Origin: Escherichia phage ETEC-TG
Reading direction: 5' to 3' (one strand)
DNA: 64,000 nt
Sequence record: OR786310.1
Part shown: piece by piece, positions 1 through 64,000 of the stretch
How positions within the stretch are numbered: position 1 is the stretch's first letter
Layout: the number at the start of each line of letters is the position of its first letter
The notes under the pieces: model-generated
What the model saw: the letters and a program-made list of their open reading frames with translations, nothing else
Database searches by the model: none
What the model was told of the DNA's origin: nothing
Program-made: the position numbers and the translations under genes

Positions 1-117
1 CACGAGGCCAAGTTACCAAGGAGTTATAGCAATCTTCTGGTGCTTTGAAGATGGTTTTAGTCTCCACAGTAACATTCCCATTAAGTGTTGCCAATACCAC
101 CCACCCAGCTATATGGA

Positions 118-300
118 TCATAGTGCCTCCACTTTCCACGTTTTACCCTTATCAACCAAGGTCTTTGCTACAGCATACTCCTTCCCATTAACAAGGAAAT
201 AATAAACGATAAAAGATTTCCCGATTGTTACTGTCTTAGTAACCTCTACACGTTTAACACCTTGCATGTATTTTGCCTTACCGGAATAGAGTAAAATCAT
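118..300 (-). CDS. hypothetical early protein
   Basis: ORF track; part of a tightly packed leftward gene series. Confidence 0.35.
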   Translation of the reverse strand: MILLYSGKAKYMQGVKRVEVTKTVTIGKSFIVYYFLVNGKEYAVAKTLVDKGKTWKVEAL

Positions 301-578
301 TTTGCATTCCTCTTGTTGTTGATAACATCCATAGCAGTATATGGTTTATTAGTGCCATGATACTCCAGAATCATTGGAGAGCCTTCTTGCACTACTTCAA
401 AGATACCATAAACAGAACTTTCAGCAAATACCATTTGCTTCGTTCCTTCATCATTTACAACAAGAGAAAACTTCTTGCCTGTTCCGTTGAGGATCTCGTA
501 TTTCTTGCCAGCAGTGAATAATCCAGAGTACCACTCATTATCTGTTGCTTTTACACACTTCAGAAAAGTCTTGATCAT
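297..578 (-). CDS. hypothetical early protein
   Basis: ORF track; stop/start overlap with neighbours. Confidence 0.4.
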   Translation of the reverse strand: MIKTFLKCVKATDNEWYSGLFTAGKKYEILNGTGKKFSLVVNDEGTKQMVFAESSVYGIFEVVQEGSPMILEYHGTNKPYTAMDVINNKRNAK

Positions 579-928
579 TTCTTTTTGCTCCTCTTTTTAG
601 ATTTCTCATACAAACCTAACACAGCCGCTTCTTTTGCACAAGTAGGAACTGAAGTCATTCCTCTTCTTTTTGCTTCTGGCAGTTGCAAAGTCCATATTCC
701 CCACCAATAAATTTGGTCTGCCGTGAGTGGTTCAGCCATTGGATCTGCCTCCTGCTCCTCAAGACGTTGCAACGCTTCTTCAATCTTCTCGATTGGTGTG
801 TCAAAGACGAATGCCTCCGTATCAAATTTATCTTTCTTAGGAACTGATTTGGCTACTTTGAGAACCTCGTTTTTCGGTTTCTTAGTAACGTTCTTTGGCT
901 TTGATAACTTCTTCGGTGTTTTCGCCAC
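575..928 (-). CDS. hypothetical lysine-rich basic protein
   Basis: Lys-rich N- and C-termini (MAKTPKKLSKPK..., ...SKKRSKKK); coupled to flanking ORFs. Confidence 0.4.
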   Translation of the reverse strand: MAKTPKKLSKPKNVTKKPKNEVLKVAKSVPKKDKFDTEAFVFDTPIEKIEEALQRLEEQEADPMAEPLTADQIYWWGIWTLQLPEAKRRGMTSVPTCAKEAAVLGLYEKSKKRSKKK

Positions 929-1121
929 TTACTACCTCCATACGATCTAAAAAGTCATTCACAAATCTCCAGTAACGTTGACCTGTTCTAAGATCTTCAT
1001 AGATAACCACAGGATCAAACACTTTAGATATTCCGGCAGGTTTTGGAAATTCCACTACCGTATATAAACCACCTTTTGCTACACAAGAATAGGTTACGCC
1101 TGTAATTGGATAGTTGCTCAT
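882..1121 (-). CDS. hypothetical early protein
   Basis: ORF track. Confidence 0.35.
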   Translation of the reverse strand: MSNYPITGVTYSCVAKGGLYTVVEFPKPAGISKVFDPVVIYEDLRTGQRYWRFVNDFLDRMEVVSGENTEEVIKAKERY

Positions 1122-1312
1122 TTCTTTACGTACTCCATGATTGGGGTATGGTCGCCAGTAAGCGTAACACGGCTGTAGGACACATCTTGTGTCTTCAGTG
1201 TATCAATCCACTCTAAGAAGTGTTCTTTCGCTTCTGTGTAGTTCTGTGTGCCTTTAACAACGTGTATACCATCTAGAGTTACACGGAATACCATTTGAAT
1301 AACGTCTTTCAT
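1118..1312 (-). CDS. hypothetical early protein
   Basis: ORF track; 4-nt overlap with next gene. Confidence 0.35.
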   Translation of the reverse strand: MKDVIQMVFRVTLDGIHVVKGTQNYTEAKEHFLEWIDTLKTQDVSYSRVTLTGDHTPIMEYVKK

Positions 1313-1425
1313 TTCTTACCTCCTTTGTTATCAAAATAACTTACCAGAACATCGTGAACCACACACATGGCAAAAATCAGAACAATTGTTGTCAGGACCG
1401 GATTCTCACTAATTAGTGCTATCAT
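1309..1425 (-). CDS. small membrane protein (start trimmed to internal ATG)
   Basis: GGAGGTGG RBS upstream of ATG at 1425; hydrophobic helix LTTIVLIFAMCVV. Confidence 0.3.
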   Translation of the reverse strand: MIALISENPVLTTIVLIFAMCVVHDVLVSYFDNKGGKK

Positions 1426-1732
1426 CTTTAACCACCTCCAATTGCCTTTCGAGTTTGACTTTGTTTGAGAACTGATAATGACACAACTTACATTGCATGT
1501 CAACAATCTGATCGTGATTTAACCCTACAATTTTAACTTCCTTTGCACCATCCCACTCCAAATACTCAAATCCATCCAAATGATTACTCTTGTCCAACAG
1601 GAATGCTATCTGCTGCCATTCAATCTGAATGTCATTTAAATGATATGCTGCACAGAAGATATCTTCATAGTAAAAGACGATCATTGTCATTGCTTCGTCC
1701 AGCACAACTACCTCTTGTCTTGTAAATCTCAT
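1409..1732 (-). CDS. hypothetical early protein
   Basis: TAGGAGG RBS immediately upstream of start at 1732. Confidence 0.45.
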   Translation of the reverse strand: MRFTRQEVVVLDEAMTMIVFYYEDIFCAAYHLNDIQIEWQQIAFLLDKSNHLDGFEYLEWDGAKEVKIVGLNHDQIVDMQCKLCHYQFSNKVKLERQLEVVKDDSTN

Positions 1733-1907
1733 TCTAGCCTCCTAAACGCGTCTCTGACGCACTTTTTATATATAAGATGATAAATCACCTTACCTAGTAA
1801 GTAAACTTGCTCTACGAGCCTCTTATGAAGCTTGTGTTATAGGCTATACTATTGCTACCTGTTTAAGCAAGGTTTTTGCACACAGAAAATAATTTTTAAT
1901 AAAACTC

Positions 1908-1937
1908 TTGACTTTTGTGTTCGAAGTATGCTACCCT
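1908..1937 (+). promoter_or_regulatory. sigma70-like promoter candidate
   Basis: TTGACT - 18 nt - TACCCT, same architecture as other promoters in the window. Confidence 0.3.
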
Positions 1938-1984
1938 AGAAATCTATTAACGAGCGCAGCGAGTTAAGGTTTTAAGGTTGTTGA

Positions 1985-2190
1985 TGTAGTACTCTGTACT
2001 CAAGTACTGTACTCCGTACTAGATTAATAATTATTAAATATTAATAATAAATAATTATTAGATCTAACAAACAGGTACAGTGTATCAGAACTGGTACGTA
2101 CAGATCAACTTCTATCAATTAAAAATAAAATAATAAATTATTATAAATAATACTTGATCTATAGATCGGTATGAAGTACAGTACGGAACA
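1985..2190. promoter_or_regulatory. divergent control region with GTACT repeats and AT-rich/GATC palindromes (candidate ori or regulatory hub)
   Basis: 5 GTACT copies at 1989-2020, more GTAC motifs at 2073-2186, perfect palindromes ttaataattattaa and gatctatagatc; lies between leftward and rightward gene blocks. Confidence 0.4.
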
Positions 2191-2214
2191 TCTTAACAAG
2201 AATGGAGGTGTGCA

Positions 2215-2400
2215 ATGATTAGTGAGAATCCGTGCAAATGGCATCATGTGCCTATTAAAGATTGTATGTCTTGTAATCCACGTTCTATTTATAACATTGC
2301 ATCTTATGATGATGACAATGTGTTAGACGATGATGAAGGCTGGGAGGATTTAGATTGGACTGGTTATGAAACCAAAAAGGATAAAATTATTCCTGGTTGA
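2215..2400 (+). CDS. hypothetical protein, Cys-containing, acidic C-terminal half
   Basis: GGAGGTG RBS before ATG. Confidence 0.45.
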   Translation: MISENPCKWHHVPIKDCMSCNPRSIYNIASYDDDNVLDDDEGWEDLDWTGYETKKDKIIPG

Positions 2401-2437
2401 CTTAAGATATCCTTCGTGCTAAACTAGAAGTGAGGAG

Positions 2438-2689
2438 ATGCCGATCACTCCCCATTTGGGGTTCGAAGGATATATGCAAAATAGCTTTTATTTTAGGTGC
2501 CGTGCTTGTAATAGGCATTTGACAAACCACTCCAGACGTGATAAAAATGGAGTCATCAAGGAATCAGACCTCTGTTCTATTTGCACAGGTTTGGCTTTTG
2601 ATGATAGTCCCGAAAGGGTTTATCAGCATCAATGTATAACAGACGTTCTCGTGTCAAACTTGGTAGAGGACGAACAACTAACAGATTAG
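2438..2689 (+). CDS. hypothetical Cys-rich (zinc-ribbon-like) protein
   Basis: GTGAGGAG RBS; CRACNRH and CSIC cysteine pairs. Confidence 0.45.
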   Translation: MPITPHLGFEGYMQNSFYFRCRACNRHLTNHSRRDKNGVIKESDLCSICTGLAFDDSPERVYQHQCITDVLVSNLVEDEQLTD

Positions 2690-2697
2690 GAGGAACA

Positions 2698-2946
2698 ATG
2701 TCTCTATTAGAAAAACACGTGTTTGAAGATGGTAACGGCAATGCAGTTTTTCTTTTCCATCCAGAAAAATACACATCTGAAAACAATGGTACAACTTCTA
2801 TTGTAATCACTAAAGATGTTAAAGTTATTGATTTCTTGGCTCTGATGCGAGAGATGGATCTTGAAATTAATACTTTTAACGCAGAAGCTTTGGTTGTTGC
2901 TCTTCTGGAAAAGAAAGATAGTGAAGAAGTAGCAGAATATGCTTAA
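2698..2946 (+). CDS. hypothetical protein (start moved to ATG at 2698)
   Basis: AGGAGGAACA RBS directly before ATG 2698; the track start at 2632 lacks an RBS. Confidence 0.45.
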   Translation: MSLLEKHVFEDGNGNAVFLFHPEKYTSENNGTTSIVITKDVKVIDFLALMREMDLEINTFNAEALVVALLEKKDSEEVAEYA

Positions 2947-2953
2947 ATAACTA

Positions 2954-2983
2954 TTGACAAACGTATCCTTCATATGTTAGGAT
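2954..2983 (+). promoter_or_regulatory. sigma70-like extended -10 promoter
   Basis: TTGACA - 18 nt - TGtTAGGAT; recurring motif aactaTTGACAa...TATGTTA. Confidence 0.5.
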
Positions 2984-3192
2984 ACGTTCATCAAGTGTGG
3001 TAACAGGGTCGTTGACTTTTGTTAAGAGGGGCTTGCACTGCGGTAGTGTTAGAGACTACTTCTTCAGAGGTTAGCTACCAAAGAGGAAAAGGAATAGTCT
3101 CGGCTCAAGAACTTTTACGCTGAAAGTTGGGCTTGGTCTTAGAGAATGTAGCGGTTCTCTACAATCGTCAGCGTCTCTGTTACCACATTTAC

Positions 3193-3264
3193 GGCCCTGT
3201 AGCTCAATGGGAGAGCTGTCGGCTCATAACCGATAGGTAGCTGGATCGAAACCAGCCAGGGCCA
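3193..3264 (+). tRNA. tRNA-Met or Ile2 (anticodon CAT)
   Basis: Hand-folded cloverleaf: acceptor GGCCCTG/CAGGGCC, anticodon loop CT-CAT-AA, T-loop ATCGAAA, encoded CCA. Confidence 0.7.
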
Positions 3265-3269
3265 CCAAC

Positions 3270-3341
3270 GTCTTTATGGTGTAATGGATAGCACAGGAGT
3301 CTTCTAAACTCTTAGTCAAGGTTCGATTCCTTGTAAAGACA
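3270..3341 (+). tRNA. tRNA-Arg (anticodon TCT)
   Basis: Acceptor GTCTTTA/TAAAGAC, anticodon loop CT-TCT-AA, T-loop TTCGATT, CCA follows. Confidence 0.7.
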
Positions 3342-3540
3342 CCAGAACATTTTAACATGAATTAGCTCAAGTGATTTGAACCCACTACTGATCATGGTGG
3401 CAGAGAATGAGGCAAGTATGTCAGACATTATAAACAAAGGCCACGGTTATATTAGAAGACATAAATGCTCGAAGAGCACCGTTCGTGGAGAACGGGGGTT
3501 GGTGGAGTCACCATTCATGGTAAAATGTTTTAAAAAACTA

Positions 3541-3570
3541 TTGACAACTAACATTATTTTATGTTAGATT
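3541..3570 (+). promoter_or_regulatory. sigma70-like extended -10 promoter inside the tRNA cluster
   Basis: TTGACA - 18 nt - TGtTAGATT. Confidence 0.5.
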
Positions 3571-3578
3571 ATAAGTAT

Positions 3579-3666
3579 GGAAGGGCAAATCGACGTGGCG
3601 ACGAAAACGGTCTTGAAAACCGCCGAGCTTGAAAGAGCCTTGGGAGTTCGACTCTCCCTCCTTCCG
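3579..3666 (+). tRNA. tRNA-Ser (anticodon TGA), class II
   Basis: Acceptor GGAAGGG/TCCTTCC, anticodon loop CT-TGA-AA, long variable arm, T-loop TTCGACT, CCA follows. Confidence 0.65.
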
Positions 3667-3673
3667 CCAGATT

Positions 3674-3756
3674 GGTAGATTGGTGAAATGGTAGCCACGA
3701 CAGTTTGCTAAACTGTAGTCGGAAACGGCGTGTAGGTTCGAGTCCTACATCTACCG
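3674..3756 (+). tRNA. tRNA-Ser (anticodon GCT), class II
   Basis: Acceptor GGTAGAT/ATCTACC, anticodon loop TT-GCT-AA, long variable arm, T-loop TTCGAGT, CCA follows. Confidence 0.65.
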
Positions 3757-3900
3757 CCAAGTTCTTTTTAATATAGCTTACTTTAGCAGAGTAAATCTTC
3801 GGCAAGTGGCGGTAACCACTTTACCGATAACTCATAGTTAGTGGTGTGAACACTGGCTATTTTAAAAAGAATTTAAAAAGAATTTAAATATTAGTATTTA

Positions 3901-3985
3901 GGTGAGTTAATTCCGTAGGGGTAGCGGGGCAGACTGTAAATCTGTTATCATTGCGATTCGGGTGGTTCGACTCCATCACTCACCA
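3901..3985 (+). tRNA. tRNA-Tyr (anticodon GTA), class II
   Basis: Acceptor GGTGAGT/ACTCACC, anticodon loop CT-GTA-AA, long variable arm, T-loop TTCGACT, CCA follows. Confidence 0.65.
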
Positions 3986-3994
3986 CCAAATTAA

Positions 3995-4077
3995 GATGAG
4001 TTGGCTGAATGGTTTAAGCGGCGGACTGTTAATCCGTGTTCGAAAGAACGATATAGGTTCAAATCCTATACTCATCG
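3995..4077 (+). tRNA. tRNA with class II scaffold and apparent GTT (Asn) anticodon; identity uncertain
   Basis: Acceptor GATGAGT/ACTCATC, anticodon stem GCGGA/TCCGT with loop CT-GTT-AA, 15-nt variable arm with GAAA hairpin, T-loop TTCAAAT, CCA follows. Confidence 0.5.
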
Positions 4078-4170
4078 CCAGAATTATGGACTTGTAGAGT
4101 TAAGGTAAACCCCCAGTCGCCAAGAGGCTTCTGGAATTGCAGGTATCGAATCCTGCCGAGTCCCAGCTTT

Positions 4171-4242
4171 GCTCCTATAGTATAATGGCTATTACAACGG
4201 TTTTGTAATCCGTGGATCTCTGTTCGATTCAGAGTGGGAGCA
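4171..4242 (+). tRNA. tRNA-Thr (anticodon TGT)
   Basis: Acceptor GCTCCTA/TGGGAGC, anticodon loop TT-TGT-AA, T-arm CTCTG-TTCGATT-CAGAG, CCA follows. Confidence 0.65.
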
Positions 4243-4522
4243 CCAACACAACATTAAGAGCACTGTGATTGATCGTCGTATCCTGTGCACAAGGTCTGTT
4301 CGAAAGACAGTGTTCTTAGTATTGTGTTGATCACACAAAAAAAGAGTTACCTGAAACTTGACCGGAGTAGGGTTGGATGGGGCAAAAGAAGAAGCGGCTC
4401 TCCCATCGACAGCAACGAAGAATAATATTTGACTTTGGTTTTGTATTATTTTAAGTTAGCTTACCGAACGTAGGGCTAGTCACCCAACGGGATACTCGTC
4501 ACTGTCCCACTCAATAAAACTA

Positions 4523-4552
4523 TTGACAACCAATAGTAAAATGTAGTATAGT
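4523..4552 (+). promoter_or_regulatory. sigma70-like promoter upstream of tRNA-Gly
   Basis: TTGACA - 18 nt - TATAGT. Confidence 0.5.
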
Positions 4553-4563
4553 AAAGATGTAGG

Positions 4564-4634
4564 GCGTTCTTGGTGTAGCGGTAGCATTCCGTCCTTCCAA
4601 GTCGGCGGCACGAGTTCGATCCTCGTAGAACGCT
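4564..4634 (+). tRNA. tRNA-Gly (anticodon TCC)
   Basis: Acceptor GCGTTCT/AGAACGC, anticodon loop CT-TCC-AA, T-arm ACGAG-TTCGATC-CTCGT, CCA follows. Confidence 0.65.
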
Positions 4635-4735
4635 CCAAATTATTTAATAAAGGGTTGCCAGAAAACTTTCTCTTTTACTCATGGTTTTCTCCTTCTCTCA
4701 CACCTCTTCTGGTTGCCCTTCATTAAATGATTTAT

Positions 4736-4808
4736 TGGTTTGTAGTGTAGTCCGGTAGCACACGACACTTTGACTGTCGTAGGTTTGGTTCAAATCCAGA
4801 CAGACCAG
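4736..4808 (+). tRNA. tRNA-Gln (anticodon TTG)
   Basis: Acceptor TGGTTTG/CAGACCA, anticodon stem CGACA/TGTCG with loop CT-TTG-AC, T-loop TTCAAAT, CCA follows. Confidence 0.65.
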
Positions 4809-4884
4809 CCATATAACAAAGGTGAGTCACTACCTCAAGTGTGAAGTTAAAAACGAGGAGCCGCCGAACACTTTCTTTTGCGGT

Positions 4885-4958
4885 GTACCTTTAGAATGTT
4901 ATGACGGAATTTAGCTCAGTTTGGTAGAGTGTACGCTTTGGGAGCGTATTGTCGCAGG
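4885..4958 (+). tRNA. tRNA-Pro (anticodon TGG)
   Basis: Acceptor CGGAATT/AATTCCG, anticodon stem TACGC/GCGTA with loop TT-TGG-GA, T-arm GCAGG-TTCGAAT-CCTGC, CCA follows. Confidence 0.7.
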
Positions 4959-4967
4959 TTCGAATCC

Positions 4968-5038
4968 TGCAATTCCGACCAATTAAATGTTTCGTAGTTC
5001 AATGGTAGAACCCACGACTGATAATCGTGAGATACAAG
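4968..5038 (+). tRNA. tRNA-Ile (anticodon GAT)
   Basis: Acceptor TGTTTCG/CGAAACA, anticodon stem CACGA/TCGTG with loop CT-GAT-AA, T-loop TTCGATT, CCA follows. Confidence 0.7.
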
Positions 5039-5119
5039 TTCGATTCTTGTCGAAACAACCAGTTTCCCGTTAGACTTACAGGATAAGAGTTCCACAATTT
5101 ATTGTGACGCTGGTTCGAA

Positions 5120-5195
5120 TCCAGCACGGGATACATAATAGCGGGATAGAGGAGTCTGGTCGTCCTCGCCAGTTTCATATGCTGGAGATCATTGG
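5120..5195 (+). tRNA. tRNA-Met or Ile2 (anticodon CAT), mismatched 1:72 pair
   Basis: Anticodon stem CCAGT/GCTGG with loop TT-CAT-AT, T-arm ATTGG-TTCAAAT-CCAAT, acceptor 3' TCCCGCC, CCA follows; position 1 (A) does not pair with 72 (C). Confidence 0.6.
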
Positions 5196-5333
5196 TTCAA
5201 ATCCAATTCCCGCCTCCAAATATCGCTTGCCAGCGGTATCTTTGAAGACCTTGCCTGGTTCCTTCTAAGATGGAGGGGTGCGACTCCTTAACGCACAATT
5301 ATAATAAAGCATTTCAAATTAACAGTATTTATT

Positions 5334-5357
5334 AGCCTCCTTATTGGAGGCTTTTTG
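5334..5357 (+). terminator. Rho-independent terminator closing the tRNA cluster
   Basis: Hairpin AGCCTCC-ttatt-GGAGGCT followed by TTTTTG. Confidence 0.6.
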
Positions 5358-5375
5358 CTATCTATTGAATAAAAC

Positions 5376-5404
5376 TTGACTTATTATTTTTTATATGTTA
5401 AGAT
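5376..5404 (+). promoter_or_regulatory. sigma70-like extended -10 promoter
   Basis: TTGACT - 17 nt - TGtTAAGAT, followed by TAGGAGGA RBS of the 5426 gene. Confidence 0.5.
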
Positions 5405-5425
5405 AAAGTTTAGGAGGATTTTATT

Positions 5426-5722
5426 ATGCCTAAACTAAAACGTGGTCGTGGAAGACCAACAGCCGAAATGCAACAGATTTACGCAATGGATGCGGCGCAA
5501 GCAAGTGTAAAAGAATTATTTGCAGAGCATTATTTAGAAGCTATGCGGTATATTGTTGAACTTGTTAATGATAAGGATGCAGCAAAACCTCTCCGCTTCC
5601 AAGCAGCTAAAGCTATTAAAGAGCAAGTAGAAGAATGGTTAGAAGAACATTATGAAGCTATGGAAGAAGAAACCCCTGCCGTGCAGAATACAGATGACGT
5701 TCCTAAAAAGATCGTAATCTAA
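5426..5722 (+). CDS. small DNA-binding protein with AT-hook-like KRGRGRP motif (possible small terminase or regulator)
   Basis: Strong RBS and promoter; N-terminal KRGRGRP; acidic helical remainder; sits upstream of the packaging genes. Confidence 0.4.
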   Translation: MPKLKRGRGRPTAEMQQIYAMDAAQASVKELFAEHYLEAMRYIVELVNDKDAAKPLRFQAAKAIKEQVEEWLEEHYEAMEEETPAVQNTDDVPKKIVI

Positions 5723-5738
5723 TCCCTCTCCTCTCTTG

Positions 5739-5805
5739 GGGCTTTGCCCCTCCTCCTTGTTATTTTTAACACCCCTCTCCGAAAGGTTAGGGGCTTTTTT
5801 ATTTT
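5739..5805 (+). terminator. tandem hairpins with T-runs (terminator region)
   Basis: GGGGCTTTGCCCC and CCCCTCTCCGAAAGGTTAGGGG followed by CTTTTTTATTTTT. Confidence 0.5.
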
Positions 5806-5811
5806 TAATGC

Positions 5812-5841
5812 TTGCAATTGTATATCATTTTATGATAAGAT
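5812..5841 (+). promoter_or_regulatory. sigma70-like extended -10 promoter
   Basis: TTGCAA - 18 nt - TGaTAAGAT, near copy of the 5376 promoter. Confidence 0.45.
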
Positions 5842-5862
5842 CAGATATGAGGAGGATAAAAT

Positions 5863-6033
5863 ATGCGCAATTTTGTAGTTAAAAATGATTTTAACCGTTC
5901 TTCTTATCATAAAGATAAAAAGAATGATTACACACGGGCTTGGAACTTGGAGGAAGAACTTTATGATGACAGAGAAGACTTGGGAAGAGATCCTAGCGAA
6001 GGCTCAACCAATGGAAGTGAAGAAGATAGTTAA
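5863..6033 (+). CDS. hypothetical acidic protein (not in ORF track; preferred over overlapping 5885-6100)
   Basis: ATG at 5863 preceded by GAGGAGGA RBS and the 5812 promoter; my translation gives 56 aa to TAA at 6031; the 5885-6100 track ORF lacks an RBS. Confidence 0.35.
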   Translation: MRNFVVKNDFNRSSYHKDKKNDYTRAWNLEEELYDDREDLGRDPSEGSTNGSEEDS

Positions 6034-6083
6034 CAACGCCCCTTCTCTTCCTAAAATAAAATTTTATGAGGAAGTAGAAGATA

Positions 6084-6476
6084 ATGAATCTAAAGACTAA
6101 AACTGTATTAAGTTTTGTTTTAATTGTTGTTCTTATTCTTGCCGGAATGTTTGCTTATAACAAGATACGTGAGTCTGGCTACAAAGATGGTGTTGCCTAT
6201 CAAACGCAAGTATATCAAGCAGCCCAAGCAAAAGCAAAACAAGATTTTGATGTTCTTCAAAAAAGAGCAGATGAAGAAAGAGCATTATTAAATACTCAAA
6301 TAAACAACTTGTCTAAAAACAATGCACAATTAAAAGCAGATTTAGAGAAGAAGAAACAAACGATCAACGAGGATACAACGAATTATGCAAAAACTAATTC
6401 TGGCAGTATGTCTTGCTTTGCCCCTAATGATGACGGGTTGTTCATCATCAACAAAAGTTTCCCCAGTTCTTATTGA
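6084..6476 (+). CDS. type II membrane coiled-coil protein (i-spanin-like)
   Basis: N-terminal TM helix VLSFVLIVVLILAGMFAY then coiled-coil; overlapped by a lipoprotein gene in another frame. Confidence 0.4.
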   Translation: MNLKTKTVLSFVLIVVLILAGMFAYNKIRESGYKDGVAYQTQVYQAAQAKAKQDFDVLQKRADEERALLNTQINNLSKNNAQLKADLEKKKQTINEDTTNYAKTNSGSMSCFAPNDDGLFIINKSFPSSY

Positions 6477-6711
6477 TGAGTGTAAGGCTGTAGCCATAGA
6501 AAAGGTTAAAGGTCCAGATTCGGACTTGATGGATAAAGTATCGACACCTGTGCCATACACTAAAAATCAAATTGCAAAAGGGGTTAGTAGATCTGAAGTT
6601 GTTAACAACCAAACTCAAAACAATGCTCTTTGGGAGCAAGATAGACGAAAGGTTCTAGGTTTACAAACATATATTAAAACACTGCAAGAAAAAGGTATTA
6701 TTGCTGAATAA
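6385..6711 (+). CDS. lipoprotein (o-spanin-like)
   Basis: Signal peptide with lipobox LMMTGC; overlaps 3' end of 6084-6476. Confidence 0.4.
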   Translation: MQKLILAVCLALPLMMTGCSSSTKVSPVLIDECKAVAIEKVKGPDSDLMDKVSTPVPYTKNQIAKGVSRSEVVNNQTQNNALWEQDRRKVLGLQTYIKTLQEKGIIAE

Positions 6712-6720
6712 GGAGGGAAT

Positions 6721-8796
6721 GTGGCAAAGAAAAAGGCAGCAGGTAGTTTAGCTGGAGTAGATATTGAAGTAAAGGCTCAACCAGGTAAACAGACTCTTGC
6801 AATGGATTTAATGCCAGAAGTTATGATTTATGGTGGTGCCGCTGGATGTGTTTCTGCTGAAACGGAATATCTTACAAAAGATGGTTGGAGGCAGATTAGT
6901 GAATATTCGGGAGAGGATATTTACCAATACAATCCTAAGAATAAGCGTTTAGAATTGGTAACACCTTATTTTGTAGAATACGATTTAAATGGAGATAACC
7001 TATACAGAATAACAAATGGTGTAGGATTATTCCAAGAACTTAGTATGGAACACCGTTTTGTATTCTATAAGAAAAAGAAATCAAAGAAACATTTCGAGAT
7101 TCTTGTAGGAGATCTTATTGCATTACAGCAAATAGGAAAACCCCTGCAAGGTTATGTAGAAAATCCATTCGGTAAACGTGTTCCTTTTAACATACCTGGT
7201 AAAAAGAGCACTTACTTAAAAATACACGAGGTTATTTCAACAGATGATAAGAAATATTGTTTTGAGACTCCAAGCAGCTATATTGTCTTTAGACGTGGCG
7301 ATCACTGCTTCGTTACTGGGAATAGCGGCAAGTCTCGTCTGCTATTGCTGAAAGCTTTAAAATACGCCTACAAAGACCCTTTGTTTGGTGGAATACTTTT
7401 CCGTAAGAACACCACTGCTCACCGTAAACCAGGTGGTCTGTTTACAGAAGCAAAACGTTTGTATCTTCCTTTACAACCACATGTAAAAGAAAGTACAATG
7501 GATATCATTTTTGAAGCCACTGGTGGTGGAACCCTCAAATTTGACCATTTGGAAAATGATAACGTAACAGCAGAAACAAACCATCAGGGTACACAGTATT
7601 CAATGGTAGGTTTTGACGAGTTAACCCACTTCACACAATATGAAATGCTCTATCTTCTGGGACGTATGCGTTCAGAGTCAGAAACAAGTTTCATGTTGTG
7701 CACATGTAACCCTGACGCAGATAGTTGGGTTTTGAATTGGGTGTTACCTTATCTTGATGAGGGTGGTTATCCTAGAGAAGATATGTGTGGTAAACAAAAA
7801 TATTTCATCATTGTTAACGATGAACCTGTTTTTGCTGACACACCTGAAGAACTGAAAGAAAAATATCCAGAAAACTGTTTCATGGAAAACCCTAATACAG
7901 GGGAGACAGTTGTTATTGAACCACAAACTTTCGTATTTATTGGTGGGACAATATTTGATAACCCAGAACTCATTAGGCTTAACCCTAATTACTTAGCACA
8001 GCTTAAATCACAAACAGCTATCAAAAGAGCACAGCTTCTGGACGGTTGTTGGTTTGCACGTATCCAGAAAGAATCTTTCTTTCAACGTGAATGGTTACAT
8101 AAAATATCTTATAAAGATGTTCCTAACAATCTTAAACTAATGCGAGCATGGGATAAAGCTGTTTCAGTTCCTACAGAAACTTACCGTTATCCAGACTATA
8201 CAACATCTGTCAAAATGGGTAAAGACCAAGATGGTAATATCTACATCTTTGGCGACTATGATTATGATGCTGTGGATGAGAAAAGTAAAATTTTCGGAAG
8301 GTTTCGAAGACTACCTGGGGAAAGGGATAACCTGATTCTAAATCAATGTAAGATTGATGGACCAGAAGTTACAGTAGTGCTTCCTAAAGACCCATCTGGT
8401 GCTGGGACAATAGAATACACAGAGTCTGCAAAGAAACTTATTCTAGAGGGTTTTGTTGTTAAACCAGATGCTATGCCAGGCAACAAGAAAAAACTTCAGC
8501 GTTTTATGCCTTTTAGTAGTGCGTGTCAAAACGGCTTTGTTTATATTGTTGAAGATTCTTTCCCTAATGTGGAAACTTTAACCCACTTTTATAAAGAATT
8601 GGAATCTTTCAATGGTGAAAGATCTACAGCCACTATTAAAGATGACATTCCCGATGCTGCTGCCTCTTGTTTTAATACTCTGTCAAAAGAGAATACTTTC
8701 AAAGCAGTAGCAATCCCTACAACAACAAATGCTCCTACAGGATACAGTAGAATGAACAGCGGATTTCACCAACCGTATAGTGTCCGTAAAAGATAA
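6721..8796 (+). CDS. terminase large subunit, interrupted by a putative mini-intein
   Basis: GTG start after AGGAGGG RBS; removing the insert reconstitutes Walker A YGGAAG|SGKS; Walker B-like MVGFDE; directly upstream of portal. Confidence 0.65.
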   Translation: MAKKKAAGSLAGVDIEVKAQPGKQTLAMDLMPEVMIYGGAAGCVSAETEYLTKDGWRQISEYSGEDIYQYNPKNKRLELVTPYFVEYDLNGDNLYRITNGVGLFQELSMEHRFVFYKKKKSKKHFEILVGDLIALQQIGKPLQGYVENPFGKRVPFNIPGKKSTYLKIHEVISTDDKKYCFETPSSYIVFRRGDHCFVTGNSGKSRLLLLKALKYAYKDPLFGGILFRKNTTAHRKPGGLFTEAKRLYLPLQPHVKESTMDIIFEATGGGTLKFDHLENDNVTAETNHQGTQYSMVGFDELTHFTQYEMLYLLGRMRSESETSFMLCTCNPDADSWVLNWVLPYLDEGGYPREDMCGKQKYFIIVNDEPVFADTPEELKEKYPENCFMENPNTGETVVIEPQTFVFIGGTIFDNPELIRLNPNYLAQLKSQTAIKRAQLLDGCWFARIQKESFFQREWLHKISYKDVPNNLKLMRAWDKAVSVPTETYRYPDYTTSVKMGKDQDGNIYIFGDYDYDAVDEKSKIFGRFRRLPGERDNLILNQCKIDGPEVTVVLPKDPSGAGTIEYTESAKKLILEGFVVKPDAMPGNKKKLQRFMPFSSACQNGFVYIVEDSFPNVETLTHFYKELESFNGERSTATIKDDIPDAAASCFNTLSKENTFKAVAIPTTTNAPTGYSRMNSGFHQPYSVRKR
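6847..7323 (+). other. putative mini-intein (159 aa, Cys43 to Asn201) in the terminase P-loop
   Basis: Begins CVSAETEYLTKDGW, internal S-x-x-H block (LSMEHRF), ends ...FVTGN with +1 Ser; no endonuclease domain. Confidence 0.55.
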
Positions 8797-8799
8797 TTG

Positions 8800-8828
8800 T
8801 TGACAAAAGTCACTTTAAAGTGTATTAT
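8800..8828 (+). promoter_or_regulatory. sigma70-like promoter upstream of portal gene
   Basis: TTGACA - 17 nt - TATTAT. Confidence 0.45.
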
Positions 8829-8897
8829 AACTAGATAGGTGAGGTTGTATATAATACAGCCTTGCCTTAACGATTTTATACCTGACTGGAGGAACAA

Positions 8898-10463
8898 GTG
8901 TCAACAGGAAAAAGAACGTACACTAAAAAGTCAGAATACTGGGACAAAGGTGCTGCAAATAAAGCTGCTCTCTCTCCAACAAAAGAAGCAGAGAAAGAGA
9001 AAACGTTACTCCTGTCACCTGAAATAGGAACGATCGGATTAAACTCAATCAAAGCATTTACGAATTTCATGCAACCTTATGAGACTCGTTTCCCAGAATG
9101 TATTCGCACTTTTAAAGAGATGGGTGAAGACCCTGATGTAGCTACTGCTCTTGACGCTACATATATCTTTGTAGATAGAGCATTCTTTGATTTCAAGATA
9201 AAATACAATGTAAACTCGGCAAAGTCAAGAAAAGCTGCTAAGTTTATTGATTACATGTTACGCAATATGCAAGCCCCTCTACGTCAATATGTTAGATCAC
9301 TTTTGACATATAAGCAATATGGTTTTGCATTCGCAGAGAAAGTTTATGAGTTGGATGAAGATCCTAAAAGTCCTTACTTTGGGTATTGGCGATTAACCAA
9401 ACTGGCTTTTAGACCACAAGACACCCTTCACATGGCTCAACCTTTTACATATTCGGCAGACGGACGTTCTATTCTATCTGTTAACCAGAATATCACCAAT
9501 ACGATGTTAGCTCCAGGCAATACAACTTTAGAAACTGGTATTAAAGAAATTCCTTTCAGTAAAGTTTTATTTGTTGGTAGCAACATTACAGAGAATAACC
9601 CATTAGGAGTTAGTCCGCTTTTAGCTGTATATCGTAGCTGGCGTGAAAAATCTCTTATTCAGGAATTTGAGGTTATTGGGGTATCTAAAGATTTAGGCGG
9701 TATGCCAGTTCTTAAGGTTCCAAGTGACATTCTAAACAGGGCATCTTTAGATCCTGCGGGGGATGAAGCACAATCTCTTCGAGTTCTCCAAGCCAACATC
9801 GCTAACCTGCACTCTGGTGAGCAAGCCTACATGGTGTTGCCTTCAGACGTTTATGAAGGCACAGTGATGCGTCAATACGATCTTGTATTCCAAGGTGTTG
9901 ATGGCACGGGTAAACAGTTTGACACTCAAGCACTAATCAAACAACGTAAACTGGATATTTATAACCGCTTTGGTGCGGGTGTGTTGATTATGGGTGATGG
10001 TGACGCAGGAAGTTTTGCGCTTTCTGACAACAAACAAACACTATTGTCTCATTTTATTGAGCGAGATGTAGATATTGTTGTAGAAGCTATAAACTCTCAA
10101 CTGATCCCTCAAACACTACGACTAAACAATATCTTCCTTTCTGATGAAGATATGCCTAAATTTGTCAGTGGTGAAATGGGTGATCCTGATATTGAAGTAA
10201 ATGCTAAAGCTATTCAGCAGTTGGTAGCCTCTGGTGCAATACCTTTAACCCCAGAAGTTATTAACGAGTTTCTTGAAAAAATTGGTTTTGAATATCGCAT
10301 CCCTGATGATATTGTTGCCAATAAAGAGAAATTCTTTGAATTCATGGATAACTATATGCCTGACAAAACTTCACGATCAGGAGATGGTTTAGCTACAGCG
10401 GGAACTGGAACGTCTGATACTGTTTCTGCTCTAGATCCTTCAGCACAAAACCTGTCGAATTAA
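8898..10463 (+). CDS. portal protein (putative)
   Basis: 521 aa, immediately downstream of terminase, GGAGGA RBS with GTG start. Confidence 0.55.
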   Translation: MSTGKRTYTKKSEYWDKGAANKAALSPTKEAEKEKTLLLSPEIGTIGLNSIKAFTNFMQPYETRFPECIRTFKEMGEDPDVATALDATYIFVDRAFFDFKIKYNVNSAKSRKAAKFIDYMLRNMQAPLRQYVRSLLTYKQYGFAFAEKVYELDEDPKSPYFGYWRLTKLAFRPQDTLHMAQPFTYSADGRSILSVNQNITNTMLAPGNTTLETGIKEIPFSKVLFVGSNITENNPLGVSPLLAVYRSWREKSLIQEFEVIGVSKDLGGMPVLKVPSDILNRASLDPAGDEAQSLRVLQANIANLHSGEQAYMVLPSDVYEGTVMRQYDLVFQGVDGTGKQFDTQALIKQRKLDIYNRFGAGVLIMGDGDAGSFALSDNKQTLLSHFIERDVDIVVEAINSQLIPQTLRLNNIFLSDEDMPKFVSGEMGDPDIEVNAKAIQQLVASGAIPLTPEVINEFLEKIGFEYRIPDDIVANKEKFFEFMDNYMPDKTSRSGDGLATAGTGTSDTVSALDPSAQNLSN

Positions 10464-10492
10464 AAATATTTAATATTTTTTAATTTTTCTAT

Positions 10493-10520
10493 TGACAAAA
10501 CAACAAATATCCTGTAGACT
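10493..10520 (+). promoter_or_regulatory. sigma70-like promoter
   Basis: TTGACA - 16 nt - TAGACT. Confidence 0.4.
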
Positions 10521-10556
10521 AAGATTTATGGGATATCTGTTTTTAAGAGGTTTCAA

Positions 10557-11036
10557 ATGGAACTCAATAAAGATACACTGTGGGAACTCTTCAAAACCTT
10601 CGCTGGTTTTAAAGAGAATTCTGAATCCCAACAAGATTCTATACCATCTCAAAAACCTGAAACTCTAGTCAAACAAAATAAATTTGATGAAGAAAAGATG
10701 CAGGTTATTGAGGTCTTGTATTGTCCACCTGAAGAAGACGATCTCCACGGAGAGCGCATGTCTGATTTGGAAATCAGGAAGATGGTTGACAACTTCAATG
10801 AGAATATTACCAATATTAGCGGTAATCTTGGTCATATGAAGAACACCGATAAGTTTGCTCCAATTAAAGCTTGGGTAAATGAAGTCGATTGTTACATTGG
10901 TGACGAACTCGTTGTGGAAGGAACTCCCCTCGTTAAAATCCAATTCAACGACCCTGAATTATATCAAGCTCGTAAAGACGGCGTTCTTAAAGGTTTGAGT
11001 ATAGGCGCAATGGGCGTTAAAGTCAAGAAGGACTAA
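10557..11036 (+). CDS. head morphogenesis protein (unknown function)
   Basis: Position between portal and scaffold. Confidence 0.35.
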   Translation: MELNKDTLWELFKTFAGFKENSESQQDSIPSQKPETLVKQNKFDEEKMQVIEVLYCPPEEDDLHGERMSDLEIRKMVDNFNENITNISGNLGHMKNTDKFAPIKAWVNEVDCYIGDELVVEGTPLVKIQFNDPELYQARKDGVLKGLSIGAMGVKVKKD

Positions 11037-11038
11037 TC

Positions 11039-12154
11039 GTGGCAAATACATATTTAACTAACGTAGACTTTTCAGGAAAAGCTACGGAAGAGTCACTAGG
11101 TGCTCATATTGCTTACACTTTTGATTTTCAAGGTGGAGCGGCATCTGGTTATAATACCCCCCTTTTATTTAAGTCAGACGGATCTCCAGACATAACTTTT
11201 GAAAAGTTAGAAGCTCTCACTAAAATGGGAGAAGATGTTACAGAGTTACGTAAAAGCTATATTCAACAAGTGATGGATCGCATTTCTGAAAAAGTGCGTG
11301 AAAAATTTGAAGCTGGTTGGGATTGGGTTTACGTTATTGATGCTGACTTCGATGCGAACGTTGCAATTTTCTGTTCAGATAACGGTATGTTCTCTGTTGG
11401 CTTTAAAGTTGACGGACTGAATGTTGAAGTTGAAGAGGTTGCTAAACCTGTTGTTCGTGTTACTGATTATCAAGTTGTTGATGGTGATGTAATGATCTCC
11501 ATTGATTTCTTTGAGGACGTTTTAGACGATGCTTTGAGTAATCTCGTTAAGAGTTCCTTGAAACAAAGTCAAGTTAAAGATTATTTAGTGAAAGCTCACG
11601 CTAAAGCTAATACAAACTCTGTGGATGCAGAGGCTAACCCCGCAGGTGATAAATCTGCAAACACAACTGGAATCAATAAAGGAGAAACCCCTTTGGAAAA
11701 TATCAACAAAGAAGAATTCCTGAAATCTGCTGAATTCCAAGAACTGATGAAAGCACAGATCGCTGAAGCTGTAGAAAAAGCAGCAGCAGATGCACGTGCA
11801 GCCGCAGAACTTGAAGCACAGGAAAAAATCGCTAAGGCAGAACAGGAAGCAGAAGAACTTCGTAAAGCTGAACAAGCTCGTATCGAAGAAGAATATACAA
11901 CTGTTGTTAAATCCTATTCTTTCGTAGAAGAAGACAAAGTTGAAGCTCTCGTTAAATATCTGGTAGACAATAAAGATATCGCTGAAACTATCGTCAAAGC
12001 ATTCGAAAAAGCACGTGCAGAAGTGGACGCAGTTAAGAAAGAATTTGGAACAGAACGTGGTGTTGACGTGATCAATACTCAACCTGTAGCTAAATCTTCT
12101 TCTGAACTGATTAGTCAGAAAGCTGCTGAACTTAAAAAAGCCCAGAAACAATAA
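11039..12154 (+). CDS. scaffolding protein (putative)
   Basis: Long Ala/Glu/Lys-rich coiled-coil (AEAVEKAAADARAAAELEAQEKIAKAEQEAEELRKAEQARIEEE); just upstream of capsid genes. Confidence 0.5.
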   Translation: MANTYLTNVDFSGKATEESLGAHIAYTFDFQGGAASGYNTPLLFKSDGSPDITFEKLEALTKMGEDVTELRKSYIQQVMDRISEKVREKFEAGWDWVYVIDADFDANVAIFCSDNGMFSVGFKVDGLNVEVEEVAKPVVRVTDYQVVDGDVMISIDFFEDVLDDALSNLVKSSLKQSQVKDYLVKAHAKANTNSVDAEANPAGDKSANTTGINKGETPLENINKEEFLKSAEFQELMKAQIAEAVEKAAADARAAAELEAQEKIAKAEQEAEELRKAEQARIEEEYTTVVKSYSFVEEDKVEALVKYLVDNKDIAETIVKAFEKARAEVDAVKKEFGTERGVDVINTQPVAKSSSELISQKAAELKKAQKQ

Positions 12155-12173
12155 TCTTAGGAGATTAAATTAA

Positions 12174-12572
12174 ATGGCTAAAGGAATTACTTTATCTAAC
12201 TCTCGCCAGGAATTCGGACACCTGGTTCTGGGTGGAGTGTTTAGCTCTGACCTTGGACACTGTGTACGTGAAGTTAACCTGGTTAAAACAGCAACCATGA
12301 AAATTGGTTCTATCCTGAAAGCTGACAACACTGAAGCTGCTAAAGCTGAAGCTGCCGATGCTGCTAAAGTTCTGATTTGGACTGATGCTCTGTTCGGTAT
12401 TGACGATGTAGCAGTAGGTGACACTTTCACCGCAGTTGTTGGCGTACGTGATCTTACTCTGAACCGCTTTGCAGTATACTACAAAGATGGCTCCCTTGTA
12501 GATGAAGCTGGCGTAGCAGCACTGGAAACACATGATCTGAAACTGACCGAAAAAGTCGTTTTCACTTCTTAA
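12174..12572 (+). CDS. head decoration or minor capsid protein (putative)
   Basis: 132 aa, strong RBS, host-like high-expression codon usage, adjacent to major capsid gene. Confidence 0.4.
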   Translation: MAKGITLSNSRQEFGHLVLGGVFSSDLGHCVREVNLVKTATMKIGSILKADNTEAAKAEAADAAKVLIWTDALFGIDDVAVGDTFTAVVGVRDLTLNRFAVYYKDGSLVDEAGVAALETHDLKLTEKVVFTS

Positions 12573-12593
12573 TTTTAATAGGAGATTAATATA

Positions 12594-13595
12594 ATGCCAG
12601 CAGTAATTTTAGATCAGGTTGTAGATTTCAGCCCTATGATCGAACTTCAGGATTCCCCTGATACACTGATTGCCAGCCTGAATCTGTTCAGTGTTGACTA
12701 TCATTCAACTACCGCTATTGAAATCGGTAAAGAAAAAGCTGAAGATGCTCTGATCTCCGCTCGTGAGCGTGGTGGTGAGCGTAACTTCCTGAGCATGAAA
12801 AATCCAGAACTGAAAGCGTTCCGCATTCCGTTCTTCCCTCTGGATAAAAACATCAAAGCTCAAGATATTCAATCTTTCCGTAGCTTTGCAATGGCAGGAA
12901 TCAATGACTCTCTGCGCACAGACGCTGAAGTTGTTAACCGCTATATGTCCCAGATTCTGCGTGACGTAGCAAAAACCAAAGAGAAAATCTTTGCAGAAGC
13001 AGTTATGGGTCGTGCCTATAACGGCGTAGGTGGTGCAGCTAACTCTGCATACAACTGGTATACCGAATGGGGTGCTACCCAGAAATCTGTTGCTGTAGAC
13101 TTTGCTTCTACCACTGTTTCTCCAGCAGCCACTATCGAGAAAGAAGCTCGTGCTTACATCATCGATACTAAACAAGATGGCTCTACCGCTACTCGTATCG
13201 TAGCTCTGTGTTCTCGTGAATTTTTCGCATCTCTGGTTAACTCTCCATTTGTTCGCCAGGCATATCAGTATTTCCAGGGAACTCCTAACCTTCTGCGTGA
13301 TCGCCTTAGCGGTAACATGGATGTTCAGGTGTTCGAATGGAACGGTGTAACTTACATTGAAGATATCCACGGTAACATCCCTGCTGGTGAAGCATATGTT
13401 CTGCCTATGGGTATCGAAGGTATGTTCCAGGCGCACTACGCTCCTGCGGATACTCCAGAACTGGCTAACACCCAGGCTCGTGAACTGTATACCTTCATGA
13501 TCAGCCAGCACCGCACTATTCAGCTTCAGTCTGAATTCTCGCTGCTCGCAGTTAACACCCGTCCAGAACTGGTAGTTAAACTGACTACGGCTTAA
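12594..13595 (+). CDS. major capsid protein (putative)
   Basis: 333 aa, strong AGGAGAT RBS, strong codon bias, followed by a terminator, downstream of scaffold. Confidence 0.6.
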   Translation: MPAVILDQVVDFSPMIELQDSPDTLIASLNLFSVDYHSTTAIEIGKEKAEDALISARERGGERNFLSMKNPELKAFRIPFFPLDKNIKAQDIQSFRSFAMAGINDSLRTDAEVVNRYMSQILRDVAKTKEKIFAEAVMGRAYNGVGGAANSAYNWYTEWGATQKSVAVDFASTTVSPAATIEKEARAYIIDTKQDGSTATRIVALCSREFFASLVNSPFVRQAYQYFQGTPNLLRDRLSGNMDVQVFEWNGVTYIEDIHGNIPAGEAYVLPMGIEGMFQAHYAPADTPELANTQARELYTFMISQHRTIQLQSEFSLLAVNTRPELVVKLTTA

Positions 13596-13615
13596 TAGAA
13601 CTCTGTTAAGATTAG

Positions 13616-13647
13616 AGGCTCGTCCGTGATGGGCGAGCCTTTTCTGT
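13616..13647 (+). terminator. Rho-independent terminator after capsid gene
   Basis: Hairpin AGGCTCGTCC-gtgat-GGGCGAGCCT followed by TTTCTGTTT. Confidence 0.55.
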
Positions 13648-13679
13648 TTACAATAAGAGTTTACAACGAGGAGATTGAT

Positions 13680-14024
13680 ATGTCAAACCCAGAATTGAAA
13701 CGTTACTTTAGTTATCACGAAATGATTCGTGATTTCGAATCGCTTTCACCACTGATCGATGCTGATAAAACATTAGTATCTGCGCCACCAATGTCTTTCT
13801 ATCTGAAAGATGGTCGTATTGCATTAGGTGGAAACTTCATTCACTTCCTCACGCGTTTGAGAGAAGAAACAGGTATTCTTGTGCATCCTTTTGCAAGTGA
13901 AGAACACATGGGTTACTATCTTGTAAGTTACGAAGACTATGCACCTGTAAAAATCAAAGAAGAAGTTTTAAAAGTAGAAGCGGTAGACACTCCAGCTAAA
14001 AAACGTTCCCTTCGTAAAAAATAA
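13680..14024 (+). CDS. head-tail connector/completion protein (putative; start moved to ATG 13680)
   Basis: GAGGAGATTGAT RBS before ATG 13680; the track start lies inside the terminator hairpin. Confidence 0.4.
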   Translation: MSNPELKRYFSYHEMIRDFESLSPLIDADKTLVSAPPMSFYLKDGRIALGGNFIHFLTRLREETGILVHPFASEEHMGYYLVSYEDYAPVKIKEEVLKVEAVDTPAKKRSLRKK

Positions 14025-14033
14025 GGTGGGCTT

Positions 14034-14582
14034 ATGCTGAATGCGGTAGAGTTGGCACCACTGATCCGAATTCTTGTTTATAACCCTTCTCAAGAAGTAT
14101 TGCCAGATGCAATGCTGATTCAGATCATCCAAACTTGGATTGATATTATAGGGAATGAAGATAAGGATAAGTGTGCAGTATTGTGGAACAGCTTGATTTC
14201 TGTTTTAGAGTATTTATGGAACAACGATGTTCTTAACAATAGTACTCAAACAGGAGGAGCTATGTCCCGCAGAGAAAAGATGGGTGAAGTCGAAGTTGAA
14301 GTTAAATTTAACAACGGTCAAGTAACTTATAAGTCTCCGTGGGAAGATATCTATCATAACTATTTAAATGGTCTTATGGTCATTCCTGGGTGCACGGCAG
14401 GACGAGGGGCAACCAGTAAAGTTCTTATTGGCGGTGTTGATGCTCGTGAGATTGATCGAGTAAACAGCGATCCTAACTCTGTGAATGGTCTTGGTAATGT
14501 TGCAAGTGTTGATCGTAATACCCGCAACGTTAATTATTTGCGAAATTACGGACCTGTTTCTTTTTATCGTAGGGACAAATAA
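14034..14582 (+). CDS. head-tail joining protein (putative)
   Basis: Position in morphogenesis operon. Confidence 0.35.
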   Translation: MLNAVELAPLIRILVYNPSQEVLPDAMLIQIIQTWIDIIGNEDKDKCAVLWNSLISVLEYLWNNDVLNNSTQTGGAMSRREKMGEVEVEVKFNNGQVTYKSPWEDIYHNYLNGLMVIPGCTAGRGATSKVLIGGVDAREIDRVNSDPNSVNGLGNVASVDRNTRNVNYLRNYGPVSFYRRDK

Positions 14583-15070
14583 TGGAAAGTGAGATCTTAC
14601 CAGGTGACGATACAGATTGGGAAACCATTATCAAAAAGATGATGGACCTTGAACAAGTTCAAATCGAAGCTGGTTTTTTAACAAACAAAAGGCATCCTGA
14701 ATCAGATCTCACTATTCCTGCAATAGCAGCTATTCAACAATATGGTAATGAAACAAATAACATACCTGCTCGTCCTTTTATAACAGATGGTGCTGTTATC
14801 TCACAGAACAATATCGCTAAAAAGATGAAGCAGGTTTTTGCAAATTACCTAATGAACAATGTCGGATTAGCTGTTTTTGAGCCTATAGCGAGAGCCTCTA
14901 GAGAAGGAATAGCTCAAGCGATTGCAATGCAACGTTATCGTCCTTTATCTCCTGTGACAATTAAGATACGACAAGATAAAGGCAACTATTCTAATCATAT
15001 CTTAATAGATACGGCATATATGATAAATGCAATCGAAACAAAAATCACAAAAAGCAAGTCTAAAAAATAA
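14582..15070 (+). CDS. head-tail joining protein (putative)
   Basis: Start overlaps the upstream stop; position. Confidence 0.35.
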   Translation: MESEILPGDDTDWETIIKKMMDLEQVQIEAGFLTNKRHPESDLTIPAIAAIQQYGNETNNIPARPFITDGAVISQNNIAKKMKQVFANYLMNNVGLAVFEPIARASREGIAQAIAMQRYRPLSPVTIKIRQDKGNYSNHILIDTAYMINAIETKITKSKSKK

Positions 15071-15071
15071 C

Positions 15072-15100
15072 TTGCATAAACTTTGTTTTTGATGTATACT
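15072..15100 (+). promoter_or_regulatory. sigma70-like promoter
   Basis: TTGCAT - 17 nt - TATACT preceded by TG. Confidence 0.4.
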
Positions 15101-15115
15101 AAAAAGGAGATACAA

Positions 15116-15532
15116 GTGTTACTAGATCAATTTACTCTCCTTGATCTAACTGAATACCAAGGTCGTAGACGAGTCTACAAAGAGGCAGTTGGTTCAGTTA
15201 TTGCTAACTTAGAAAGTAGTGTAGAATATGAACCATTTACTATTGAAGCGGCAAGCTTACAACCGATATCTGGTAAAACACTGAATGCACTACCTGAAGG
15301 TTACAGATCTAAGGCTCAATATAGTTTCTGGACTAAAACAGAAATGAAGGGGTTACAACAAGGAACAGAACAGTTATCAGATCAGATATTGATAGATGGT
15401 AAATGGTATTCTGTTTATTCCCTTAAAGATTGGACCAGAACATCTTTCTTAGTCCATCATCACTGTGTTGCGATATTAGACGATCAAAACAACTCCTGGT
15501 CTTATGGAACAGAAGGAGGAAACTTTGGCTAA
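15116..15532 (+). CDS. tail completion protein (putative; GTG start at 15116)
   Basis: AAGGAG RBS then GTG at 15116; the track start at 15083 lies inside the promoter. Confidence 0.35.
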   Translation: MLLDQFTLLDLTEYQGRRRVYKEAVGSVIANLESSVEYEPFTIEAASLQPISGKTLNALPEGYRSKAQYSFWTKTEMKGLQQGTEQLSDQILIDGKWYSVYSLKDWTRTSFLVHHHCVAILDDQNNSWSYGTEGGNFG

Positions 15533-16163
15533 TATTTACCAACAAATAGAAGCATACGAAAATGCCATCTACTTAAATATAGGTGGCTTCCTTCAAGAAT
15601 TAGTGGGGTTGCCAGTCTATGTTATGGATAAGCCATTCATTAAACCGGATACTCCTTACCTAGCACTACGTATTATCACTTCCAGCGATTCTGGAGGTTG
15701 GTCTTACCGAAGCTCTATTCAAAATGATATGTATTCCTACGAGATGGATAATACCTACGAGATTGAACTTGTAGCCTATCGTGGAAGACCTACCACTTTG
15801 ATGAGCTATGTTCTGGCTGCTCTCCGTGGTGCAGAGGAATTAAAATACAAACATCTCTATTCTAAAGGTCTTGGTTTTTTAGGAGCCTCTAATATAGCTC
15901 AAGCCAATACAATTGTAGACGGAGATAAGACTGAATTAAGAGCGCGTATGGTTATGACGTTCAACACTCGTATGAGTATTGAAGATATTGCTACTACACC
16001 AATAGAAGCAATCAACATGCACATCCGTTCATTCAGAGATAGTTACAATGATCCTATCCCTTTAGATTTAATTCTAAACAGGGTTTATGCAATTACTTTG
16101 GTTCCAGGCGAATACTCGTCAGTTAATCAAAATGGATCATTATTTAACAACCCTACCGAATAA
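15504..16163 (+). CDS. tail completion / sheath stabiliser protein (putative)
   Basis: Position immediately before the sheath-sized gene. Confidence 0.35.
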   Translation: MEQKEETLANIYQQIEAYENAIYLNIGGFLQELVGLPVYVMDKPFIKPDTPYLALRIITSSDSGGWSYRSSIQNDMYSYEMDNTYEIELVAYRGRPTTLMSYVLAALRGAEELKYKHLYSKGLGFLGASNIAQANTIVDGDKTELRARMVMTFNTRMSIEDIATTPIEAINMHIRSFRDSYNDPIPLDLILNRVYAITLVPGEYSSVNQNGSLFNNPTE

Positions 16164-16197
16164 ACTCATTGGAATTAAGTTTCTAACAGGAGCATAA

Positions 16198-17571
16198 ATG
16201 GCAACTTTTCGTGAAAAGGTAGCAACCGTAACTTTACTGTATGGTGCTACATCAATTCGTGAAACCCAGTTCGATATTCCCCTGATCCTTACAGGTCAGA
16301 ACGTAACTGGCGAAGCGATTCAATATTACTCTTCTTCCGATGCACTTTTGGAAGCAGGTTATGGATTAAATGATCCAGCGTATATTATGGCAGTCAAACT
16401 GTTTAACGGTTTGTTCCCACCAGATCAAGTCATGGTTGGTAAGCGTGAAGTTACAAACTTTACTCTAACTCCAATCGTAGAAGATAGTGCAACTTACACA
16501 ATTACCATCAAAAATGGTACCAAGAAAAAAGAATTTAAATTCATTGCTGATGACACTGCAACTGCACAAGAGATTGTAGTTGGTCTGACTGAAATGATCA
16601 ATGCAGATCTTGTTTATGGCCCACTGTTTACAGTAGCTAACAACGGCGCTGCAATGACTTTCACTCCAGTAGAAGGTAAGTTTGGTTCTATTGACAGCAC
16701 AGGTTTCACTCAAGAAACTGTCTATGCTAATGCTATTACGGAAGATATTGCTGCTCTGCATGATATTGATAGTAGCTGGTTCTGGACCCTTTCAGATTCC
16801 CATGAAACAGAAGATGTTCTAGCTTTGGCTGCATGGGTAGAAGAGAATGATAAAGTTTACTTCTTCTCTAGCTCTGAACCTGGAATTAAAACGAAAGCAG
16901 AAGATAACGTTCTGGAACGACTGAATGACCTCGGTTATAATAACACTTGCTTTGCTTTGTGGATGACCGATGCAGATTCTGTATTCCCAGAAGCAGCAGT
17001 TGTTGGTGCAATCTGTTCTCGTCAGCCTGGTTTAACTACTCTTCACGGTAAAACACTGGTAGGTGTAGAGATCGAGAAACTGGATCAGACTTCGGAAAAC
17101 AATATTGTTCAACAGAACGGTAACATCTATCGTAAAGAGCATGGAACTCTGTTCTATCGTGATGGATTGATGGTTAGCGGTTTCTTTGTTGACTATGTTG
17201 TTCATGCTTTGTGGTTTAAAGCTCGCACAGAAGAATCACTGTTTACACTGTTTAAACAACAGTCTATGCTGGGTGGTGGTGTTCGTGCTACTTCAAACGG
17301 TCTGGCTTTGATTCGACAAGCTGTTCTGGCTAACCCGATCCAAGTAGGTATCCTCAACGGTTCCATCGCTAATGAAGTTGTTACTTCTGAAGAGACTGGT
17401 TTGCGTGTCGATCTGAAACCTATTGTTTATATTCCTTCTCGTGCTGATATGACTGATGCGCAAATCAATGCTCGTCTGGTCGATGGAATGAAGATTGAAT
17501 ATGTTTACGCTGGCTTCTTCCATTACGTTAAAGTTCAGGTCAACGTCCTGACTAACCGTACTGCAAACTAA
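16198..17571 (+). CDS. tail sheath protein (putative)
   Basis: 457 aa, strong codon bias, followed by hairpin then the tube-sized gene and chaperone/tape-measure set. Confidence 0.5.
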   Translation: MATFREKVATVTLLYGATSIRETQFDIPLILTGQNVTGEAIQYYSSSDALLEAGYGLNDPAYIMAVKLFNGLFPPDQVMVGKREVTNFTLTPIVEDSATYTITIKNGTKKKEFKFIADDTATAQEIVVGLTEMINADLVYGPLFTVANNGAAMTFTPVEGKFGSIDSTGFTQETVYANAITEDIAALHDIDSSWFWTLSDSHETEDVLALAAWVEENDKVYFFSSSEPGIKTKAEDNVLERLNDLGYNNTCFALWMTDADSVFPEAAVVGAICSRQPGLTTLHGKTLVGVEIEKLDQTSENNIVQQNGNIYRKEHGTLFYRDGLMVSGFFVDYVVHALWFKARTEESLFTLFKQQSMLGGGVRATSNGLALIRQAVLANPIQVGILNGSIANEVVTSEETGLRVDLKPIVYIPSRADMTDAQINARLVDGMKIEYVYAGFFHYVKVQVNVLTNRTAN

Positions 17572-17572
17572 T

Positions 17573-17600
17573 ACGGCGGGGGTTAAGCCCCCGTTATCAA
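17573..17600 (+). terminator. hairpin terminator/attenuator after sheath gene
   Basis: ACGGCGGGGG-ttaa-GCCCCCGT followed by A/T-rich tract. Confidence 0.45.
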
Positions 17601-17617
17601 AATAAAGAGGATCTATA

Positions 17618-18097
17618 ATGGATAAAATGCTTACTGGCGTAATGGCCTACGACCCATCTCAAGTTATCCTTTCATTAGGTGGTTGGGAACCGTGGGGTTT
17701 TGCGGCTGATACTAAAATCGTTATTGCTAAATCTAACGATATTATCAACCCTTATTCAGGGACTGATGGTGACGTTTCACTAGCTTTGAGTCGTAACCGT
17801 TTGGGAACACTCACAATGTCTTTGCAACGCACATCTCCAGCTAACGAAGTACTTGCAACATATGCACAAACAATGTATTCTACTCGTCAAGTAGCATTCA
17901 GCGTTTACTTGGAAGACCCACGTGGCTATTACATTAGCACGATTGGATGGATTCAAAGTCAGCCTGAAGATACTATTGGCGAAATGATTACAGAGAACCA
18001 ATGGGTTATTGGTCTTAAAGATGCAAGCCTTCTGCGTAATGAAGTTGGTGTAGGTTTGAGCACCCTTAACTCAATCTCTGCTCTGACAATTCAATAA
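17618..18097 (+). CDS. tail tube protein (putative)
   Basis: 159 aa, position between sheath and chaperone genes, terminator downstream. Confidence 0.5.
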   Translation: MDKMLTGVMAYDPSQVILSLGGWEPWGFAADTKIVIAKSNDIINPYSGTDGDVSLALSRNRLGTLTMSLQRTSPANEVLATYAQTMYSTRQVAFSVYLEDPRGYYISTIGWIQSQPEDTIGEMITENQWVIGLKDASLLRNEVGVGLSTLNSISALTIQ

Positions 18098-18104
18098 TAA
18101 ATAA

Positions 18105-18126
18105 AGGGCAGAAATGCCCTTTTTAT
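18105..18126 (+). terminator. Rho-independent terminator
   Basis: AGGGCA-gaaa-TGCCCT followed by TTTTTATC. Confidence 0.6.
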
Positions 18127-18142
18127 CATTAGAGAGGAAAAT

Positions 18143-18625
18143 ATGTCACAAGAACAAGATAACACAATTCAAAAATATGCTCGACCAGAAGAAGTAGTTG
18201 AGATTCCGTTAGATGGAAACAGATCTGTTACTTTCCGTATTATGAAGTGGAGTCCATCTAAAGTGTTTGACAGGATTCCAGAATTGGGTAGTGTTCTGGT
18301 TGTTCCTATGACTATGTACAGCACAGCAACAATGTCCGCAGACGAAGACCTTGAGTCACGTATTGCTATGGCACTGATCCAACTTTTTGCAGGTTTGGAA
18401 GAAAAGAATTTAACTGTCTTTTTGCGTAAAATTTTAGATGAGGTTTATACTCAAGACGGTTATAACGTTGCAGAAAATTTTGATGAATTATTTATGGCTC
18501 ACCCAGAACTAGTGTTAGATCTTACTGCTAAAGTTCTGGAGGTAAACTACGGCCCTTTTTTCAAACGAGGTTTCGGAAAACTGTTCACACAGCTTCAGGC
18601 GATGACGAGTTTAGCAGCAAATTAA
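18143..18625 (+). CDS. tail assembly chaperone (G-like)
   Basis: Immediately upstream of the tape measure; contains slippery heptamer T_TTT_TTC. Confidence 0.55.
   Translation: MSQEQDNTIQKYARPEEVVEIPLDGNRSVTFRIMKWSPSKVFDRIPELGSVLVVPMTMYSTATMSADEDLESRIAMALIQLFAGLEEKNLTVFLRKILDEVYTQDGYNVAENFDELFMAHPELVLDLTAKVLEVNYGPFFKRGFGKLFTQLQAMTSLAAN
18556..18562 (+). other. candidate -1 programmed ribosomal frameshift site (T TTT TTC)
   Basis: Heptamer in the zero frame of 18143-18625; the -1 frame is open from 18532 to 18891. Confidence 0.5.
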
Positions 18626-18672
18626 CACCTGCGATTGAACATGCTATCGACACAGCAACGAAAACCCTTACT

Positions 18673-18891
18673 TTGAAGTGGTATGAGGTTATTCTTTGCA
18701 AAGTCGTTAAAGATACCTCGGAAACACTGAAAACATTGGATAACTACGGTGTAGATTATCTTTTAAAACTATATGAGTATTTAACATACGAAGAGTATGT
18801 TGAAGCCATGTATGTTAAAGACACTTCAATAAAGAGAAAACATCAAAACCAGACAAATAAAATGTCAGATTTGTTTAAGAAACTTGTTTAA
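18673..18891 (+). CDS. -1 frame extension of tail assembly chaperone (GT-like product)
   Basis: Open frame continuous with the -1 frame of the upstream chaperone; no convincing independent RBS. Confidence 0.45.
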   Translation: MKWYEVILCKVVKDTSETLKTLDNYGVDYLLKLYEYLTYEEYVEAMYVKDTSIKRKHQNQTNKMSDLFKKLV

Positions 18892-18911
18892 TCCAACACG
18901 AGGAACATACT

Positions 18912-20900
18912 TTGTTAGAAATTAACGCCTCCAAAATTAGTAACGTGGTTACGTTTAAGGTGGACAAGAACAGTCTCAAGGAAGCAAAAGATGCCGTGTT
19001 GAGTGTTCAGAAGTTTGCAAATAAAATGCAACCCACTATGAACATGACCAAGTTTAGACAACAAATGAAAGAGATTGAGCGTGAACTTAAGAAAGCTCAA
19101 ACTCAAAGTCAAAAACCTATGCGAGCACCTACTCCCGCTGGAGCGGGTGCTCCTGTAGGTGGATCTGGCAGACCAAGAACTCCTAAAACCCCGCAAGGAA
19201 GAGAAGAAGAAAAAGCTCGTAAAGCGGCTGAACGCGAAGCTAAAGCAGCAGCACGTAGGGAAGACTTAGGTAATCTTCGTTTGCAAAACTTTAACTACCG
19301 AGCAAAAGCATTTAGTAAAGCCAGCCCTGGCGCTATGCAAGAAGCTAGAGACGTTATGGGTAAAGCTGTAGAGCAATACAAAAAGGGTGAAATAACTCTT
19401 CAACGTATGAACCAAGCTCTTGCTCACCAGTTAGATGCCTTACGCAGATCTCATCGTGAAAAGAATGCTGAAATAGAAGACGAGGTTCGCGGTCGTCGCC
19501 GTATTCGTAGAGAGCTAGAAGCAGAAGCTAAAATGCGTATACGTATGCGAAATCGTGAACTTAGAGATATAGAACGCAACCGTAAGCGTGAATTAGCTCA
19601 ACAAAAACGTGATCGTGATCGTCGATATGGACAATTAAAAGAAGGTGCAGCAGGTCTTAATCCACGTATGATTGCATCCTCTTTGATAGGTGCTGGGCTG
19701 TTTGCAGGTGGTTCTGTAGTTGGTAACACGTTGATGAATACTAACGAAAGAATTAAACTTGTAAGTCGTGGCGCTGAAAACGTTCAGACAAACGCCAACG
19801 CTATTTTGGCAATGACAGCTTGGGGTGAACAGAACGGTGTAGACTCTGCAAATATTATTAAATCAATAGATAATATTAAAGACGTTCGTGAACGTCTTGG
19901 TAATACAGTTTTAGCCTCAAAATGGAATGAGAAAGAAGGGAAGTGGAAAGGCGGTGATAATGGCATAAATGACATTATGAACTTGTTTGGATGGAATCCA
20001 GAACAGCTTAAACCTTTACAGAACGACCCTTTAGCTTTTATTCAGGCTACTGTTAATGAAGGTGAGCGTCGAGGTATGAACTCTGCTCAAATCGGGCGAC
20101 TTCTTGAAAACCTTGGTGACGACCTTATGCACTACCAGCGCATGTTTAGTAAAAACGGCGAAGGGTATAATGAGGTATTGAAAATGCTTCAAAGAACAGG
20201 TGCAACATTAACTCAAGAACAAATAGATGCTTCTAAAGAGTTTACTCGTTTTGCTGCAACAGTTCAGCTTGTAGGTCAAGGTATGCAGAACCATTTCTTA
20301 GAGGGTTTTGTGAAAGCCTTACCTAAAGATGATTCTTGGTTGGATAACGTTAAAGTGCTAGATCAGTTTGCCAAAGATTTAGGTGAAGAACTTGGTAAAA
20401 CAACAGTTCAACTTGGTGGTTTTGCTAAAGAATTGGGAGATGGTTTCGGATCTTTTACCAATTGGCTTAAAGAAACATTCCCAGATACCTTCGGAGACAA
20501 CACAGATCCTAATAAATCTATGGTACAAAAAGCATACGAGGCAACGCAAAGTGGAGACAGTAACCCTGTAGCAGATTGGTTGTACAATTTAACAGGTATT
20601 GATACACAAGATATTGGTCGTATGTGGAGAGGAGAACAAACAAGGACACGTGCTTTTGGATTTGGTAATCCTCTTGAAGATTTACGTGAATCAGCCTATA
20701 CACCTAACGTAAGTTTGGCTCGTAATCAACCTGTTGTTGAGAATACGGTAGCAATACCAAGTGATCTTATCAAAGTTACGATCAGCCCTTCTTCCGAGTT
20801 TGGAAATATTCTTGATGCAAGAATTCAAAATAGCGGAAATAGCATTTTCCAACGTTTGTCTCTTTCAACTCTAAGTGGACAATCTAACACTGGTGGTTAA
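18912..20900 (+). CDS. tail tape measure protein
   Basis: 662 aa, Arg/Lys/Glu-rich helical N-half, follows chaperone pair, terminator downstream. Confidence 0.65.
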   Translation: MLEINASKISNVVTFKVDKNSLKEAKDAVLSVQKFANKMQPTMNMTKFRQQMKEIERELKKAQTQSQKPMRAPTPAGAGAPVGGSGRPRTPKTPQGREEEKARKAAEREAKAAARREDLGNLRLQNFNYRAKAFSKASPGAMQEARDVMGKAVEQYKKGEITLQRMNQALAHQLDALRRSHREKNAEIEDEVRGRRRIRRELEAEAKMRIRMRNRELRDIERNRKRELAQQKRDRDRRYGQLKEGAAGLNPRMIASSLIGAGLFAGGSVVGNTLMNTNERIKLVSRGAENVQTNANAILAMTAWGEQNGVDSANIIKSIDNIKDVRERLGNTVLASKWNEKEGKWKGGDNGINDIMNLFGWNPEQLKPLQNDPLAFIQATVNEGERRGMNSAQIGRLLENLGDDLMHYQRMFSKNGEGYNEVLKMLQRTGATLTQEQIDASKEFTRFAATVQLVGQGMQNHFLEGFVKALPKDDSWLDNVKVLDQFAKDLGEELGKTTVQLGGFAKELGDGFGSFTNWLKETFPDTFGDNTDPNKSMVQKAYEATQSGDSNPVADWLYNLTGIDTQDIGRMWRGEQTRTRAFGFGNPLEDLRESAYTPNVSLARNQPVVENTVAIPSDLIKVTISPSSEFGNILDARIQNSGNSIFQRLSLSTLSGQSNTGG

Positions 20901-20906
20901 TAAAAT

Positions 20907-20932
20907 ACCTCGCTTCGGCGGGGTTTTTTCGT
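20907..20932 (+). terminator. Rho-independent terminator (UUCG tetraloop)
   Basis: CCTCGC-ttcg-GCGGGG followed by TTTTTTCG. Confidence 0.65.
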
Positions 20933-20938
20933 TTCCCT

Positions 20939-20968
20939 TGACACGAAGTTTCTATATGTGTTACAATA
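20939..20968 (+). promoter_or_regulatory. sigma70-like extended -10 promoter for the baseplate operon
   Basis: TTGACA - 18 nt - TGtTACAAT. Confidence 0.5.
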
Positions 20969-21026
20969 ATCAATATGGGAAGATCTTGCATCTTCCTTTT
21001 GGCATTATCATTACTACGAGGTTATC

Positions 21027-21728
21027 ATGGCAGCAATGACTCCACAACAGTCGGTGAGAGCCGTCTATAAGGCAGAACAGGAAATCAACTCTACCGAGAA
21101 TAAAAATACCTCGGCATCTACTGTAAAGGGTGATAATGGTTTCTGCATTTTAGCAAGTGTTTATAATAGTTCAAGTGATCAATACATTCAAAACTTTAAA
21201 GCAATTACTTTCGATTCAGTCCCTGAAATAGGTGTAACTCGTGAGGCAGATGTTACAAGTTTTCCAGTAGAATCAGGATCGGATGTAAGCGACCACGTTC
21301 AAATAAAAAACAACAGATTTAAACTTTCAGGTATAATTACCGAAACACCAATTCGGCTTATGCGAGATCAATTATACAGTGCAGGTGTAAATGGGGCAAG
21401 GATTTCTCAAGCAATAGAATATCTAGATCAAATATTTGAGTCAAGACAACCAATAGTTCTTTTGACAGAACACAGAACTTTTGAAAATGTTATTCTCAAA
21501 GGTTATTCATATGATTATAAATCTGAATTTGCTATGCAATTTGATTTAGAGTTTGAACAAATCCGTCTCGTTTCTAAGGCCACTACTAACGCTATTGCTG
21601 TAAAAACAGCACCAAATAAGTCAACTGGTGGTGATGTGAAAGGTCAAGTTGCTTCTAATGGTCCTAAGTCAGATATTACAGTAAGAACTGCTGAAGCTAC
21701 TAATACCCCAACAAACAATGGAGGTTAA
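21027..21728 (+). CDS. distal tail / baseplate protein (putative)
   Basis: Position downstream of tape measure. Confidence 0.35.
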   Translation: MAAMTPQQSVRAVYKAEQEINSTENKNTSASTVKGDNGFCILASVYNSSSDQYIQNFKAITFDSVPEIGVTREADVTSFPVESGSDVSDHVQIKNNRFKLSGIITETPIRLMRDQLYSAGVNGARISQAIEYLDQIFESRQPIVLLTEHRTFENVILKGYSYDYKSEFAMQFDLEFEQIRLVSKATTNAIAVKTAPNKSTGGDVKGQVASNGPKSDITVRTAEATNTPTNNGG

Positions 21729-21730
21729 TA

Positions 21731-22144
21731 GTGACAACTTATTCTAAAACAACAAGGTCTACAAGTAATACTGGCTACAGTGCAGTTTATCTGGAGGACC
21801 ATTCTACTTATTTTGCATGGTATCTGAAAACTGAAGAGTACCCCGATCAAACATATACAGTTACATTGGATGGAGTTGATTATGACATTCGTTTAAGGTG
21901 GAACACTAGGGACGAATCTTGGCAATGTCAAATGGGATTATCTGGAGATGATCCGAGTATAAGTTTCAAAGTTACAAATGGTTTAGATCTTCTTAAACCT
22001 TATAAATATCTTGAAAGTGTACCAGATGGTCAATTGTATATAGTAGATACAGTTAAGATTAATGGTCGTCCTGGGTATACAACTACAGGTCGAGATAAAC
22101 GTTTTGTATTGGTTTATATTGATAACAAACCTAATCAGGCGTAA
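21731..22144 (+). CDS. baseplate assembly protein (putative)
   Basis: Position. Confidence 0.3.
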   Translation: MTTYSKTTRSTSNTGYSAVYLEDHSTYFAWYLKTEEYPDQTYTVTLDGVDYDIRLRWNTRDESWQCQMGLSGDDPSISFKVTNGLDLLKPYKYLESVPDGQLYIVDTVKINGRPGYTTTGRDKRFVLVYIDNKPNQA

Positions 22145-22153
22145 GGAGATAAT

Positions 22154-23164
22154 ATGGCAGAAAGAGAGTATACAAAAGCTCCTGCCCCTAATTTAAACAG
22201 GGCATACAAATTATTAATTGGTTCTGCCACAAACACAATACAGAAGAGAACTAAGAACTCGGCATTTAAATCTACAGTAGATTTGGATACCAAGTTAGGG
22301 ACAACAGAAAAATCCTCTTCTAATTTGTATTTGTTGCAAGACCATCAAATAACCTTCAGTATTAAGAAAGATAATAACAAAGATCCTAACCAAGCAGAGA
22401 TTGTAGTTTATAACCTTTCAGATGATACTGTTAACTATATAAACCGTGGTATCCGAAATAACTTGGCTGTTGCTTTAGCGGTAGGATACGAAGGTGAAGA
22501 GTTGGTTATGATCTTCAAAGGAACTATCCAGTGGGTTAGTGATACTTTTGACTCGGTAGACAGGAAAACCACTTTACACTGTTTGGATGGTGGTATTAAC
22601 ATTGCAGAAGCAAGAACAAGCCGCAGTTACCCAAAAGGAACTAAAATCAAACGTGTTGTGACAGATTTGGTAAAGGATTTAGGGACTACAGAAGGTAATA
22701 TACATGTAGACAATGACCAAACCCTATCTTCAGCAACAGCTATGTGTGGGAACACTTCACATTACCTAGAACATATTTGTAAGAGTATTGATCACAATGT
22801 GTCAATACAAGACGGATCTGTTTATGTTACTCCACGTTCCCAAATGTCTAGTGCACGTAGCGCCTACATTAGTCCTGAAACTGGTTTAATAGGAAGCCCA
22901 GAACCATTCCACAACGATATTAAACCTACTAAAAAAGTTACCAAATCCTCTAAGAAGGCAAAGAAACCTACAGATGGTGTTAAATTTAAATGCCAAATGA
23001 ATGGTGCAATCTTACCAGAAAAAACAATCTGGTTAAAAAGCCGAGATTATGATGGTCCATTTAAAGTAGTCTCTGTTTCCCACAATGGGGATAAAGAAGG
23101 TAAAGAGTGGGTTACTGAAGTGGAATGTGTATCCGTGTCTGAAATAATGACTAAGGAGAAATAA
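22154..23164 (+). CDS. baseplate hub protein (putative)
   Basis: Position before spike-like gene. Confidence 0.35.
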   Translation: MAEREYTKAPAPNLNRAYKLLIGSATNTIQKRTKNSAFKSTVDLDTKLGTTEKSSSNLYLLQDHQITFSIKKDNNKDPNQAEIVVYNLSDDTVNYINRGIRNNLAVALAVGYEGEELVMIFKGTIQWVSDTFDSVDRKTTLHCLDGGINIAEARTSRSYPKGTKIKRVVTDLVKDLGTTEGNIHVDNDQTLSSATAMCGNTSHYLEHICKSIDHNVSIQDGSVYVTPRSQMSSARSAYISPETGLIGSPEPFHNDIKPTKKVTKSSKKAKKPTDGVKFKCQMNGAILPEKTIWLKSRDYDGPFKVVSVSHNGDKEGKEWVTEVECVSVSEIMTKEK

Positions 23165-23898
23165 TGGACGCATTAAATTTTGTCACAGCAATGCGTGGCT
23201 TAATGACAGAACAATTGGCAGAAGTCCATACAGCCCTGCCAGTCCGTGTGACTGGCGTTAATTATGGTGCTAAAACTGTCACTTTAGAATCTATTGTTAA
23301 AAACACACGATCTAGTGAAGATGAAATAGATTACCCTACTTTTGAAGATGTTCCTTTTATGGTTAATGGGGGTGGGACAGGAAGAATCTCATTCCCTATT
23401 AAAGCTGGCGATTTAGGAACTGTTATATTTTCTGAAAGAGATCCTTCTAATGCACTGCAAACTAGTGGAGAAACCTCTTCATCATCCACTTTTATGCAGC
23501 CTTGTGGATTATACCCTATTTGTTTTATTCCCAAAATAGCTACAGGAACAGATTCAACAGAAGCTGTAGATTCTGAAAAGGTAGTTATTTCTAATAACAA
23601 AAACACGTACGCTTCTTTCGACCCTACAGGTAATATTTCAATATGGAATAGTCAAGGGATGAAAATAGATATTACTACCTCCGGTATTACTATTACAGAT
23701 GGCACAGGAACTTTGGATCTAAAAGGTGGTAATTTAACTTTCAAAGGCGGCGTGGCAGATATCAATGGTCTTAAAATAGATCAGAACGGTTTGATGACAG
23801 ATGGTAATGGCATCGGATTCCATACTCACACGCACACGGTTCGTAACATTCAGAGCGGTAACTCAAGTGCCGAGTCCTTAAAACCAACAGGAGCCTAA
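23164..23898 (+). CDS. baseplate central spike protein (gpV-like, putative)
   Basis: C-terminal HTHTHT histidine motif (GIGFHTHTHTV) typical of spike tips; position before gpW-like gene. Confidence 0.45.
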   Translation: MDALNFVTAMRGLMTEQLAEVHTALPVRVTGVNYGAKTVTLESIVKNTRSSEDEIDYPTFEDVPFMVNGGGTGRISFPIKAGDLGTVIFSERDPSNALQTSGETSSSSTFMQPCGLYPICFIPKIATGTDSTEAVDSEKVVISNNKNTYASFDPTGNISIWNSQGMKIDITTSGITITDGTGTLDLKGGNLTFKGGVADINGLKIDQNGLMTDGNGIGFHTHTHTVRNIQSGNSSAESLKPTGA

Positions 23899-23899
23899 C

Positions 23900-24526
23900 A
23901 TGGGAATCCCTTTTGACTTAAAACTTGGACCAAACAACGACCTCATCATGGATGATGGGGATTTGGTCCTCACTACAACCAGAACAGAAATTGCAGCACA
24001 AACTCTTGGGATAACTCTGAACACGTATCGTGGGGAGTGGTTTTTAAATACTAACTTCGGTGTTCCTTACTTACAAGAGATTATTGGTGTTGCTAGAAAG
24101 AAAGATATTGTAGACAGAATATTTTTAGCAGAGATTGCCAAAAACGTTTACATAGATACAATAAACAGTTATAAATCTGCTTATGACATGGACCAACGTT
24201 ATTATTCAATGACAGTTATGGTCACAGTTGGAGCAGATACAGTAACATCTATATTCAATACTCAACCTTCTGAAGAGTTTATTTACCCTGAAGCTGGTGA
24301 AGACAATGCAGCGATCATTTGTGAAGCTTACAGTATTGTTGAGAATTCGAATAGACTTTATCGCTTTATCAACTTTGTTGGTTTGCCACGTGATACCTAC
24401 TCTACTTGGTGGAATGAATGGTCTACAGAGTCAGCAGTGGAAAGAATCATGGTTAACGAAAAAGGTGATGCATTAGCTACAAACAATGACTTCGGTATAA
24501 CAGCTATGACAGGAGTAGAAGAGTAA
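23900..24526 (+). CDS. baseplate wedge protein (gpW/gp25-like N-terminal domain)
   Basis: N-terminal pattern DLxxDDGDLxL...EIAAQ...TxRGEWFLN..FGVPYLQEIIG resembles gpW/gp25 family. Confidence 0.5.
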   Translation: MGIPFDLKLGPNNDLIMDDGDLVLTTTRTEIAAQTLGITLNTYRGEWFLNTNFGVPYLQEIIGVARKKDIVDRIFLAEIAKNVYIDTINSYKSAYDMDQRYYSMTVMVTVGADTVTSIFNTQPSEEFIYPEAGEDNAAIICEAYSIVENSNRLYRFINFVGLPRDTYSTWWNEWSTESAVERIMVNEKGDALATNNDFGITAMTGVEE

Positions 24527-24999
24527 TGGCAGATTTAACTACGATCAAAATTTCTGATCTTACACAAACAACCTCTGTGTCTGATACAGATTTCTTTGTA
24601 ACAGATCAGGCTGGAATAACAAAGAAAACTTCTTTGAAAGTGCTGTTGAGTGGTGCAGGGGTAACTAGAAACCGTCTGAATGCACGGGGAACAGTAACTA
24701 GCACCTTGGCATTAGATATTAGTTCAGCAGAATATTTTTCTGCAACTTTATCTTCTGCAACGTGCACAATTAGTTTTACTAATATTCCAGTAGCAACAAA
24801 TGCAGTTTTAAACTTTACTTTAGCTTTGCGTCAAGGAAGTGGTGCAAATAAAGTCGTATGGCCTTCTTCTGTAAAATGGAGTTTTGGTCGCCCCCCAGTT
24901 TTGAGTTATCGTCAAGGTGCAACAGACACTTTTGAGTTTATCAGTTATGATAATGGAGCAACTTGGACAGGTAGCTTAGTTTTAGCAGGAGTTATTTAA
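24526..24999 (+). CDS. baseplate protein (unknown)
   Basis: Coupled start/stop with neighbours. Confidence 0.3.
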   Translation: MADLTTIKISDLTQTTSVSDTDFFVTDQAGITKKTSLKVLLSGAGVTRNRLNARGTVTSTLALDISSAEYFSATLSSATCTISFTNIPVATNAVLNFTLALRQGSGANKVVWPSSVKWSFGRPPVLSYRQGATDTFEFISYDNGATWTGSLVLAGVI

Positions 25000-27875
25000 T
25001 GTCAAGAGTTAAGCACAATATTGACAACACGTTTCAGTTGATTGAAGGGTTGGTTCAGTTTTTGGAAAGAAATACTGGTCTTACCATAGATCCTACGGTT
25101 CAGCACTACATTATCAACCCACAAAACGTATTGGCGAACAACAGACACTTTATTAACTGGACAGCGCAGGAAGGGCAACCAAACGGTGACGCTACTACCG
25201 AAGGTCAATCTGTGCTTATCACTGGTTTTGCTTATGCATATTTGGCTACAGGAGATAAAAAATATCTTGAATCTGCCGAGAAGTATTGGCAAGCCTATAT
25301 AGATCACTTCTTCGGGGGCCAACCTATTCCTGATCCTCCAGCTAAGTATCGTCCCAACTGGATCATCAATGGTAAAGAACCACGTTTAGCACACTACCCT
25401 CTCACAGATGATGGGTATCCTACGCACGGTGGGTTCAAAGGTAGCATGATGACTTGGATTAACGGAAGGACTGTTATTCCTAAAGGTGCGCCACATTGGG
25501 GAGAATACTTAGATAAAGCTTGGTTTGCTTTCAATGGTAATCTTGGTTGGAACTCTGTTAACGCAACAGTGTATGCAACTAACCCAGATGGTTCAACCAA
25601 CTGGAAAGAATATGGAGATCAGTGGGACGTTGAATGGATTATAGATCGTCTAGGACGTAAAGTTGATTGGGATGGTAACATTTTATCCACTGGGCATAGC
25701 TTTGCAGAATATGGAACAGTGCAACTTAAAAACGCTTCTGTGAACGGAGACTATAAATTCAACTACGCTACATGCAATCCTGTAGAACACGGTGGATATC
25801 TGCTTAAGCGTAATGAGATGTGGCATAACCGTCCTGTAAACGTTCCGGTAGAGTTAGGTTATCAAGACAATGCTTCCGATGCTGAAACGTGGTGGTGTGA
25901 TGCAAACTACTTGATGTATCAGATCACAGGAGAGAGAAAATACTGGCTTTGCTGGCAATCTTCTTTATTGTTGTGTCAAGACTACTCAAACATCGATATG
26001 TTTGATAAATTCTTCCGTAGATCTACGACAGCAATAATTCCTTTTACAGATGGTATCTCGTATGATTACTCATACCCATCTACAGCAATACCTAAATATT
26101 CTCGTGACGAGTTAGGATACACAGTAATTCGCCAAGATGTTGCAGCACAAACAACTCTAGAACAACAGGCAGTTTGGTTCAGAGTGGATCAGAATTCAAA
26201 ACTGCGTATTGAGTTTCAAGGCGTAGATGATGCAGGGGAAGGTGTTCTTTTCCGTCCAGAGTTAGAATTAAGCAAGACTAAGAGTGAAACAGACACAGTG
26301 ACATATCGTTGTGGCTTACCTCTTGGTGCAGCTAATATGACTAAGATGGATATACCTTTATCCAGTTTTATGCGCACTGAACCTCCTGGAGGTGGTGTAT
26401 ATATTATTGCTGAACCTAGAATCATTGTTGACTGGGGAAGCAATACTGTGATACAATATAAATATGCAACTGGTATTGCTGGGACAAATAGTGATCAGAT
26501 AGTTTCTGCTAATATGGATTCAGATGGTGGTTTTACTATTGGGTTTTGGTTAACACCAACTAAAACAACCAATTTAAAATCTATTACGTATCGTTCATAC
26601 GCAGATGATTTTAACATCACTATTACGGATTCCGCAGGTTGGAGATGGTGGGCCATGTTAGAAAAAACAAATTCTGCATGGGTTACTAAAGCTTTAAGTC
26701 CTGCTGATTTCAAATTAAGTACTTGGCAACCTAATCACAATGACACAGAGACAAAACCTTCGTCAATAAACCTGACTGCTGTTGATCAGATGAACATTGC
26801 ATTGGATTCTGAACCTGCAAATGGCTTGACAGGGGCAATCGACTTTTATTGCGTTAACGATATCCCATCTTTGTATTCTTCAGCCGCTGGTGATGATTAC
26901 ACAATGTATTTCAGGGTTACAGTTTCATCTGAAAATCCTTATACAGCAAAACTTGGAGATTGTACAATACTGGACTACAAACTTGACAGTTTGAATTATA
27001 CTCCAGGAATCATCCCATTTTCCAATATTAGTGATCCTAATACAGCATTATATGACGGTTGGCGTGGTATTCCTTACCCAGGTTATCAATACCCATCCTT
27101 ATATTGTTTTAAAGGGAGAGATATTGACTGGGTTCGTATGAACAACAGTATAGACTTTTTATATGATTCACAAATGTGGTTTTATAATAAGTTTGCCCCT
27201 GTAATGCCTGGGCCAATGGCACAAGCTTATGTTTGGGATCGTTGGGATGCTCATAAATATGGAAACAAAAATGAGTTCACAATGTATCATTGGAACGATA
27301 AAGCTTGGGATGGTTATGAAGCAAGAGCATTCTTCTGTGCGTGTCATACGGTATACGAACTAAAGCGACGAGGAGCCGAAGTTCCTGAAAAACTTTTAAC
27401 AGTTTGTAAAAACTGGATCAACTACCTGAAGTGGTTCCAAGATAACAACGAAGGAAGAACACCAACAATATTTTATCCCAACGGAGAAGTGGCTGCGCCT
27501 GTAGATGACTTTACAAGTCACATGTCTGCGCTCTTTATGGCGGGATGTGCTATAATGGGGATGGCTGGATATGATTCAGAAATTCCTAACATTAGAATAG
27601 TAGCAGATCGCTGTTTTGAACTTATTCAGGAAAACTATATTGTTCTTGGTCCTAATCACGTCATGAATGGTTGTTGGAGTGCTGCTCCTAGACCAGACAG
27701 TGATAACGGAGTCTTCTTTGGCTTCCACGCTGGAGAGTTGTTACGTGGTTTTGGGTTGTATGCTTTATACAAAAAACTTAATCCCCAAAATGCATTACCT
27801 GTTTTGGATTCGAGCAATATTCCTGCACTTACTGTTTTGACAATGGCAAACATTAGTGTGGACGTTACCGAGTAA
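24999..27875 (+). CDS. large baseplate/tail fibre-associated structural protein
   Basis: 958 aa in baseplate operon. Confidence 0.35.
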   Translation: MSRVKHNIDNTFQLIEGLVQFLERNTGLTIDPTVQHYIINPQNVLANNRHFINWTAQEGQPNGDATTEGQSVLITGFAYAYLATGDKKYLESAEKYWQAYIDHFFGGQPIPDPPAKYRPNWIINGKEPRLAHYPLTDDGYPTHGGFKGSMMTWINGRTVIPKGAPHWGEYLDKAWFAFNGNLGWNSVNATVYATNPDGSTNWKEYGDQWDVEWIIDRLGRKVDWDGNILSTGHSFAEYGTVQLKNASVNGDYKFNYATCNPVEHGGYLLKRNEMWHNRPVNVPVELGYQDNASDAETWWCDANYLMYQITGERKYWLCWQSSLLLCQDYSNIDMFDKFFRRSTTAIIPFTDGISYDYSYPSTAIPKYSRDELGYTVIRQDVAAQTTLEQQAVWFRVDQNSKLRIEFQGVDDAGEGVLFRPELELSKTKSETDTVTYRCGLPLGAANMTKMDIPLSSFMRTEPPGGGVYIIAEPRIIVDWGSNTVIQYKYATGIAGTNSDQIVSANMDSDGGFTIGFWLTPTKTTNLKSITYRSYADDFNITITDSAGWRWWAMLEKTNSAWVTKALSPADFKLSTWQPNHNDTETKPSSINLTAVDQMNIALDSEPANGLTGAIDFYCVNDIPSLYSSAAGDDYTMYFRVTVSSENPYTAKLGDCTILDYKLDSLNYTPGIIPFSNISDPNTALYDGWRGIPYPGYQYPSLYCFKGRDIDWVRMNNSIDFLYDSQMWFYNKFAPVMPGPMAQAYVWDRWDAHKYGNKNEFTMYHWNDKAWDGYEARAFFCACHTVYELKRRGAEVPEKLLTVCKNWINYLKWFQDNNEGRTPTIFYPNGEVAAPVDDFTSHMSALFMAGCAIMGMAGYDSEIPNIRIVADRCFELIQENYIVLGPNHVMNGCWSAAPRPDSDNGVFFGFHAGELLRGFGLYALYKKLNPQNALPVLDSSNIPALTVLTMANISVDVTE

Positions 27876-27883
27876 GGGGTAAA

Positions 27884-30037
27884 ATGAAACAAGCTATATT
27901 TACTGTCACGCGAGACAAGAGAGTAAATGCGAGTTCATTTAACTACACGACTGTTGACGGAACAGCAGTCGCTGGTAGAGATTATATTGCAAAATCGGGA
28001 ACACTTGTGTTCCCTGATGATGCTGATTCTGCTACTATTGTGGTTGAAGTATTTGAACGACCAAAGAACTCAATAGATCTTAACTTCTCCCTCCAAGTTT
28101 CAGGGATTAGTCAAAATAACATGATGGTTGAAACAACCATCAATTGTATTATAACTACTATCCAAGAAAATACTACTCCAATAACTTGGACTACAAAAGA
28201 CGTTAAAATGTTCTCTCCTATGTATTGGACAATAGATTCTCAAGCAACGGAAAGTTGTTCTATTGTATCTCATGGAGACTCTTTTACTGCAAGATTTGTA
28301 AACAGAACAACAGCAGGTTTGGCAGGGGTTATCTGGAGCACAGTTGACAAATATGACCATAAAGGTGTTGGGTATTTGCCTCACACAGATTTAAGTTCAG
28401 AGAAACTTTGGTTTAAAATGGAAATTAGTCAAAACATGCCAGGTTTTAAAGAAGAACCTTTGGTGCCGACTTTGACTGTAACTCTCCTGGATAAAAGTGT
28501 TCATTATGTCAGTTTAGGATTCTACGCTTCAGATATTTCAGAAGATGGTAAAACAGCCACAATAAAGTTAGATTTTGGTAATATCTTTTCTGGCCCTAAT
28601 AATGATATTCCTTTGGATATGAGTGCTGTAGATAATATTTTCTTCTCTTTGATTACAGCAAGGTATGAAAAAATAGAAGAGGTTGTACCTATTGACAGTC
28701 AAGAGGCTTGGTTTACTTTCACTCTTCTTGAACCTACTTCTGGTTACAGTATGATGAAAGTCAGCAACCTTGTCCAGCCTGAACATGATATTCGCATGTG
28801 CACATCTTATGATGATATGTATAACCTGACTCCAGAGAGAGTTATTTATAATACATATGCACTAGGTTATCGTGGAATGATTAACCATTACAACGGAATG
28901 TCTCACTATTATGAGTTCTCATGGAACGGAACATCTTGGGCTTTAAATAGATCTGTTTTCCTGAATCCGGCTACAGAAGCTTGGCTAAATAGTTTCCATT
29001 CTATAGCAAACGAGAAGGGCTACACGATAATGAACTCTTTAAGTTTTGAATTGATGAGCACAGTTTGTCCTGTAGAATGGGTCCAGCATGATTGGAACGA
29101 TGCTCTTGCAGCAACAGGGTATGAACCTCCTAGTTATGTGTTGTCTCCAACTATTGACGAAGGTATGGAATATTTGCAAAATGTTATTAACAAAATAGCA
29201 TCTATTTCGCAAGCTAATAATATTCCAGTTGTCATTCAAATTGGTGAGCCTTGGTGGTGGTATAATACAGCAAGTAAAATGCCTTGCATATATGATTACA
29301 CTACCAAACTGGCATTCAACACAGAAACAGGCTTATTTGCACAAGATGCAGGAACAATAGATAATTATAAAACAGGAACACCGTTTGACGAATACTATGC
29401 ATTTTTGTCTCGTAAACTAGGGTTAAGAGTTACAAAGTTTGCAACAGACACTAGAGCAACTTATCCAGGAGCTAAAGTAACATTGCTGCCATTCTTACCA
29501 TCAATTATCGGCAATGGTTTAATGGAGAAAGTTAACTTTCCGTCTGATTACTACATTCCTGAAGCTTTTGATTTTTATTGTTCAGAGTGTTACGACTGGC
29601 TTCTGGAAGGTAAAATGATGAAAGCATTTGATGCAATTACCATACCACATGAAAAATTAGGTTTTGAATATTCTGATATTCACTATCTTGCAGGTTTTGT
29701 TCCAGATGCTACTCTTGCACCTTTGTATGGCTTTGATCCTGAATCAAACTACCGCACGTATCTTTGGAAAATGATTATAGGTAACATAGTGTTGAACGCC
29801 AATAAGTTCAATGGACTTACACAATATATATGGGCCTATCCTCAAATAATGCACGATTCTATCACGGTAGTTAATTCTCAATCCCAAGTTTTCTATATGG
29901 GTAACGTGCCTTTGAACGCTTATTTACAGGATATCACTCTTAAACAGGTAAATGTTGAGATTGCCACCATAAGTGGAATTACATTAGCCACTAAATCTGG
30001 AGAAGATTTAGTAACAACACAAAAATTTTATATATAG
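27884..30037 (+). CDS. tail-associated protein with N-terminal Calx-beta-like domain
   Basis: N-terminus NYTTVDGTAVAGRDYIAKSGTLVF matches Calx-beta signature by eye. Confidence 0.4.
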   Translation: MKQAIFTVTRDKRVNASSFNYTTVDGTAVAGRDYIAKSGTLVFPDDADSATIVVEVFERPKNSIDLNFSLQVSGISQNNMMVETTINCIITTIQENTTPITWTTKDVKMFSPMYWTIDSQATESCSIVSHGDSFTARFVNRTTAGLAGVIWSTVDKYDHKGVGYLPHTDLSSEKLWFKMEISQNMPGFKEEPLVPTLTVTLLDKSVHYVSLGFYASDISEDGKTATIKLDFGNIFSGPNNDIPLDMSAVDNIFFSLITARYEKIEEVVPIDSQEAWFTFTLLEPTSGYSMMKVSNLVQPEHDIRMCTSYDDMYNLTPERVIYNTYALGYRGMINHYNGMSHYYEFSWNGTSWALNRSVFLNPATEAWLNSFHSIANEKGYTIMNSLSFELMSTVCPVEWVQHDWNDALAATGYEPPSYVLSPTIDEGMEYLQNVINKIASISQANNIPVVIQIGEPWWWYNTASKMPCIYDYTTKLAFNTETGLFAQDAGTIDNYKTGTPFDEYYAFLSRKLGLRVTKFATDTRATYPGAKVTLLPFLPSIIGNGLMEKVNFPSDYYIPEAFDFYCSECYDWLLEGKMMKAFDAITIPHEKLGFEYSDIHYLAGFVPDATLAPLYGFDPESNYRTYLWKMIIGNIVLNANKFNGLTQYIWAYPQIMHDSITVVNSQSQVFYMGNVPLNAYLQDITLKQVNVEIATISGITLATKSGEDLVTTQKFYI

Positions 30038-30045
30038 GAGTAAAA

Positions 30046-32298
30046 ATGTCAACTACAATTACTAATTTACCCGAAACATCAAAAGTTAATGGTTCTGATT
30101 ACCTGGTTTTAGACCAACCTGATAAGACTGTTAAAAGCACAGTTTCCAACTTTCTTACTGACACTGGGGTGGTTTTAGCCACCCAGTTGAAAGATACAGA
30201 TGGAGCTACCAAGTATCCAGAACTTCAGATTGCACGCTGGCGAGACGAGGGAGATATCAGAGGGTGGGGCACGGAAACAAACGGTGATGTTACCGAAGCA
30301 ATCATTGAGGCGGTAGCGGCGACAAGCGGCACTATCATTGTGCCACCTGGTGACTATGTTGCCACACCTACGCTGGCCGAAGTTCCGGCTGTGCTGAAAT
30401 TGCTGTCCCGCGCTGATTTTCGTGGCAGGTTGACCATTAATCTGCCAGCTGGGACGGTCAATCTGAACGAGCAGACAGTCATAAATTCTAACAGGAGTAA
30501 TCTGTGCAAGGTCATTGGCGTAGCGCTAAACACGAGCGTTACAGGGCTTGTTTCTGTAGCTGGGTCAAGCAAGCAATATTCGATAACTCTGTCCCTGGCA
30601 GATGCCTCGCAGGTGTCAGTCGGTGACTATGCCATCTTCAGGCACGATCTGACGGGAACTGGTTTTTTCCACATACACTGCGGGGGCTGGCGGGTAACGG
30701 CTGTGTCCGGCAATAACGTGACCGTGCTCAACACATGCGTCTTGGATTCATTCCCTTCGTCAACCGTTACCGGTGGATCAGTCTCCATTATCAAGTCCGT
30801 TCTGAAATACACCGGCTGTGATGGGATTAGACCGGAGGGCGGCGACTGTATCGGAATTATTGATAATGTCGCCATCGTGGGTGATTACAACCTTGCTACC
30901 GGCGCAGGGACAATCGGTGCTCACGGCGTAATATCCTCAACACCCGTAGTAGTCACCGACGCCGCCAACGCATCCAACAACGTAGCGAATATGGCGGCAG
31001 CGCTGGCCCTGGGACGAAATATTGCAATCAGTGCCTGGGGTGAGCAAGGGCTGGCAGTGTCGGGTCGCTCTGCGCTTGTGTGTAACTTCATCGCATCCTG
31101 TGCCAACCGTAAGCGTGGTATTTATGCGGAAGGTGCTCATATACGCGGGAAATTTATGATCGCCTCCGGAAACGGAGAGGACGGCATTATTTCAGATACC
31201 ACTGGATTTGTGCAGGCTGCATATGCCGTTTGCTCGGGTAACGGATTAAACGGGTTCTGGTCAACAAACCTCTCTCTTATTGCGGCGGCAAGGGGAGTGG
31301 CTTGCTGTAACAAAACAAATGGTGTGGAGGCAAGGGGGCAGACAAGGCTCGCATTTGATCTCGGCCTTTCCTACGGAAACGTTCTAAACGGTGTCAGCGC
31401 CTCTGATGGGGGCATGATTGACTTTGATGGCGGCATGTCAAGAGACAATCTCGTTGACGGGATCGCAGCGACATACAATGCAGTAGTTGACGCGAACAAC
31501 GCCTCCAGTACCACCAATGGTCGTTACGGTACTAACGTGACCTCCGCGTGCATTATCATTTCAGGGACTGGTACTATATCTGGGAATACAGGGGCGGATG
31601 TTCGTGATAACGGCAATGGGATGGTTGTCCGACCAGACGGCACGATCTACCCATTCACTGGGGTCGCACAGGGTAATCTGTCGCTAAGAAACACCGTCAG
31701 CGGCGCGGGGGTTGACATTGTTCCTACAAGTATAGGTGACTTAATTCTGAGCTTTAAAAACTCAGCAGGCGGAACGCTTAACCCGTTATACAACTTCAAA
31801 GCCGACGGTACTCAGTACCCTCAAAATGACGCGACGCAAAGCCTTGGGCGTGCCGCTAACCGATACAATGTCGGTTTCTTCGCTGGCGGAACACAGTCAA
31901 CTTCAGATGCCACACTTAAAGACCCTATCCGGGAGTTCAATCAGGCCGAACTTAATGCAGCAATGCGAATCGCAAAAATGCTGGGTTTCTGGACATGGCT
32001 GGATGATGCCGGAAAACGGCTTCATGCAGGGACAACAGTGCAAGCGGTACTGGAGGTGCTGGAAGAAGAGGGACTCGACTGGCGTAACTATGGTTTCATC
32101 GGATTTGATGAGTGGGATGATGAATATATCCCAGTAACCATTGAGGTAGATGGCGAAGTCGTTGAAACAGGGGAAACGAAATTAGTGCGTGAGGCTGGTT
32201 CTGTCTGGCAACTGCGCGATCAGGAATTTGACCGTTTCGTTATGCGTGGACTTTCTGAAAGGCTGAGTATTATAGAAAGTAAGCTGGATTTACTGTAA
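30046..32298 (+). CDS. tailspike / receptor-binding protein with C-terminal intramolecular chaperone domain
   Basis: Gly/Asn/Val-rich beta-helix-like repeats; STSDATLKDPIREF (S620-D621) resembles the S74 chaperone autocleavage motif; body is GC-rich relative to the genome. Confidence 0.5.
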   Translation: MSTTITNLPETSKVNGSDYLVLDQPDKTVKSTVSNFLTDTGVVLATQLKDTDGATKYPELQIARWRDEGDIRGWGTETNGDVTEAIIEAVAATSGTIIVPPGDYVATPTLAEVPAVLKLLSRADFRGRLTINLPAGTVNLNEQTVINSNRSNLCKVIGVALNTSVTGLVSVAGSSKQYSITLSLADASQVSVGDYAIFRHDLTGTGFFHIHCGGWRVTAVSGNNVTVLNTCVLDSFPSSTVTGGSVSIIKSVLKYTGCDGIRPEGGDCIGIIDNVAIVGDYNLATGAGTIGAHGVISSTPVVVTDAANASNNVANMAAALALGRNIAISAWGEQGLAVSGRSALVCNFIASCANRKRGIYAEGAHIRGKFMIASGNGEDGIISDTTGFVQAAYAVCSGNGLNGFWSTNLSLIAAARGVACCNKTNGVEARGQTRLAFDLGLSYGNVLNGVSASDGGMIDFDGGMSRDNLVDGIAATYNAVVDANNASSTTNGRYGTNVTSACIIISGTGTISGNTGADVRDNGNGMVVRPDGTIYPFTGVAQGNLSLRNTVSGAGVDIVPTSIGDLILSFKNSAGGTLNPLYNFKADGTQYPQNDATQSLGRAANRYNVGFFAGGTQSTSDATLKDPIREFNQAELNAAMRIAKMLGFWTWLDDAGKRLHAGTTVQAVLEVLEEEGLDWRNYGFIGFDEWDDEYIPVTIEVDGEVVETGETKLVREAGSVWQLRDQEFDRFVMRGLSERLSIIESKLDLL

Positions 32299-32364
32299 TT
32301 AAGAGCCGCTATCTCCTACTATGATGGCGGCAACCTTAAAATATTTACGTGGGGGAGCCACCTA

Positions 32365-32607
32365 ATGAGAAAATTTTTAATAGGTATGTTTTGTACATAT
32401 CCTGATAATAAAGTCAGTTCTACGAAAGTCTGGAACGCTGTAGGTATGTCGGTTATGACAGGCATGTTTATCTTTTTAGGAATAGAAAAAGAAATTCCTG
32501 AATGGATGGGTTGGGCTTTTGTTTTCATGATAACTCCTTCTCGCCTCATGAAAAATCTTATTGATTTACGCTGGGGCAGATCACAATCTACCAAAGAGGA
32601 TGACTAA
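32365..32607 (+). CDS. small membrane protein, holin-like (two TM segments)
   Basis: 80 aa, two hydrophobic helices, charged C-terminus RWGRSQSTKEDD, GGGGGA RBS. Confidence 0.35.
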   Translation: MRKFLIGMFCTYPDNKVSSTKVWNAVGMSVMTGMFIFLGIEKEIPEWMGWAFVFMITPSRLMKNLIDLRWGRSQSTKEDD

Positions 32608-34094
32608 TGGACGAATATGGTTTGACAGATGCGGGATTTGTAATCCCGACTTTTGACGATGTTTTAAACAACTACATGACAGCAGTAAAAAACACATTTG
32701 GTGCAGATGCAGCCACTTCGGAAGATACTGTGATCGGACAACTGTTTAGAATAATTGCATACACAGATTACACATTGTGGGAAGGTATGCAAGGTGTTTA
32801 TAATACTCAAACACTAGATGGTGCAGAAGGTATTTATCTTGACGAAATCTTTTCTAAACGCGGTTTCTATCGAGCAGGGGCAGCAGCAAGTACAGGGTAT
32901 GCCTATGTTAAGAGTAATAACAAAGCAGCTTGGACTTATGAGTTAGGCACAGATATTTACTTCAACTCTGATAGTGATATGAACTACTATGTTAGCACAC
33001 CAACTATGTTGAATGCTAAGATTGCAGCTTATCAAATCTCCCGTGCTAATGCAACAGCTACAGGTGTTCCAAATATTACTTTTTATGCACAAAGTGCGGT
33101 AGATGGAGGATTAAACAGTAAAACACTTGCACCTGGTTCTTCTACATTTATAACCGATCTTGAAACTTTTATCAAGGCGAATTTAACAGAAGCTGATCGT
33201 AGTCTTGTATTTTCTGATTCAGGTAACTTGTCAATTGGTTTTACTTCTTTAACCAGTGATACTCCAGTGGGACTAGTAACTCCTATCAAATTTTATGCCA
33301 GTGTTCCAGTTGGAACCAAATGGAGTGAAATTCCAGTAGTTGCAGCAGAGAAAGGATACAATCCTGTTGGTGTGGAGTCTATTACAGGGATATCTTCTAC
33401 CTTTACAGGTTATCTTGACAGTGGTAACTTTTATTCGTTTTCTCCTGGTCGGGATGTTGAGACAGACGCAGAATTCCGCTCTCGTTTCAATGACAACGTT
33501 GATGAAGCTAACGCAGGGACACGAGCAGCTATTGTGAAAGCTCTGTTACTTACAGATGGTGTCACTAAGGTGAAGATTTATGATAACCCTACGTTACATG
33601 ATCAAGAACACGCTCCGGCTATGACTTTCCAGACTATAGTGTATGGTGGCAGTGCAGAAGAAATTGCAAATGTTATCTATAAAACCAAACCAATCAACAC
33701 TTTGACACACGGAACAACTAACATAACAGTTACAACAGAAGATGGAGGACAAGAAATTATTCGCTTCTCTCCTGGTGCTTCTGCTATGTATTCCGTAAAA
33801 CTTGTTTATCAAACTGTCAACGGAACAACTTTAAGTGGAACAGAAAAACAAAACATCGTAGAAGCTTTACAAAACCTGCAAGCTTACTTTGAGTTAGGTT
33901 CTTCAGTAACAAACGATCAAATCAAAGGTGTTATTTATGCAGCACTTGCTTTTGGACGCTTGACTTCTCTTCGTGTTTATGTTAAACTTAATACTGAGGA
34001 TGACAGTAAATATACAGAGAATAATATAGTTCCTGCTTATAATGTTGTCCCTTCTTTTGACCTTGATAACATTTCTTACGAGTATGGAGTGTAA
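32607..34094 (+). CDS. baseplate J-like protein (putative)
   Basis: 495 aa, position, stop/start coupling. Confidence 0.4.
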   Translation: MDEYGLTDAGFVIPTFDDVLNNYMTAVKNTFGADAATSEDTVIGQLFRIIAYTDYTLWEGMQGVYNTQTLDGAEGIYLDEIFSKRGFYRAGAAASTGYAYVKSNNKAAWTYELGTDIYFNSDSDMNYYVSTPTMLNAKIAAYQISRANATATGVPNITFYAQSAVDGGLNSKTLAPGSSTFITDLETFIKANLTEADRSLVFSDSGNLSIGFTSLTSDTPVGLVTPIKFYASVPVGTKWSEIPVVAAEKGYNPVGVESITGISSTFTGYLDSGNFYSFSPGRDVETDAEFRSRFNDNVDEANAGTRAAIVKALLLTDGVTKVKIYDNPTLHDQEHAPAMTFQTIVYGGSAEEIANVIYKTKPINTLTHGTTNITVTTEDGGQEIIRFSPGASAMYSVKLVYQTVNGTTLSGTEKQNIVEALQNLQAYFELGSSVTNDQIKGVIYAALAFGRLTSLRVYVKLNTEDDSKYTENNIVPAYNVVPSFDLDNISYEYGV

Positions 34095-34096
34095 AA

Positions 34097-34726
34097 ATGG
34101 CAGTGAGTGTTGACCATGTAACAACTTGGGCCAGTATCAATGAAGATGTTAAAAACCTTCTGATTGAAGATTTTAAATCTTCTCCTAACATTGTCAAGCT
34201 CCTCTACATCGTATCCAGTGAAAAGCAAAAGATAGATCAGGCAATGATCTATCTTGCTAAACACCGCTTGATCTCTACAGCCACAGGCAAATACCTAGAT
34301 ATTCTAGGGGAAGAAATGGGGATCGAACGTAATGGCTCTGATGATGAAGAGTATAGAACAATATTAAAAATCAGGGCTTACCGCGTAGCCTCATCGGGGA
34401 CTCGTGGTGACATAATTGATATCTTCGCCCGTTTCACAGGAACAGAGCGTGAAACGCTTAATACTTACGTAGGTTTGAATAAAACCTTTGATGTGTTTTT
34501 CTACAACCTGTGTCTTCAATCTGATCAAGCTTTAGAGCAGTTGCTAAGTGTTTTCCCTATTATTAGTAGCTACCGTCTTGGAGCAAAAGCAGGATCAGCT
34601 TTTGGTTTTAGTTCTTATTATGCTACCAAACCGCCTCATGGTATTGGTGGTTTAGGTTCCCTGTACATGGAATCTACTGGGGATGAAACAGGACGCATGT
34701 GTACGCTTCTCAAGCAAATAGATTAA
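34097..34726 (+). CDS. baseplate/tail fibre assembly protein (putative)
   Basis: Position. Confidence 0.3.
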   Translation: MAVSVDHVTTWASINEDVKNLLIEDFKSSPNIVKLLYIVSSEKQKIDQAMIYLAKHRLISTATGKYLDILGEEMGIERNGSDDEEYRTILKIRAYRVASSGTRGDIIDIFARFTGTERETLNTYVGLNKTFDVFFYNLCLQSDQALEQLLSVFPIISSYRLGAKAGSAFGFSSYYATKPPHGIGGLGSLYMESTGDETGRMCTLLKQID

Positions 34727-34735
34727 GGAGTTTAA

Positions 34736-35797
34736 ATGGCGAAGCCAATATATTATCCTGACTGGGCTACACAAACTGTAACGCTCCCAGGAACTTTAAA
34801 CACAAACAAAATTAGACCTAAAGAAACGATCCGCACAGTTGGTATGGATTATGGTCAAATCATGACTTGCGAAGAAATGAACTGGATTCTTAATAATATC
34901 GGTTTATGGATTCGCTATTTGGTGGATGACTTTCTTCCAACTTTACCTAATACCTACTTGCCTTTAGTGGGAACTAAGATTACAATGGCAGGTGATGCTA
35001 CTGGTGAGGCTACTTGGAACGGTAACAAAGAAGTTACTTTATCTATCCAGGTTCAAGATAACAGTCATAATCACTTGTCGGCAAACATTACAGATGCCAC
35101 TAGTTCAACAGTAACACCAAACGTGCTGGTAAAACGTGATGCGGGTGGTGCTATTTATGGTGGCGATGTTTATGTTAACGGTACTTCCACAACAGATCCT
35201 GCAACACTGTTCTTCAAAAACTTTGCAGGACAAACAAATGGTGAGATTTCTGCCGAGTATCAAAGCGGAGGTCAGCTTTATATTTATCGTAGAAATCCTA
35301 GCACAGGTAGTGTATCGGCAGGTGTTCGTTTATATGATGCAGGTTATGTTCTAATAGATAATCCAAGATCAAACAGTGGACAAGATACTTCTAACGGAAA
35401 TGCTTTAGTTCGTTTAGATTATCTGAACTCTCGTTTGACTTCCCTTCAGAACACATTGCAGACGAATATTAACACTGTTCAAAACAACTTGAATAATGTT
35501 AACAACAACCTCTCTTCTCGTATAAACAATGTAGAAAGTAATCATCAAAGTCAGATTACAAATAACTACAACTATGCTAACGGAACCTTTGTAAGAGATA
35601 TTCGTTATACTAGCCAAGGTGTGTATTATCCACCAGGGAACGAGGTTTCTTGGACTTATATCTGTTCTTCTGGTTATGTTCTTTCTGGTATTATCGTACA
35701 GGAAACAGGACGTAGCTCTGCGGATAACATCGGTGGGGTTTACTTCAAACGCCTCCAGCGCAACGTTAACGGAAACTGGTACGATATTGGAGGCTAA
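34736..35797 (+). CDS. tail fibre protein (putative)
   Basis: Asn/Gly/Thr/Ser-rich with NNLNNVNNNL repeats. Confidence 0.4.
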   Translation: MAKPIYYPDWATQTVTLPGTLNTNKIRPKETIRTVGMDYGQIMTCEEMNWILNNIGLWIRYLVDDFLPTLPNTYLPLVGTKITMAGDATGEATWNGNKEVTLSIQVQDNSHNHLSANITDATSSTVTPNVLVKRDAGGAIYGGDVYVNGTSTTDPATLFFKNFAGQTNGEISAEYQSGGQLYIYRRNPSTGSVSAGVRLYDAGYVLIDNPRSNSGQDTSNGNALVRLDYLNSRLTSLQNTLQTNINTVQNNLNNVNNNLSSRINNVESNHQSQITNNYNYANGTFVRDIRYTSQGVYYPPGNEVSWTYICSSGYVLSGIIVQETGRSSADNIGGVYFKRLQRNVNGNWYDIGG

Positions 35798-36343
35798 ATG
35801 ATATTTACAAACTTTAAAAAATATATTCCTGAAGACCCTGAACTAAAAGAATTGGTAGAAGCAGAGAACATTCTTTTTCTTCGTTGCGATCAAGGTTACG
35901 ATTGGTATGATTTACGTAGCACAGAATTCAATAACGATAAAATGAAAGTCGTTTTTGATGATCAAAATCGTATTGTGTTTTGGAATACTGATCCTACACT
36001 ACTTTGCCCTGAAGATCTTTCTATAGCACAAGTAGATTTTAATATAGATACTTTTGAGGATATTAGGAACAAGGTTCTGGATTTAGAAACCTTAACTCTT
36101 AAGGATAAAGAGTATTCCCGTGAAGAGTTGATGACACAAGCTAGTGCAAAAATTCGCTCTTTACAAGAAACAGCGGTAGCACTTATAACACCTTTACAGT
36201 ATGCTAAAGATTTAGAAATGGCTACTGAAGACGAATTAGCTTATCTTAAAAATCTTCAAGTTTATGTAGTTAAACTAAATCGTGTTCCGCTTCAAAAAGA
36301 CTATCCTTACGCTATAGATTGGCCTACATTACCGACAGAATAA
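35798..36343 (+). CDS. tail fibre assembly protein (putative)
   Basis: 181 aa immediately downstream of fibre gene. Confidence 0.35.
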   Translation: MIFTNFKKYIPEDPELKELVEAENILFLRCDQGYDWYDLRSTEFNNDKMKVVFDDQNRIVFWNTDPTLLCPEDLSIAQVDFNIDTFEDIRNKVLDLETLTLKDKEYSREELMTQASAKIRSLQETAVALITPLQYAKDLEMATEDELAYLKNLQVYVVKLNRVPLQKDYPYAIDWPTLPTE

Positions 36344-36352
36344 GGGATCACT

Positions 36353-36688
36353 ATGGAATTTCAAGAAGCATGGGGACTTGCAAAGGATGCAATAATCCCT
36401 TTAATCGGAGTCATCTGGTTCTTTTTCAAACAAAAAATGGATAAATTCGGCTCTGATCTTGAGGAAATGGAGGAGAAAAGTCGAGAGCTAGAGAAGAAGT
36501 TGGTCTTTGTTGAATCAACTTACGCAACTAAAGCCGAACTTACCCAGATGCTAAATCAAATTAACTCTACATTAATGGCAAATAACAACACCCTTGAGCA
36601 AAAAATTGAAAAGATTATGGACCTCAAGAATGCGACTATCCAAATGATGCTAGATGACATAGTTAAACGTACACAGAATAAGGGGTAA
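36353..36688 (+). CDS. membrane-anchored coiled-coil protein
   Basis: N-terminal hydrophobic helix IIPLIGVIWFFF then coiled-coil. Confidence 0.3.
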   Translation: MEFQEAWGLAKDAIIPLIGVIWFFFKQKMDKFGSDLEEMEEKSRELEKKLVFVESTYATKAELTQMLNQINSTLMANNNTLEQKIEKIMDLKNATIQMMLDDIVKRTQNKG

Positions 36689-36691
36689 TTA

Positions 36692-39600
36692 ATGGCAACA
36701 TTCCCAACATATCCAGCAACGTCTCTCGAACAGGGCGTAGACCTGGTTATTTTCTCATCTAACCAACTCCATGATGTTATTAATGGAAGTGCTACAGAGA
36801 GTATTGAAACAGAATCAGGGTTGATACCAACCCTGAGAAAAGCCCTTGTTGACAACTTTTTCTTTAAAAGCCCATTGGATTGGGCGCAAGGCACAAACGA
36901 AACAGTTTTTAACCAACTTCGTTATTTCCAGAATGGAGTATTGAGCGGTTATTACTATGCTCCTAACGCTACATTGGTTAACCCAATCCCTATGCAAGGG
37001 ACTCCAGTAGGAGATAACAACTGGGTATTGTGGGGACTGAAAACAGAACAATTAGCAACAGAAGTCACCCCGTGGGTATACTCTGGTGCAACTGGTTATG
37101 AAACAGTAATTAGTCCTCCTTACATCTTTGATAGTGCTATTGTTACGATCAATGGTGTTATTCAGGTTCTGGGGGAAGCTTTCCGTATAGAAGACAGTAA
37201 GATCATCTTATCTGAACCTTTGGGACACGATCCTGCAACAGGACTGCCAAACAAGCTTTTTGCTTATATTGGTAAAATCGTAGCTTCAGCAGATACAGAT
37301 CCTAATCTAGAGAACCGTCTTGTTAGTTTAGAAACAAAAACGGAAGAACTAACAGAAAGCATGGATAAAGTCCCTCTGCAAGCTATTGCTCGTAAGTATG
37401 GTTTGTTAGATGATGAGGTGGCTTACGCAACAGCAGGTCAATCGTTAACAGGGATTAAAGCTCTGTATGATCCGGTAGCACAGTCTTCCTACACATTACC
37501 TCCTAACATCACAGGAACTTTAACATCCTTATCTGTTTCTGGAGTAATGACTTATTCTGGAGGATCTGTAGACCTTTCTGCACTGGCTGTTGAGCGTGGA
37601 CAGTTTGTTCATTTGCCTACAAGCTTTGGTAATAACGTAACTCTGACAGCTAAAAATCAGACGATTGGACGTGGTGCTGGTCGTTATCGTTGGGCTGGAA
37701 GTTTACCAAAAAGTATTTTGGCCTCTGATACATTGGAGACAAGCGGAGGATTAGGTCCAAATGCATGGGTTCTGACTAATACAGAAGGACTGTTAACCCC
37801 TCGTGGTGGAACATACAACGATCTATTCGATGTTGTCTACTTGTCAGAATTTGCTAACAATACAACTACCTATACCACACCAGAAGCAGCTTTCCAGGCG
37901 GCACTGTTAGCAGCAAAAGCTTCGAAAAGCAAGATTCTCGATGCTTACGGTTGCGACATGACTTTCACGACAAGCTCTTTTGATATTCAAGATATCACTT
38001 TGCGTGGTGGTGTGTTCCGTGGTCAACGCGACTATCGTGTGCAGAATGCTACAGTAGAAGGCACAACTTTCCGTAACTCTCGTGTTATGTATTGGGGTGG
38101 TGCTGTGCGCATGTTCGATTGTTTGTGGGACGGTGCTCCTCGCGCAGGTCAAGTTGGTAGCTTGGTATTCCAAGGCAACCCAATATCAGGTACTTTTGAA
38201 ATTGATAATTGTACTTTTAAAAACGGGTTATATGGCATTCTTCAACAAGGAACAGGGGAACCAGTAACACGCGGTGTCTTCCGTAACCTTACCTTCATGG
38301 ACATGCAAGGTGATGCAATAGAACTGAACGTCATCAATAAACATTATGACGATGGTTGTGTGATTGAGAATATTTACCTGTCTAATATCGATGGGACTAA
38401 CGCTCCTATTCCTCTGTCCAACTGGGGTATCGGTATCGGTGTAGCTGGTAAAGGACCATATGGTTACGGAATCCCTGATGATCAATATTGTAAGAACATT
38501 ACAATTCGTAACGTTTTTGCAAAACGTTGTCGTCAGATTGTCCACGTAGAAGTTGGTCGTAATATCTCTATCGAAAACATTCATGGCGATCCAGATCAAA
38601 CCGTATCTGTTGGGACAGGTTTGGCAACTGGCGCAGTTGTAATGTATGGAAGTAAAGACTTTACGATTGATGGTGTTTATGGAGAGCCTAAAACAGACGG
38701 TAGCACACTTGCAAGTAATATCCGTATGATTTACTTGGAGTGGGGAACTAACGCAGTTCTGGATGAAGAGGGTAATCCGGTAGTTCCGGCACAAGGCAGA
38801 CCTTCAAACCCATGCTTTAACTATTCTGTTCGTAACATTCACACCAAAACTGGGCGTGTTTTTGCGGGAGTTTCCGCTGGGCCAGGTTATGAAAACAGAG
38901 TTAGCTTTGAAAATATTCGTTGCGCTGCCTTGCAGTTGTTCGGTATAGCTTCTTGGCTTTCAATGTCTAACATCACCTGTAATATCTTCGATTGTGTTGG
39001 TCAACCTGAATCTGGTCCAGGGACATTTTATGATGGATTCTTCCGTAGAGAAAAATCTGTTCTTGAAATGGTTAACGTAAACTGTTACCCAGATGGCAAG
39101 ACGATGGTTACTGGTCGTCCACAGTGGAGCCGTTGCCGTTACTCGGATATTCATCGTGTCAACTGTAATGTTGAAGCTAATATGTATACCAATATCGCAG
39201 GTGGTATTGGAGCTATTGTAGGGACAACGGGCAAAGTTTATTACTTAGAGCCTAATCCTAGTCGAAACATTGATGGAATGCATTTCCCAACAGGGAAAGA
39301 GTTTGACAAAGGGGATATGATAGTCAAGGCGGATAATACGTTCTTCCTTGTAACAACAAGTGGGGCATATATTCCAGATATCCCAGCTTTCGGTATTCGA
39401 GCTACACAGGCAGGAGATACCTTCCTGACACAGAACTTGACTCCTAACGGGACAGCAACAAATGCTTCTTGGTTGTATCATTACCCTCTGTCAGCAGGGA
39501 CACGTATCCGTATTCCTGGCGCTGGTGTAGGTGGAGCAGATTTGGACACAGTTATTACTCGTGCACCTTATCAAGATAATGATACGTGGACTAACCCAGT

Positions 39601-39745
39601 TAAAATAGACATTGCAGATCCAATTGTAACGCCTACAAGTGCTGGAGTTAGAATTAAAACCATACCTAATGATTCCAGTAATGTTTCTGTAGGTAATACT
39701 GCGGTTATTCGCCCAACGCCAGTAGTAGATGTGCCAACAACCTAA
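36692..39745 (+). CDS. tailspike / tail fibre protein (large)
   Basis: 1017 aa, beta-helix-like composition in the tail fibre region. Confidence 0.45.
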   Translation: MATFPTYPATSLEQGVDLVIFSSNQLHDVINGSATESIETESGLIPTLRKALVDNFFFKSPLDWAQGTNETVFNQLRYFQNGVLSGYYYAPNATLVNPIPMQGTPVGDNNWVLWGLKTEQLATEVTPWVYSGATGYETVISPPYIFDSAIVTINGVIQVLGEAFRIEDSKIILSEPLGHDPATGLPNKLFAYIGKIVASADTDPNLENRLVSLETKTEELTESMDKVPLQAIARKYGLLDDEVAYATAGQSLTGIKALYDPVAQSSYTLPPNITGTLTSLSVSGVMTYSGGSVDLSALAVERGQFVHLPTSFGNNVTLTAKNQTIGRGAGRYRWAGSLPKSILASDTLETSGGLGPNAWVLTNTEGLLTPRGGTYNDLFDVVYLSEFANNTTTYTTPEAAFQAALLAAKASKSKILDAYGCDMTFTTSSFDIQDITLRGGVFRGQRDYRVQNATVEGTTFRNSRVMYWGGAVRMFDCLWDGAPRAGQVGSLVFQGNPISGTFEIDNCTFKNGLYGILQQGTGEPVTRGVFRNLTFMDMQGDAIELNVINKHYDDGCVIENIYLSNIDGTNAPIPLSNWGIGIGVAGKGPYGYGIPDDQYCKNITIRNVFAKRCRQIVHVEVGRNISIENIHGDPDQTVSVGTGLATGAVVMYGSKDFTIDGVYGEPKTDGSTLASNIRMIYLEWGTNAVLDEEGNPVVPAQGRPSNPCFNYSVRNIHTKTGRVFAGVSAGPGYENRVSFENIRCAALQLFGIASWLSMSNITCNIFDCVGQPESGPGTFYDGFFRREKSVLEMVNVNCYPDGKTMVTGRPQWSRCRYSDIHRVNCNVEANMYTNIAGGIGAIVGTTGKVYYLEPNPSRNIDGMHFPTGKEFDKGDMIVKADNTFFLVTTSGAYIPDIPAFGIRATQAGDTFLTQNLTPNGTATNASWLYHYPLSAGTRIRIPGAGVGGADLDTVITRAPYQDNDTWTNPVKIDIADPIVTPTSAGVRIKTIPNDSSNVSVGNTAVIRPTPVVDVPTT

Positions 39746-39806
39746 TGGAATAGAGGGGGATTCCCCCTCTTCTTCCAATAGAATGGTCTAATGATAGGAG
39801 AGATAA

Positions 39807-41831
39807 ATGAATTTAACAAGACCTAATAGTGCGATAGCCGATCTGGTAGAAGCTACTTATCGAAAACGTCGCAGCTTTGAGGCAGGTTTTACATTACGTA
39901 ATTCCCGTGAAGTTTTGCTGTTAGCAGCAGAAGGGAATTATTACCAATGGAAAGGAACTTTTCCTAAAGTTGTTCCAGCAAACTCTACGCCAGCCACCAC
40001 AGGTGGTATTTCTTCCCTTGCATGGCAAAGTGTTGGGACTGCTGATGATATAGCAATTATCAATGCCAAGTTTACGGCAATGCAGCAACAGATTGATGAT
40101 CTGTCGGAAACAATACCTGAAGCTGGTAAATCGGCTTATCAGATCGCACTTGATAATGGTTTTGTTGGAACAGAAGCACAATGGCTTGCTTCTTTGAAAG
40201 GGGATACTGGTGCTCAACTTAATATTAAAGGATCATTAGCAAACACTAGTGAACTACCATCCACAGGTAACGTTGCAGGGGATGGTTATATCGTAGGTGA
40301 TGTAATCTACGCTTGGGATGGTTCTGTTTGGAAACTTATTTCTTCTCTTGGGCCAGAAGGTAAATCAGCTTACGAGGTATGGTTGGCAGATGGTAATACA
40401 GGATCTGTTTATGATTTTCTTACCTCTATAAAAGGTGATAAAGGTGATGTTGGTCCTACAGGGCCACAGGGAGCACCTGGTGTTAACGCCAACGGTTTTG
40501 ATTATCGTGGGGATTTGCCTTCTACAAGTAACTTACCACAACCAAACTCTGAAAACGTAAGTCAAGCTTATTCTATCAATGGTAATCTTTATGTCTCTAA
40601 TGGGACAGCTTGGGTCAACATGGGTAATATTGTTGGTCCTCAAGGTCCACAAGGTGAGGCAGGTAAAGACGGTCTTGATGGAACAGATGGAGATGAAGGG
40701 AAATCTGCATATCAAAGTTGGCTGGATGCTGGTAATGAAGGGACAGAAGTAGATTTTATTGCCTCACTTAAAGGTCCAAAAGGAGACAAAGGTGATCAAG
40801 GAGAGCGAGGTCCACAAGGTGAACTAGGTCCACAAGGACCAGTGGGTGCAACAGGATCAGGCTTAGATATTATCGGGGTTCTGAACAGTGAAGCTGAACT
40901 TCCTCCTACCGGAGAAGTAGGTGATGCATATAAAATTAATAATGATTTATATGTTTGGGTTCAAGATGCTACGGAATGGATGAATGTTGGCAGTCTTGGA
41001 GGAACATCAATTACAGCTAAAGGTCATGTTCCGAACAGTGAAGCTCTCCCTGTTTATAATAACTATGGCGATGCCTACTTAACTGAAGACACTAGTAATC
41101 TTTACATCTATACCTACGATCAAGACACCAATTCCGCATCTTTTGTTGACATGGGAAGTATTAAAGGCGACAAAGGTGAAAAAGGGGATAAAGGAGATAA
41201 GGGTGATCCTGGAACAAACGGAACCAACGGTACTGATGGGACCAACGGTAAGGACGGCGCACAGTGGTTTGTAGCAACAACTAATCCAGTTGCAGGAGAC
41301 GGTGTTATCAATGATTACGCCTTCAATACTACCACTGGAGCAGTGTTTAAGAAAACAGATTCTTCTACGTGGACGCTTATAGGCACTCTTCCTAGTATAC
41401 CAGAAGCCCCTCAAGACGGCTTGACGTATGGTCGGTCTGATGGAAACTGGATCGAAATATCAGGATCAGATCCTACGGAAGCTATAACACCAACTAGAGT
41501 TACAGCAGGTTTCATGGAACTTGAAACAACTGCTGCCAACTCTGGAGCATCTTGGACTCCTTCTGGAACTTCCAATATGTATGTTGTTACAGTAACTGAT
41601 GCTCTGACAGTTGGAGCATGGCCTGGTGTCACTGGCTCTACAAAACCTAAAGCGTTTTCAGCAATGATTTATTTGATTCAAGATACAACGGGACACACGG
41701 TTACACTAGATGCGTCTTATGGAGCACTAAATGATACAGAAATAGCAACTGCTGCTAACGCAGTAACAATTTTGCAATTAACGTATCCTGGTGTGGGTGA
41801 TATCGTGGACATGGTTGTTGTAACACGATAA
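39807..41831 (+). CDS. tail fibre protein with collagen-like and phage-fibre repeats
   Basis: G-x-x runs (GDKGEKGDKGDKGDPGTNGTNGTDGTNGKDG); three copies of GKSAYxxWLxxGxxGTExxxxxSLKG. Confidence 0.6.
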   Translation: MNLTRPNSAIADLVEATYRKRRSFEAGFTLRNSREVLLLAAEGNYYQWKGTFPKVVPANSTPATTGGISSLAWQSVGTADDIAIINAKFTAMQQQIDDLSETIPEAGKSAYQIALDNGFVGTEAQWLASLKGDTGAQLNIKGSLANTSELPSTGNVAGDGYIVGDVIYAWDGSVWKLISSLGPEGKSAYEVWLADGNTGSVYDFLTSIKGDKGDVGPTGPQGAPGVNANGFDYRGDLPSTSNLPQPNSENVSQAYSINGNLYVSNGTAWVNMGNIVGPQGPQGEAGKDGLDGTDGDEGKSAYQSWLDAGNEGTEVDFIASLKGPKGDKGDQGERGPQGELGPQGPVGATGSGLDIIGVLNSEAELPPTGEVGDAYKINNDLYVWVQDATEWMNVGSLGGTSITAKGHVPNSEALPVYNNYGDAYLTEDTSNLYIYTYDQDTNSASFVDMGSIKGDKGEKGDKGDKGDPGTNGTNGTDGTNGKDGAQWFVATTNPVAGDGVINDYAFNTTTGAVFKKTDSSTWTLIGTLPSIPEAPQDGLTYGRSDGNWIEISGSDPTEAITPTRVTAGFMELETTAANSGASWTPSGTSNMYVVTVTDALTVGAWPGVTGSTKPKAFSAMIYLIQDTTGHTVTLDASYGALNDTEIATAANAVTILQLTYPGVGDIVDMVVVTR

Positions 41832-41835
41832 CAGA

Positions 41836-41859
41836 AGCCCCGAAAGGGGCTTTCTTTTT
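41836..41859 (+). terminator. Rho-independent terminator (GNRA tetraloop)
   Basis: GCCCC-gaaa-GGGGC followed by TTTCTTTTT. Confidence 0.65.
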
Positions 41860-41872
41860 ATGGAGGGTTTAA

Positions 41873-44545
41873 ATGTTTCCAATTCCAATATTTACTATTA
41901 TGACCAGCACTGGTGTCGTTCCTCTGCCAGCGGGTATTGTTAAAAAAGTAATCACTTTAGATTACCCAGATAATGCTGGTAATTCTAACAGCAGTTTAGC
42001 AATTTTGCTTAATGATGGTAGATTGTTTACTCAAGGCGCAAACCTTTTTGGTGAGATTGCAGATGGAACTCGTAGTGCACGATTCAATAATTTCCACTTA
42101 GCTTCTACTGTAGTAGCGGATGTGTTTACCGCAGATCGTTGTTTTGTTATTAAAACTAACAGCGGGGGATGGCAATATTCAGGATTGACAGCAGGGTTGG
42201 TAGGATCTATAGCAGCAGGTGGTACGGATGCATGTGTAACTACTTGGACCAGCTTTCCATCTGTAATAACAGGGACTATCTCTTTAGCCAATCTTAAAGA
42301 GGTTAAAGGAGGGTATAACAATACTCTTTGGTTAATGAATAGCGGTGTTCTTTATGGATCGGGTCAAAACACAGTAGGCAGTTTAGGTGCAAGCACTACT
42401 AACGAAGTTTCTACTCCCCGTCAGATAACAAGTTCAGCAGTTGCTTTTGATGCAGGTTATAACCAATGCTCTTATGTCAACAATGCGGGAACCTTGCGTG
42501 TTTGTGGAGCTAGTAAAGGTTTAGCAGGTAATAATAACACAACAACCGCTTTTGTCAATGCCACGATATCCACTACTGAAACAGTGTATGTCAAAGATTA
42601 CATCAATACAGTTTCCCAGACAATAGTTGTAGGAGATACCTCCGGTGGCGCGGGTACAGTAAACTACTTATATGTTAGATCTAATACAGAAACAACCTAC
42701 ACTAAACTGGACACCTTTGCAGCAGGTTTCTCAACATGGAAATTTCCACCAAGCCGCCACTCTTTTTTCGTTGGGATCAATAATTCCTTGTGGGCTATTG
42801 GTAAGAACTACACTGCAAACTTAGGTTTGGGATATGATTCTGCGAGCGGAGATCCACTCCAAGTGGGAAAACCAGTTAAACCTGAAGGAGTGGGTTCCTG
42901 GGATATAAACAAGCTCACAAGCGTTCATACGTTGAATATGGATATTACTAACCAATTAGGTTATCAAGGAACCTTTTTCGTTTATAACGGGGATATGTAT
43001 TATTCCGGTATTTGGAAAGATGGGAAAGCCTCGTATCTGTTCAATAGTGGTCTAAACTATAATAAATTCACACCAATAGCAAGCTCCGTGATTACGGGGG
43101 ATGTTCTGGCAACTGGCTTAACTACAGATTCTTTAGGAATTTGTATTGTAGGTGGAACTAAACAGTTGACACATTCTGTTAGCCCGGAAGGAGGTAAACT
43201 TTTCAATATTAAATACACTTCTTCTGTCCCTGCAAACATGACAATATCATCTACTGGTTTAATGACTTTCCATGCAGAAGGTGGTTTTGATGCAGGTATG
43301 ACAGCCTTAAACGCTGAAGGAACAACTTTATCAGATACCTCTGGAGGATATGCTTCAACATTGAGTGTTTACACCCCTAGCTTATCTGCGATGGATGTAG
43401 GAACAACACAAACAATGGTAGCAGAAATAACGCCAACAGGAGCAGCAAGCTTACCTGGTATGGTTGTTGAGTATACAACTACAGATCCTAATGTTGCTAC
43501 AGTAGATCCTACAACTGGTGTAATAACTGGTGTTGGTGATGGTGGTTGTAGAATTGGTTGCACAGCTACATATCAAGGTGTTGTTACCGCTTCTGATAGT
43601 TCTTATTTAACGGTGAACGCTGTTGCGGGAAAGGAGTTAGCTCCATCTCCGAGTAGTAGTTTAACGGTTCTAAACGGATATTTCAACCACTCGGCAGATG
43701 GGGCAATTACGTTCCCAATTTTATCGGGTACTGTCACACCAGCTAACTTTGTAGTTAAGGTGGATGACGTTGTAATACCTTCAAATAAAGTAATATTTAG
43801 AAATAAAGCTTTCTCTACAGTGGATAGTTATCCAGCAGGAGAATATAGACTGGCTATTGAATTTGCAAGTGCTTCAGTAGTGAATAGTGTTGATGTGTCT
43901 ATGGAAGCAAATCCAGATCTTTTAGAATTATGGGGCGGCAACAGAATTGGTTATTCTACAAGCCCAGCCTCACAATTCTTAAAAGGTTGTGCTAACTTAA
44001 GACGAATAACTTCTGATTGTTTTAGTAACACATCTTACACCGGAACATCTATAAGTGGTATCTTCTCTGGCTGTACAAGTTTGACAGCTATCCCTGAAGG
44101 ATTATTCAGTGATGCTTTATTTCCTTCAATGACAACAATGTCAAGCACGTTTGAAGGTTGTACATCTTTAACATCTATTCCTTCAGATTTATTTAAAAAT
44201 CTATCAAAAGTTACAAGATATTCTTACACCTTTAAAGATTGCACCTCTCTTGCAGAAGTTCCAGCAGGAATGTTTGATAATATTCCAACGAAAGTGACCT
44301 CTTTAACAGCTACATTCCAAGGTTGTTTAGCACTTACAGATTTTAATAAAATCTTTAATGACAACCCAGGGTTAACTGTTTGTGGTAAACGTGGAGCATT
44401 ATCTTCTTTCTTTAGTGGATGCACAAATCTTACAGGAACAGGAACAACATTAACAAATACATTAGGCGGAGTAGCTAATAGTTACCTATTCAGGTATTGC
44501 ACAAAACTTTCTGATTATAACAATATTCCTTCGGGTTATAAATAA
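41873..44545 (+). CDS. tail fibre/adhesin-like protein with C-terminal BspA-type leucine-rich repeats
   Basis: Seven approx 24-aa repeats F-x-G-C-T-S-L-T-x-I-P in the last approx 190 aa. Confidence 0.5.
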   Translation: MFPIPIFTIMTSTGVVPLPAGIVKKVITLDYPDNAGNSNSSLAILLNDGRLFTQGANLFGEIADGTRSARFNNFHLASTVVADVFTADRCFVIKTNSGGWQYSGLTAGLVGSIAAGGTDACVTTWTSFPSVITGTISLANLKEVKGGYNNTLWLMNSGVLYGSGQNTVGSLGASTTNEVSTPRQITSSAVAFDAGYNQCSYVNNAGTLRVCGASKGLAGNNNTTTAFVNATISTTETVYVKDYINTVSQTIVVGDTSGGAGTVNYLYVRSNTETTYTKLDTFAAGFSTWKFPPSRHSFFVGINNSLWAIGKNYTANLGLGYDSASGDPLQVGKPVKPEGVGSWDINKLTSVHTLNMDITNQLGYQGTFFVYNGDMYYSGIWKDGKASYLFNSGLNYNKFTPIASSVITGDVLATGLTTDSLGICIVGGTKQLTHSVSPEGGKLFNIKYTSSVPANMTISSTGLMTFHAEGGFDAGMTALNAEGTTLSDTSGGYASTLSVYTPSLSAMDVGTTQTMVAEITPTGAASLPGMVVEYTTTDPNVATVDPTTGVITGVGDGGCRIGCTATYQGVVTASDSSYLTVNAVAGKELAPSPSSSLTVLNGYFNHSADGAITFPILSGTVTPANFVVKVDDVVIPSNKVIFRNKAFSTVDSYPAGEYRLAIEFASASVVNSVDVSMEANPDLLELWGGNRIGYSTSPASQFLKGCANLRRITSDCFSNTSYTGTSISGIFSGCTSLTAIPEGLFSDALFPSMTTMSSTFEGCTSLTSIPSDLFKNLSKVTRYSYTFKDCTSLAEVPAGMFDNIPTKVTSLTATFQGCLALTDFNKIFNDNPGLTVCGKRGALSSFFSGCTNLTGTGTTLTNTLGGVANSYLFRYCTKLSDYNNIPSGYK

Positions 44546-44578
44546 GAAAAGGAGCCATTTGGCTCCTTTCTTTTATAA
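44546..44578. terminator. bidirectional terminator between convergent late and replication operons
   Basis: AAAAGGAGCC-attt-GGCTCCTTTCTTTT with A-run upstream and T-run downstream. Confidence 0.65.
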
Positions 44579-44601
44579 AAACTCTTTATAGATCAATAAG
44601 A

Positions 44602-45489
44602 TCAGAATGGAATATCATCATCGAAGTCCATTGGAGGTTCTTCTTGATTACTTGGAGTTGGTTCTGGTTGTGGTTCAGGTTTTTTAACTTCTTTCTTCTC
44701 TTCTTTCTTAGGTTGTTCTGCGGAACCACGAATGGCAGCAGCAACTTTATCAGACAAAGCTAGAACTTTACGAGCAGAGTCAATCAAATCTTCTACAGAT
44801 ACAGTCTTAATGGTATGGTCTTTACAAGCATTGAGGATAGCGTGACCAACAGATGCCCCAAGATCATAATCATTAATGTCAACGCCACGAGATTCAGCAA
44901 TTTCCGATTTCAGCGTGACAGTTGCAGATTGAACAACCCCAGCGATATCGAAAGCATCACCTTTAACACCATTACGAATCAGTTCCAGTGCACCATTTAC
45001 TGCGTGACCAGTTTCCAGACCTACAGTATCACGTTTTTTATAGGACTGCTTAGGAGCAGCATCGTTGGAACCTTTATTGCCAGAAGATTTGTTAGACTTC
45101 TGAACACCATCGGTAGACAATACTGTAATACGAGATTTTTTAGTATTGTAGTAAGTTTTACCGCCTTTATTATCAACGCGATCAATATCAATACTTACTT
45201 CTACACCTTTTTCAATAGTGATCCAATTATCACCTTCTTTGACTTGCAGGTTTTCATAACCTTCTTTCAGTTCAATGTCACCAAGAGAAATCCAAACACC
45301 TTTCTCATCTGGTTTAGCACCTTTCTCTTTCAGAACAAGAGAAGCTCGGTGAGTTGAAACAATCGTTTTTCCTTCCCAATGAAAAGTTTTAGGTTCAGCG
45401 AATTTATCCAGTTTAACGTAGTCTACGATACCAGTTGCATAAGTTACGGTTTTGCCTTTACGATCAGTTTCAGTATTAATTACGGACAT
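44602..45489 (-). CDS. SSB-like protein with host-type C-terminal tip
   Basis: C-terminus ...PPMDFDDDIPF matches the E. coli SSB tail; heads the replication block; N-terminal body not recognisably bacterial SSB. Confidence 0.55.
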   Translation of the reverse strand: MSVINTETDRKGKTVTYATGIVDYVKLDKFAEPKTFHWEGKTIVSTHRASLVLKEKGAKPDEKGVWISLGDIELKEGYENLQVKEGDNWITIEKGVEVSIDIDRVDNKGGKTYYNTKKSRITVLSTDGVQKSNKSSGNKGSNDAAPKQSYKKRDTVGLETGHAVNGALELIRNGVKGDAFDIAGVVQSATVTLKSEIAESRGVDINDYDLGASVGHAILNACKDHTIKTVSVEDLIDSARKVLALSDKVAAAIRGSAEQPKKEEKKEVKKPEPQPEPTPSNQEEPPMDFDDDIPF

Positions 45490-45505
45490 TATTATCTCCT
45501 CTACA

Positions 45506-45898
45506 TTACATTAATTTTGCACAGAAAGAGCGGAGTCTTTCCATATCATCTTGCTCTAACAGGTATTTACCTTTACCTATTCCAACTCCAATTTCACCAT
45601 TAGGGAAATGAACTATTTGCACTGGAAAACCTCCGAGTTTAATTGTGGCAGCTTTGCCTTCTTCGTCTATAACGTTTCGGATTGTATCTTGCAGTGAAAT
45701 GAATTCTTTGTTTGTAACAGTGGTTTCAATTATTTCAGATGTTTCAACACGAGCAGTTAGCTTCTTGTTTCCACCTTGAATAACCAAAATTTGAAAATAA
45801 AAAGAGTTGTCAAGACCTACAACATTTTTCTCAACTAGTGTCAAACTGGTATAGTTTCCATAAACAGTTTCAACAGCTATCTTAGAACGTTCAGTCAT
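45506..45898 (-). CDS. hypothetical protein
   Basis: Minus-strand promoter candidate upstream (TTGACA - 18 nt - TAGGAT at approx 45900-45940). Confidence 0.4.
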   Translation of the reverse strand: MTERSKIAVETVYGNYTSLTLVEKNVVGLDNSFYFQILVIQGGNKKLTARVETSEIIETTVTNKEFISLQDTIRNVIDEEGKAATIKLGGFPVQIVHFPNGEIGVGIGKGKYLLEQDDMERLRSFCAKLM

Positions 45899-45943
45899 TG
45901 AATGCTATCCTATCATAAAATGTTTAATATTGTCAAGCTTTAA

Positions 45944-46537
45944 TTACCAAGGAATATCCTCTTCTTCCAATCTGGTATCTACTTGAGGTGGACGTGGAAC
46001 CTTAACCTCTTTCACAAAACGAAGATATGGGAAACGTGTAGCAATTTTAATAACGTGTTTGGCATCTTCTCTAACGTCTTTGTGCAAGAAGCAGATCCCT
46101 GTTTCCAAGGTTGTTTCAAAATCTTTAGAATAATAACAATCCTTCCCATCAAATGCAGCCTGGCAGATGGACAGATCGAACTCATTTAGAAAGGTTGTCA
46201 TTACGCTTGGTTCCATAATCATAAGGTTGCAAAGCTGACCATCACGTTCAAACTCAAAAACGTGTTTAAGACCAGTAACACCTTCATAATTGTCAGAAGC
46301 CTCTTTGTTTCCTAGTTTACGAATATTGGTTCCCATTAAAGCAGATGCAATTAATCCTTGTATTTGTTCTTCAGTCCGATGTGCAGGAAGGGATGTATAG
46401 AAATCAAGATCACGTCCAGCAATATCAAGAATACGCCAATCACGAACAGCACCGCCAGCCAAGACAGAATTAGGATCAGCGATCTTTAATACGGTAAGAA
46501 TTTCTTTGGCAATATTGATTTGTTTTGATTTAGTCAT
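45944..46537 (-). CDS. minimal pol-beta-type nucleotidyltransferase (CCA-adding-enzyme-like head motif)
   Basis: N-terminal LAGGAVRDWRILDIAGRDLDF resembles GGAVRD...DxD of class II tRNA nucleotidyltransferases; 197 aa is far shorter than canonical enzymes. Confidence 0.4.
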   Translation of the reverse strand: MTKSKQINIAKEILTVLKIADPNSVLAGGAVRDWRILDIAGRDLDFYTSLPAHRTEEQIQGLIASALMGTNIRKLGNKEASDNYEGVTGLKHVFEFERDGQLCNLMIMEPSVMTTFLNEFDLSICQAAFDGKDCYYSKDFETTLETGICFLHKDVREDAKHVIKIATRFPYLRFVKEVKVPRPPQVDTRLEEEDIPW

Positions 46538-46748
46538 TGATACGCTCCACAGTTACTTTTACAACATCATCCATATTAATCTCATCCCCCAAGACCTCAA
46601 TAACACCTTCCTCATAAAGTCGAGCACATTCTTCCCACACTTCAGCTTCCGTCATTCCACCTGCAATCTTATTTGCAAGACCTTTAATAACATCTTCATT
46701 TTGTTCATCAACAAGAATTGAAACATTAAAGCTCACTAATTTACGCAT
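46530..46748 (-). CDS. hypothetical protein
   Basis: Start/stop coupling. Confidence 0.35.
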   Translation of the reverse strand: MRKLVSFNVSILVDEQNEDVIKGLANKIAGGMTEAEVWEECARLYEEGVIEVLGDEINMDDVVKVTVERIND

Positions 46749-46925
46749 TGTTTTCTCCTTATACTTCTAAACGGAAAGTTTCTTTAGATACAAAATCGTA
46801 TCCACCTTTTTCAAGCCAGTCATTGTAAACCTCATCGGCTTGAGACTCTATCATAAAATACCGAGTGGTAATTTCGTCTCCGACAATACGCACAATTTTA
46901 TAGCAAATCATGATACCATTTCCCA

Positions 46926-47117
46926 TTAATCTTCCTCCAGATCAATTTCATTATAACAATGTATGCAGAAACCATCATTGTGCATATGTTGTTCATAAGA
47001 CATATCTTTACCACAAGACCAACAACGGATATCCCCATCATCCCATTCACGTTCTTCTTCACCTTCAAATTCATCTGGTAGGTAAGGCATACCAAGACAA
47101 TCTAAATCGTAATGCAT
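46926..47117 (-). CDS. small Cys-rich zinc-ribbon-like protein
   Basis: CWSCG ... CIHCY cysteine pairs; AGGAGGA RBS. Confidence 0.4.
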   Translation of the reverse strand: MHYDLDCLGMPYLPDEFEGEEEREWDDGDIRCWSCGKDMSYEQHMHNDGFCIHCYNEIDLEED

Positions 47118-47130
47118 ATCTCCTCCTATA

Positions 47131-47148
47131 AAGGGGCCGAAGCCCCTT
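47131..47148 (-). other. intergenic stem-loop (GGGGC-UUCG-GCCCC on the transcript)
   Basis: Perfect hairpin between DNA polymerase stop and next RBS; UUCG tetraloop on minus strand. Confidence 0.45.
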
Positions 47149-47165
47149 ATAAAACAATGAGTTAA

Positions 47166-49763
47166 CTAGTGACAGGACGCCCAGGAATTACCCACATCGT
47201 ATCCGGCAGTAAGCTGAACGTTAAGATTGTAAAATTCTCCAGCCTTAGTAACAGCTAAAGCAGCAAGTTCACCTGCCCGACTATAGGCTGTAAACCATCC
47301 ACCTTTGGGAGATTCATGAATGTTAGCCCAAATTTGCCCTGTCTCTTTTTCCTTATTATGCTTCCATTCTTCGACTTTAGCAAGGCATTCTTTATCAATT
47401 TTCTTTTGTTCTTCAGGATCGTCTACTTTCTTCCAACCTAATGATTCGGGTGAAAACCATTTGAATTCTACAAGGTTACGAGAAACTTCAAGCTGGGCTT
47501 CATCGTGGTATGCAATCATTTGTTGCACGAAGTCTTTATTCTTCCAGTCATCTTTAAAGAAGTCAACACTTAGCCCTTCTTCTTCGATCATGTCGTCATA
47601 AATAACCATTGCACGTTTAGCACAAATAACCCCACCACTTTGGAACAGAGAGTTAAGAATCGCGTGAGCAGAACGAGTAGGAACCTTACGACCGTCAATA
47701 CCCAAAACATATTGTTTACCAGTCTTAACCCAGAAATCGTTTAAACGTTCTTTAAGACGCGCCAATGGAAATGCAGCTTCCCAGAAAGCATCGAACACCA
47801 ATTGACCTGTAAACTTGTCGCTACCAATTGTTTTAGCAACCTTGTCGGCTTGTGCACCATAAGTAATACCATACTTAACAGATTTAGCAGGACTACGTTC
47901 AAATTTACGTCCAATAGTTTCAGTGATACGTTTTGCCATCATTGTGTGAACATCGTTAGGTTTCTCTAACAACAGAGCGTTACAATATTCGTGTGGCTCC
48001 GGCTCGTACCGCCAACAGTAGTGTGATTCAATTTTTGCTTCCAAAGAGTCGAAGTCGTAGCCAATCTGGAAGTACTTAGGAACCTCTACACCAAACAAGT
48101 TACGCATCTCCCATCCAAACAAAGATGTGACACGAGGAATATTAGCTACAGACCTATGCTTCATACGAGAGGTTGCAGCATCACATGTAGCTGCTGGGGT
48201 AGGAATACGACCATCCGCCCTTACTGCGGCTAAGAAACCTTTATCATATTCTTGATCTTCCTCATCTTCTTCCCAATCAGCACCACCGCCTAAAATAGAA
48301 TTCCTACGATGCTTATACGTTAAGTATTCTACAATCTGTGTAGCATAAGGGAATTTCTCACCTAAAGCTTGCAGGTTAGGACAGATTTCTTTTTCCTGAC
48401 CTTTGGTAAAACATGGGTTAGTCAATACTTTAAGACCGCGACCCTTACCTTTTGCTATACGCTCTTGAATCTTCCTCTCCAAGGTTTCCGGTGTGCACTC
48501 CAGATGATCACAACGATCCTGACAAAAATTAGAAGACAGAGTTTGCTCAACGTAAGCTCGAATACCTTTCTGAAGTTCTTCCTCGCTCTTTTTAATCTTG
48601 GTGCCAGATTTAAGAGTCAAGTCTTTATCTTTATATTCAGACGGTACCCAACCTAATCCTACAAGCCAGTTTTTAATATGGGTAGTATCGTTCAATGTTG
48701 CAGGGATATTAGGATCACACAAAGGCTCATCTGCTGCAACTGGTAGTTTCCACTCTTTCCCCAACATAACTAACCACCAATCGCCATTCCTCTCTTCCAA
48801 ATGACCATCATGTTTCTTAGCAAAATTGATCATATGGTTAGTTGGCTCTAAGTTCTTTTTAATTTGCAACTTAGGTGGAATAAAAGCCTTAAGATAACCT
48901 TTTGTTGCTGGTTTAGGTGGCAAAATAGGCTCAACGAGTAAACGAAGACGCTCCATTTCTGCATCCAAAAAAGCAAGGTTCTCTTCTGCTTGCTTCATGT
49001 TAAAAGCAAACCCACGGTGTTCCTGGCGTGTAATAATGTCTGCTACACGTTGTTCAAGTTCAAATGGACCTTCCCATTTATCATAATCACCCCATTCTTC
49101 CATAAGGTAATTATATACGCTCGTATTGGCTTTGTTGTCATAGATACAGTAATAAAGCATATCAGCAGCAAAAGTCTTAAATCGATCTTCTTCTGGAACC
49201 TCTTTACGAAAATCTATTTTTACATCACCCCCTGCCTTTCGAGAAAGTGCTGCCAAGCTATGTCCTGATTTGCCCTCAATCTTTCGATCTGGGTTTAACA
49301 CTTTACTCAAAATCAAGGAGTCAATAAGTTTTACCTTATTTTTACCCCACGTATTATATTTAACACTGTAATCTAAACCATAAAACAGTTTTGTAGCCAA
49401 CCAGTCATAGTTGATACCGTTGTGAGCCACAGCCATTTCAACCAGATATTCAGGCTTATCTTTAAAATAACCTTCATGATTAATAAAGTCTGGGAAATCT
49501 TTTAGTTGAAAATGTGTGTAATCTTGCGCCACATACTCTTTAAGAACATATGTGTATTTACCATCTGACTCTTCATAAGGACGCCCATCAAAGATGTATT
49601 TAGGGCCATCGTGGAAAGCTACTATTTCTCCTGTTTCATGGTTCTCTAAGACAATACAGTGCATTTGAAATGTGTCTTTGAGACGATAAGGACTAGCTAA
49701 ATAATCGATAGTGTCATTATTCAACAATCCGTTTGCTTCAATATCCCATGTAAACTTACTCAC
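47166..49763 (-). CDS. DNA polymerase, family A, with 3'-5' exonuclease domain
   Basis: Exo I motif FTWDIEANGL; motif A DFDSLEAKIE; motif B RSPAKSVKYGITYG; motif C IAYHDEAQ. Confidence 0.85.
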   Translation of the reverse strand: MSKFTWDIEANGLLNNDTIDYLASPYRLKDTFQMHCIVLENHETGEIVAFHDGPKYIFDGRPYEESDGKYTYVLKEYVAQDYTHFQLKDFPDFINHEGYFKDKPEYLVEMAVAHNGINYDWLATKLFYGLDYSVKYNTWGKNKVKLIDSLILSKVLNPDRKIEGKSGHSLAALSRKAGGDVKIDFRKEVPEEDRFKTFAADMLYYCIYDNKANTSVYNYLMEEWGDYDKWEGPFELEQRVADIITRQEHRGFAFNMKQAEENLAFLDAEMERLRLLVEPILPPKPATKGYLKAFIPPKLQIKKNLEPTNHMINFAKKHDGHLEERNGDWWLVMLGKEWKLPVAADEPLCDPNIPATLNDTTHIKNWLVGLGWVPSEYKDKDLTLKSGTKIKKSEEELQKGIRAYVEQTLSSNFCQDRCDHLECTPETLERKIQERIAKGKGRGLKVLTNPCFTKGQEKEICPNLQALGEKFPYATQIVEYLTYKHRRNSILGGGADWEEDEEDQEYDKGFLAAVRADGRIPTPAATCDAATSRMKHRSVANIPRVTSLFGWEMRNLFGVEVPKYFQIGYDFDSLEAKIESHYCWRYEPEPHEYCNALLLEKPNDVHTMMAKRITETIGRKFERSPAKSVKYGITYGAQADKVAKTIGSDKFTGQLVFDAFWEAAFPLARLKERLNDFWVKTGKQYVLGIDGRKVPTRSAHAILNSLFQSGGVICAKRAMVIYDDMIEEEGLSVDFFKDDWKNKDFVQQMIAYHDEAQLEVSRNLVEFKWFSPESLGWKKVDDPEEQKKIDKECLAKVEEWKHNKEKETGQIWANIHESPKGGWFTAYSRAGELAALAVTKAGEFYNLNVQLTAGYDVGNSWASCH

Positions 49764-50557
49764 TATTCCTCCTTTCTAATGTTCTCCAGAACCCACTGAA
49801 GTTCTTTTAAACTTAAACTTCTTACTCCCGCAGTTTTACTAGCTTCAGTTTTAAGTAACGGGTAAGCCTCAATGATACGCGTTTTAAGATCAGAAGTCAA
49901 GGCTTTTAAAAAATAGGTAGATGCTTCAGATAAAGAATCTTCTTCTGATAACACTTTACCTGCACTTGCTCCCGCTCTCCTAACGGCTATATCGTAGTCT
50001 TTACTGTTACCTAATACGAATAGTCGATTCTCTCCTAAAACAACGGGAGAACGCTTCTTGTTGCGTTTAATCCATATCTGGAATACACAAGGAACATCCC
50101 AAGGTTCTCCATGAAGAATAAAAGATCCTTTTGGACATTCTTCTTCGTAAAGAAGATGCATGTGGGGATTTAGTTTGTGTGCAAAAAAGATTTTTTGAAA
50201 TGTGCGAGGCAAGATAAAACAAATACCACCTTCGTTATCCAACATTTCAGCACAATGGTTAAAGAACTTAATGGCAAGACTGGCATTTTTTCCAAACGGA
50301 GGATTACCGACAAAAGCAGTTACACTACCAACAGACTCAACAGATTGAGCTAAAAAATCTGCCTCAATACAATCTTCAAACTTAGGGTCAATATCAAAAG
50401 AAGTTATGTTTTTAAAACAAGAAGAGAAAGCTCCTTCTCCCGCAGATGGTTCTACGTAGTTAGCTTCCTCTCCAAAAATTTCTTTGATCTTATCACATAA
50501 GAACCCCGCATAAGCGGGGTTAGTGTAATATTGATCAAGTATGTTCAACTTGCTCAA
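49763..50557 (-). CDS. N6-adenine (amino-type) DNA methyltransferase, orphan
   Basis: SAM-binding motif VEPSAGEGAF and catalytic motif VGNPPFGK; no adjacent restriction endonuclease. Confidence 0.75.
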   Translation of the reverse strand: MSKLNILDQYYTNPAYAGFLCDKIKEIFGEEANYVEPSAGEGAFSSCFKNITSFDIDPKFEDCIEADFLAQSVESVGSVTAFVGNPPFGKNASLAIKFFNHCAEMLDNEGGICFILPRTFQKIFFAHKLNPHMHLLYEEECPKGSFILHGEPWDVPCVFQIWIKRNKKRSPVVLGENRLFVLGNSKDYDIAVRRAGASAGKVLSEEDSLSEASTYFLKALTSDLKTRIIEAYPLLKTEASKTAGVRSLSLKELQWVLENIRKEE

Positions 50558-50566
50558 TAGTCCTCC

Positions 50567-50998
50567 TTAGTTGTTAGCGAACTCAATAGTGAGGTCAACT
50601 TTACCATCATCAGAAATAACCATGTTTTTAGTATTTTTAAAGATGATATCTACTTTACCTTCACTTACACGACAGAATGCAACACCATCTGCAACTTTAT
50701 CGATATAATATTTGTAAGAAAGAATACCCACTTTACTACGACCAGCACCTTTTGTGAAAGAAGGGCTTACATCGAAACGGAAACCTTTAGAAGAAACAAC
50801 ACGGTAAGAACGTCCAGTTGGGATATGTTCAATAACAGAAACATTGTTCTCAACAACTTTTACAGCAAACTCTTCAGGATGATCCTCAACAATCATATGT
50901 GGGATGGCAAATGCCAACGCTTGTTTGTGTTTAATAACACCAGCACCCAGAGCACCAGCAGCTTTAACTTTTGCATTCAGATCGATTGTCATACGCAT
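50567..50998 (-). CDS. hypothetical protein
   Basis: ORF track; between methyltransferase and primase-helicase. Confidence 0.4.
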   Translation of the reverse strand: MRMTIDLNAKVKAAGALGAGVIKHKQALAFAIPHMIVEDHPEEFAVKVVENNVSVIEHIPTGRSYRVVSSKGFRFDVSPSFTKGAGRSKVGILSYKYYIDKVADGVAFCRVSEGKVDIIFKNTKNMVISDDGKVDLTIEFANN

Positions 50999-51076
50999 TT
51001 TTACTTCTCCTCTTGTTTGGTTGATGAGACAAGTATAAGTCCCTTCCGCAAAGTTGTCAACAGGTATTTTTAATAA

Positions 51077-51092
51077 AAGGGCCGAAGCCCTT
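51077..51092 (-). other. intergenic stem-loop (GGGC-UUCG-GCCC on the transcript)
   Basis: Near copy of the 47131 hairpin, directly after the primase-helicase stop. Confidence 0.45.
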
Positions 51093-52869
51093 AATAGTTG
51101 CTATCCGTAGGCAAATTAGCAGGATTGTTGAAATACTGCTCTTTGTCATGCAGAGTTGCAGTTCTAATGTCATAGTAAAACTGCCCTGCCGGACCAGTTT
51201 CCGAGAACTCACGGTTTTTTAGGATAAAGCAATGAGTCGTATTGCGTTCTACAGGGTCTTCAGCGGCTTTATCTCGTTCCAAAGCCAAGGTAATACCAGC
51301 GCCTTTAGCCAAGAAACTACTACCCATTGCATCGTCCTCTGTTAAGTGTTCATTGCCACCATTAGCCGATTTCTTAACGTGTGAGATGACGATAATAGTT
51401 ATAGCGTACTCTTTCATGATGCGCTTCAACCATGTTGCTAACTCTTCCTGGGCTTGAACATCCATACCAGAAAGCAAATCAGAATAAGGGTCGATAACAA
51501 GAATTGTTACTCCAAAATAGATGATCATCTCCAAAACTTTTTCTTTGATAGACTCCACATCTGCTCCACGATCATCACACACATAAAAACGTGGTGATCC
51601 ATCTTCTCTTTCGTAAAAATCTAGGATTTTTTCTTTATTCTCTTCCAAGATTTGAAATTTCTCTTCCGGTGTTTTCCTGTGTAGAGGAATATGCAGGAAC
51701 GAGGACAACAGGTTACGAGAATATTTCTTATAAGTTGCTTCCAAGGACAGAATACCCAAGGTATGTTCTGGGTGAGCAACAATAATATGTTTGGTGATCT
51801 CGTTCACCATCAAAGTTTTACCGATACTGGTCTTTGCCAGGATCACTGTAATCTCTTCCTCTACTAAACCACCACCCAGCATATTTGCAGCAACACGCAT
51901 AAAAGGAGGCAAGGTAATCATCTTGGATTCCAAGCATTCTAATGCAGCTTCATACAAGACATTAGAAGCATAAACACCTGCTGGGGTGTATAGACGAGCA
52001 CTCCAAAAAGCTTTTACGAAATCTTTTGCACGACCTTCTTCCAGATACTGATTGGCATCCTTAAGATCCATCTGCATACGGTAGACTTTGTTACGGGGCA
52101 GCACCTTAACAATATTTTCAAATGCCTCATTACCTGCTTTGTCATTATCCATGCAAACAATAATCTTCTTAAATTTTTCAAAGAAAGGATATTGTGCCTG
52201 AACTTGTTTATACATACTGGTTTCACCAGTTGTGCCACTAACTACTGCTGGAAGTTCATATTTGTTGTCCAAGTTTTCAGACAACATTTGATAAGCTGCC
52301 AGAGCATCGTGTTCACCACCTGTAATTACCACAGTATGAGAACGGTCTGCAAAACGAATTTGTCCAAAAAGATCTACATCTTTACCTACTTGACCAATAG
52401 GTTTACTGAAATCTTTAGGATGAATACGACGCTTAAAACCAACCAATTCTTTACCGATGGTAGTCGGATATAAACAACTTTCTACTACCATCTGATCCCC
52501 TTCCTGACGGTATTCATAACGAACACCATAGAAAGATGAAACTTTTTCTTTAATGCCTCGATAACCACGTGGGTTGGTTGATGTTTCTTGAACAATTTTA
52601 CGATGAATCTGTTTATTAAATTCCGAACCCACAATCTCCTCCTCTTCTTCTAAAACTTCACCATTTTCTCGTAACCATTCTACGCTAGGAATAGTGTATT
52701 CACACGCAAAGCACTTAGCACCTTTATGCTCTCCATTAGAATCTAATCCATAAACCATCAGGTTATTACGAGAGCGATCCTTGCCATTTTTCATGCAGCG
52801 CGGACAACCTGTATGCCCTTCCTTGCTAAGATCAACATCAAATCCATATTTAGTTATAATGTGCGACAC
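51091..52869 (-). CDS. primase-helicase (zinc-binding primase fused to DnaB-like helicase)
   Basis: N-terminal CPRCMKNG ... CFACEY zinc motif; Walker A ILAKTSIGKT; Walker B-like VIDPYSD. Confidence 0.75.
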   Translation of the reverse strand: MSHIITKYGFDVDLSKEGHTGCPRCMKNGKDRSRNNLMVYGLDSNGEHKGAKCFACEYTIPSVEWLRENGEVLEEEEEIVGSEFNKQIHRKIVQETSTNPRGYRGIKEKVSSFYGVRYEYRQEGDQMVVESCLYPTTIGKELVGFKRRIHPKDFSKPIGQVGKDVDLFGQIRFADRSHTVVITGGEHDALAAYQMLSENLDNKYELPAVVSGTTGETSMYKQVQAQYPFFEKFKKIIVCMDNDKAGNEAFENIVKVLPRNKVYRMQMDLKDANQYLEEGRAKDFVKAFWSARLYTPAGVYASNVLYEAALECLESKMITLPPFMRVAANMLGGGLVEEEITVILAKTSIGKTLMVNEITKHIIVAHPEHTLGILSLEATYKKYSRNLLSSFLHIPLHRKTPEEKFQILEENKEKILDFYEREDGSPRFYVCDDRGADVESIKEKVLEMIIYFGVTILVIDPYSDLLSGMDVQAQEELATWLKRIMKEYAITIIVISHVKKSANGGNEHLTEDDAMGSSFLAKGAGITLALERDKAAEDPVERNTTHCFILKNREFSETGPAGQFYYDIRTATLHDKEQYFNNPANLPTDSNY

Positions 52870-52881
52870 TTTGTTCTCCTG

Positions 52882-53160
52882 TTAAAATGGTTCGTTAGTC
52901 TCCATCATATATTCTGCTTCTAGTTCTTCCATATGCTTTCTAAATTGGAAAGCAATTTCTGCTACAGTTACATTTAAATCTTTTTCAAAAACTTCTGTAG
53001 AGCCTTCATAAAAACGAATACCGTCAATTAAAAGCCCTCCGTGGTAATCCCAATCACTTTCACGAGAAAGCGGGTTAGGCTCTTCATAATAGTAATCCAC
53101 CTCCACAACTAAGGCTTTCCCGTTACAAGTGGTGTATTCAAAATCAAAAGTGTTAATCAT
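52882..53160 (-). CDS. hypothetical protein
   Basis: ORF track. Confidence 0.35.
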   Translation of the reverse strand: MINTFDFEYTTCNGKALVVEVDYYYEEPNPLSRESDWDYHGGLLIDGIRFYEGSTEVFEKDLNVTVAEIAFQFRKHMEELEAEYMMETNEPF

Positions 53161-54104
53161 TATAGCTCCTCAAATAAAAGTCTACGACGCTCATTCAACA
53201 CATCAATGTGATAATGAGTCCTGACATACTTAGCTAATGCTAATCCTTTCTCCATGCAAACATCGGGAGCACTTAATAAGTATTCCGTAATATCTTTCCA
53301 CTCGGAAGGTGTTTCAGCAAAGAATAACAAATCTTTAAACTCTTGCGTATGATAATTCTCACGAGGAGAACAGATCAAAGGTAAACCCTTAGCACCTGCC
53401 TCAAGAATTTTAAGATTGCTTTTTGCATTATTAAACACGTTATCAATCAATGGCGCAAGACTGATTTGATGACCATCGTAAGATTCCATGTAGTTGGCAT
53501 ATGGTCTTACACCTTCATAAACACAAGTTGGTGCTACATTTTCTCTGATTACAGACCATTCACGACTACTTAAAACTTCAGAATCCCTACGAAAACCACA
53601 TATTGTAAGATCTTTACCAAAATCGGGCAAGATAGCCAAGTCTTGTTTATGTGTTTCACTTCCAGCCCAGACTAATGGAGTTTTGGAGTAGCGATCACGG
53701 GTCAACACAAATTGACCTTCATCGTAAGGAAGTCCATTAGGGATTATGTGCACATTATCATTGTATTGTGAAAGTTCAACTTGCAAAGCAGGTGTCGTAG
53801 TTGTAACAAGATCGCTGTGCTCTAAAAACCATTTTAAATGTTCACGAATACCTGATTCAAAAATACCTTCTAACATGTGTCCTTTTGGAATAACTAAAGA
53901 GTCATCCAAATCCATAACCATTTTAAAGCCTAGGTTTTTAAGGGCTAAAAAGCCCTGTTTACCTTTTGTTGGCACCCCGTTAAAAACGAAAACGTTGTGT
54001 TTAGGTTGTGAAGAGAACTGCCTTGAGTAAGGCAGCACTACCCTATGGAAATCGCAAACACTATAATTGATTCCGTTACGATTGTCAAGAATTATTTGTC
54101 CCAT
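53160..54104 (-). CDS. glycosyltransferase, GT-B type (paralog 1)
   Basis: C-terminal KSNLKILEAGAKGLPLICS resembles the GT1/GT4 nucleotide-sugar motif; paralogous to 54112-55059. Confidence 0.45.
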   Translation of the reverse strand: MGQIILDNRNGINYSVCDFHRVVLPYSRQFSSQPKHNVFVFNGVPTKGKQGFLALKNLGFKMVMDLDDSLVIPKGHMLEGIFESGIREHLKWFLEHSDLVTTTTPALQVELSQYNDNVHIIPNGLPYDEGQFVLTRDRYSKTPLVWAGSETHKQDLAILPDFGKDLTICGFRRDSEVLSSREWSVIRENVAPTCVYEGVRPYANYMESYDGHQISLAPLIDNVFNNAKSNLKILEAGAKGLPLICSPRENYHTQEFKDLLFFAETPSEWKDITEYLLSAPDVCMEKGLALAKYVRTHYHIDVLNERRRLLFEEL

Positions 54105-54111
54105 ACTTCAC

Positions 54112-55059
54112 CTACAAACTTTCAATAACCTGGCGTCGCAACTCATTTGCATCTGCCAGATTATAATGTGTTCGAACATGTTCAGCCAAGAACAAGCCAC
54201 GATCTTCCCGATAGTTTGGATTGCGAAGAAGCTTAACAATTTCGTAATGCCATTCTGCTTTGTTCTCTGCGTAAGCAACAGCACGAGCATCTACAGGGTT
54301 AAAATAAGGTAATACTTTAGAACAAACAATCGGAATACCTTTTGCTCCAGCTTCCAGGATTTTGAGATTACTTTTACAATTATTAAAATCATTATCTACC
54401 AAAGGAGCTATAGCAATAGCATGACTTTCGTAAACACTCATGTAATTATCTAAATCTTTTACAGCGGCTTTATATTTGGCATTTGGTAAATTTCTGCGAA
54501 TCTTAATCCATTCTTGTCCCGTGATGCTCTGTGATGCTTCATATCCCGCAATAGTAAGAAGTTCATCATCGAAAGTATTAGAGACTAGTCGTAAATCTGG
54601 TTCGTGACTAGCACCGCCAGCCCATACAACAGGGGTACCGGATGAACGATCATTTGACAAAGTGAATTGTCCACTATCAAAAGGAAGTGCATTTCGGATC
54701 ACAACAACATTCCTATTTAAGTGACGGATCTTATATGCCAAATATTCTGTAGTCACAATAACCACATCAGCAAGCTTAACCATAGCTACAATAGCATGAG
54801 TGTTTGACTCGTATAGATTTGCTAAATAATGTTCTGGATTAAGTTGGTAGAAATCATCTAAATCTACAACAATCTTAACACCTTGACGTTTCAAAGATAA
54901 AACGTATTCTGCACCTTTAGAGTGGATACGGTTAAACACAACAACATCTTTCTTAGGTTGAAGATTATGGTTGTTAAATGGCATAACAATACGATGATAG
55001 TCACAACCGCTGTGAGGTTTTGCATCAATTTTTAGTTTAGACCATTTTTTATTTGACAT
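54112..55059 (-). CDS. glycosyltransferase, GT-B type (paralog 2)
   Basis: KSNLKILEAGAKGIPIVCS; shares CDYHR, DLDD and WAG motifs with paralog 1. Confidence 0.45.
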   Translation of the reverse strand: MSNKKWSKLKIDAKPHSGCDYHRIVMPFNNHNLQPKKDVVVFNRIHSKGAEYVLSLKRQGVKIVVDLDDFYQLNPEHYLANLYESNTHAIVAMVKLADVVIVTTEYLAYKIRHLNRNVVVIRNALPFDSGQFTLSNDRSSGTPVVWAGGASHEPDLRLVSNTFDDELLTIAGYEASQSITGQEWIKIRRNLPNAKYKAAVKDLDNYMSVYESHAIAIAPLVDNDFNNCKSNLKILEAGAKGIPIVCSKVLPYFNPVDARAVAYAENKAEWHYEIVKLLRNPNYREDRGLFLAEHVRTHYNLADANELRRQVIESL

Positions 55060-55732
55060 GTGCTAGTGCCTCCTCATAGGAAATTCGGATTTTCCCATTT
55101 TTAATATCCTCTAAAGATGCTTTATATTCTTCCCAGTTAATCCCGATAGCAGCTTCTTTCTCTTCTTTTGTCAGATTAGCAAAAGGCATAGGATTGTTTC
55201 CAAAAACATCGTCTGGGTGGATATAAGCCATGATACGAAGTGGACAAGGTGTTGCCTGAATACCATGATTCAAACCAGCAGCTTGTAAACGGTGTCCCCA
55301 TTCAGCATCTTCAAAACCATAACCATGAGTGTAAGGACGGAAATAACCCATCTTCTCAACAACGGCACGAGAATACATTGCAAATTGACACATTGCAAGT
55401 TCCCAGAGAATAACTTCTCCTTTGCTTCCAACAACTTTATCTTTGAAGTACTCCGGCATACCAAAGAAATCCCATCCTCCAGAAACAGCTTGATCTACAA
55501 AGTATGTTTCCCATCCTTCCATGACTGGGTAGCAATCGTCGTCAAAAATAAACCAATAATCATAACCTTCTTCATAAAACTGGTGCATAAGTTCATTCCT
55601 GGCATAAGCTACACCTTTACGATCTGGATCGTTGAATACTCGAAAATCTGCACGTGGATCTGTTACAAGGTAGTCTTTAAGTGGACGGACACCTACAGTG
55701 ATAACACCCACTCCGATTTTAATATTTTCCAT
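55049..55732 (-). CDS. glycosyltransferase, GT-A fold (family 2-like)
   Basis: YARNELMHQFYEEGYDYWFIFDDDCYP (DxD motif) and GFEDAEWGHRL second motif. Confidence 0.5.
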   Translation of the reverse strand: MENIKIGVGVITVGVRPLKDYLVTDPRADFRVFNDPDRKGVAYARNELMHQFYEEGYDYWFIFDDDCYPVMEGWETYFVDQAVSGGWDFFGMPEYFKDKVVGSKGEVILWELAMCQFAMYSRAVVEKMGYFRPYTHGYGFEDAEWGHRLQAAGLNHGIQATPCPLRIMAYIHPDDVFGNNPMPFANLTKEEKEAAIGINWEEYKASLEDIKNGKIRISYEEALAHVK

Positions 55733-55740
55733 TTTCTCTC

Positions 55741-56304
55741 CTAAATAGTTTTACTGTGATCGTGACAGTGTAATAAATGATGTATAGACCGTTGAGGATT
55801 TGTTTGACCTAATCTGTAAATGTGAAACAGATACATTCCCCGCATCAATCCTAACCTCTTTCCTTTTTCATGTAAAGTGTGAGAGAAAATTAAGTCGAAT
55901 TGGATAGATTTTTCTTCGAAAGGAATTTCATTCCACAATGATTTTCTAAAAAGCAAAAAGAAACCTGCCAGAGGTGTTCCGAAAGGAACTTCTTCAACAC
56001 TCACTTTATGATATTCTCTTGCAATCTTAGCATATTCTATATGGTTTAGAATATCTGGATCATCGTTAATTTGGTTAGAGAAAAGCTGATAACCACTGCC
56101 TAACCTGTTACAAGTTGCACCTATTACATCAAAAGGCGGGTTTGACATAACAAGCTCTTCAAGCATAGATGGTTGATCAGGTAGGAGGAACATTGTATCG
56201 GTATCTCTTAAACACACCCAACTATCATCTGGAAGAACGGCAATGGCTTCATTGATAGCCTTGCCGATATTTCCTGTCAGATAGGGAGTAATATAATAAA
56301 TCAT
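55741..56304 (-). CDS. nucleotide-sugar transferase-like protein (GT-A-like, DxD)
   Basis: N-terminal ITPY...GNIGKAINEAIAVLPDDSWVCLRDTDT pattern. Confidence 0.35.
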   Translation of the reverse strand: MIYYITPYLTGNIGKAINEAIAVLPDDSWVCLRDTDTMFLLPDQPSMLEELVMSNPPFDVIGATCNRLGSGYQLFSNQINDDPDILNHIEYAKIAREYHKVSVEEVPFGTPLAGFFLLFRKSLWNEIPFEEKSIQFDLIFSHTLHEKGKRLGLMRGMYLFHIYRLGQTNPQRSIHHLLHCHDHSKTI

Positions 56305-56321
56305 TCTCCCCCTCCGTTATA

Positions 56322-56513
56322 TTAACTGTCGGCTACAATCCCGCGTTTAATCATTTCCTGTTGGATTTGGATGACACGATCTCGTGCTTCCATGTATTCT
56401 TTAAAAGATTCTTGAAGATGGTCACGAGCTACGTCTCGTAGCTTAATCAGTTTGTCGTTTGTCACTTCTTGAAGAGAGATTTCGCCAGTTTCATTGGTCC
56501 CAAGCGTTTTCAT
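56322..56513 (-). CDS. hypothetical small protein
   Basis: ORF track. Confidence 0.3.
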   Translation of the reverse strand: MKTLGTNETGEISLQEVTNDKLIKLRDVARDHLQESFKEYMEARDRVIQIQQEMIKRGIVADS

Positions 56514-56721
56514 TTACAACCTCCTTAATAGCTACTGCACAGTTCTTACAAATACATTGACCTTTGTTCTTAGAAATTTCAATGTAAGGTTCATTTTCGT
56601 TTTCTCCGCGTCGTGAGTCGTATATTACTGTATTGAAGCAGACAACGCAAATGTTTTTAATAACGACATATTTTTGCACTTTCTGTTTAGTGCGAAAATT
56701 GACTTCAATGACTTCTCCCAT
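56491..56721 (-). CDS. small Cys-rich protein (start trimmed to ATG at 56721)
   Basis: GGGGAGA RBS; ATGA start/stop overlap with upstream gene; CVVC and CICKNC motifs. Confidence 0.35.
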   Translation of the reverse strand: MGEVIEVNFRTKQKVQKYVVIKNICVVCFNTVIYDSRRGENENEPYIEISKNKGQCICKNCAVAIKEVVNENAWDQ

Positions 56722-57005
56722 CAGTGAATCTCCCCTAAAATGTTGTTTTGAGACATTACTGCGGAGCATTCTACAGCATCATGAGTCCTTGCAAAACGCT
56801 CCCACAATACAGCATCTACTTTAAGAACCATACAAGGATAAATACTGTCGTTGATCATGTCAATGCTATATTTATCTACATCCTTTTCATCTTCCATAAA
56901 CAAAGTAGCATATGCTTCTAAATGCTTACGGGTGTAGTATACATCCTCTTCAGTAAGACCGACAACCAGGTAACTTGCTACAACAACAGTATTATCTTCT
57001 TGCAT
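56721..57005 (-). CDS. hypothetical protein (start trimmed to ATG at 57005)
   Basis: GGGGAG RBS; start follows the SleB-like gene stop. Confidence 0.35.
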   Translation of the reverse strand: MQEDNTVVVASYLVVGLTEEDVYYTRKHLEAYATLFMEDEKDVDKYSIDMINDSIYPCMVLKVDAVLWERFARTHDAVECSAVMSQNNILGEIH

Positions 57006-57006
57006 T

Positions 57007-57528
57007 TTAACTCCCCTTTGGTAGATAGAAACCATGCACTTTATCTCGATAAACAAGACGCATATCACGTTCCCAGTGTGTCCTTATATTCCGTTTCTTG
57101 AAGTATAGAGCACCTTTAGTAACATCTAAAACAGACCGCAATTCAGGAAAATGTTTCTCTAAATAAAGTAAACGCTCCGCTATTGCTTTTGCTTCTTGCC
57201 ACTTATCTTTCTCTGTTACGTTAAAAGTTTTCGCATATGAGAATTGCCCTTTCTGGAACAAGACTCCTCTGACTGTGTTAGGGAAGTAGGTATCATTTCT
57301 TCTGTTGATTACCACATTCCCAACGGCATTCATTCCTTTTTTACCCAGACCTCGACCTTCTGCGTAAATTGCACAAGCTAATAGAATTTTATCATTATAT
57401 TGCTTTGTACATTTGTGAACTACTTTAGCGGTTTTTACGTTTGCAGCTTCGGCTTTCGCCACAACAGGTGTAAATGTAAAAGCAGTTAAGGATAGTAACG
57501 CAACTGTTACAAAGTTTTTTATCAGCAA
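57007..57528 (-). CDS. SleB/CwlJ-type cell wall hydrolase with N-terminal signal/anchor (candidate endolysin)
   Basis: Hydrophobic N-terminus; LLACAIYAEGRG motif of SleB-type hydrolases; TTG start after AGGAGG RBS. Confidence 0.6.
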   Translation of the reverse strand: MLIKNFVTVALLSLTAFTFTPVVAKAEAANVKTAKVVHKCTKQYNDKILLACAIYAEGRGLGKKGMNAVGNVVINRRNDTYFPNTVRGVLFQKGQFSYAKTFNVTEKDKWQEAKAIAERLLYLEKHFPELRSVLDVTKGALYFKKRNIRTHWERDMRLVYRDKVHGFYLPKGS

Positions 57529-57560
57529 ATTTTGCCTCCTTTTTAAGTTAACGAATTTCT

Positions 57561-57589
57561 AGTATAACACGATAGAGGCTTTATTGCAA
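57561..57589 (-). promoter_or_regulatory. sigma70-like extended -10 promoter (minus strand)
   Basis: On the transcript strand TTGCAA - 17 nt - TGtTATACT, upstream of the hydrolase RBS. Confidence 0.45.
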
Positions 57590-57609
57590 GAGGGGGATTT
57601 CTCCCCCTC
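57590..57609 (-). other. GAGGGGGA/TCCCCCTC stem-loop downstream of TerD gene
   Basis: Perfect 8-bp G/C stem; similar hairpin at 39752-39770. Confidence 0.4.
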
Positions 57610-57627
57610 AAAATCATTTGTTAATTA

Positions 57628-58230
57628 TTATGGACATTCATACCATTCTTTTTTACCACCGAAGGCCATCACCACATCGCAAATATCCAGACCAGCTTTA
57701 CCTACACCATATGCTTTCAGCTTCCATTCCCCATCTTCACGAACCAAGGAAGCCACGTGGCAGATTGTGTTACCAGCTACTTCAGGAGCCAGGAAGTCAA
57801 AATCCAGAATTTCCACATTGCGTTCGGAGTCAAAGATTTTAAGCATACCTTCAGAAGCATGACCAAAACGTTTCAGACCTGTATCATCATCAATGGTCAG
57901 AACAAAGGCAATCTCTTGTGCATCAGGAGAGATTTTAGCCAGAGTAATATCAATCTGCTCCATGCTGCCAGTCCCATCACGAACATCGTCACCAGCGAAG
58001 GTAGAACGTTCAGGATCAAACTTGTTAGCGTAGCAAACCAGATGACGTGCAGACAGCATTTCAGGATTGCCAGCGGCATTATGACGACAAACCAGTGCAC
58101 TTACATCCAGATCCAGTTTAGAATCAGATTTCCAAGAGAATTCCAGGCGCAGTTCTTTCAGAGCCGGAGCAACTTTCTTCAGGGAAATTTTTTCGCTAGA
58201 GCCTTTTTTCAGGGAAATTTTATCAGTCAT
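57628..58230 (-). CDS. terD: TerD-family protein (tellurium resistance / stress protein domain)
   Basis: Aligns by eye to E. coli TerD: N-terminal ISLKK repeats, DLDVSALVC, FVLTIDD, GEWKLKAYGVG; host-like codon usage. Confidence 0.75.
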   Translation of the reverse strand: MTDKISLKKGSSEKISLKKVAPALKELRLEFSWKSDSKLDLDVSALVCRHNAAGNPEMLSARHLVCYANKFDPERSTFAGDDVRDGTGSMEQIDITLAKISPDAQEIAFVLTIDDDTGLKRFGHASEGMLKIFDSERNVEILDFDFLAPEVAGNTICHVASLVREDGEWKLKAYGVGKAGLDICDVVMAFGGKKEWYECP

Positions 58231-58245
58231 CTTTTGTCTCCTCTA

Positions 58246-58515
58246 TTATTTAAGTGTAATACCAGTTACAGTCAATTCTACTTCCAAAAGCTTAGATGTG
58301 TTTTGGATTGATACTAATTGTGCATGATGGTTTAGTTCTACAGCGGAATAATCATTCTCCCCATCGTCTACTTTTAAATAAACAATGATTTCACTAAGGT
58401 CTAAACCATTTTCGTCAAATGCATTTTCATAGACGAAAGTATCTCCTACATCCAAATCTTTAATGGTAAGGCATCGTTTATTTACTTTTTGCTCATCAAT
58501 TTCGAAGTTTAACAC
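58246..58515 (-). CDS. small conserved protein, paralog of 59537-59815
   Basis: Shares DLDVGDTF and TVTGITLK motifs with the paralog. Confidence 0.4.
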   Translation of the reverse strand: MLNFEIDEQKVNKRCLTIKDLDVGDTFVYENAFDENGLDLSEIIVYLKVDDGENDYSAVELNHHAQLVSIQNTSKLLEVELTVTGITLK

Positions 58516-58744
58516 TTCTTCCTCCTAATGTTATCTCCGGTTTGTATATACGAAGAATTATAGCATTTTCATTTTCTTTGTCAACCCATTCTTCATAATC
58601 GGGCCATACATGAATCTCTACTCTACTTACAATATCTTCCATTCGCACAGTCCCAATGAAATACTCTTTGAGACTGCGCATAATGAAAGCTTCTCTCTCG
58701 CGCCAATAATTTTCTACGACTTGAGAGGCAAGCTCGTCGATCAT
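58496..58744 (-). CDS. hypothetical small protein
   Basis: ORF track; coupled to neighbours. Confidence 0.3.
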   Translation of the reverse strand: MIDELASQVVENYWREREAFIMRSLKEYFIGTVRMEDIVSRVEIHVWPDYEEWVDKENENAIILRIYKPEITLGGRSVKLRN

Positions 58745-59535
58745 TTTTTAGCACCTACTTTAACAACCCACTCTCCGAACTCTTCAGATAAAAGTTTGTC
58801 ATAAAGCTCTGAATCTGTCAAGTCTAAATCTTTAATGCCAATAAAACCAACATTATCATAAGCATTTGCCAGTTCTTTCAGGAAGCCAAACTTCTCATTA
58901 CCAACGCCAACCATGAACCAATAAATAGGTTTATTCTTATTCTCTTCAATAAGACGACGAACAGCACTAGGATCACCATTCTCACCATCCGTCTGGAAGA
59001 ATACAACACCAGGGGTAACGTCAGCACCTGGTTCAGATACAGCTACAACTTTTTCACGCTCTACAGACACTGTTTCAGTTTTACCAAGCAGACGATTAAA
59101 GAAGCCTTTCTTTGGAGCCTCCTCTTGTACCACTTGTTTAGTGGTAATATATTTGGTAACAGTGCCAAAATACTCATCGTAGATATCTGCCATTACAGGG
59201 GCGTAATTTGTTCCACCTCCGATACGAACATTGCGCATACATTTACCAACATAGTCATCGTAAACGTCTGCTGTTGCTGGAGTAAGCTCTTGGGAACTCG
59301 TATTAAAGGCCCACATATCAATTTGTTGATTATCGTCGAACAGCATACCAAAAGGAAGCAGTTTACCTACAAAATCACTCACTACCCCACTAGAATATAG
59401 ACCATGCATACTACCAGAAATATCTAGAGCACATGCTACACGAAGAACAATCTTACCTTCATTCAGGTTCTTATTCTTTTTCAGAGAGAAAGCAAGGTTT
59501 TCTTGACGTTTTTTCAGGCTGATTTTCTCGGACAT
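58741..59535 (-). CDS. vWA-domain protein with TerD-like N-terminal ISLKK segment (TerY-like)
   Basis: MIDAS motif DISGSM, downstream GGGTNY and TDGENGD; N-terminus MSEKISLKK parallels TerD N-terminus. Confidence 0.6.
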   Translation of the reverse strand: MSEKISLKKRQENLAFSLKKNKNLNEGKIVLRVACALDISGSMHGLYSSGVVSDFVGKLLPFGMLFDDNQQIDMWAFNTSSQELTPATADVYDDYVGKCMRNVRIGGGTNYAPVMADIYDEYFGTVTKYITTKQVVQEEAPKKGFFNRLLGKTETVSVEREKVVAVSEPGADVTPGVVFFQTDGENGDPSAVRRLIEENKNKPIYWFMVGVGNEKFGFLKELANAYDNVGFIGIKDLDLTDSELYDKLLSEEFGEWVVKVGAKK

Positions 59536-59536
59536 A

Positions 59537-59815
59537 TTATTTCTCCTTCTTAAGTGTAATATTGGTAACTTCTAAATCTACTTCCACCATATTTGTATCT
59601 GGTGGGATGCAATGAGTATAGCCTCGTTGTGCTAGTGATCCATTAATACAAATCGCACTGTTTGTGGAATTTTTAATGAACACCAAGTTATGGTAGGTAT
59701 CCAACCCTGCGTCTTTATAGGCATCATAATACATGAATGTGGCCCCTACGTCAAGATCTTCGAAAGCAATAGGTAAATCCTGACTTTTTTCTTCTTGAAT
59801 ATTGAATCTAAACAT
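59537..59815 (-). CDS. small conserved protein, paralog of 58246-58515 (start at ATG 59815)
   Basis: GAGGAGG RBS before the internal Met; DLDVGATF and VDLEVTNITLKK align with paralog. Confidence 0.4.
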   Translation of the reverse strand: MFRFNIQEEKSQDLPIAFEDLDVGATFMYYDAYKDAGLDTYHNLVFIKNSTNSAICINGSLAQRGYTHCIPPDTNMVEVDLEVTNITLKKEK

Positions 59816-60371
59816 GCATACCTCCTCTACCAATTTTGAAGCCCAAATCGTAAGCTTCCTTAGTGATCTTTTGTAACTCACTTATAGGAAGTGTTACAAG
59901 AGGATCATCTTCTTCAATTTCCATCTTGTCATCTTCTGTTTCAATGAGAGTATTATGCACTTTGTGATAAGGGTTGTCAACACGTTTAAACTTATTCTTT
60001 TCTGTGCTGAAAAAACAATCTGGATCTTCTTCACCATCACCCCAACCTTGGTTAGGATCTCCGTCAGATTGTTCTGTAGGGATTTCACCTGTAAAGTACT
60101 CTTCCAGCACCATAGCAATACCGTCCCTTGGATTTGAGGAATGCATTAAATCACAAACCTTACCCCAATCCATAGCCCATTCGAACCGTTCACGAACGCC
60201 ATTTTCATCCTCCTTTCCAGAGAAAACACAACCATAACTATCATAGTTGCCATACATCTCTTCAATAACAACACCGTCCTTCAAAAGAAAGAGATAACAA
60301 GGTGATCCGTCGAAAGAAGTAGAAAGGGCAGCTTTGCCCGATTCTTTGCACAAAAAGCTAAAACAACCCAT
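59808..60371 (-). CDS. hypothetical protein (acidic, Cys-containing)
   Basis: ORF track; in the Ter-like operon. Confidence 0.35.
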   Translation of the reverse strand: MGCFSFLCKESGKAALSTSFDGSPCYLFLLKDGVVIEEMYGNYDSYGCVFSGKEDENGVRERFEWAMDWGKVCDLMHSSNPRDGIAMVLEEYFTGEIPTEQSDGDPNQGWGDGEEDPDCFFSTEKNKFKRVDNPYHKVHNTLIETEDDKMEIEEDDPLVTLPISELQKITKEAYDLGFKIGRGGMHV

Positions 60372-60769
60372 TACAAACCCTCCTTCAGATTATCAAGAGC
60401 TACAGTGGTTTCACAAAATTCTCCATAAGCTTTATGATGTTCCAGAAAAGCTTCGGGTCCACCCCAGTCATTATCTTGTGTATTCCAGCCATCTATAAAA
60501 GCATCTTCAATGATTGTGATCAGTTCCTGTCGAGTCAACGTAATGGTATCAGGTTTCTGCGTAGTTTCCACACGGAACCCTGGTTCTTCATAAAAACCTT
60601 TAGTTATAATGGATTCTAACTCTTCTGCATCACAGAGGAAGTAGCCACAAAGATAACACCAACCGTCATCATCTTTCATTACTTCATAAACTTCACCACT
60701 TGCCAAATTAGTGAAAAGAGTAGGGTTTGTTACTGTAAGTTTTAAAAGAATACCTGTTGGATTATACAT
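60371..60769 (-). CDS. hypothetical protein
   Basis: ORF track. Confidence 0.35.
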   Translation of the reverse strand: MYNPTGILLKLTVTNPTLFTNLASGEVYEVMKDDDGWCYLCGYFLCDAEELESIITKGFYEEPGFRVETTQKPDTITLTRQELITIIEDAFIDGWNTQDNDWGGPEAFLEHHKAYGEFCETTVALDNLKEGL

Positions 60770-60934
60770 CTTCTTCCTCCTCTAAAATATGGAACCCGTA
60801 ATTACAATAATCCTGAAAGGTTTCGTGTGCAAGATCTTCTATATCCTCTTGAGACATATCATCTTCAATTTCGATATCCACAACCTCATTGCATCCACAC
60901 CAAGCAGTTTCAATATTCACTCGTAATATTTTCA

Positions 60935-61132
60935 TTACTCCTCCTCCTCATTGAAGTCAATATCTGCAAGGAGTTCGAATTTACGGAAGTTACGACAACC
61001 TTCATAAATATAACAATCACGACAAACTGCTAGAACACTTGGGGGATATATGCCTCCCATCGGTGCGAATCGTTTTTCGTCATCATAACGGACACCAATG
61101 TCTTCATCAATTATATAGATACGGATTCTCAT
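60935..61132 (-). CDS. small Cys-rich protein
   Basis: CRDCYIYEGC motif; acidic C-terminus. Confidence 0.3.
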   Translation of the reverse strand: MRIRIYIIDEDIGVRYDDEKRFAPMGGIYPPSVLAVCRDCYIYEGCRNFRKFELLADIDFNEEEE

Positions 61133-62241
61133 TTACCAAGCCCTCGTTTCACAGCAGCTACCATCCCGTCTTCCAGAGATTGAACTTCATTAATATAATC
61201 AACACGAGCAGCACGGGCTTCCGTATTGATGCGGTTAGTTTCTTCCAGCATCTTAACCAAGTTTTCCTGATCGTGACGCAGAGTTTCAATATCCAACACT
61301 TGACGGTTAGCCAGTGCTGCTGCTTCGATCTGATTCTGTGTGGCAAGATCGCTACCCAGTTTAATTGCCAGGTTAAATTCATCAAGAACGTTATTCTGCG
61401 TCTCTGCTGCTTTCATTTGACGTAAGCTCTCGATATACATTGAGAAGTTAGCAGAGTAAGCAGGAATAACATTATTTACTATGTTACGCGCAGATCGCAT
61501 TAAGCTTGCAGAAACTTTTTGCATACCTTGTACACGCGGTCCCATTTGGACACACAGTAGGCGCAATGCTTTTAAATCTGCAATACGAATCTCCAGAAGA
61601 TCCAAAGTATCTCGGATCACTTGTCGCTGTTCTACTGCATCTTCTGGAAGAGCAGCCAAAGCTTGTTCTTCTTTTTCATAGGTTGCTGTTAGAAGCTGCA
61701 TATCTCGGTTCAAACTTGCAGCATATTGTCCAATAGCTTGATGTAGCTTTTCAAGATATACCAAGGAATCTTCTTCTTTGCGAATATCCATTTGAAGGTT
61801 CTTTACCAACTCTTCAATACGGTTATTAACATTATCAAACTCCCCGAACAGGTCTTCTTTCATACCCATAACTTTTTTAATGAGTTTAGTAATACCCTTG
61901 CTTTGTTTAATAGAGTTTGGATCAAGTTGTTTTGCCTGTTTAATCAAAGCTGTAAGTCGTTCACTCATCTGATCGCCTTGATTACTACGTTGATGTTTTA
62001 ACACCTCGGCATTCAAGGAACGCAAGGTTGTTCCTGCCTCTGCCCCAATCTCTTCAATCTCTTGTCGGGTCATAGAAGGCAAAACTGGAACTTCTTGCGG
62101 TGCCGCTGGTGCATAAACAGGACTGGCATCTAACACGCTTGGAGCGAATACAGATTTACTTGCATCTGTTGTTGCAGCGAATACACTCATTTCAGACTTC
62201 TTCTGACCACCAGTAGCTGCTTTTAAAAATGGACTTGTCAT
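61129..62241 (-). CDS. TelA/KlaB-like helical protein (tentative)
   Basis: 370 aa, predominantly helical, same operon as TerD and vWA proteins; family assignment from size, composition and context only. Confidence 0.35.
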   Translation of the reverse strand: MTSPFLKAATGGQKKSEMSVFAATTDASKSVFAPSVLDASPVYAPAAPQEVPVLPSMTRQEIEEIGAEAGTTLRSLNAEVLKHQRSNQGDQMSERLTALIKQAKQLDPNSIKQSKGITKLIKKVMGMKEDLFGEFDNVNNRIEELVKNLQMDIRKEEDSLVYLEKLHQAIGQYAASLNRDMQLLTATYEKEEQALAALPEDAVEQRQVIRDTLDLLEIRIADLKALRLLCVQMGPRVQGMQKVSASLMRSARNIVNNVIPAYSANFSMYIESLRQMKAAETQNNVLDEFNLAIKLGSDLATQNQIEAAALANRQVLDIETLRHDQENLVKMLEETNRINTEARAARVDYINEVQSLEDGMVAAVKRGLGK

Positions 62242-62828
62242 TCTTCATTCTCCTCTTCTGCATCTCTTATATATGGTGAAACACCGTACTCTTTAGCTAC
62301 TTTAACCCAATCATCCCATTTATACAACCATAATTTTCCTTCAGTTCCTTCTTTATCTGATTTCAACCACATGTTAGGTTGCTTGCCTGGGTACATGCGA
62401 TTAGGTTTACGATTATAACCTCTAACACATCTTGTCGCAAACCTATCTACCAGAACAAGAACATATTTATACTCGTGGTTCAACGGCTCTTTGGAAGTGG
62501 CTTTAGGATTAGCCCCTAACTCTGCTGCCAGTTTTTGCCAATGAGCACCGTGCCTACTAAACTTACCCATACAACCATCAATAGCGTGAGCAATTTCGTG
62601 CTTCATTGTATCCACGATCATATCTCTTGTAGAGTTCTTATGCAAGTGCCAATTTACAACAACAATTTTATCTCGGTAGTTGCACCAACCGAAAGAGTTA
62701 TTCACTTTGTTTCTAACACAAGCTTTATATCCTGCTTCACGTAACATGTTGTAGTAAACAGGAAAATCTTCTTTTATTTCCTGCATCACTTCCCACCACA
62801 AGAGTTGCAAGTCTCTCTCGGTATGCAT
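62238..62828 (-). CDS. zinc metallopeptidase-like protein (HExxH, SprT-like)
   Basis: TMKHEIAHAIDG...H motif; acidic C-terminus. Confidence 0.4.
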   Translation of the reverse strand: MHTERDLQLLWWEVMQEIKEDFPVYYNMLREAGYKACVRNKVNNSFGWCNYRDKIVVVNWHLHKNSTRDMIVDTMKHEIAHAIDGCMGKFSRHGAHWQKLAAELGANPKATSKEPLNHEYKYVLVLVDRFATRCVRGYNRKPNRMYPGKQPNMWLKSDKEGTEGKLWLYKWDDWVKVAKEYGVSPYIRDAEEENEE

Positions 62829-62830
62829 AC

Positions 62831-63424
62831 TTACACCTTAAAAGCGAAATGCGTGGTCGTGGCTTCAAAATCAGGGCCAGATAAACTTGCACTGAAATCT
62901 GAAATATTTGTAATTAAAAAGCTTTTATGCATACCTAACACAGCCACGCTTTCAATATCTTCTACTAACATTTCAATCATGTTAGAAACATGGCTGAACG
63001 TATAGTTTTGTTTTTTGATGGTGTAGAAAGAAAGATTCCCACCTGCTGTATAAGATACTTCTTCAAAATCTTTAATCGTATACTGTGTCCCATCAGTAAA
63101 GAAAATGGTAGCTTTATTAGTAGCACGTTTCTTGTTTTTTGGTCCTTTTTTACGCTTATTGCGAGTAGGAAAACCATTTGGAAATACCGTAGCTACAAAT
63201 TCTTCAGGAGAAACCTCCTTACCGAAATCATAACCATAAGAAACAGCATCTATAAACTCGTCGTCTTCATTTTTAAAATAATGAAAATAGGGCCAATTTG
63301 AGAGATTATCGAGCATCTTATGCTCATCCACAGCAGAGAACGTATCCCTCAAAGCGCGTGTAATTTGCAAAGCATTAGGCAAACTTTTAACACCTGTAAT
63401 GGAAGTACGGATAGAAATTGTCAT
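62831..63424 (-). CDS. hypothetical protein
   Basis: ORF track. Confidence 0.35.
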   Translation of the reverse strand: MTISIRTSITGVKSLPNALQITRALRDTFSAVDEHKMLDNLSNWPYFHYFKNEDDEFIDAVSYGYDFGKEVSPEEFVATVFPNGFPTRNKRKKGPKNKKRATNKATIFFTDGTQYTIKDFEEVSYTAGGNLSFYTIKKQNYTFSHVSNMIEMLVEDIESVAVLGMHKSFLITNISDFSASLSGPDFEATTTHFAFKV

Positions 63425-63438
63425 TGTTTTTCTCCTTA

Positions 63439-63876
63439 TTAACGTCGCTTGCTACGAGATGAACTCTTTTTACTTAAAGGGCTATTGTAAGATTTACGAG
63501 TTGTATAGCTACTATTTGTTTTAAAAGTTTGTCTCGGCTTTTCATAAGTTTTTATCTCTTGTTTAGGCTTACCATAAAAATTAGTTTTCGGTTTAGGTGT
63601 ATTATAATGCTTATTAATAATCGTTCTGTTATCGTTATAATCCCCACTGCTACGATTACTACCGCCACTCATCATATGCCCTAACAACATACCTGTAGCA
63701 AACTCACCAACACCGCTACTACTAGAACCGCCACCATTGTTGATAATAGTTGTATCTCCGTCAGATCCTTGTTGAGCGTATTGTTGAGGAGGTTGTTGGT
63801 ATTGTGCAGGATTTGTTTCATCCTCGCAAGCTGTTAAAAAGATACAACCAATTAAAATCAGGGCTAGTTTTTTCAT
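63439..63876 (-). CDS. lipoprotein with glycine-zipper region (start at ATG 63876)
   Basis: Signal peptide MKKLALILIGCIFLTAC with lipobox; Gly/Ser-rich GGGSSSSGVGEFATGMLLGHMMSGG; basic C-terminus. Confidence 0.5.
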   Translation of the reverse strand: MKKLALILIGCIFLTACEDETNPAQYQQPPQQYAQQGSDGDTTIINNGGGSSSSGVGEFATGMLLGHMMSGGSNRSSGDYNDNRTIINKHYNTPKPKTNFYGKPKQEIKTYEKPRQTFKTNSSYTTRKSYNSPLSKKSSSRSKRR

Positions 63877-64000
63877 ATTTGCTTTCCTCGTTTTGGCTAT
63901 TAATACATCTGTGTTTGAAATCTCCAGAGAAGCAATAAAGTTGCTCTCCATCTCGGTATAAACTCACTTTACTGCCGTTGATTACGCTTGTCAATACAAA

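Follow-up and report, generated by a model that had tools for sequence, protein, structure and literature searches.

The 890-residue product of a tail-fibre-locus gene in Escherichia phage ETEC-TG ends in leucine-rich repeats (LRRs) of the known BspA/TpLRR–DUF285 group, and the segment that carries them is one of several interchangeable C-terminal cassettes found at this locus in Phapecoctavirus-type phages. Since this 306-residue end-piece is swapped for unrelated domains among related phages, it is probably a host-recognition module. The gene was studied in a window of 64,000 nucleotides (sequence record OR786310.1), and all coordinates (Table 1) refer to that whole stretch of DNA.

Their broad host range makes Phapecoctavirus-type phages, among them 536_P1, AV125 and the ESCO phages, candidates for use in therapy and biocontrol. 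The assignment of genes to fibres, and what each fibre binds, are still unclear for this type (PMC8594841, PMC10844046). A cassette with defined DNA boundaries is a testable unit that can guide cassette-swap engineering and receptor hunts; its value is that of a precisely bounded, putative specificity module in therapeutically relevant phages, and no new principle is involved.

Locus, domain organization and repeat array

At the nucleotide level the gene is 95–99.9% identical to its counterparts in Phapecoctavirus-type E. coli myophage genomes and it matches 67 phage records. The product, named TfpM1 and given as 890 or 891 residues, has no counterpart in phi92-like Justusliebigvirus (PMC12695924, 2025). 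Its full length matches PHROG 11922, `tail protein', an assignment at the level of annotation. In Mt1B1_P17, an annotated relative, the gene closes the tail-fibre cluster, behind genes for a colanic-acid-degrading tailspike and a collagen-like Tail_spike_N fibre, and replication genes follow on the opposite strand. According to the annotations, the protein thus combines a place in a fibre/baseplate cluster with homology to annotated fibre proteins, as receptor-binding or lateral tail-fibre proteins do. We found neither a proteomic nor a cryo-EM assignment for it, and none in the rV5 proteomics, APEC phage collection or ESBL phage papers. A promoter scan gave nothing better than shuffled sequences. 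The stem of the terminator-like hairpin behind the gene is allele-specific, while its T-tract is common to the window and phAPEC8 alleles; the phAPEC8 record has a terminator annotated at the equivalent place. In some genomes a free-standing endonuclease gene lies directly downstream; its product has no Pfam match, and the HNH-like label comes from the record annotation and from visual inspection of a motif.

The AlphaFold monomer model of the full-length protein (pLDDT 82.7, pTM 0.54) consists of separately folded domains in the order propeller, two Ig-like domains, hinge, β-sandwich, hinge and LRR solenoid (about residues 700–890), the first hinge, of low confidence, being residues 585–589 and the second residues 688–698. 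The confident, separate globular domains of the monomer models are unlike classical intertwined trimeric fibres. The propeller is 39–42% identical to tail or `lateral tail fiber' proteins of rV5-like and PVP-SE1-like phages, and homologues of the N-terminal part include genes annotated as `lateral tail fiber protein with intimin domain'.

Table 1. Features of the gene and its surroundings in the window
Feature	Position	Strand	Extent and description	Basis
Upstream tail fibre, `TfpM2'	39807..41831	+	Tail_spike_N anchor and collagen-like repeats	ORF list, Pfam, PHROG, gene order
Whole gene	41873..44545	+	890 residues	ORF list
RCC1-like all-β propeller, conserved `body'	41894..43072	+	Residues ~8–400	Pfam WD40_RLD and RCC1; high-pLDDT strands 8–401
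Two Ig-like (Big_2) domains	43115..43621	+	Residues ~415–583; junction ...TYQGVVTASDSSYLTVNAV	Pfam (two matches); model strands 415–582
Cassette	43625..44569	+	Residues 585–890 (306 residues), stop codon and allele-specific terminator stem	
β-Sandwich of the cassette	43664..43903	+	Residues ~598–677	AlphaFold strands 598–677 (13–103 in the cassette model, cassette numbering)
LRR solenoid, seven units	43976..44542	+	Residues 702–890	Motif positions, shuffle test, profile and fold matches
Unit 1	43976..44062	+	Residues 702–730, FLKGCANLRRITSDCFSNTSYTGTSISGI; highly conserved among cassette-A variants	Degenerate motif
Unit 2	44063..44149	+	Residues 731–759, FSGCTSLTAIPEGLF...	Motif positions
Unit 3	44150..44230	+	Residues 760–786, FEGCTSLTSIPSDLF...	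Motif positions
Unit 4	44231..44314	+	Residues 787–814, FKDCTSLAEVPAGMF...	Motif positions
Unit 5	44315..44410	+	Residues 815–846, FQGCLALTDFNKIF...; insertion of 4–5 residues	
Unit 6	44411..44488	+	Residues 847–872, FSGCTNLTGTGTTL...	Motif positions
Unit 7, terminal cap	44489..44542	+	Residues 873–890, FRYCTKLSDYNNIPSGYK	
Terminator-like hairpin	44548..44569	+	AAAGGAGCCATTTGGCTCCTTT and T-run after the gene	

A sequence-only reading of this DNA had described seven tandem units filling the last ~190 residues, and the array is indeed made of six strict F..C..L motifs (starting at residues 731, 760, 787, 815, 847 and 873) and a degenerate first unit, FLKGCANL (F-x-x-x-C), starting at residue 702, so that the repeats take up 189 residues; the three example peptides quoted in that reading are all present. 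The span it gave, 43975–44510, begins one base early, in a stop-ridden frame (the codon of Phe702 starts at 43976), and ends inside the last unit, which extends to 44542. The unit length of about 24 residues has to be revised: the units measure 29, 29, 27, 28, 32, 26 and, for the terminal one, 18 residues, with a mean of ~27–28. Likewise, the proposed pattern F-x-G-C-T-S-L-T-x-I-P describes units 2–4, but units 1 and 5–7 retain only F-x-x-C-x-x-L.

When the whole protein or residues 691–890 were shuffled 20,000 times, the F..C..L count reached a maximum of 2–3 and never the observed six. Tandem Repeats Finder detected no DNA-level tandem array matching the repeat, which is seen at the protein level only. 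Short β-strands of the model at residues 726–728, 755–757, 782–784 and 810–812 are spaced by 29, 27 and 28 residues, as are the motifs. Profile searches and structure prediction, two of the checks suggested along with the sequence-only reading, both bear out the periodicity.

Relationship to leucine-rich repeat families

The repeats have the general features of the LRR superfamily fold, namely tandem units of 20–30 residues, each contributing one short β-strand to a parallel sheet. Direct matches of the protein to individual families fall below the gathering cut-offs, which are 27.7 bits for LRR_5 (PF13306), 25 for DUF285 (PF03382) and 30 for TIGR02167 (PARCEL, NCBIfam). LRR_5 scored 20.5 bits (E = 4.6e-4) against residues 702–890 alone and 19.5 bits against the last 231 residues; the isolated C-terminus scored 17.0 bits (E = 0.005) with DUF285 and 17.4 bits (E = 0.0027) with the TIGR02167 PARCEL repeat. 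A Pfam scan of the whole 890-residue protein returned RCC1-like, Big_2 and weak DUF285 matches only, with none to LRR_5; the 306-residue cassette gave no match to any family at E ≤ 1e-3.

The relatives of the region are more informative. There are 94 homologues with E values down to 3e-42, from a first search that was evidently limited by length (all matches ≤405 residues), the full-length relatives coming from a second search. Among the 95 members of the alignment, 61 match LRR_5 (best 1.3e-69) and 35 match DUF285. The family profile also matches the solved BspA-type structures 4fs7 (1.9e-35) and 4gt6 (5.7e-28) and the Treponema pallidum TpLRR structure 6mlx (2.5e-12), and the solenoid fold of the model matches BspA/TpLRR proteins. 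At E ≤ 1e-3 the wider superfamily has 14,415 cluster representatives, and giant proteins with multiple repeats are frequent among them. The repeats are thus LRRs of the BspA/TpLRR–DUF285 group.

Their place within the group is intermediate. Repeats of TpLRR and BspA are ~23–24 residues long, a length that none of the phage units has (26–32 residues, 18 in the terminal one). The repeat period of the homologues has its mode at 26–27 residues and a minor mode at 23–24, and the repeats therefore fall between the LRR_5 and DUF285 families of Pfam. The DUF285 signature F-N-Q-D-I-S-x-W-D-x-S-N-V-T-x-M is absent from units 1–7. The label `BspA-type' given to the repeats from the sequence alone stands for the group, as the sub-threshold matches of the isolated C-terminus, the Pfam matches of the homologues, the profile matches to 4fs7, 4gt6 and TpLRR and the solenoid fold agree on it; the period, however, is closer to the 26-residue repeat of DUF285/PARCEL, and the protein itself scores below both Pfam gathering thresholds. 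A cap motif, C-x-x-L-x-x-Y-x-x-I-P-x-x-[WY], is common to 18 of the 94 homologues.

The exchangeable cassette and its proposed function

Only nucleotides 1–1751 of the gene find a match in about half of the related genomes. The allele of phAPEC8, gp086 (891 residues), is the same gene at the same position with the same cassette boundaries; it is 97% identical over residues 1–584 and unrelated after ...SSYLTVNAV, its C-terminal 307 residues forming a non-LRR domain with no Pfam match. DNA similarity between the two alleles stops at ~43623–43626 and returns at ~44570. A full-length protein search revealed that one conserved body carries cassettes of at least four types, of which two are of LRR type. 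Cassette A is the LRR described here, with variants that are 46–91% identical over the LRR part. Cassette B (P0116–P0120) consists of a PKD-like domain and canonical DUF285 repeats (MF.GC..FNQDIS.WD.SNVT.M), which occupy the very position of the LRR cassette on the same phage protein body. Cassette C is the phAPEC8 type, homologous to the ends of phi92-like `lateral tail fiber' proteins and of siphovirus minor tail proteins, and cassette D is another unrelated domain. Forms of ~565–573 residues also exist; the one inspected (P0122) stops just past the junction.

At third codon positions the cassettes are more alike than the bodies: 75% identity against 47% between the window and phiWec188 (cassette A), and 98% against 50% between phAPEC8 and phiWec179 (cassette C). 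The cassettes are therefore younger than the bodies on which they sit, and these values point to horizontal exchange and not merely to stronger purifying selection. The junction at residue 584 is sharp and the cassettes have moved between lineages, giving the protein the conserved N-terminus and horizontally exchanged C-terminal domains by which receptor-binding proteins are recognized. Among seven cassette-A variants, a small sample, variability alternates along the predicted strand before each motif Phe, the pattern expected if the predicted strands have an exposed face; the first unit and the terminal cap are highly conserved.

The cassette forms the hinged C-terminal end of a protein encoded in a fibre cluster, is polymorphic and has been transferred horizontally, and its alternative, cassette C, is homologous to fibre tips. 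All this leads us to propose, with somewhat better than even confidence, that the cassette is a host-surface-binding module; a receptor-binding role of the LRR tip is plausible. We infer that the virion contains the protein, that the LRR has a ligand on the host and that the variable strand residues form the binding face. The propeller and Ig-like `body' would then be the conserved, virion-side part, and the LRR end, on its hinge, would expose a surface for a ligand and may contact a structure of the E. coli envelope while the phage adsorbs reversibly. Exchange of the cassette could in this way retarget or widen recognition.

Host data speak against the cassette being decisive. Either cassette occurs among phages isolated on E. 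coli K-12 MG1655 (tuntematon and ukendt against nieznany, for instance), and the host must therefore be determined by more than the cassette; DIJ07_P1 and DIJ07_P2 also carry different cassettes. Resistance to 536_P1, which has the LRR cassette, was mapped to LPS-core and capsule genes rather than to a cassette-specific receptor (PMC11495123). phiWec188 and phiWec190 require yhaH, phiWec179, phiWec181 and phiWec186 require flhD, and both groups require waaT (PMC12548472). The first group carries the LRR cassette, and in the second group cassette C is confirmed for phiWec179 alone; the correlation of cassette with yhaH or flhD is confounded by TfpL, in which the groups differ as well (PMC12695924). 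As a protein of the inner membrane, YhaH is unlikely to be a direct ligand.

Several other roles can be envisaged for the LRR. LRRs are classical protein–protein interaction scaffolds and adaptors, and the cassette might serve inside the virion as a docking module for another fibre, a tailspike or a chaperone in a branched fibre apparatus. The first unit and the terminal cap are highly conserved, as a docking site might be, and these phages bear a multi-fibre `Swiss army knife' for which the assembly map is unknown (PMC8594841). However, the LRR is the hinged C-terminal end of the product of the gene that closes the cluster, unrelated folds take its place while the neighbouring genes remain unchanged, short forms do without any cassette and cassette C is homologous to distal fibre ends elsewhere. 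A docking partner should moreover co-vary with the cassette, and none was seen to do so; we regard such a role as unlikely.

The Ig-like domains and the LRR might instead form a non-infective adhesin that holds the phage to mucus, animal cells or environmental matrices and does not select the bacterial host. Oral and gut bacteria have BspA-family proteins that bind matrix proteins of their host, the phage protein has two Big_2 Ig-like domains, for which there is a parallel in the mucus or surface holding proposed earlier for Ig-like decoration proteins of phages, the Phapecoctavirus-type phages come from gut and sewage sources and either cassette permits growth on K-12. This explanation is about as unlikely, as the gene lies in the tail-fibre locus and not in the head locus, the exchange of cassettes mirrors the known behaviour of receptor-binding proteins, the alternative cassettes are fibre-tip homologues and a P2 gpI baseplate protein carries the same type of LRR as a fusion. 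A β-helix depolymerase, that is, a tailspike-like enzyme in place of a binding LRR, was rejected as very improbable, although genes nearby encode polysaccharide-degrading tailspikes and a few viral matches of pectate-lyase type appear far down the Foldseek list. That the repeat pattern reflects chance or composition and means nothing structurally, as the sub-threshold Pfam scores of the protein alone might suggest, was tested and has practically no likelihood left, given that none of the 20,000 shuffles reached the motif count, that homologues extend to E = 3e-42, that the strand period of a confident model equals the motif spacing and that 46–91% identity is kept across the cassette-A variants.

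Host recognition by the cassette may be taken one step further. Read jointly, the BspA-like and DUF285 LRR cassettes might constitute a distinct, widespread and unrecognized class of receptor-binding tip, a hinged solenoid acting as a monomer, unlike trimeric fibre knobs and enzymatic spikes. Such tips could give Phapecoctavirus-type therapeutic phages a second, possibly protein-directed receptor specificity and could be traded between lineages as a unit from the SDSSYL junction to the terminator, perhaps with some help from the downstream endonuclease gene. We put this forward tentatively and consider it more doubtful than the host-recognition role itself.

Comparison with known systems

The view that such repeats are unusual as the receptor-binding tip of a phage proved too strong, as P2-like, jumbo, cyano- and other phages have related domains too. 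Similar domains are present in proteins of a cyanophage, jumbo phages, Bacillus phage G and a Butyrivibrio phage, and many phage proteins in the BFVD viral structure library are already labelled `BspA family LRR'. The gene neighbourhood was read for the two closest metagenomic relatives, and both belong to phage tail modules: a crAss-like contig has one of them directly behind a 1074-residue Phage_tail_C protein, and a 192 kb T4-like contig has the other beside the sheath gene. Tail modules with this domain type are found in crAss-like, T4-like, P2-like and jumbo phages. The analysis draws attention to LRR/DUF285 domains as a putative class of host-recognition modules in phages, one that the searchable literature has so far only predicted. 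That literature holds no experimentally tested LRR/BspA/DUF285 receptor-binding protein of a phage, the one relevant entry being a prediction for the jumbo phage Goslar; a match to CASP16 literature was irrelevant to LRR-type phage fibres.

The Goslar DUF7941 proteins have predicted LRR/β-helix domains and a proposed role in host recognition (bioRxiv 10.64898/2026.04.21.720040). Both systems place LRR domains on peripheral virion-associated or tail-locus proteins, with host recognition predicted for Goslar as well, but they differ in anchor module and phage family, and no sequence relationship was found between them. Closer in architecture is gp35 of Klebsiella phage ST16-OXA48phi5.4, a P2-like tail protein I. 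In both proteins Big_2 is followed by the same type of repeat, and gp35 has a similar terminal motif (...CAGLDDYDDLPGNW). Its LRR is attached to a known gpI baseplate domain (Tail_P2_I) and hence to a different N-terminal anchor; it has ~20 repeats rather than seven, is ~32% identical and passes the LRR_5 and DUF285 thresholds.

The 26-residue repeats of DUF285/PARCEL have a period similar to that of the phage units and match them weakly and directly, with scores below the cut-offs, but the phage units lack the F-N-Q-x-I-x-x-W-D-x-S-x-V-T-x-M signature. The BspA/TpLRR proteins (LRR_5; 4fs7, BACOVA_04585; 4gt6, Faecalibacterium prausnitzii; 4h09; 6mlx) belong to the same repeat group. Compared with them, the phage units are longer (26–32 against ~23–24 residues) and have a cap motif of their own, ...C-T-x-L-S-D-Y-x-x-I-P-x-x-[WY]-K. 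The context differs too: the phage repeats form the end of a tail-locus protein that has no signal peptide or cell-wall anchor, and whereas the BspA-like surface adhesins of bacteria are secreted or anchored and bind host tissue, the gene described here belongs to the tail-fibre cluster of a lytic phage.

Recombination boundary of the terminal cassettes

In proteins P0116–P0120, from metagenomic contigs of 151–157 kb, the conserved N-terminal body of the 890-aa protein is followed by a PKD-like domain and textbook DUF285 repeats, which replace the BspA-like leucine-rich repeats (LRR) found in the window; one and the same site has thus taken up two distinct LRR-clan cassettes. The terminator hairpin behind the gene has a stem that differs with the cassette allele, while the T-tract after the stem and the downstream sequence are common to the alleles, which places the recombination boundary inside the terminator.

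With either allele, some genomes have a free-standing 'endonuclease' ORF adjoining the 3' end of the gene. Those carrying the LRR cassette are Mt1B1_P17, PsgM04F, phiWec188/190, nepoznato and AV125; those carrying the unrelated phAPEC8-type end (cassette C) are nieznany and ZCKP1. The ORF is missing from the window (44546–44601) and from phAPEC8. The product has no Pfam match and carries an HNH-like motif (HAHHCDY...LCPLHHEAWH). A mobile endonuclease at the 3' boundary of the cassette could, speculatively, favour the swapping of cassettes.

Features of the fibre locus, its relatives and the tRNA cluster
Feature	Location	Remarks
Fusion ORF P0001	L004:6001-7191	396 aa; Logan SRR10359460 contig, 21 kb
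Terminator hairpin, allele-specific stem	window 44548-44569; compared with L002:6183-6204	
'Endonuclease' ORF, free-standing	L001:17701-18108 (Mt1B1_P17)	135 aa; directly 3' of the 890-aa-protein gene
Large ORF, first of two	window 27884-30037	fibre locus
Large ORF, second of two	window 30046-32298	fibre locus
tRNA cluster	window 3193-5218	10 genes: Met, Arg, Ser, Asn, Thr, Gly, Gln, Pro, Ile, Met

Possible fusion of the cassette to another anchor

The Logan contig holds an ORF (P0001) in which residues 1–74 of the upstream fibre, comprising its Tail_spike_N anchor, continue without a frame shift into the C-terminal 322 residues of the 890-aa protein. This arrangement equals the loss of window ~40032–43577, with the remaining locus normal, and the fusion point lies at an imperfect microhomology of ~10 nt (CAA[A/G]GTGTTG). 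The ORF may represent a natural deletion mutant in which the cassette is retained on another anchor, or an assembly artefact.

Host labels and a second variable spot

The gene, or a cassette 91–97% identical to that of the window, is also present in several Phapecoctavirus-like genomes labelled with non-Escherichia hosts: Campylobacter phage B15 (MG065650; 95.4% nucleotide identity), Pseudomonas phage PsgM04F (OR584014), Klebsiella phage ZCKP1 (MH252123) and one Acinetobacter record. These labels look doubtful, or else the phages are polyvalent or contaminants.

The region spanning the two large ORFs is a second variable spot of the fibre locus. One ORF of the pair encodes Calx-beta and non-contractile-tail-sheath TIM-barrel domains and the other an endosialidase-chaperone Peptidase_S74 domain; Mt1B1_P17, an annotated relative with the LRR cassette, has a single 687-aa ORF in their place.

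Follow-up and report, generated by a model that had tools for sequence, protein, structure and literature searches.

A putative replicative single-stranded DNA-binding protein with a host-identical C-terminal tip in a phAPEC8-like phage of Escherichia coli

Several bacterial defense systems sense SSBs (single-stranded DNA-binding proteins) of phages, namely Retron-Eco8, DARNA, Hna, AbpAB and now DRT10. The rV5-, phi92- and phAPEC8-like myoviruses are common candidates for therapy against E. coli, and their putative SSB is entered as 'hypothetical protein' in most of the genome records seen in this work. The closest described system is found in the Vequintavirus Bas52 (RudolfGeigy), from which mutants escaping the DRT10/UG17 reverse-transcriptase defense have been isolated (bioRxiv April 2026, 10.64898/2026.04.29.721553). 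Both escape mutations, D252V and Y351C, fell in Bas52_0087, a protein required for DRT10 activation, which was described as SSB-like on the basis of Phold and AlphaFold2, having two OB folds as well as the FDDDIPF sequence within a disordered C-terminus; the authors assigned the mutations to a putative oligomerization interface. In addition, overexpression of host SbcB (ExoI) weakened the defense, expression of Bas52_0087 alone did not trigger DRT10, and Stephanstirmvirinae were also restricted, with the sensed protein mapped in Bas52 only (10.64898/2026.04.29.721553). A search of the literature on SSBs of phAPEC8, rV5 and the Stephanstirmvirinae returned this preprint as the only relevant report and found no biochemical work on members of the family.

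Here we analyzed a homolog of Bas52_0087 encoded in the window, the whole 64-kb stretch of DNA under study, the source of which is a Phapecoctavirus (phAPEC8-like, Stephanstirmvirinae). The ORF list and translation place a gene of 295 aa at 44602..45489 on the minus strand, with an ATG start and a TGA stop (44602-44604) directly after ...SNQEEPPMDFDDDIPF, in agreement with the coordinates 44602-45489 given by an earlier sequence-only reading. The protein is the short, single-OB form of a recently recognized phage SSB-like family. Its sequence matches gp246 ('hypothetical protein') of phage Schickermooser with 100% identity, as it does the protein of many other isolates, and 112 public contigs carry exactly this sequence, in a few cases under the name 'single-stranded DNA-binding protein'; an SSB name has already been given to it in several GenBank, RefSeq and UniRef records. 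We propose that the gene probably encodes the replicative SSB of this phAPEC8-like phage, a protein of a phage-only family, and that partners from the host, the phage or both dock at its tip.

In MZ501102, bas52_0087 corresponds to QXV84166.1, in which D252 and Y351 are present and the C-terminus reads SFDDDIPF. BLASTP aligned the window protein with Bas52_0087 over the OB domain (35% identity, E 8e-13) and over the helical domain and tail (33%, E 9e-16). Like the window protein, Bas52_0087 is encoded after a T7-like polymerase, ends in ...FDDDIPF and belongs to the same PHROG-level family, whereas it is longer (408 aa), carries a second small beta (OB-like) domain at the position where the window protein has a 26-aa basic linker, and has an upstream neighbor gene unrelated to the 130-aa gene found in the window.

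The tip, EPPMDFDDDIPF (residues 284-295; 44605..44640, minus strand), consists of the same 12 last residues as the SSB of E. coli K-12 read from NC_000913.3. The tail had been called nearly identical to that of E. coli SSB, and over these residues the identity is in fact complete (12/12); chance does not explain so long a match at the very end of the protein. When the protein was compared with all PDB sequences by HMMER, residues 269-295 alone aligned, to EcSSB (1eqq/7f2n). Compared with E. coli ssb, 30/36 nucleotides of the tip sequence are identical, and the changes, which affect six of the 12 codons, are without exception synonymous. This indicates that selection acts on the encoded peptide; on the same grounds, half of the codons having diverged synonymously, it was rejected that the tail DNA had been captured recently from host ssb. 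Across the window and a sister genome (first 50 kb), the SSB-like ORF was the only one ending in DD.IPF, and in some relatives the copy of EcSSB reaches 14-15 residues (PSNEPPMDFDDDIPF in P0033, P0044 and P0059). An acidic ...DDDIPF tip at the extreme C-terminus, following a disordered linker, is a feature of canonical SSBs that is present in the window protein.

Relatives of the window protein differ in what follows this tip. The window protein ends at a free ...IPF with the stop codon (44602-44604) adjoining, without any extension, whereas all phi92-like phages, which form a sister genus (phi92 gp156, 315 aa), continue for 14-17 residues beyond ...IPF, for example with APIGLQYGRNFLHCF. In other clades such extensions are sporadic. 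The extensions have the pattern [AS]P[ILV]GLQY..., and they were located at L002 6901-6948 (ESCO9), L014 2386-2899 and L018 3468-3896. In L014 (a rare Phapecoctavirus variant) and L018 (another clade), and in the four isolates Mt1B1_P17, ZCKP1, nieznany and PsgM04F, the extension is accompanied by an HNH endonuclease gene (142-164 aa), which overlaps the extension and is located between ...IPF and the terminator; because of this association, the tip-encoding 3' end looks like the target of a homing-endonuclease cassette. Over 15 extension codons, ESCO9 and L014 differ by seven synonymous and no non-synonymous changes, so that the extension peptide is apparently under selection in the SSB frame. 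AlphaFold2 predicted the extension of a phi92-type variant to be disordered. SbcB (ExoI) is a binder of the SSB tip, and in the structures of ExoI, RecQ, chi and PriA with SSB-Ct the carboxylate of the terminal Phe is a key contact. As this carboxylate is not free in viable extended phages, the notion that canonical tip docking is essential throughout the family is weakened. A more far-reaching and rather unlikely reading is that of a hijacking hub, in which an exchangeable, host-matched SSB-Ct cassette, carried by a DNA-binding body that does not resemble bacterial SSB in sequence, would steer the host SSB interactome (e.g., ExoI) onto phage ssDNA, DRT10-type defenses would sense this redirection, and cassettes would be exchanged preferentially at the tip-encoding 3' end, as marked by insertions of HNH homing endonucleases through which a selected 15-residue extension masking the tip is added.

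The body of the protein, the 283 residues before the tip, had been described as unlike bacterial SSB, and in terms of sequence this was borne out. A Pfam scan (E<=1) returned noise alone, with no SSB family (PF00436 or other), and phmmer and hmmsearch against PDB sequences left the body unmatched, with hits limited to tail residues 269-295. No similarity of the body to the PF00436, gp32 or gp2.5 families was detected by sequence or profile, and no gp2.5 chain appeared among the PDB sequence and fold matches. Two kinds of spurious match were set aside: a Pfam Ribosomal_60s match is noise caused by the K/E/P tail, and PDB matches to Dictyostelium myosin-2 were confined to the last 14-22 residues. 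The protein matched PHROG 4477 ('unknown function') with E=2.7e-97, and annotated SSB phrogs matched its last ~45 residues and nothing else. The body is not featureless, however, in that an OB fold and a conserved helical domain are predicted in it.

Structure prediction for an OB fold had been suggested by the sequence-only reading, and the AlphaFold2 model, a monomer built on an alignment of 54 family sequences (A1), contains such a fold at residues 1-127. The model is confident (mean pLDDT 82) and comprises an all-beta domain, a linker, a four-helix domain and a disordered tail with the tip. The predicted OB-fold domain, a putative ssDNA-binding module, is encoded at 45109..45489 (minus strand, as are all segments of the gene). 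A Foldseek search against the PDB gave nothing at E<=0.001, and its weak top matches were OB domains, from which we take the fold to be an OB fold without a close solved relative; against BFVD, Foldseek returned uncharacterized phage proteins only. Conserved positions of this domain include the aromatic and basic residues H47, W66, W89, Y113/Y114, K34, K41, K84 and K111, which would fit an ssDNA-binding face, a circumstantial argument drawn from residue conservation.

Since its OB fold precedes a helical domain, as in RecO, the protein could alternatively be taken for a mediator of recombination or for an annealing factor and not for a general SSB. This appears very improbable: the RecO matches span ~92 residues (the OB part) with scores no better than those of dozens of other OB folds, no RecO Pfam match was obtained, and the combination of an N-terminal OB fold with a helical/zinc domain that characterizes RecO was not found. 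Moreover, RecO binds the SSB tip and does not carry one, and no other SSB is annotated against which such a mediator could act.

Residues 128-153 (45031..45108) form a disordered basic linker, with pLDDT <50 at 133-149 and 7 K/R vs 1 D/E. This is followed by the conserved four-helix domain at residues 154-256 (44722..45030), with AlphaFold2 helices at 156-172, 179-201, 208-223 and 232-255 (pLDDT >90), and by a disordered K/E/P-rich linker at residues 257-283 (44641..44721; pLDDT 43-66; 6 K/R, 7 D/E, 6 P and 0 G). The helical domain is the most conserved region of the family, and its fold matches are generic helical proteins only. It carries the motifs RDxxGxExGHAxNGA and DYDLGASVGHAxLNA, and G157, H162, A163, T190, K194, G211 and G215 are invariant or nearly so; we regard it as a putative oligomerization or partner interface. 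In the alignment with Bas52_0087, D252 corresponds to D154 of the window protein (89% conserved) and Y351 to A250 in the last helix, both escape sites thus falling in the helical domain. The window protein is a plausible trigger or target of SSB-sensing defenses in Stephanstirmvirinae, and escape mutations would be expected in the conserved helical domain.

A word-indexed search for family members found 137 homologs at E<=1e-3, the best 120 of which were listed. When 1.84 billion cluster representatives were searched exhaustively with a profile, ~310 clusters (50% identity) had E<=1e-3, among them 218 with E<=1e-10. Among the homologs inspected, all those with a named source come from phage genomes or E. 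coli assemblies and none carries a precomputed Pfam domain, and the family is phage-restricted. Short forms of ~275-320 aa include the window protein and all members from Stephanstirmvirinae, whereas long forms of ~365-425 aa, present in rV5-like and related phages, contain an extra small beta domain of ~60 aa at the junction of the OB fold and the helical domain (A1). The window protein is without this insert and has a single predicted OB fold, not two. In rV5-like genomes the SSB-like gene is likewise located downstream of the T7-like polymerase. Among the 150 best cluster representatives, 109 have tails ending in acidic-[ILV]PF, and the others mostly have an acidic stretch and ...PF, ...DF, ...AF or ...PPF; an acidic tail with a terminal aromatic residue is thus a family trait, shared by nearly all members. 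The clades with divergent tails (...PPF, ...GLDF) are without cultured relatives.

Two further observations were made during this survey. Five records labeled 'Campylobacter phage' (MG065635, MG065659, MG065690, MG065644 and MG065655) are rV5-type genomes with E. coli-type tails, their SSB-like gene showing 72% identity and the same score against the query as the E. coli rV5 phages, and the host labels are probably wrong. In addition, eight separate stretches of the metagenomic protein P0307 (519 aa) match the helical domain of the family, which suggests a tandem array of this domain outside the SSB-like context.

The genomic context of the gene points to a role in replication. It is the final gene of a leftward replication operon with the order DnaB-like helicase, methyltransferase, PolA-type polymerase, small ORFs, nucleotidyltransferase, 130-aa protein and SSB-like gene. 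The PolA-type (T7-like) DNA polymerase (47166..49763, minus strand; PHROG 17, E=2.5e-111; annotated as DNA polymerase I) is a candidate phage partner of the acidic tail. The 130-aa gene immediately upstream of the SSB-like gene (45506..45898, minus strand; PHROG 16560, unknown function) encodes a protein that shares 56% of its residues with ESCO9_00170 and 33% with the corresponding neighbor in L018, and a comparison with the rV5 neighbor gene gave no match. This gene always adjoins the SSB-like gene upstream in Stephanstirmvirinae-like genomes, not in rV5, and its product is possibly a dedicated partner of the SSB-like protein. The operon is closed by a perfect bidirectional intrinsic-terminator hairpin found by a terminator scan (44547..44570, both strands), which is common to the SSB-like gene and a convergent 890-aa tail gene (41873..44545), and the Schickermooser annotation has a terminator at the equivalent position. 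According to the annotation of the whole Schickermooser genome (151 kb), this phage encodes helicases, a polymerase, ligases, exonucleases and ribonucleotide reductases of its own, and no second SSB is annotated in this complete genome. A tblastn search with EcSSB, which covered the window and 50 kb from the start of the Schickermooser genome, matched the tail alone; the last ~37 kb were covered by annotation.

Several other features were observed in and around this operon. The 197-aa nucleotidyltransferase encoded two genes upstream of the SSB-like gene (45944..46537, minus strand) has the C-terminus ...RLEEEDIPW, which is acidic, ends in I-P-aromatic and resembles an SSB tip. As a second tip, its EEEDIPW end is probably incidental, since the ESCO9 ortholog ends in ...NNEEFKI and the motif is unconserved. 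A sigma-70-like site, TTGACA-18-TAGGAT, is located at 45936-45907, near the 130-aa gene. The phi92-like phage ESCO9 has an extra endonuclease-like ORF between the polymerase and the nucleotidyltransferase (ESCO9_00168; L002 4344-4940), judged by eye only to be an HNH/AP2-type homing endonuclease, and homing elements seem to insert into the replication operon with particular frequency. Several C-terminal repeats of the 890-aa tail protein (41873-44545, plus strand), F.GCTSLT.IP..LF, are by eye BspA-type leucine-rich-like, and a neighboring homolog shows weak Pfam marks (Big_2 and WD40-like). Elsewhere in the window, a tRNA cluster at 4564-5218 (plus strand) contains at least five genes (Gly, Gln, Pro, Ile and Met), and the cluster of the sister genome contains ten.

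An exact copy of the host tip is also what would be expected of a decoy that sequesters host SSB-interacting proteins (ExoI, RecQ, PriA and others) from host SSB in order to guard phage DNA ends or to stop host repair, with DNA binding secondary or absent. We consider a decoy improbable, as the conserved OB fold, the helical domain and the SSB-like disordered linker would be superfluous for a titrator, the gene belongs to a replication operon, in a phage that has its own replisome and offers no other SSB candidate, and viable variants in which the tip is masked are common. The sequence-only reading had left the choice between a divergent phage SSB and a decoy; the former is better supported, given the predicted OB fold, the layout of linker and tip, the position at the operon end, the lack of any other annotated SSB and the preprint on the rV5 homolog, and a pure decoy is disfavored.

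A possible, somewhat doubtful alternative concerns the partners of the tail rather than the nature of the protein. In the gp2.5 model, the tail would mainly serve the own replisome of the phage, docking the T7-like polymerase and the DnaB-like helicase and autoregulating DNA binding, and the identity with the host tip would reflect the borrowing of a cassette, with no need of host partners. In line with this, the phage encodes a PolA-type polymerase, a helicase, ligases and exonucleases, in divergent members of the family IPF is replaced by ...DF, ...AF or ...PPF, with gp2.5 likewise ending in an acidic Phe tail, the phi92-like phages tolerate a C-terminal extension of the tip, and phage SSB tails are able to recruit phage partners, as in the case of HK620 SSB and Sak4 (PMC5928155). 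However, an identity with the host over 12 residues that includes the non-essential PPM, and over up to 14-15 residues in relatives, exceeds the needs of a generic acidic tail, and the effect of ExoI dosage in the DRT10 preprint points to a host partner.

Taken together, the reading as a replicative SSB is favored by the identity of the tip, the OB and helical domains of the model, the operon position and the absence of another annotated SSB, as well as by the family-wide conservation of the tail, the homology with Bas52_0087 and the records that already bear an SSB name. It is weakened by the lack of matches of the body in PF00436, gp32 and gp2.5, by the null result of Foldseek against the PDB and by the masked tips of phi92-like phages, and the failure of Bas52_0087 alone to trigger DRT10 was also counted against it. 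In the mechanism that we propose for the replicative SSB, the N-terminal OB fold would bind ssDNA via its conserved aromatic and basic residues, and the four-helix domain may mediate self-association or cooperativity, or dock a phage partner, as its conservation and the escape mutations suggest. The disordered K/E/P linker would then present the acidic tip EPPMDFDDDIPF, the exact copy of host SSB-Ct, which, judging from its identity, may dock proteins that recognize EcSSB-Ct. Host candidates for this docking are ExoI/SbcB, chi, PriA, RecQ, RecO and others, and host partners are favored by the exactness of the copy and the SbcB result. Phage candidates are the T7-like polymerase and the helicase of the phage itself, which could be bound as by the gp2.5 tail in T7; these partners are favored by analogy with gp2.5 and with HK620 SSB/Sak4. 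If the family does act as replicative SSB, a gap in the replisome annotation of rV5-, phi92- and phAPEC8-like phages would be filled. In addition, a host-identical tip on a body without similarity to bacterial SSB is an unusual architecture and offers a natural experiment on the share of the SSB hub function that the tip provides by itself.

The body has no sequence similarity to E. coli SSB (PF00436; 1eqq, 1kaw), and the window protein has an additional helical domain of 100 aa and a K/E/P-rich linker, in contrast to the G/Q/P-rich linker of E. coli SSB; it probably oligomerizes via the helical domain, unlike E. coli SSB with its OB-OB tetramerization. The HK620-type SSBs of phages and plasmids, which have host-like tails, are bona fide PF00436 homologs, with which the window protein shares the tail only, and the C-terminal hexapeptide of HK620 SSB is needed to recruit the phage partner Sak4 (PMC5928155). 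T7 gp2.5 resembles the window protein as a phage-specific SSB or SSB-like protein with an OB fold (predicted in the present case) and an acidic, Phe-terminated tail, which in gp2.5 serves as the docking site for the polymerase and helicase of the phage, a function separable from DNA binding. Nevertheless, gp2.5 has no detected sequence relationship with the window protein, it lacks a separate four-helix domain, and its tail does not copy that of the host SSB.

What the first reader, a model, noticed from the sequence alone, without database searches (positions are those of the whole stretch)
49763..50557. Orphan N6-adenine DNA methyltransferase overlapping the DNA polymerase gene start
The ORF carries SAM-binding motif VEPSAGEGAF followed by NPPF (VGNPPFGK), the order seen in gamma-class amino-methyltransferases. 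There is no partner endonuclease, and it is translationally coupled to the polymerase gene. This fits a self-protective anti-restriction methylase. GATC-containing palindromes in the 2060-2170 control region are candidate targets.
Basis: partly seen in the sequence, partly recalled or inferred. Interest (0 to 1): 0.5.

Follow-up and report, generated by a model that had tools for sequence, protein, structure and literature searches.

The report
Phage adenine methylase with restriction-enzyme-like neighbour
The ORF is a real type II-family N6-adenine DNA methyltransferase of a phAPEC8-like coliphage; it forms a two-gene cassette with a diverged restriction-enzyme homologue just upstream, and its likely target is GTAC rather than GATC.

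Summary
It is a 264-aa minus-strand ORF (TTG start, AGGAGG RBS) with motifs EPSAGEGAF then NPPF, and its TAG stop shares one base with the GTG start of the DNA polymerase gene. The window is a Phapecoctavirus, and close relatives already annotate this gene as a putative N6-adenine methyltransferase.

A DNA substrate is well supported. The protein matches PADLOC's MTase_II model at E 1e-36, and its fold matches M.BseCI, M.TaqI and CamA over about 230 residues. In 70 of 169 related loci the gene lies next to one of two type II restriction-enzyme families.

"No partner endonuclease" needs correcting. The 143-aa ORF 9 nt upstream (50567-50998) is a remote homologue of one of those restriction-enzyme families (hhalign 95.7%, E 9e-9). 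It lacks the E..D..(D/E)xK signature. It stays next to the methylase in several phage lineages. In one close relative (89% identical primase/helicase) both genes are absent together.

The GATC idea is unsupported. The GATC cluster is what chance gives, and GATC is not depleted. GTAC is threefold depleted in cassette carriers but not in relatives without it (p 1e-4). It is absent from a lineage that lost the methylase, and 10 of the window's 68 sites cluster at 1989-2184. No methylation experiment on these phages was found.

The parts
49763..50557 (-). 264-aa SAM-dependent N6-adenine DNA methyltransferase, type II family, gamma motif order. Motif X-like LDQYYT at residues 7-12, motif I EPSAGEGAF at 36-44, D55, motif IV NPPF at 85-88, and a conserved C-terminal half (VPCVFQIW, RRAG..AGK, TAGVRSLS).
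50567..50998 (-). 143-aa ORF, first gene of the unit. It is a diverged homologue of a small type II restriction-enzyme family (PADLOC REase_II PDLC03550). It keeps the PSxTKGxGR motif but not the E..D..(D/E)xK signature. Its stop TAA (50569-50567) overlaps the methylase RBS.
   Evidence: hhalign 95.7%, E 9.2e-9; control 2.8%; 18 of 18 members of the related family hit REase_II; no direct hit for the window protein; conserved; at least 99% identical in 62 phage records; low-confidence model, alpha-beta-beta-beta-alpha-beta order
51032..51060 (-). sigma-70-like promoter TTGACA-17-TATACT (11 of 12 matches) in the 92-nt gap before the 143-aa gene
   Evidence: consensus match only. The region as a whole has no excess of such matches.
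51071..51090 (-). GGGCTTCGGCCC hairpin followed by a T-run, directly after the primase/helicase stop. Terminator-like, read by eye.
   Evidence: The 4-bp stem is below the scanner's threshold.
47166..49763 (-). 865-aa family A DNA polymerase (intein-free allele). Its GTG start shares one base with the methylase stop.
1989..2184 (.). Array of 10 GTAC sites (GTACT x5, then five more GTAC sites) around AT-rich blocks in a divergent intergenic region. Candidate target or binding array for the cassette; this link is inferred.
   Evidence: (never reached in 2000 random placements). The link to the methylase rests only.

Best explanation
The ORF encodes an active-looking SAM-dependent N6-adenine DNA methyltransferase of a type II restriction-modification family. 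The family is gamma in motif order and TaqI/EcoKI-like in its core. The gene is the second in a three-gene unit: promoter, 143-aa gene, methylase, DNA polymerase. The enzyme is therefore made while the phage replicates and probably methylates new phage DNA at a short site. The 143-aa gene and the methylase together form an accessory cassette derived from a restriction-modification system. The 143-aa protein descends from the small restriction enzyme that accompanies this methylase family in bacteria and giant viruses, but it has lost that family's canonical catalytic residues. Site statistics point to GTAC (giving GTm6AC) rather than GATC as the cognate site. The methylation most likely shields phage DNA from GTAC-directed cleavage. 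Shown: the gene structure, the family assignment, the partner homology, the presence or absence of the cassette among relatives, and the GTAC statistics. Inferred: enzymatic activity, the GTAC target, the protective role, and whether the 143-aa protein is inactive.
For: Family and substrate: PADLOC MTase_II at E 1.1e-36 over nearly the full length. All family-invariant SAM-binding and NPPF residues are present. The model has pLDDT 94 and aligns over 223-233 of 264 residues with the DNA methylases M.BseCI, M.TaqI and CamA. Distribution is patchy and mobile: 95 confirmed relatives in a scan of one genome from each of 185,579 species, near IS1595 transposases and serine recombinases, against at least 513 viral contigs. 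Among 169 methylase loci, 43 have a PDLC03460-type and 27 a PDLC03550-type restriction-enzyme gene next door, and none has both. Partner: homologues of the 143-aa ORF sit next to the methylase in divergent phages, upstream or downstream. A search started from the 143-aa family found the methylase adjacent in 6 of 6 viral loci. Profile-profile homology to the restriction-enzyme family is 95.7%. A close relative with an 89% identical primase has neither gene. GTAC: obs/exp is 0.33 in the window; the carrier median is 0.43 against 0.81 in relatives without the cassette (p = 1.4e-4); the methylase-less lineage has 0 of about 40 expected sites; GTAC is the most depleted palindrome mainly where a restriction-enzyme partner is present.
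Confidence: 0.6

Rival explanations
1. This is a complete, working phage restriction-modification system. The 143-aa protein is an active GTAC-directed nuclease with a rewired active site, used against host or competitor DNA. The methylase protects the phage's own genome from it.
For: GTAC depletion tracks the cassette, as genomes are known (from memory) to avoid their own restriction sites. The lineage that lost the methylase kept the 143-aa gene at 50% identity and has no GTAC at all, 0 of about 40 expected. The 143-aa protein is more conserved than the methylase: at least 99% identical in 62 records. The subgroup has its own invariant K83 and conserved acidic positions. Viral restriction-modification systems with small, domain-less restriction enzymes are known in chloroviruses and marseilleviruses.
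Against: The E, D and (D/E)xK positions of the parent family align with P, L and (K/R)xV. The protein does not hit the REase_II model directly. The structure model is of low confidence, pLDDT 52. Complete purges of other 4-mers (CTAG, GATC) occur in relatives without the cassette, so pressure from host enzymes alone can explain a purge.
Confidence: 0.25
2. It is an RNA (rRNA or tRNA) N6-adenine methyltransferase of the METTL5/COG2263 kind, not a DNA enzyme.
Against: Those matches cover only about 110-150 N-terminal residues, whereas the DNA methylases align over 223-233 residues. The protein matches MTase_II at E 1e-36. Family members recur next to type II restriction-enzyme genes. Distribution is patchy and mobile rather than housekeeping. 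In phages the gene sits in replication or nucleotide-metabolism modules.
Confidence: 0.05
3. One reading: a solitary Dam-like anti-restriction methylase that targets GATC palindromes in the 2060-2170 region.
For: Four GATC sites, two within palindromes, lie at 2061-2164. Phage-encoded GATC methylases exist (from memory).
Against: The cluster is what chance gives (P = 0.92), and GATC obs/exp is 0.95. There is no match to the Dam family PF02086, and the motif order is not alpha. One phage carries this methylase together with a separate PF02086 enzyme. GATC is depleted to 0.25-0.65 in five of the seven other carrier lineages sampled. The E. coli host's own Dam already methylates GATC (from memory).
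Confidence: 0.07

Closest known systems
Gamma-class N6-adenine DNA methyltransferases M.TaqI, M.BseCI and CamA
   Different: Sequence identity is only 15-20%. Those enzymes have 420-580 residues with large recognition domains, whereas this one has 264 residues and a C-terminal part of about 100 residues. Profile search of the PDB gives only E about 2 for TaqI.
Type II restriction-modification systems represented by PADLOC models MTase_II PDLC03255 with REase_II PDLC03550 or PDLC03460
   Same: The methylase matches PDLC03255 over nearly its full length. Relatives lie next to members of the two restriction-enzyme families, often with overlapping stop and start codons or in convergent orientation.
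   Different: In the window the neighbour is only a remote homologue without the catalytic signature. The cassette sits inside a lytic phage's replication operon. The models carry no recognition sequence.
Virus-encoded restriction-modification systems of chloroviruses and marseilleviruses (CviAI, mel_015/mel_016)
   Same: An adjacent m6A methylase and a small restriction enzyme that standard domain tools do not recognise, of prokaryotic origin and kept under selection (PMC7253447). Many relatives of this family are in giant-virus MAGs.
   Different: Those systems target GATC and have demonstrably active nucleases in viruses of eukaryotes.
METTL5 / Ta1320 (COG2263) RNA m6A methyltransferases
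   Different: They are about 200 residues long and end after the Rossmann fold. They are housekeeping enzymes with no restriction-enzyme neighbours, and the match covers only the N-terminal half to 60% of this protein.
Plant EDM2 methyltransferase-like (ELP) domain, Pfam PF26055 Mtase_EDM2
   Same: About a third of the listed homologues carry precomputed PF26055 hits. [quoted passage not shown]
   Different: EDM2 is a large nuclear PHD-finger protein. The window protein could not be scored against PF26055: the local Pfam copy returned no PF26055 hit even for homologues that carry the precomputed hit.
P1 DarB, and phage Dam-type orphan methylases (T4 Dam, P1 Dmt)
   Same: Phage-encoded adenine methylases linked to anti-restriction or packaging. 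One database record labels this gene 'DarB-like anti-restriction'.
   Different: DarB is a protein of more than 2000 aa combining methylase and helicase (from memory). Only weak matches were found to large phage protein families (E 1e-7 and 0.05). Dam enzymes belong to the alpha class and PF02086, which this protein does not match.
GTAC systems RsaI, Csp6I and CviQI (recalled from memory, not tested)
   Same: Two unrelated kinds of GTAC-cutting enzyme, and m6A modification by M.CviQI. This would fit one methylase family paired with two mutually exclusive restriction-enzyme families and with GTAC avoidance.
   Different: No sequences of these enzymes were available, so this is a lead only.

Membership tests
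Gamma-class amino (N6A) DNA methyltransferase | Motif order X, I, IV-VIII, with the recognition region C-terminal | tested here: met
   LDQYYT at 7-12, EPSAGEGAF at 36-44, NPPF at 85-88, and a conserved C-terminal half
Gamma-class amino (N6A) DNA methyltransferase | SAM-binding glycine loop, acidic residue after strand 2, and (N/D)PP(Y/F) catalytic loop all intact | tested here: met
   E36, P37, A39, G40, G42, D55, N85, P86, P87 and G89 are invariant in 44 sequences and present in the window protein
Gamma-class amino (N6A) DNA methyltransferase | Fold similarity to solved members beyond the generic Rossmann core | tested here: met
   M.BseCI 233, M.TaqI 223 and CamA 233 aligned residues, against about 150 for RNA enzymes
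Gamma-class amino (N6A) DNA methyltransferase | Methyl transfer to adenine N6 in DNA at a defined sequence | not testable with these tools
   No experimental data found
Type II restriction-modification methyltransferase (PADLOC MTase_II) | Significant full-length match to a type II methylase model | tested here: met
   PDLC03255, E 1.1e-36, residues 21-254 against profile positions 15-250 of 269
Type II restriction-modification methyltransferase (PADLOC MTase_II) | A cognate restriction enzyme with an intact catalytic motif encoded nearby | tested here: not met
   HMMs of both partner families give no direct hit in the window. The 143-aa neighbour is homologous only at profile level and lacks E..D..(D/E)xK.
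Orphan (solitary) phage methyltransferase | No restriction-enzyme gene or relic associated with the methylase | tested here: not met
   The adjacent 143-aa ORF is a restriction-enzyme-family homologue conserved alongside the methylase
Dam family (alpha class, PF02086, GATC) | Match to MethyltransfD12, alpha motif order and DPPY | tested here: not met
   No PF02086 hit at E up to 1; NPPF lies after motif I
METTL5/COG2263 RNA m6A methyltransferases | About 200-aa single-domain enzyme, conserved as a housekeeping gene | tested here: not met
   There is an extra conserved C-terminal part of about 100 aa. Distribution is patchy and mobile, with restriction-enzyme neighbours.
Pfam PF26055 Mtase_EDM2 | Score above the Pfam threshold for PF26055 | tested here: inconclusive
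   Homologues carry precomputed PF26055 hits, but the local Pfam scan returned no PF26055 hit for them or for the window protein
PD-(D/E)XK type II restriction enzyme family PDLC03550 (for the 143-aa ORF) | Homology to the family | tested here: met
   hhalign 95.7%, E 9.2e-9 over 107 columns, with a negative control at 2.8%. An independent run gave 92%, E 5.5e-7.
PD-(D/E)XK type II restriction enzyme family PDLC03550 (for the 143-aa ORF) | Conserved DGR, invariant Asp and (D/E)xK residues | tested here: not met
   They align with other residues (P, L, (K/R)xV). The subgroup's own invariants are P33, S80, K83, G84 and R87.
P1 DarB-like anti-restriction protein | Very large methylase-helicase protein | tested here: not met
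   The protein has 264 aa. Matches to large phage protein families are weak and cover the methylase domain only (phrog_9133 E 1e-7, phrog_5143 E 0.05).

The most novel reading that the evidence does not exclude
The 143-aa protein and the methylase may form a reader-writer pair descended from a restriction-modification system. In this reading the catalytically altered restriction-enzyme homologue binds GTAC according to its methylation state, and the array of ten GTAC sites at 1989-2184 is its control point, for example an origin or an early/late switch. Genome-wide loss of GTAC would then keep the protein from being titrated or from cutting elsewhere. A variant of this reading has the protein as a rewired, active GTAC nuclease, so that one lineage restricts without modifying by having purged every site.
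Probability: 0.15. Interest if true: 0.75.

Novelty: new member of a known kind. Interest (0 to 1): 0.42.

Why it matters
The methylase alone is ordinary: phage adenine methylases are common, and close relatives already annotate this gene. Three things add value. First, the neighbouring 'hypothetical protein', present in at least 65 cultured-phage records and in diverged form in Vequintavirus phages such as Bas58, now has an ancestry in a restriction-enzyme family and a testable partnership with the methylase. Second, the analysis yields a specific prediction, GTm6AC, that one sequencing run or one digest can check. Third, the same analysis exposes an uncharacterised restriction-modification family with two alternative nucleases. 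Its nuclease components are labelled hypothetical in every source name seen. It spans bacteria, phages and giant-virus MAGs, and it appears related to the methyltransferase-like domain of the plant regulator EDM2. Phapecoctavirus and Vequintavirus phages are candidates for phage therapy, so knowing which host restriction systems they evade has practical use.

Tried and rejected
Curated libraries gave little.
- For the methylase, Pfam returned only a sub-threshold Eco57I hit and NCBIfam returned nothing; for the 143-aa ORF neither returned anything.
- PHROGs places both genes in families of unknown function.
- A single-sequence PDB search was uninformative.

Searches on the two neighbour families:
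- PDB profile searches found nothing, and Pfam and NCBIfam scans gave no significant hits.
- Only PADLOC recognised them.

Tools that failed or fell short:
- The afdb50 fold library was unavailable.
- The BFVD fold search gave only unnamed or generic methylases.

Literature searches for methylome or restriction data on Phapecoctavirus or Vequintavirus found no experiment. The supplements of the giant-virus methylome paper did not hold the CviAI/mel_016 entries searched for.

Ideas rejected:
- A second NPPF-containing ORF (55741-56304) has no SAM motif and looks like a glycosyltransferase.
- A non-specific adenine methylase is unlikely, because orthologue-bearing BASEL phages are restricted by EcoRI and EcoRV.
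- The idea that the methylase relaxes GTAC avoidance fails: carriers are more depleted than non-carriers.
- The 143-aa protein is not an obligate partner of the methylase, because one lineage has it without the methylase.
- Methylases whose neighbour is a 143-aa-type homologue are not clearly closer to methylases paired with one restriction-enzyme family than the other.
Full report
**What the window is.** The 2.2 kb around the finding is 98.7-99.5% identical to the best-matching phAPEC8-like E. coli myophages (genus Phapecoctavirus, about 150 kb), and 64 records cover most of the query. Those records name the ORF in several ways: putative DNA N6-adenine methyltransferase, DNA methyltransferase, hypothetical protein, or DarB-like anti-restriction. 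In phage anhysbys the gene order is primase/helicase, hypothetical protein, methyltransferase, DNA polymerase, as in the window.

**The observation.**
- The ORF lies on the minus strand at 50557 to 49763 and encodes 264 aa. It starts at TTG, four bases after AAGGAGG.
- Homologues begin at the same MSK...LDQYYT, so the TTG start is credible.
- VEPSAGEGAF is residues 35-44 and VGNPPFGK is residues 83-90.
- The stop TAG and the polymerase start GTG share base 49763, and AGGAGG lies inside the end of the methylase gene.
- The downstream ORF is a family A polymerase and the ORF upstream of the pair is a Toprim/DnaB-type primase-helicase.

**Is it a methyltransferase, and of what substrate?**
- Curated libraries are nearly silent. 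Pfam gives only Eco57I at E 0.017, NCBIfam gives nothing, and PHROGs gives phrog_5172 'unknown function' plus a weaker DNA-methyltransferase family.
- The family is nevertheless large: 2463 hits in one search.
- In 44 diverse members the SAM loop, D55 and NPPFG are invariant, as are many residues in the C-terminal half.
- An AlphaFold model is confident, with pLDDT 94.
- A profile search of PDB sequences also favours Ta1320 and METTL5, over the N-terminal 110-130 residues only.

Two further lines settle the substrate question in favour of DNA.
- PADLOC's type II methyltransferase model PDLC03255 matches at E 1.1e-36 over nearly the whole protein.
- The genomic company of the family points the same way, as described next.

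**The company the family keeps.**
- The family is rare and scattered in bacteria. A pattern-based scan of one genome from each of 185,579 species gave 95 confirmed relatives, spread across many phyla and often near IS1595 transposases or serine recombinases.
- It is common in viral contigs, including giant-virus MAGs, with at least 513 hits.
- Clustering the neighbouring ORFs showed two recurrent families directly beside the methylase, usually with overlapping stop and start codons or in convergent orientation.
- One family has about 215 aa and a motif HGxxFE...FD...SIK...KIDSKxQRRLQCS.
- The other has about 160 aa with DGR...E...YDxxD...Y(D/E)xK...PSxMIGxGR.
- Pfam, NCBIfam and the PDB do not recognise either, and every public source name seen is 'hypothetical protein'.
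- PADLOC recognises both as type II restriction enzymes: PDLC03460 hits 15 of 15 members and PDLC03550 hits 18 of 18.
- Over 169 methylase loci, 43 have the first family, 27 the second, 9 a diverged form of the second, and none has both.
- This is the pattern of a type II restriction-modification methylase with alternative cognate nucleases.

**The neighbour in the window.** HMMs of the two families do not hit any window ORF directly. However, the 143-aa ORF at 50567-50998, nine bases upstream of the methylase, behaves as a partner.
- Its homologues lie next to the methylase in phages whose methylases are only 49-59% identical. They lie upstream in two lineages and downstream, overlapping the methylase, in Vequintavirus phages. 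The wider context differs too: a replication module in one case and a nucleotide-metabolism module in another.
- An iterative search from the 143-aa protein reaches the 160-aa restriction-enzyme family.
- Profile-profile comparison confirms this. An alignment from the fetched loci gave 92%, E 5.5e-7. An independent 21-sequence alignment from a database of 1.8 billion representatives gave 95.7%, E 9.2e-9 over 107 columns. The control against the other restriction-enzyme family gave 2.8%.
- A search started from the 143-aa family found the methylase adjacent in 6 of 6 viral loci.
- A 153-kb relative whose primase/helicase is 89% identical has the polymerase directly after the primase, so both genes are missing together.

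The two genes therefore form an accessory cassette.

**Is the 143-aa protein a dead enzyme?**
- The shared motif is PSxxxGxGR.
- The restriction-enzyme family's helix glutamate, invariant aspartate and (D/E)xK align with P, L and (K/R)xV in the phage subgroup. The subgroup's own invariants are P33, S80, K83, G84 and R87.
- There is no direct REase_II hit.
- The structure model is poor (pLDDT 52), although its element order, helix, three strands, helix, strands, is that of a PD-(D/E)XK core.
- The protein is at least 99% identical in 62 phage records, which makes it more conserved than the methylase at 95-99%.
- One lineage keeps it at 50% identity while an unrelated 112-aa gene replaces the methylase.
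- It is therefore functional in some way. Whether it still cuts DNA cannot be decided here.

**Expression.** A GC hairpin with a T-run follows the primase stop. A TTGACA-17-TATACT match (11 of 12) and a GAGGAG RBS then precede the 143-aa gene. The 143-aa stop overlaps the methylase RBS, and the methylase stop overlaps the polymerase start. This reads as one unit of three genes. The promoter is a consensus match only.

**The target site: GATC.**
- The four GATC sites at 2061-2164 are real, but such a cluster is expected by chance (P = 0.92). GATC is at 0.95 of expectation in the window.
- The enzyme is not of the Dam family.
- One phage has this methylase together with a separate Dam-type methylase and a C5 methylase.
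- GATC is depleted to 0.25-0.65 in five of the seven other lineages sampled that carry the pair.
- Nothing links this enzyme to GATC.

**The target site: GTAC.**
- GTAC is the most depleted 4-base palindrome in the window, 68 sites against 204 expected.
- It is depleted in every lineage that carries the 143-aa gene, at 0.16-0.66 of expectation.
- It is entirely absent (0 of about 40 expected) from all three sampled contigs of the lineage that lost the methylase, where other palindromes are only mildly low.
- Relatives that share the primase/helicase but lack the cassette, together with phi92, show 0.59-1.04. The medians are 0.43 for carriers and 0.81 for non-carriers, Mann-Whitney p = 1.4e-4.
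- Across all methylase loci, GTAC is the most depleted palindrome in 19 of 34 viral and 11 of 30 bacterial loci with a restriction-enzyme neighbour. Without such a neighbour the figures are 10 of 37 and 4 of 44. The direct per-locus contrast is weak, p = 0.05 and 0.25.
- Remaining GTAC sites show no flank bias.
- Ten of the 68 sites lie within 1989-2184, a divergent, AT-rich intergenic region. That concentration was never reached in 2000 random placements.

GTAC is thus the candidate site.

**Two ways to read the GTAC pattern.**
- These lineages may meet hosts with GTAC-cutting enzymes and respond by both purging sites and methylating.
- Alternatively the cassette's own 143-aa protein acts on GTAC and the genome avoids its own enzyme's site.
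- Complete purges of other 4-mers in cassette-free relatives (CTAG 0 of 30, GATC 0 of 18 and 0 of 25) show that pressure from host enzymes alone can do this.

**Function.**
- Bas58 of that collection carries a 54% identical methylase and the overlapping 152-aa homologue.
- The enzyme is therefore not a broad or non-specific protector. A narrow, site-specific role is consistent with this.
- No methylome or enzymology for these phages was found.

**Relation to known systems.**
- In kind, this is a type II restriction-modification methylase of gamma motif order carried by a phage. Many records already annotate it as such.
- The new points are the restriction-enzyme ancestry of the neighbouring 'hypothetical protein', the cassette behaviour, the GTAC prediction, and the existence of an uncharacterised restriction-modification family with two alternative nucleases across bacteria, phages and giant viruses.
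- Virus-encoded restriction-modification systems with small, domain-less nucleases are known in chloroviruses and marseilleviruses (PMC7253447).
- About a third of the listed homologues carry Pfam PF26055, the methyltransferase-like domain of plant EDM2.
- A resemblance to the RsaI and Csp6I/CviQI GTAC systems is recalled from memory and was not tested.

**Verdict.** The feature is a new, uncharacterised member of a known kind, with a moderately interesting twist. I put confidence that it is a DNA N6-adenine methyltransferase at about 0.85, that the two genes are a cassette derived from a restriction-modification system at about 0.8, and that GTAC is the target at about 0.5.

Noticed in passing
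window 1989-2184: Ten of the window's 68 GTAC sites lie here, in a genome otherwise threefold depleted in GTAC. They form GTACT x5 at 1989-2020, then five more sites at 2075-2184. They flank AT-rich blocks in a divergent intergenic region between a minus-strand ORF (1409-1732) and plus-strand ORFs starting near 2216. The region looks like an origin or operator.
   Followed up: partly
window 47166-49763, compared with L001 3565-6897: The window's DNA polymerase (865 aa) is an intein-free allele. In phage anhysbys the same gene carries a 244-aa in-frame insert (CVPMD...ITGN, followed by C) after residue 583, and the flanks are 99.7-100% identical.
   Followed up: yes
window 55049-56304 (minus strand): The ORF at 55741-56304 contains NPPF but no SAM-binding motif. 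It and its neighbour at 55049-55732 have DxD-like motifs (DTD, DDD) that suggest glycosyltransferases. The NPPF is a chance match, not a second methylase.
   Followed up: no
whole window: Several 6-base palindromes are absent despite appreciable expectation: CTGCAG 0 against 13.3 and CCATGG 0 against 7.4. GGCC, CTAG, CCGG and CATG are at 0.49-0.68 of expectation, which indicates restriction-site avoidance.
   Followed up: no
L184, L185, L002, L178-L180: Related phage contigs show complete purges of single 4-base palindromes that differ by lineage: CTAG 0 of 29.7 in L184, GATC 0 of 17.8 in L185 and 0 of 24.9 in L002, and GTAC 0 of about 40 in L178-L180.
   Followed up: partly
L009-L086 and L092-L171 (for example L012 1845-2498, L058 5792-6265): Two families of small proteins next to the methylase match PADLOC type II restriction-enzyme models PDLC03460 and PDLC03550. 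For the PDLC03460-type family, every public source name seen is 'hypothetical protein'; no source names were checked for the other. Neither has a significant Pfam, NCBIfam or PDB match.
   Followed up: partly
L090 79-2075: One phage contig carries this methylase together with a Dam-type (PF02086) methylase and a C5 (PF00145) methylase within 6 kb, so it has multiple methylases.
   Followed up: no
window 51032-51090 (minus strand): A GGGCTTCGGCCC hairpin with a T-run directly after the primase/helicase stop is followed by a near-consensus TTGACA-17-TATACT. This marks a likely transcription-unit boundary in front of the 143-aa gene.
   Followed up: partly
homologues P0011-P0118; L006, L090: Many homologues carry precomputed hits to Pfam PF26055 (Mtase_EDM2). 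This links the phage and bacterial family to the methyltransferase-like domain of the plant immune regulator EDM2.
   Followed up: partly

Follow-up and report, generated by a model that had tools for sequence, protein, structure and literature searches.

Four adjacent genes of Escherichia phage ETEC-TG (OR786310.1) encode glycosyltransferases (GTs) of the GT-B and GT-A folds, and it is proposed here that they form a phage-encoded glycan-assembly cassette which may build a rhamnose-containing glycan on the proteins of the virion, a tentative reading that we place a little short of an even chance. The source is a virulent, phAPEC8-like Phapecoctavirus (subfamily Stephanstirmvirinae), of which a stretch of 64,000 nucleotides (the window) was analysed. 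Two things are already known: the RefSeq annotation of these genes as glycosyltransferases, and the speculation of Olsen et al. 2020 on rhamnose-glycosylated DNA in Phapecoctavirus, made because the genus encodes a full dTDP-L-rhamnose pathway. A literature search returned no experimental work on these GT genes and, for any Stephanstirmvirinae phage, no report of a glycosylated virion protein. Collections assembled for therapy and biocontrol count Phapecoctavirus and Justusliebigvirus among their commonest broad-host-range E. coli phages, and a self-made rhamnose-containing glycan, if the particles have one, would bear on how immunogenic and stable they are, how they are cleared and how they interact with the host. 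Virion glycosylation would then extend from actinophages to phages of Gram-negative hosts, and to a cassette that hundreds of genomes of uncultured phages carry.

The glycosyltransferase block

An initial annotation of the window had described four consecutive minus-strand open reading frames at 53160-56304, and all four are present exactly there (Table 1). In ascending order, orf92 and GT1 overlap by 1 nt (the start of orf92 overlapping the GT1 stop as TAATG), GT1 and GT2 are 7 nt apart, GT2 and GT3 overlap by 11 nt, and GT3 and GT4 are 8 nt apart; these tight spacings and overlaps give the GT1-GT4 block the appearance of one translationally coupled operon. The genes had been called downstream of the primase-helicase; on the minus strand, they are transcriptionally upstream of it. 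Likewise, the methyltransferase had been put two genes away and is in fact separated from the block by three (orf92, the primase-helicase and a 143-aa ORF).

Table 1. Genes of the glycosyltransferase block and its surroundings in the window
Gene	Position	Strand	Description
GT4	55741-56304	-	187 aa; minimal GT-A glycosyltransferase; phrog_14179; first gene of the block
GT3	55049-55732	-	227 aa; GT2-like GT-A glycosyltransferase; phrog_2456
GT2	54112-55059	-	315 aa; GT-B glycosyltransferase; phrog_7162, GT4-like / Glyco_trans_1_2-like
GT1	53160-54104	-	314 aa; GT-B glycosyltransferase; paralog of GT2
orf92	52882-53160	-	92 aa, acidic, conserved; phrog_4240 (E=2.9e-32)
primase-helicase	51091-52869	-	ORF, and annotation in relatives; context gene, outside the cassette
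putative N6-adenine methyltransferase	49763-50557		three genes from the GT block

The block lies in the replication region, with a cell-wall hydrolase on one side and the primase-helicase on the other. Its placement beside replication genes, pointed out in the initial annotation, is a subfamily-specific arrangement and not a conserved trait of the cassette. Throughout the subfamily orf92 always stands between the last GT-B gene and the primase-helicase (homolog gene_136 of Klebsiella phage 05F01, E=8e-9; same position in loci L017-L025 and L097), and it is an uncertain member of the cassette. A scan for minus-strand terminator-like sites between the GT block and the primase-helicase returned none, and in this phage, as in its subfamily, the cassette and the primase-helicase seem to share a transcript. 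As a whole, the promoter and terminator scan did not rise above background or give a timing of expression: it found 34 promoter-like sites where 25.1 +/- 4.6 were expected, and 3 terminator-like sites where the expectation was 5.4. Across the subfamily the block is directly adjoined by a Ter-type cluster comprising TerD, vWA-TerF, TelA, TerC, PRTase, HAD and Macro genes.

The identity of the four products as two GT-B paralogs and two DxD-bearing GT-A enzymes is backed by profiles and by two predicted folds. Both kinds of transferase fold were found among these ORFs: a GT-B fold (GT4-like, Pfam Glyco_trans_1_2 and 1_4) made of two Rossmann-like domains, the C-terminal one binding the nucleotide sugar, and a GT-A fold made of a single Rossmann-like domain with the DxD metal and nucleotide-sugar motif, GT3 being assigned from its sequence. 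GT1 and GT2 are 41% identical (E=3e-77) and share, as had been noticed, the motif KSNLKILEAGAKG at residues 228/229 in both; GT3 carries the FDDD (DDD at 64-66) and ED (at 141) motifs, and the DxD of GT4 is D34-T-D36, invariant in 23 homologs. GT1 just passes Pfam PF13524 (25.2 bits, cut-off 25). GT3, an acidic protein (pI 4.9), matches phrog_2456 with E=1.2e-78, is tied by jackhmmer to a Pfam-verified GT2-family protein and has weak matches to Pfam GT2 and Glyco_transf_7C; its final homolog search added only 17 further proteins. Single-sequence and profile searches of PDB sequences with all three GT families gave no significant relative (best b4GalT7, E=0.025, for GT3), so there is no characterised homolog to name, and the four GT proteins had zero matches in NCBIfam. 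On the acceptor side of the GT-B enzymes, residues C19, H22, R23, D66, D68, D69 and H77 are strongly conserved across very different phages. As initially stated, GT1-GT4 contain no membrane segments: maximum 19-residue Kyte-Doolittle means are 0.76-1.65, and the top value falls on a helix and strand of GT2 modelled inside the N-terminal Rossmann-type domain. Against a relative that is about 80% identical, dN/dS is 0.05-0.10 in all four genes, which are under strong purifying selection.

Homologous cassettes and the donor sugar

The core of the cassette, a GT3-like gene followed by a GT-B gene, occurs in at least 565 IMG/VR contigs, and in most phages with the pair the GT-A gene is immediately upstream of the GT-B gene. 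Directly upstream GT3 homologs with 38-45% identity are found in Pseudomonas and Enterobacter prophages and in Klebsiella phage 05F01. The duplication that gave GT1 and GT2 is common to Justusliebigvirus and missing in 05F01 and most other phages; per phage record, GT-B matches fall in two places in E. coli phages and in one in Klebsiella phages. The GT-B family extends to phages of Streptomyces, Arthrobacter, Pseudomonas and enterobacteria, and the GC content of the pair matches that of each carrier genome, from 37% to 66%. We regard the pair as a phage module that is mobile and long resident; the match in GC also led us to reject a recent moron as the explanation for pairs within structural modules.

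Outside the subfamily, the neighbourhoods are frequently those of head and packaging genes. In siphophages of the L039 type the pair directly follows the major head protein and precedes the head-tail adaptor, and in L043 it lies between portal and head genes, accompanied by a GT2-family glycosyltransferase, a PLOD-type protein-lysine GT and a rhamnosyl-O-methyltransferase-like methyltransferase. The order holin/endolysin, GTs, TerS/TerL, portal, capsid recurs in Pseudomonas and Enterobacter prophages and in about 34 environmental contigs. Among 104 downstream neighbours, no family is as frequent as TerL; TerL and portal were scored per locus by PHROG scans (jackhmmer seeded with four TerL and three portal sequences being too insensitive), and ORF calling on metagenomic loci was crude. 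The cassette is often accompanied by sugar-nucleotide enzymes and by variable extra glycosyltransferases or methyltransferases, and in environmental phages this variable complement beside a fixed GT-B suggests diversifying selection on the glycan.

A source of donor sugar is encoded by relatives. Outside the window, phage EF1-1 carries RmlABCD, all above their NCBIfam equivalog cut-offs (RmlA 458.7 bits, cut-off 360.65; RmlB 429.5, 365.1; RmlC 224.1, 155.75; RmlD 238.5, 224.05), and in phage records RmlC is distributed across the subfamily in parallel with the cassette, also in the distant Klebsiella 05F01, Citrobacter Tr1 and Pseudomonas PsgM04F. In L004, L097 and Streptomyces phage Zuko, NDP-sugar epimerase/dehydratase genes also lie within the cassette or next to it. 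Phage-encoded dTDP-L-rhamnose is therefore a likely donor for the cassette on genomic grounds, and one or more of GT1-GT4 would use it; phage ESCO37, in which rmlA and rmlB are missing, is still viable.

Candidate acceptors

The initial annotation had left the choice between sugar modification of DNA and glycosylation of virion proteins. The evidence leans towards virion proteins and away from DNA because EF1-1 has no annotated hydroxymethylase, TET or DpdA, HincII cuts DNA of the genus, the sister genus is sensitive to restriction-modification (RM) and homologous cassettes lie in head and packaging neighbourhoods. The donor sugars, order of action and protein acceptor that we infer are as follows. 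GT3, the putative priming enzyme, would add the first sugar to an acceptor produced during infection, and the two GT-B paralogs and GT4 would lengthen it into a short oligosaccharide, drawing on host nucleotide sugars and on dTDP-L-rhamnose topped up by the phage RmlABCD. The likeliest acceptors would be structural proteins (capsid, tail, Ig-like decoration or fibre), modified in the cytoplasm before or during assembly, and the outcome would be a sugar coat on the particle. Three observations among homologs were counted for a protein acceptor: in the Burkholderiaceae (Burkholderia dolosa and Trinickia symbiotica), chromosomal, non-phage homologs (41-45% identical to GT2) and an invasin/intimin adhesin make up a conserved triad, distant homologs carry fused TPR repeats, and a Big_2 Ig-like protein is encoded just upstream of the pair in a Pseudomonas prophage. 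Against virion glycosylation count the position of the cassette here, in the replication block and away from structural genes, the fact that the spot upstream of terminase in small phages also houses DNA methyltransferases and similar genes, and the presence of DNA methyltransferase, ParB-like and 2OG-oxygenase families among the neighbours of the pair. So do the difference of the GT families from those of Che8 and the lack, in the literature searched, of a glycosylated virion protein from the subfamily.

Attachment of rhamnose or other sugars to modified bases of replicating phage DNA, by which restriction or other DNA-targeting defences would be evaded as in T-even phages that glucosylate 5-hmC, is in our judgement improbable. 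The window contains no hydroxymethylase, as initially noted, and the search for base-modification enzymes beyond it, which covered the annotation of one relative (EF1-1) and a profile check of two ORFs, found no ThyA-family hydroxymethylase, TET/JBP or DpdA in that annotation. The genus's 333-aa "thymidylate synthase" was rejected as a hydroxymethylase, being weakly ThyX-like and not of the ThyA family; a conserved partnership with DpdA (7-deazaguanine) was also rejected, a DpdA-like gene occurring in 3 of 79 loci. In the literature, HincII failed to cut only three Tevenvirinae, the five Phapecoctavirus and two Justusliebigvirus genomes all being cut and typed by RFLP, and in the BASEL work the phi92-like phages Bas60-62, which carry an orthologous cassette and Rml genes, are described as "exceptionally susceptible" to RM systems; on this literature for relatives, the refractoriness of virion DNA to restriction that marks T4-type phages is absent. 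Bas61 and Bas62 are moreover hit by Druantia III and ARMADA II, both of which the authors reporting this sensitivity think recognise unmodified DNA. In the proposed comparison with the T4 alpha- and beta-glucosyltransferases, Pfam gave zero matches to T4 GT families; by fold, about 20 generic GT4-family enzymes come before the T4 enzymes, which are thus not the closest, and none of the top 50 viral fold matches, several of which are nameless, is labelled a T-even DNA glucosyltransferase. GT3 falls below the gathering threshold of Pfam TAGT (PF20691; 19.5 bits, cut-off 27.5), its match to profile positions 53-90 of 205 spanning no more than 37 residues about the DxD, and the TET/JBP partner is not annotated in relatives. 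The acidity of GT3 was likewise counted against a DNA acceptor, and in small temperate phages the 10 kb to either side of the pair contain no base-modifying partner. A slim chance is left to a new type of modification, in which rhamnose-containing sugars would be added without passing through a 5-hydroxymethylpyrimidine, or would be confined to sparse or conditional sites, so that such DNA would still be open to HincII and the tested RM systems and yet counter another DNA-sensing defence.

Remodelling of the host envelope carries more weight but is still unlikely. The lack of membrane segments had been taken to argue against O-antigen conversion; this excludes only the Gtr type, and soluble or peripheral GTs, with which that lack is compatible, could act at the cytoplasmic face on lipid-linked glycans, so envelope remodelling keeps its place among the readings. 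Using dTDP-rhamnose on Und-PP-linked intermediates or LPS core, the enzymes might modify ECA, O-antigen, LPS core or colanic acid in the infected cell, or starve their synthesis, and could thereby block superinfection or stop progeny from sticking to debris bearing ECA and LPS-core receptors. The best structural matches of the GT-B enzymes (among them PglA, WlaC, PimA/PimB, WaaG, WbnH and WaaB) include enzymes with lipid-linked or LPS acceptors, in a comparison of folds that does not separate protein, lipid-linked and DNA acceptors. Furthermore, dTDP-rhamnose is a classic O-antigen precursor whose RmlABCD genes the phage carries, entry of these phages depends on ECA and LPS core, a colanic-acid-degrading fibre is present, and modification of surface polysaccharides was proposed by the ZCKP1 authors. 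However, this is a virulent phage, and complete modification of abundant surface glycans within a lytic cycle is, as the second BASEL paper argues, likely futile. Flippase, polymerase and initiating transferase are missing, the same GT-B family serves phages of hosts with very different envelopes, and in several phages the pair, flanked by capsid and connector genes, has a matching GC content and is not moron-like. Glycosylation of some other soluble target (a host protein such as a defence or translation factor, RNA, or a small molecule such as a nucleoside-like metabolite linked to the Ter/PRTase/HAD/Macro cluster) appears very unlikely. It would fit the adjacency of that cluster in the whole subfamily, and the strongly conserved GT-B acceptor side would fit a chemically constant acceptor. 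However, the cluster does not accompany the cassette outside the subfamily, the conserved acceptor could simply be the sugar laid by GT3, and four GTs with variable GT and methyltransferase sets resemble oligosaccharide assembly and not single-step modification of a metabolite.

Relation to known glycosylation systems

The T-even alpha-GT, beta-GT and beta-glucosyl-HMC-alpha-GT, and TAGT, are likewise soluble phage GT-B or GT-A enzymes that use nucleotide sugars, and the T-even genes also lie among the DNA-metabolism genes of a large virulent myovirus. They differ from the present cassette, which has no 5-hydroxymethylpyrimidine or TET pathway and belongs to a genus with HincII-cut DNA whose sister genus is RM-sensitive. 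Giant viruses (chlorovirus, mimivirus) employ their own nucleotide-sugar (rhamnose) synthesis, soluble GTs and methyltransferases for capsid glycans. The likeness lies in a virus-encoded rhamnose pathway with several soluble GTs, independent of host membrane machinery; however, these are eukaryotic viruses with unrelated capsids, the sole similarity of the enzymes is in generic GT folds, and giant-virus GTs are among the weaker viral fold matches. In bacteria, AAH/TibC with AIDA-I/TibA and HMW1C with HMW1 are pairs of a cytoplasmic, protein-glycosylating GT and an adhesin in which the GT gene stands beside that of its adhesin, much as the soluble GT-B homolog of Burkholderia and Trinickia stands beside a large surface adhesin. 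GtrABC of temperate phages resembles the cassette as phage-encoded sugar transfer that changes an adsorption-relevant glycan, but it is integral to the membrane and acts in the periplasm via Und-P-glucose; none of the GtrA flippase, GtrB or GtrC was found in the neighbourhood of the GT block.

Glycosylation of virions has been demonstrated experimentally in the mycobacteriophages Che8, Corndog and Myrna, according to the accounts of Freeman et al. 2023 in PMC11256854 and PMC12363180, which describe glycosylation of the Che8 capsid; the glycan shield of Che8 alters antibody recognition. Che8 resembles the present family in having several adjacent phage GT genes with no membrane machinery, in the occurrence of both temperate and virulent carriers, and in methyltransferases joined to GTs (in relatives of the cassette and in Che8 gp108). 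Its layout of three GTs, an HNH gene and then the genome end was likened to the GT-before-TerS/TerL order, and many homologous cassettes of other phages also have their GTs at or inside the packaging-head module. In contrast, the cassette of this phage is in the replication block, its families are phrog_7162, 2456 and 14179 against phrog_8858, 1721 and 854 in Che8, there is no GT-B in Che8, and the present system has a Gram-negative host and its own dTDP-rhamnose pathway. Orthology to the Che8 GTs (gp108-110) was rejected in view of the different PHROGs, and the sole match is that of GT3 to the N-terminal GT-A domain of gp108 (E=2e-3, 23% identity).

The glycosyltransferase block and its setting

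The source phage is a phAPEC8-like Phapecoctavirus of the Stephanstirmvirinae. Region 52800-56600 is matched by about 64 E. coli phage records at 98-99% identity, and a nucleotide database search recovered the whole block in 70 records. Minus-strand ORFs fall exactly where the initial annotation had placed four glycosyltransferase-like genes (see table), and the four are indeed glycosyltransferases, an identity that is already public (the RefSeq label at this block is 'glycosyltransferase (x4)'). All four products match 'glycosyltransferase' PHROGs (E 1e-78 to 1e-148), Pfam is weak or silent on them, and the GT4 model (pLDDT 92.7) is a minimal GT-A fold with an invariant DxD. The proposed paralogy of the two GT-B genes also holds, GT1 and GT2 being 41% identical (E=3e-77) with the KSNLKILEAGAKG motif common to both. 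By sequence GT3 is GT2-like. A hydropathy scan found no membrane segments in any of the four proteins, as had been expected, and a dN/dS of 0.05-0.10 shows that purifying selection on all four genes is strong. Profile searches with three of the GT families against solved structures returned no significant relative, and these families therefore represent uncharacterised lineages.

Features of the window discussed in the text
Feature	Position (nt)	Strand	Description
ORF	10557-11036	plus	159 aa; between portal and head genes
High-GC stretch	30200-32300		body of ORF 30046-32298
Tail spike/fibre ORF	30046-32298	plus	750 aa
Putative adenine methyltransferase	49763-50557	minus	
GT1	53160-54104	minus	314 aa; fourth in transcription order
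GT2	54112-55059	minus	315 aa; third in transcription order
GT3	55049-55732	minus	227 aa; second in transcription order
GT4	55741-56304	minus	187 aa; transcribed first of the four
SleB-type cell-wall hydrolase	57007-57528	minus	
Ter-type cluster	57628-62241	minus	adjoins the GT block; continues beyond the window end
TerD	57628-58230	minus	Ter-type cluster
vWA-TerF-like	58741-59535	minus	Ter-type cluster
TelA	61129-62241	minus	Ter-type cluster

The GT genes overlap or are separated by gaps of at most 8 nt. Next after GT1 in transcription order come a conserved ORF of 92 aa, its ATG overlapping the stop codon of GT1, and then the primase-helicase; a sequence scan found no terminator-like sites on the minus strand between the GT block and the primase gene. 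Because transcription runs along the minus strand, the block lies upstream of the primase and not downstream as first described. The supposed orphan N6-adenine methyltransferase, placed two genes away, sits three genes off and is a tentative assignment: residues 7-119 match a PHROG DNA methyltransferase (E=3e-10), but the Pfam Eco57I match is below threshold (E=0.017) and the best PHROG is a family of unknown function. The gene begins in an overlap with the stop region of the 143-aa ORF block upstream, and it ends directly against the start of the DNA polymerase gene. The Ter-type cluster, which in relatives extends to SprT, TerC, Macro, phosphoribosyltransferase and HAD hydrolase genes, has an unexplained role in a virulent phage. 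The SleB-type hydrolase (Pfam Hydrolase_2, E=2e-17) has a hydrophobic N-terminal segment and is placed in the replication/Ter block, not among structural or lysis genes.

Relatives of the cassette in phages and bacteria

At least 565 contigs in an IMG/VR scan hold a relative, and a neighbourhood survey retained 79 loci, which group into 25 clusters at the 60% identity level. At the conserved core, a GT3-like GT-A gene precedes a GT-B gene; GT4 is an addition of the Stephanstirmvirinae, and a second GT-B an addition of the E. coli lineages. GC content of the GT genes matches that of the genome at each locus, from 37% to 66%. TerL families are the commonest downstream neighbours. In one type of siphophage (L039) the GT3 and GT-B genes follow immediately on the major head protein gene and precede that of the head-tail adaptor, and another locus (L043) carries, between portal and head genes, a GT-B, a GT4-like gene, a GT2, a PLOD-type GT and a methyltransferase resembling rhamnosyl-O-methyltransferases. 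About 47 environmental contigs combine a fixed GT-B with variable GT-A and methyltransferase genes; in about 34 of these contigs TerL is found downstream at a distance of a few genes.

Environmental phage contigs of ~30-35 kb (L050-L096) share a conserved 170-aa ORF and GT-B, then a variable cassette and TerL. The alternatives in the variable position are two unknown ORFs, a GT2-like gene, a GT2 with a PLOD-type GT and a methyltransferase, or a Methyltransf_23 gene, and the position looks like a glycan-diversity locus; a DpdA-like TGT lies nearby in three of these loci.

The 'bacterial' GT-B homologs of Pseudomonas and Enterobacter are prophage genes. The Pseudomonas prophage encodes GT3 and GT-B homologs, then TerS/TerL, portal and capsid, and the Enterobacter prophage reads endolysin, GT4 homolog, NDP-sugar epimerase/dehydratase, GT3 homolog, GT-B, HNH, TerS, TerL and capsid. 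Streptomyces phage Zuko likewise has a sugar epimerase and GT-B ahead of TerL, portal and capsid. Mycobacteriophage Che8, whose capsid glycosylation is documented, has the same layout (three GTs, HNH gene, genome end); its GTs belong to other families.

A conserved triad on the chromosomes of Burkholderia dolosa and Trinickia symbiotica (L006, 3025-8440; L098, 2742-9026) comprises a GT-B homolog with 41-45% identity to GT2, an inverse-autotransporter adhesin of the invasin/intimin type and a protein of 555-571 aa that is 34% identical across the two genera; the triad may be an adhesin-glycosylation system. More distant GT-B homologs (P0264, P0285, P0296, P0303) are very large fusions (1405-2225 aa) of this GT-B type with either TPR repeats or domains of the GT2 and methyltransferase kinds.

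Sugar supply and the proposed acceptor

According to Olsen et al. (2020), the genes for dTDP-rhamnose synthesis are complete in phapecoctaviruses and in phi92-like phages. In the relative EF1-1, RmlA-D all exceed the NCBIfam equivalog cut-offs, the genes lying outside the window, and the spread of RmlC across records parallels that of the cassette. Phapecoctavirus ESCO37 (OM386659), a natural isolate with neither rmlA nor rmlB, retains all four GT genes and is viable; at least where the host produces dTDP-rhamnose, the phage can therefore do without a complete Rml pathway of its own. Host labels look doubtful for 'Campylobacter phage' B15, A110a and C3 (GenBank MG065650, MG065689, MG065656) and 'Acinetobacter phage' ABPW7 (OP562383): their GT2 and RmlC identities are those of E. 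coli Phapecoctavirus or Justusliebigvirus phages (GT2 98.4% in B15 and 71.8% in A110a, RmlC 61.9% in C3), and at the DNA level ABPW7 matches the block with 98.9% identity.

The presence of four GTs alongside a sugar-nucleotide pathway suggests that a short glycan is assembled. Olsen et al. (2020) raised the speculation that rhamnose might be attached to hydroxymethylated nucleotides, an idea cited in the BASEL paper as 'putative dTDP glycosylation machinery', and the initial annotation had likewise offered sugar modification of DNA beside glycosylation of virion proteins. The DNA half of that proposal has fared poorly, and glycosylation of DNA by these enzymes is now improbable. The annotated EF1-1 genome contains no hydroxymethylase, TET/JBP or DpdA, and its 'thymidylate synthase' is ThyX-like. 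In a collection of APEC phages only three Tevenvirinae were uncut by HincII, whereas HincII RFLP typing worked on five Phapecoctavirus and two Justusliebigvirus phages. The BASEL phi92-like phages carry an orthologous cassette (70-76% identity) and are described as 'exceptionally susceptible' to RM systems; Druantia III and ARMADA II, thought by the paper's authors to recognise unmodified DNA, also act on Bas61 and Bas62. Nor are the T4 alpha- and beta-glucosyltransferases the nearest folds, ranking only 20th and 36th among the fold matches; among the top 50 viral matches, several of them nameless, none is named as a T-even DNA glucosyltransferase, and the match of GT3 to TAGT is below threshold and confined to the DxD region. 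T4-style hypermodification is thus unlikely, although a modification that is sparse or of an unusual kind could have escaped these tests.

The cassette would instead build a short glycan on a phage structural protein, a tentative assignment that falls a little short of evenly balanced. Candidate acceptors are the major head protein (12594-13595), the sheath (16198-17571), a Big_2/RCC1 protein (41873-44545) and the fibres. It is favoured because the cassette is repeatedly embedded in head and packaging modules, because the bacterial homologs are adhesin-linked and because the evidence runs against DNA modification. Against it, the block in this subfamily lies beside replication genes, and the terminase-adjacent spot also commonly hosts DNA-modifying genes; the searched literature gave no report of a glycoprotein in these phages. 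The predicted folds cannot discriminate protein from other acceptors. Remodelling of the host envelope is an unlikely use of the enzymes, and some other soluble target a very improbable one. The novel finding is a cassette that occurs widely among phages and in association with the structural module; this moves its likely role away from DNA and towards virion proteins.

Other features of the window

The body of the tail spike/fibre protein has a GC content of 0.50-0.56, compared with about 0.39 elsewhere in the window, while its first ~50 codons are phage-like in GC. This contrast within one ORF suggests a horizontally acquired receptor-binding module of E. coli-like composition. The 159-aa ORF matches the C-terminal part of phrog_1530, 'DNA methyltransferase' (E=5e-49), and also head maturation protease families; the name of phrog_1530 may be a misannotation that a fusion family carries.
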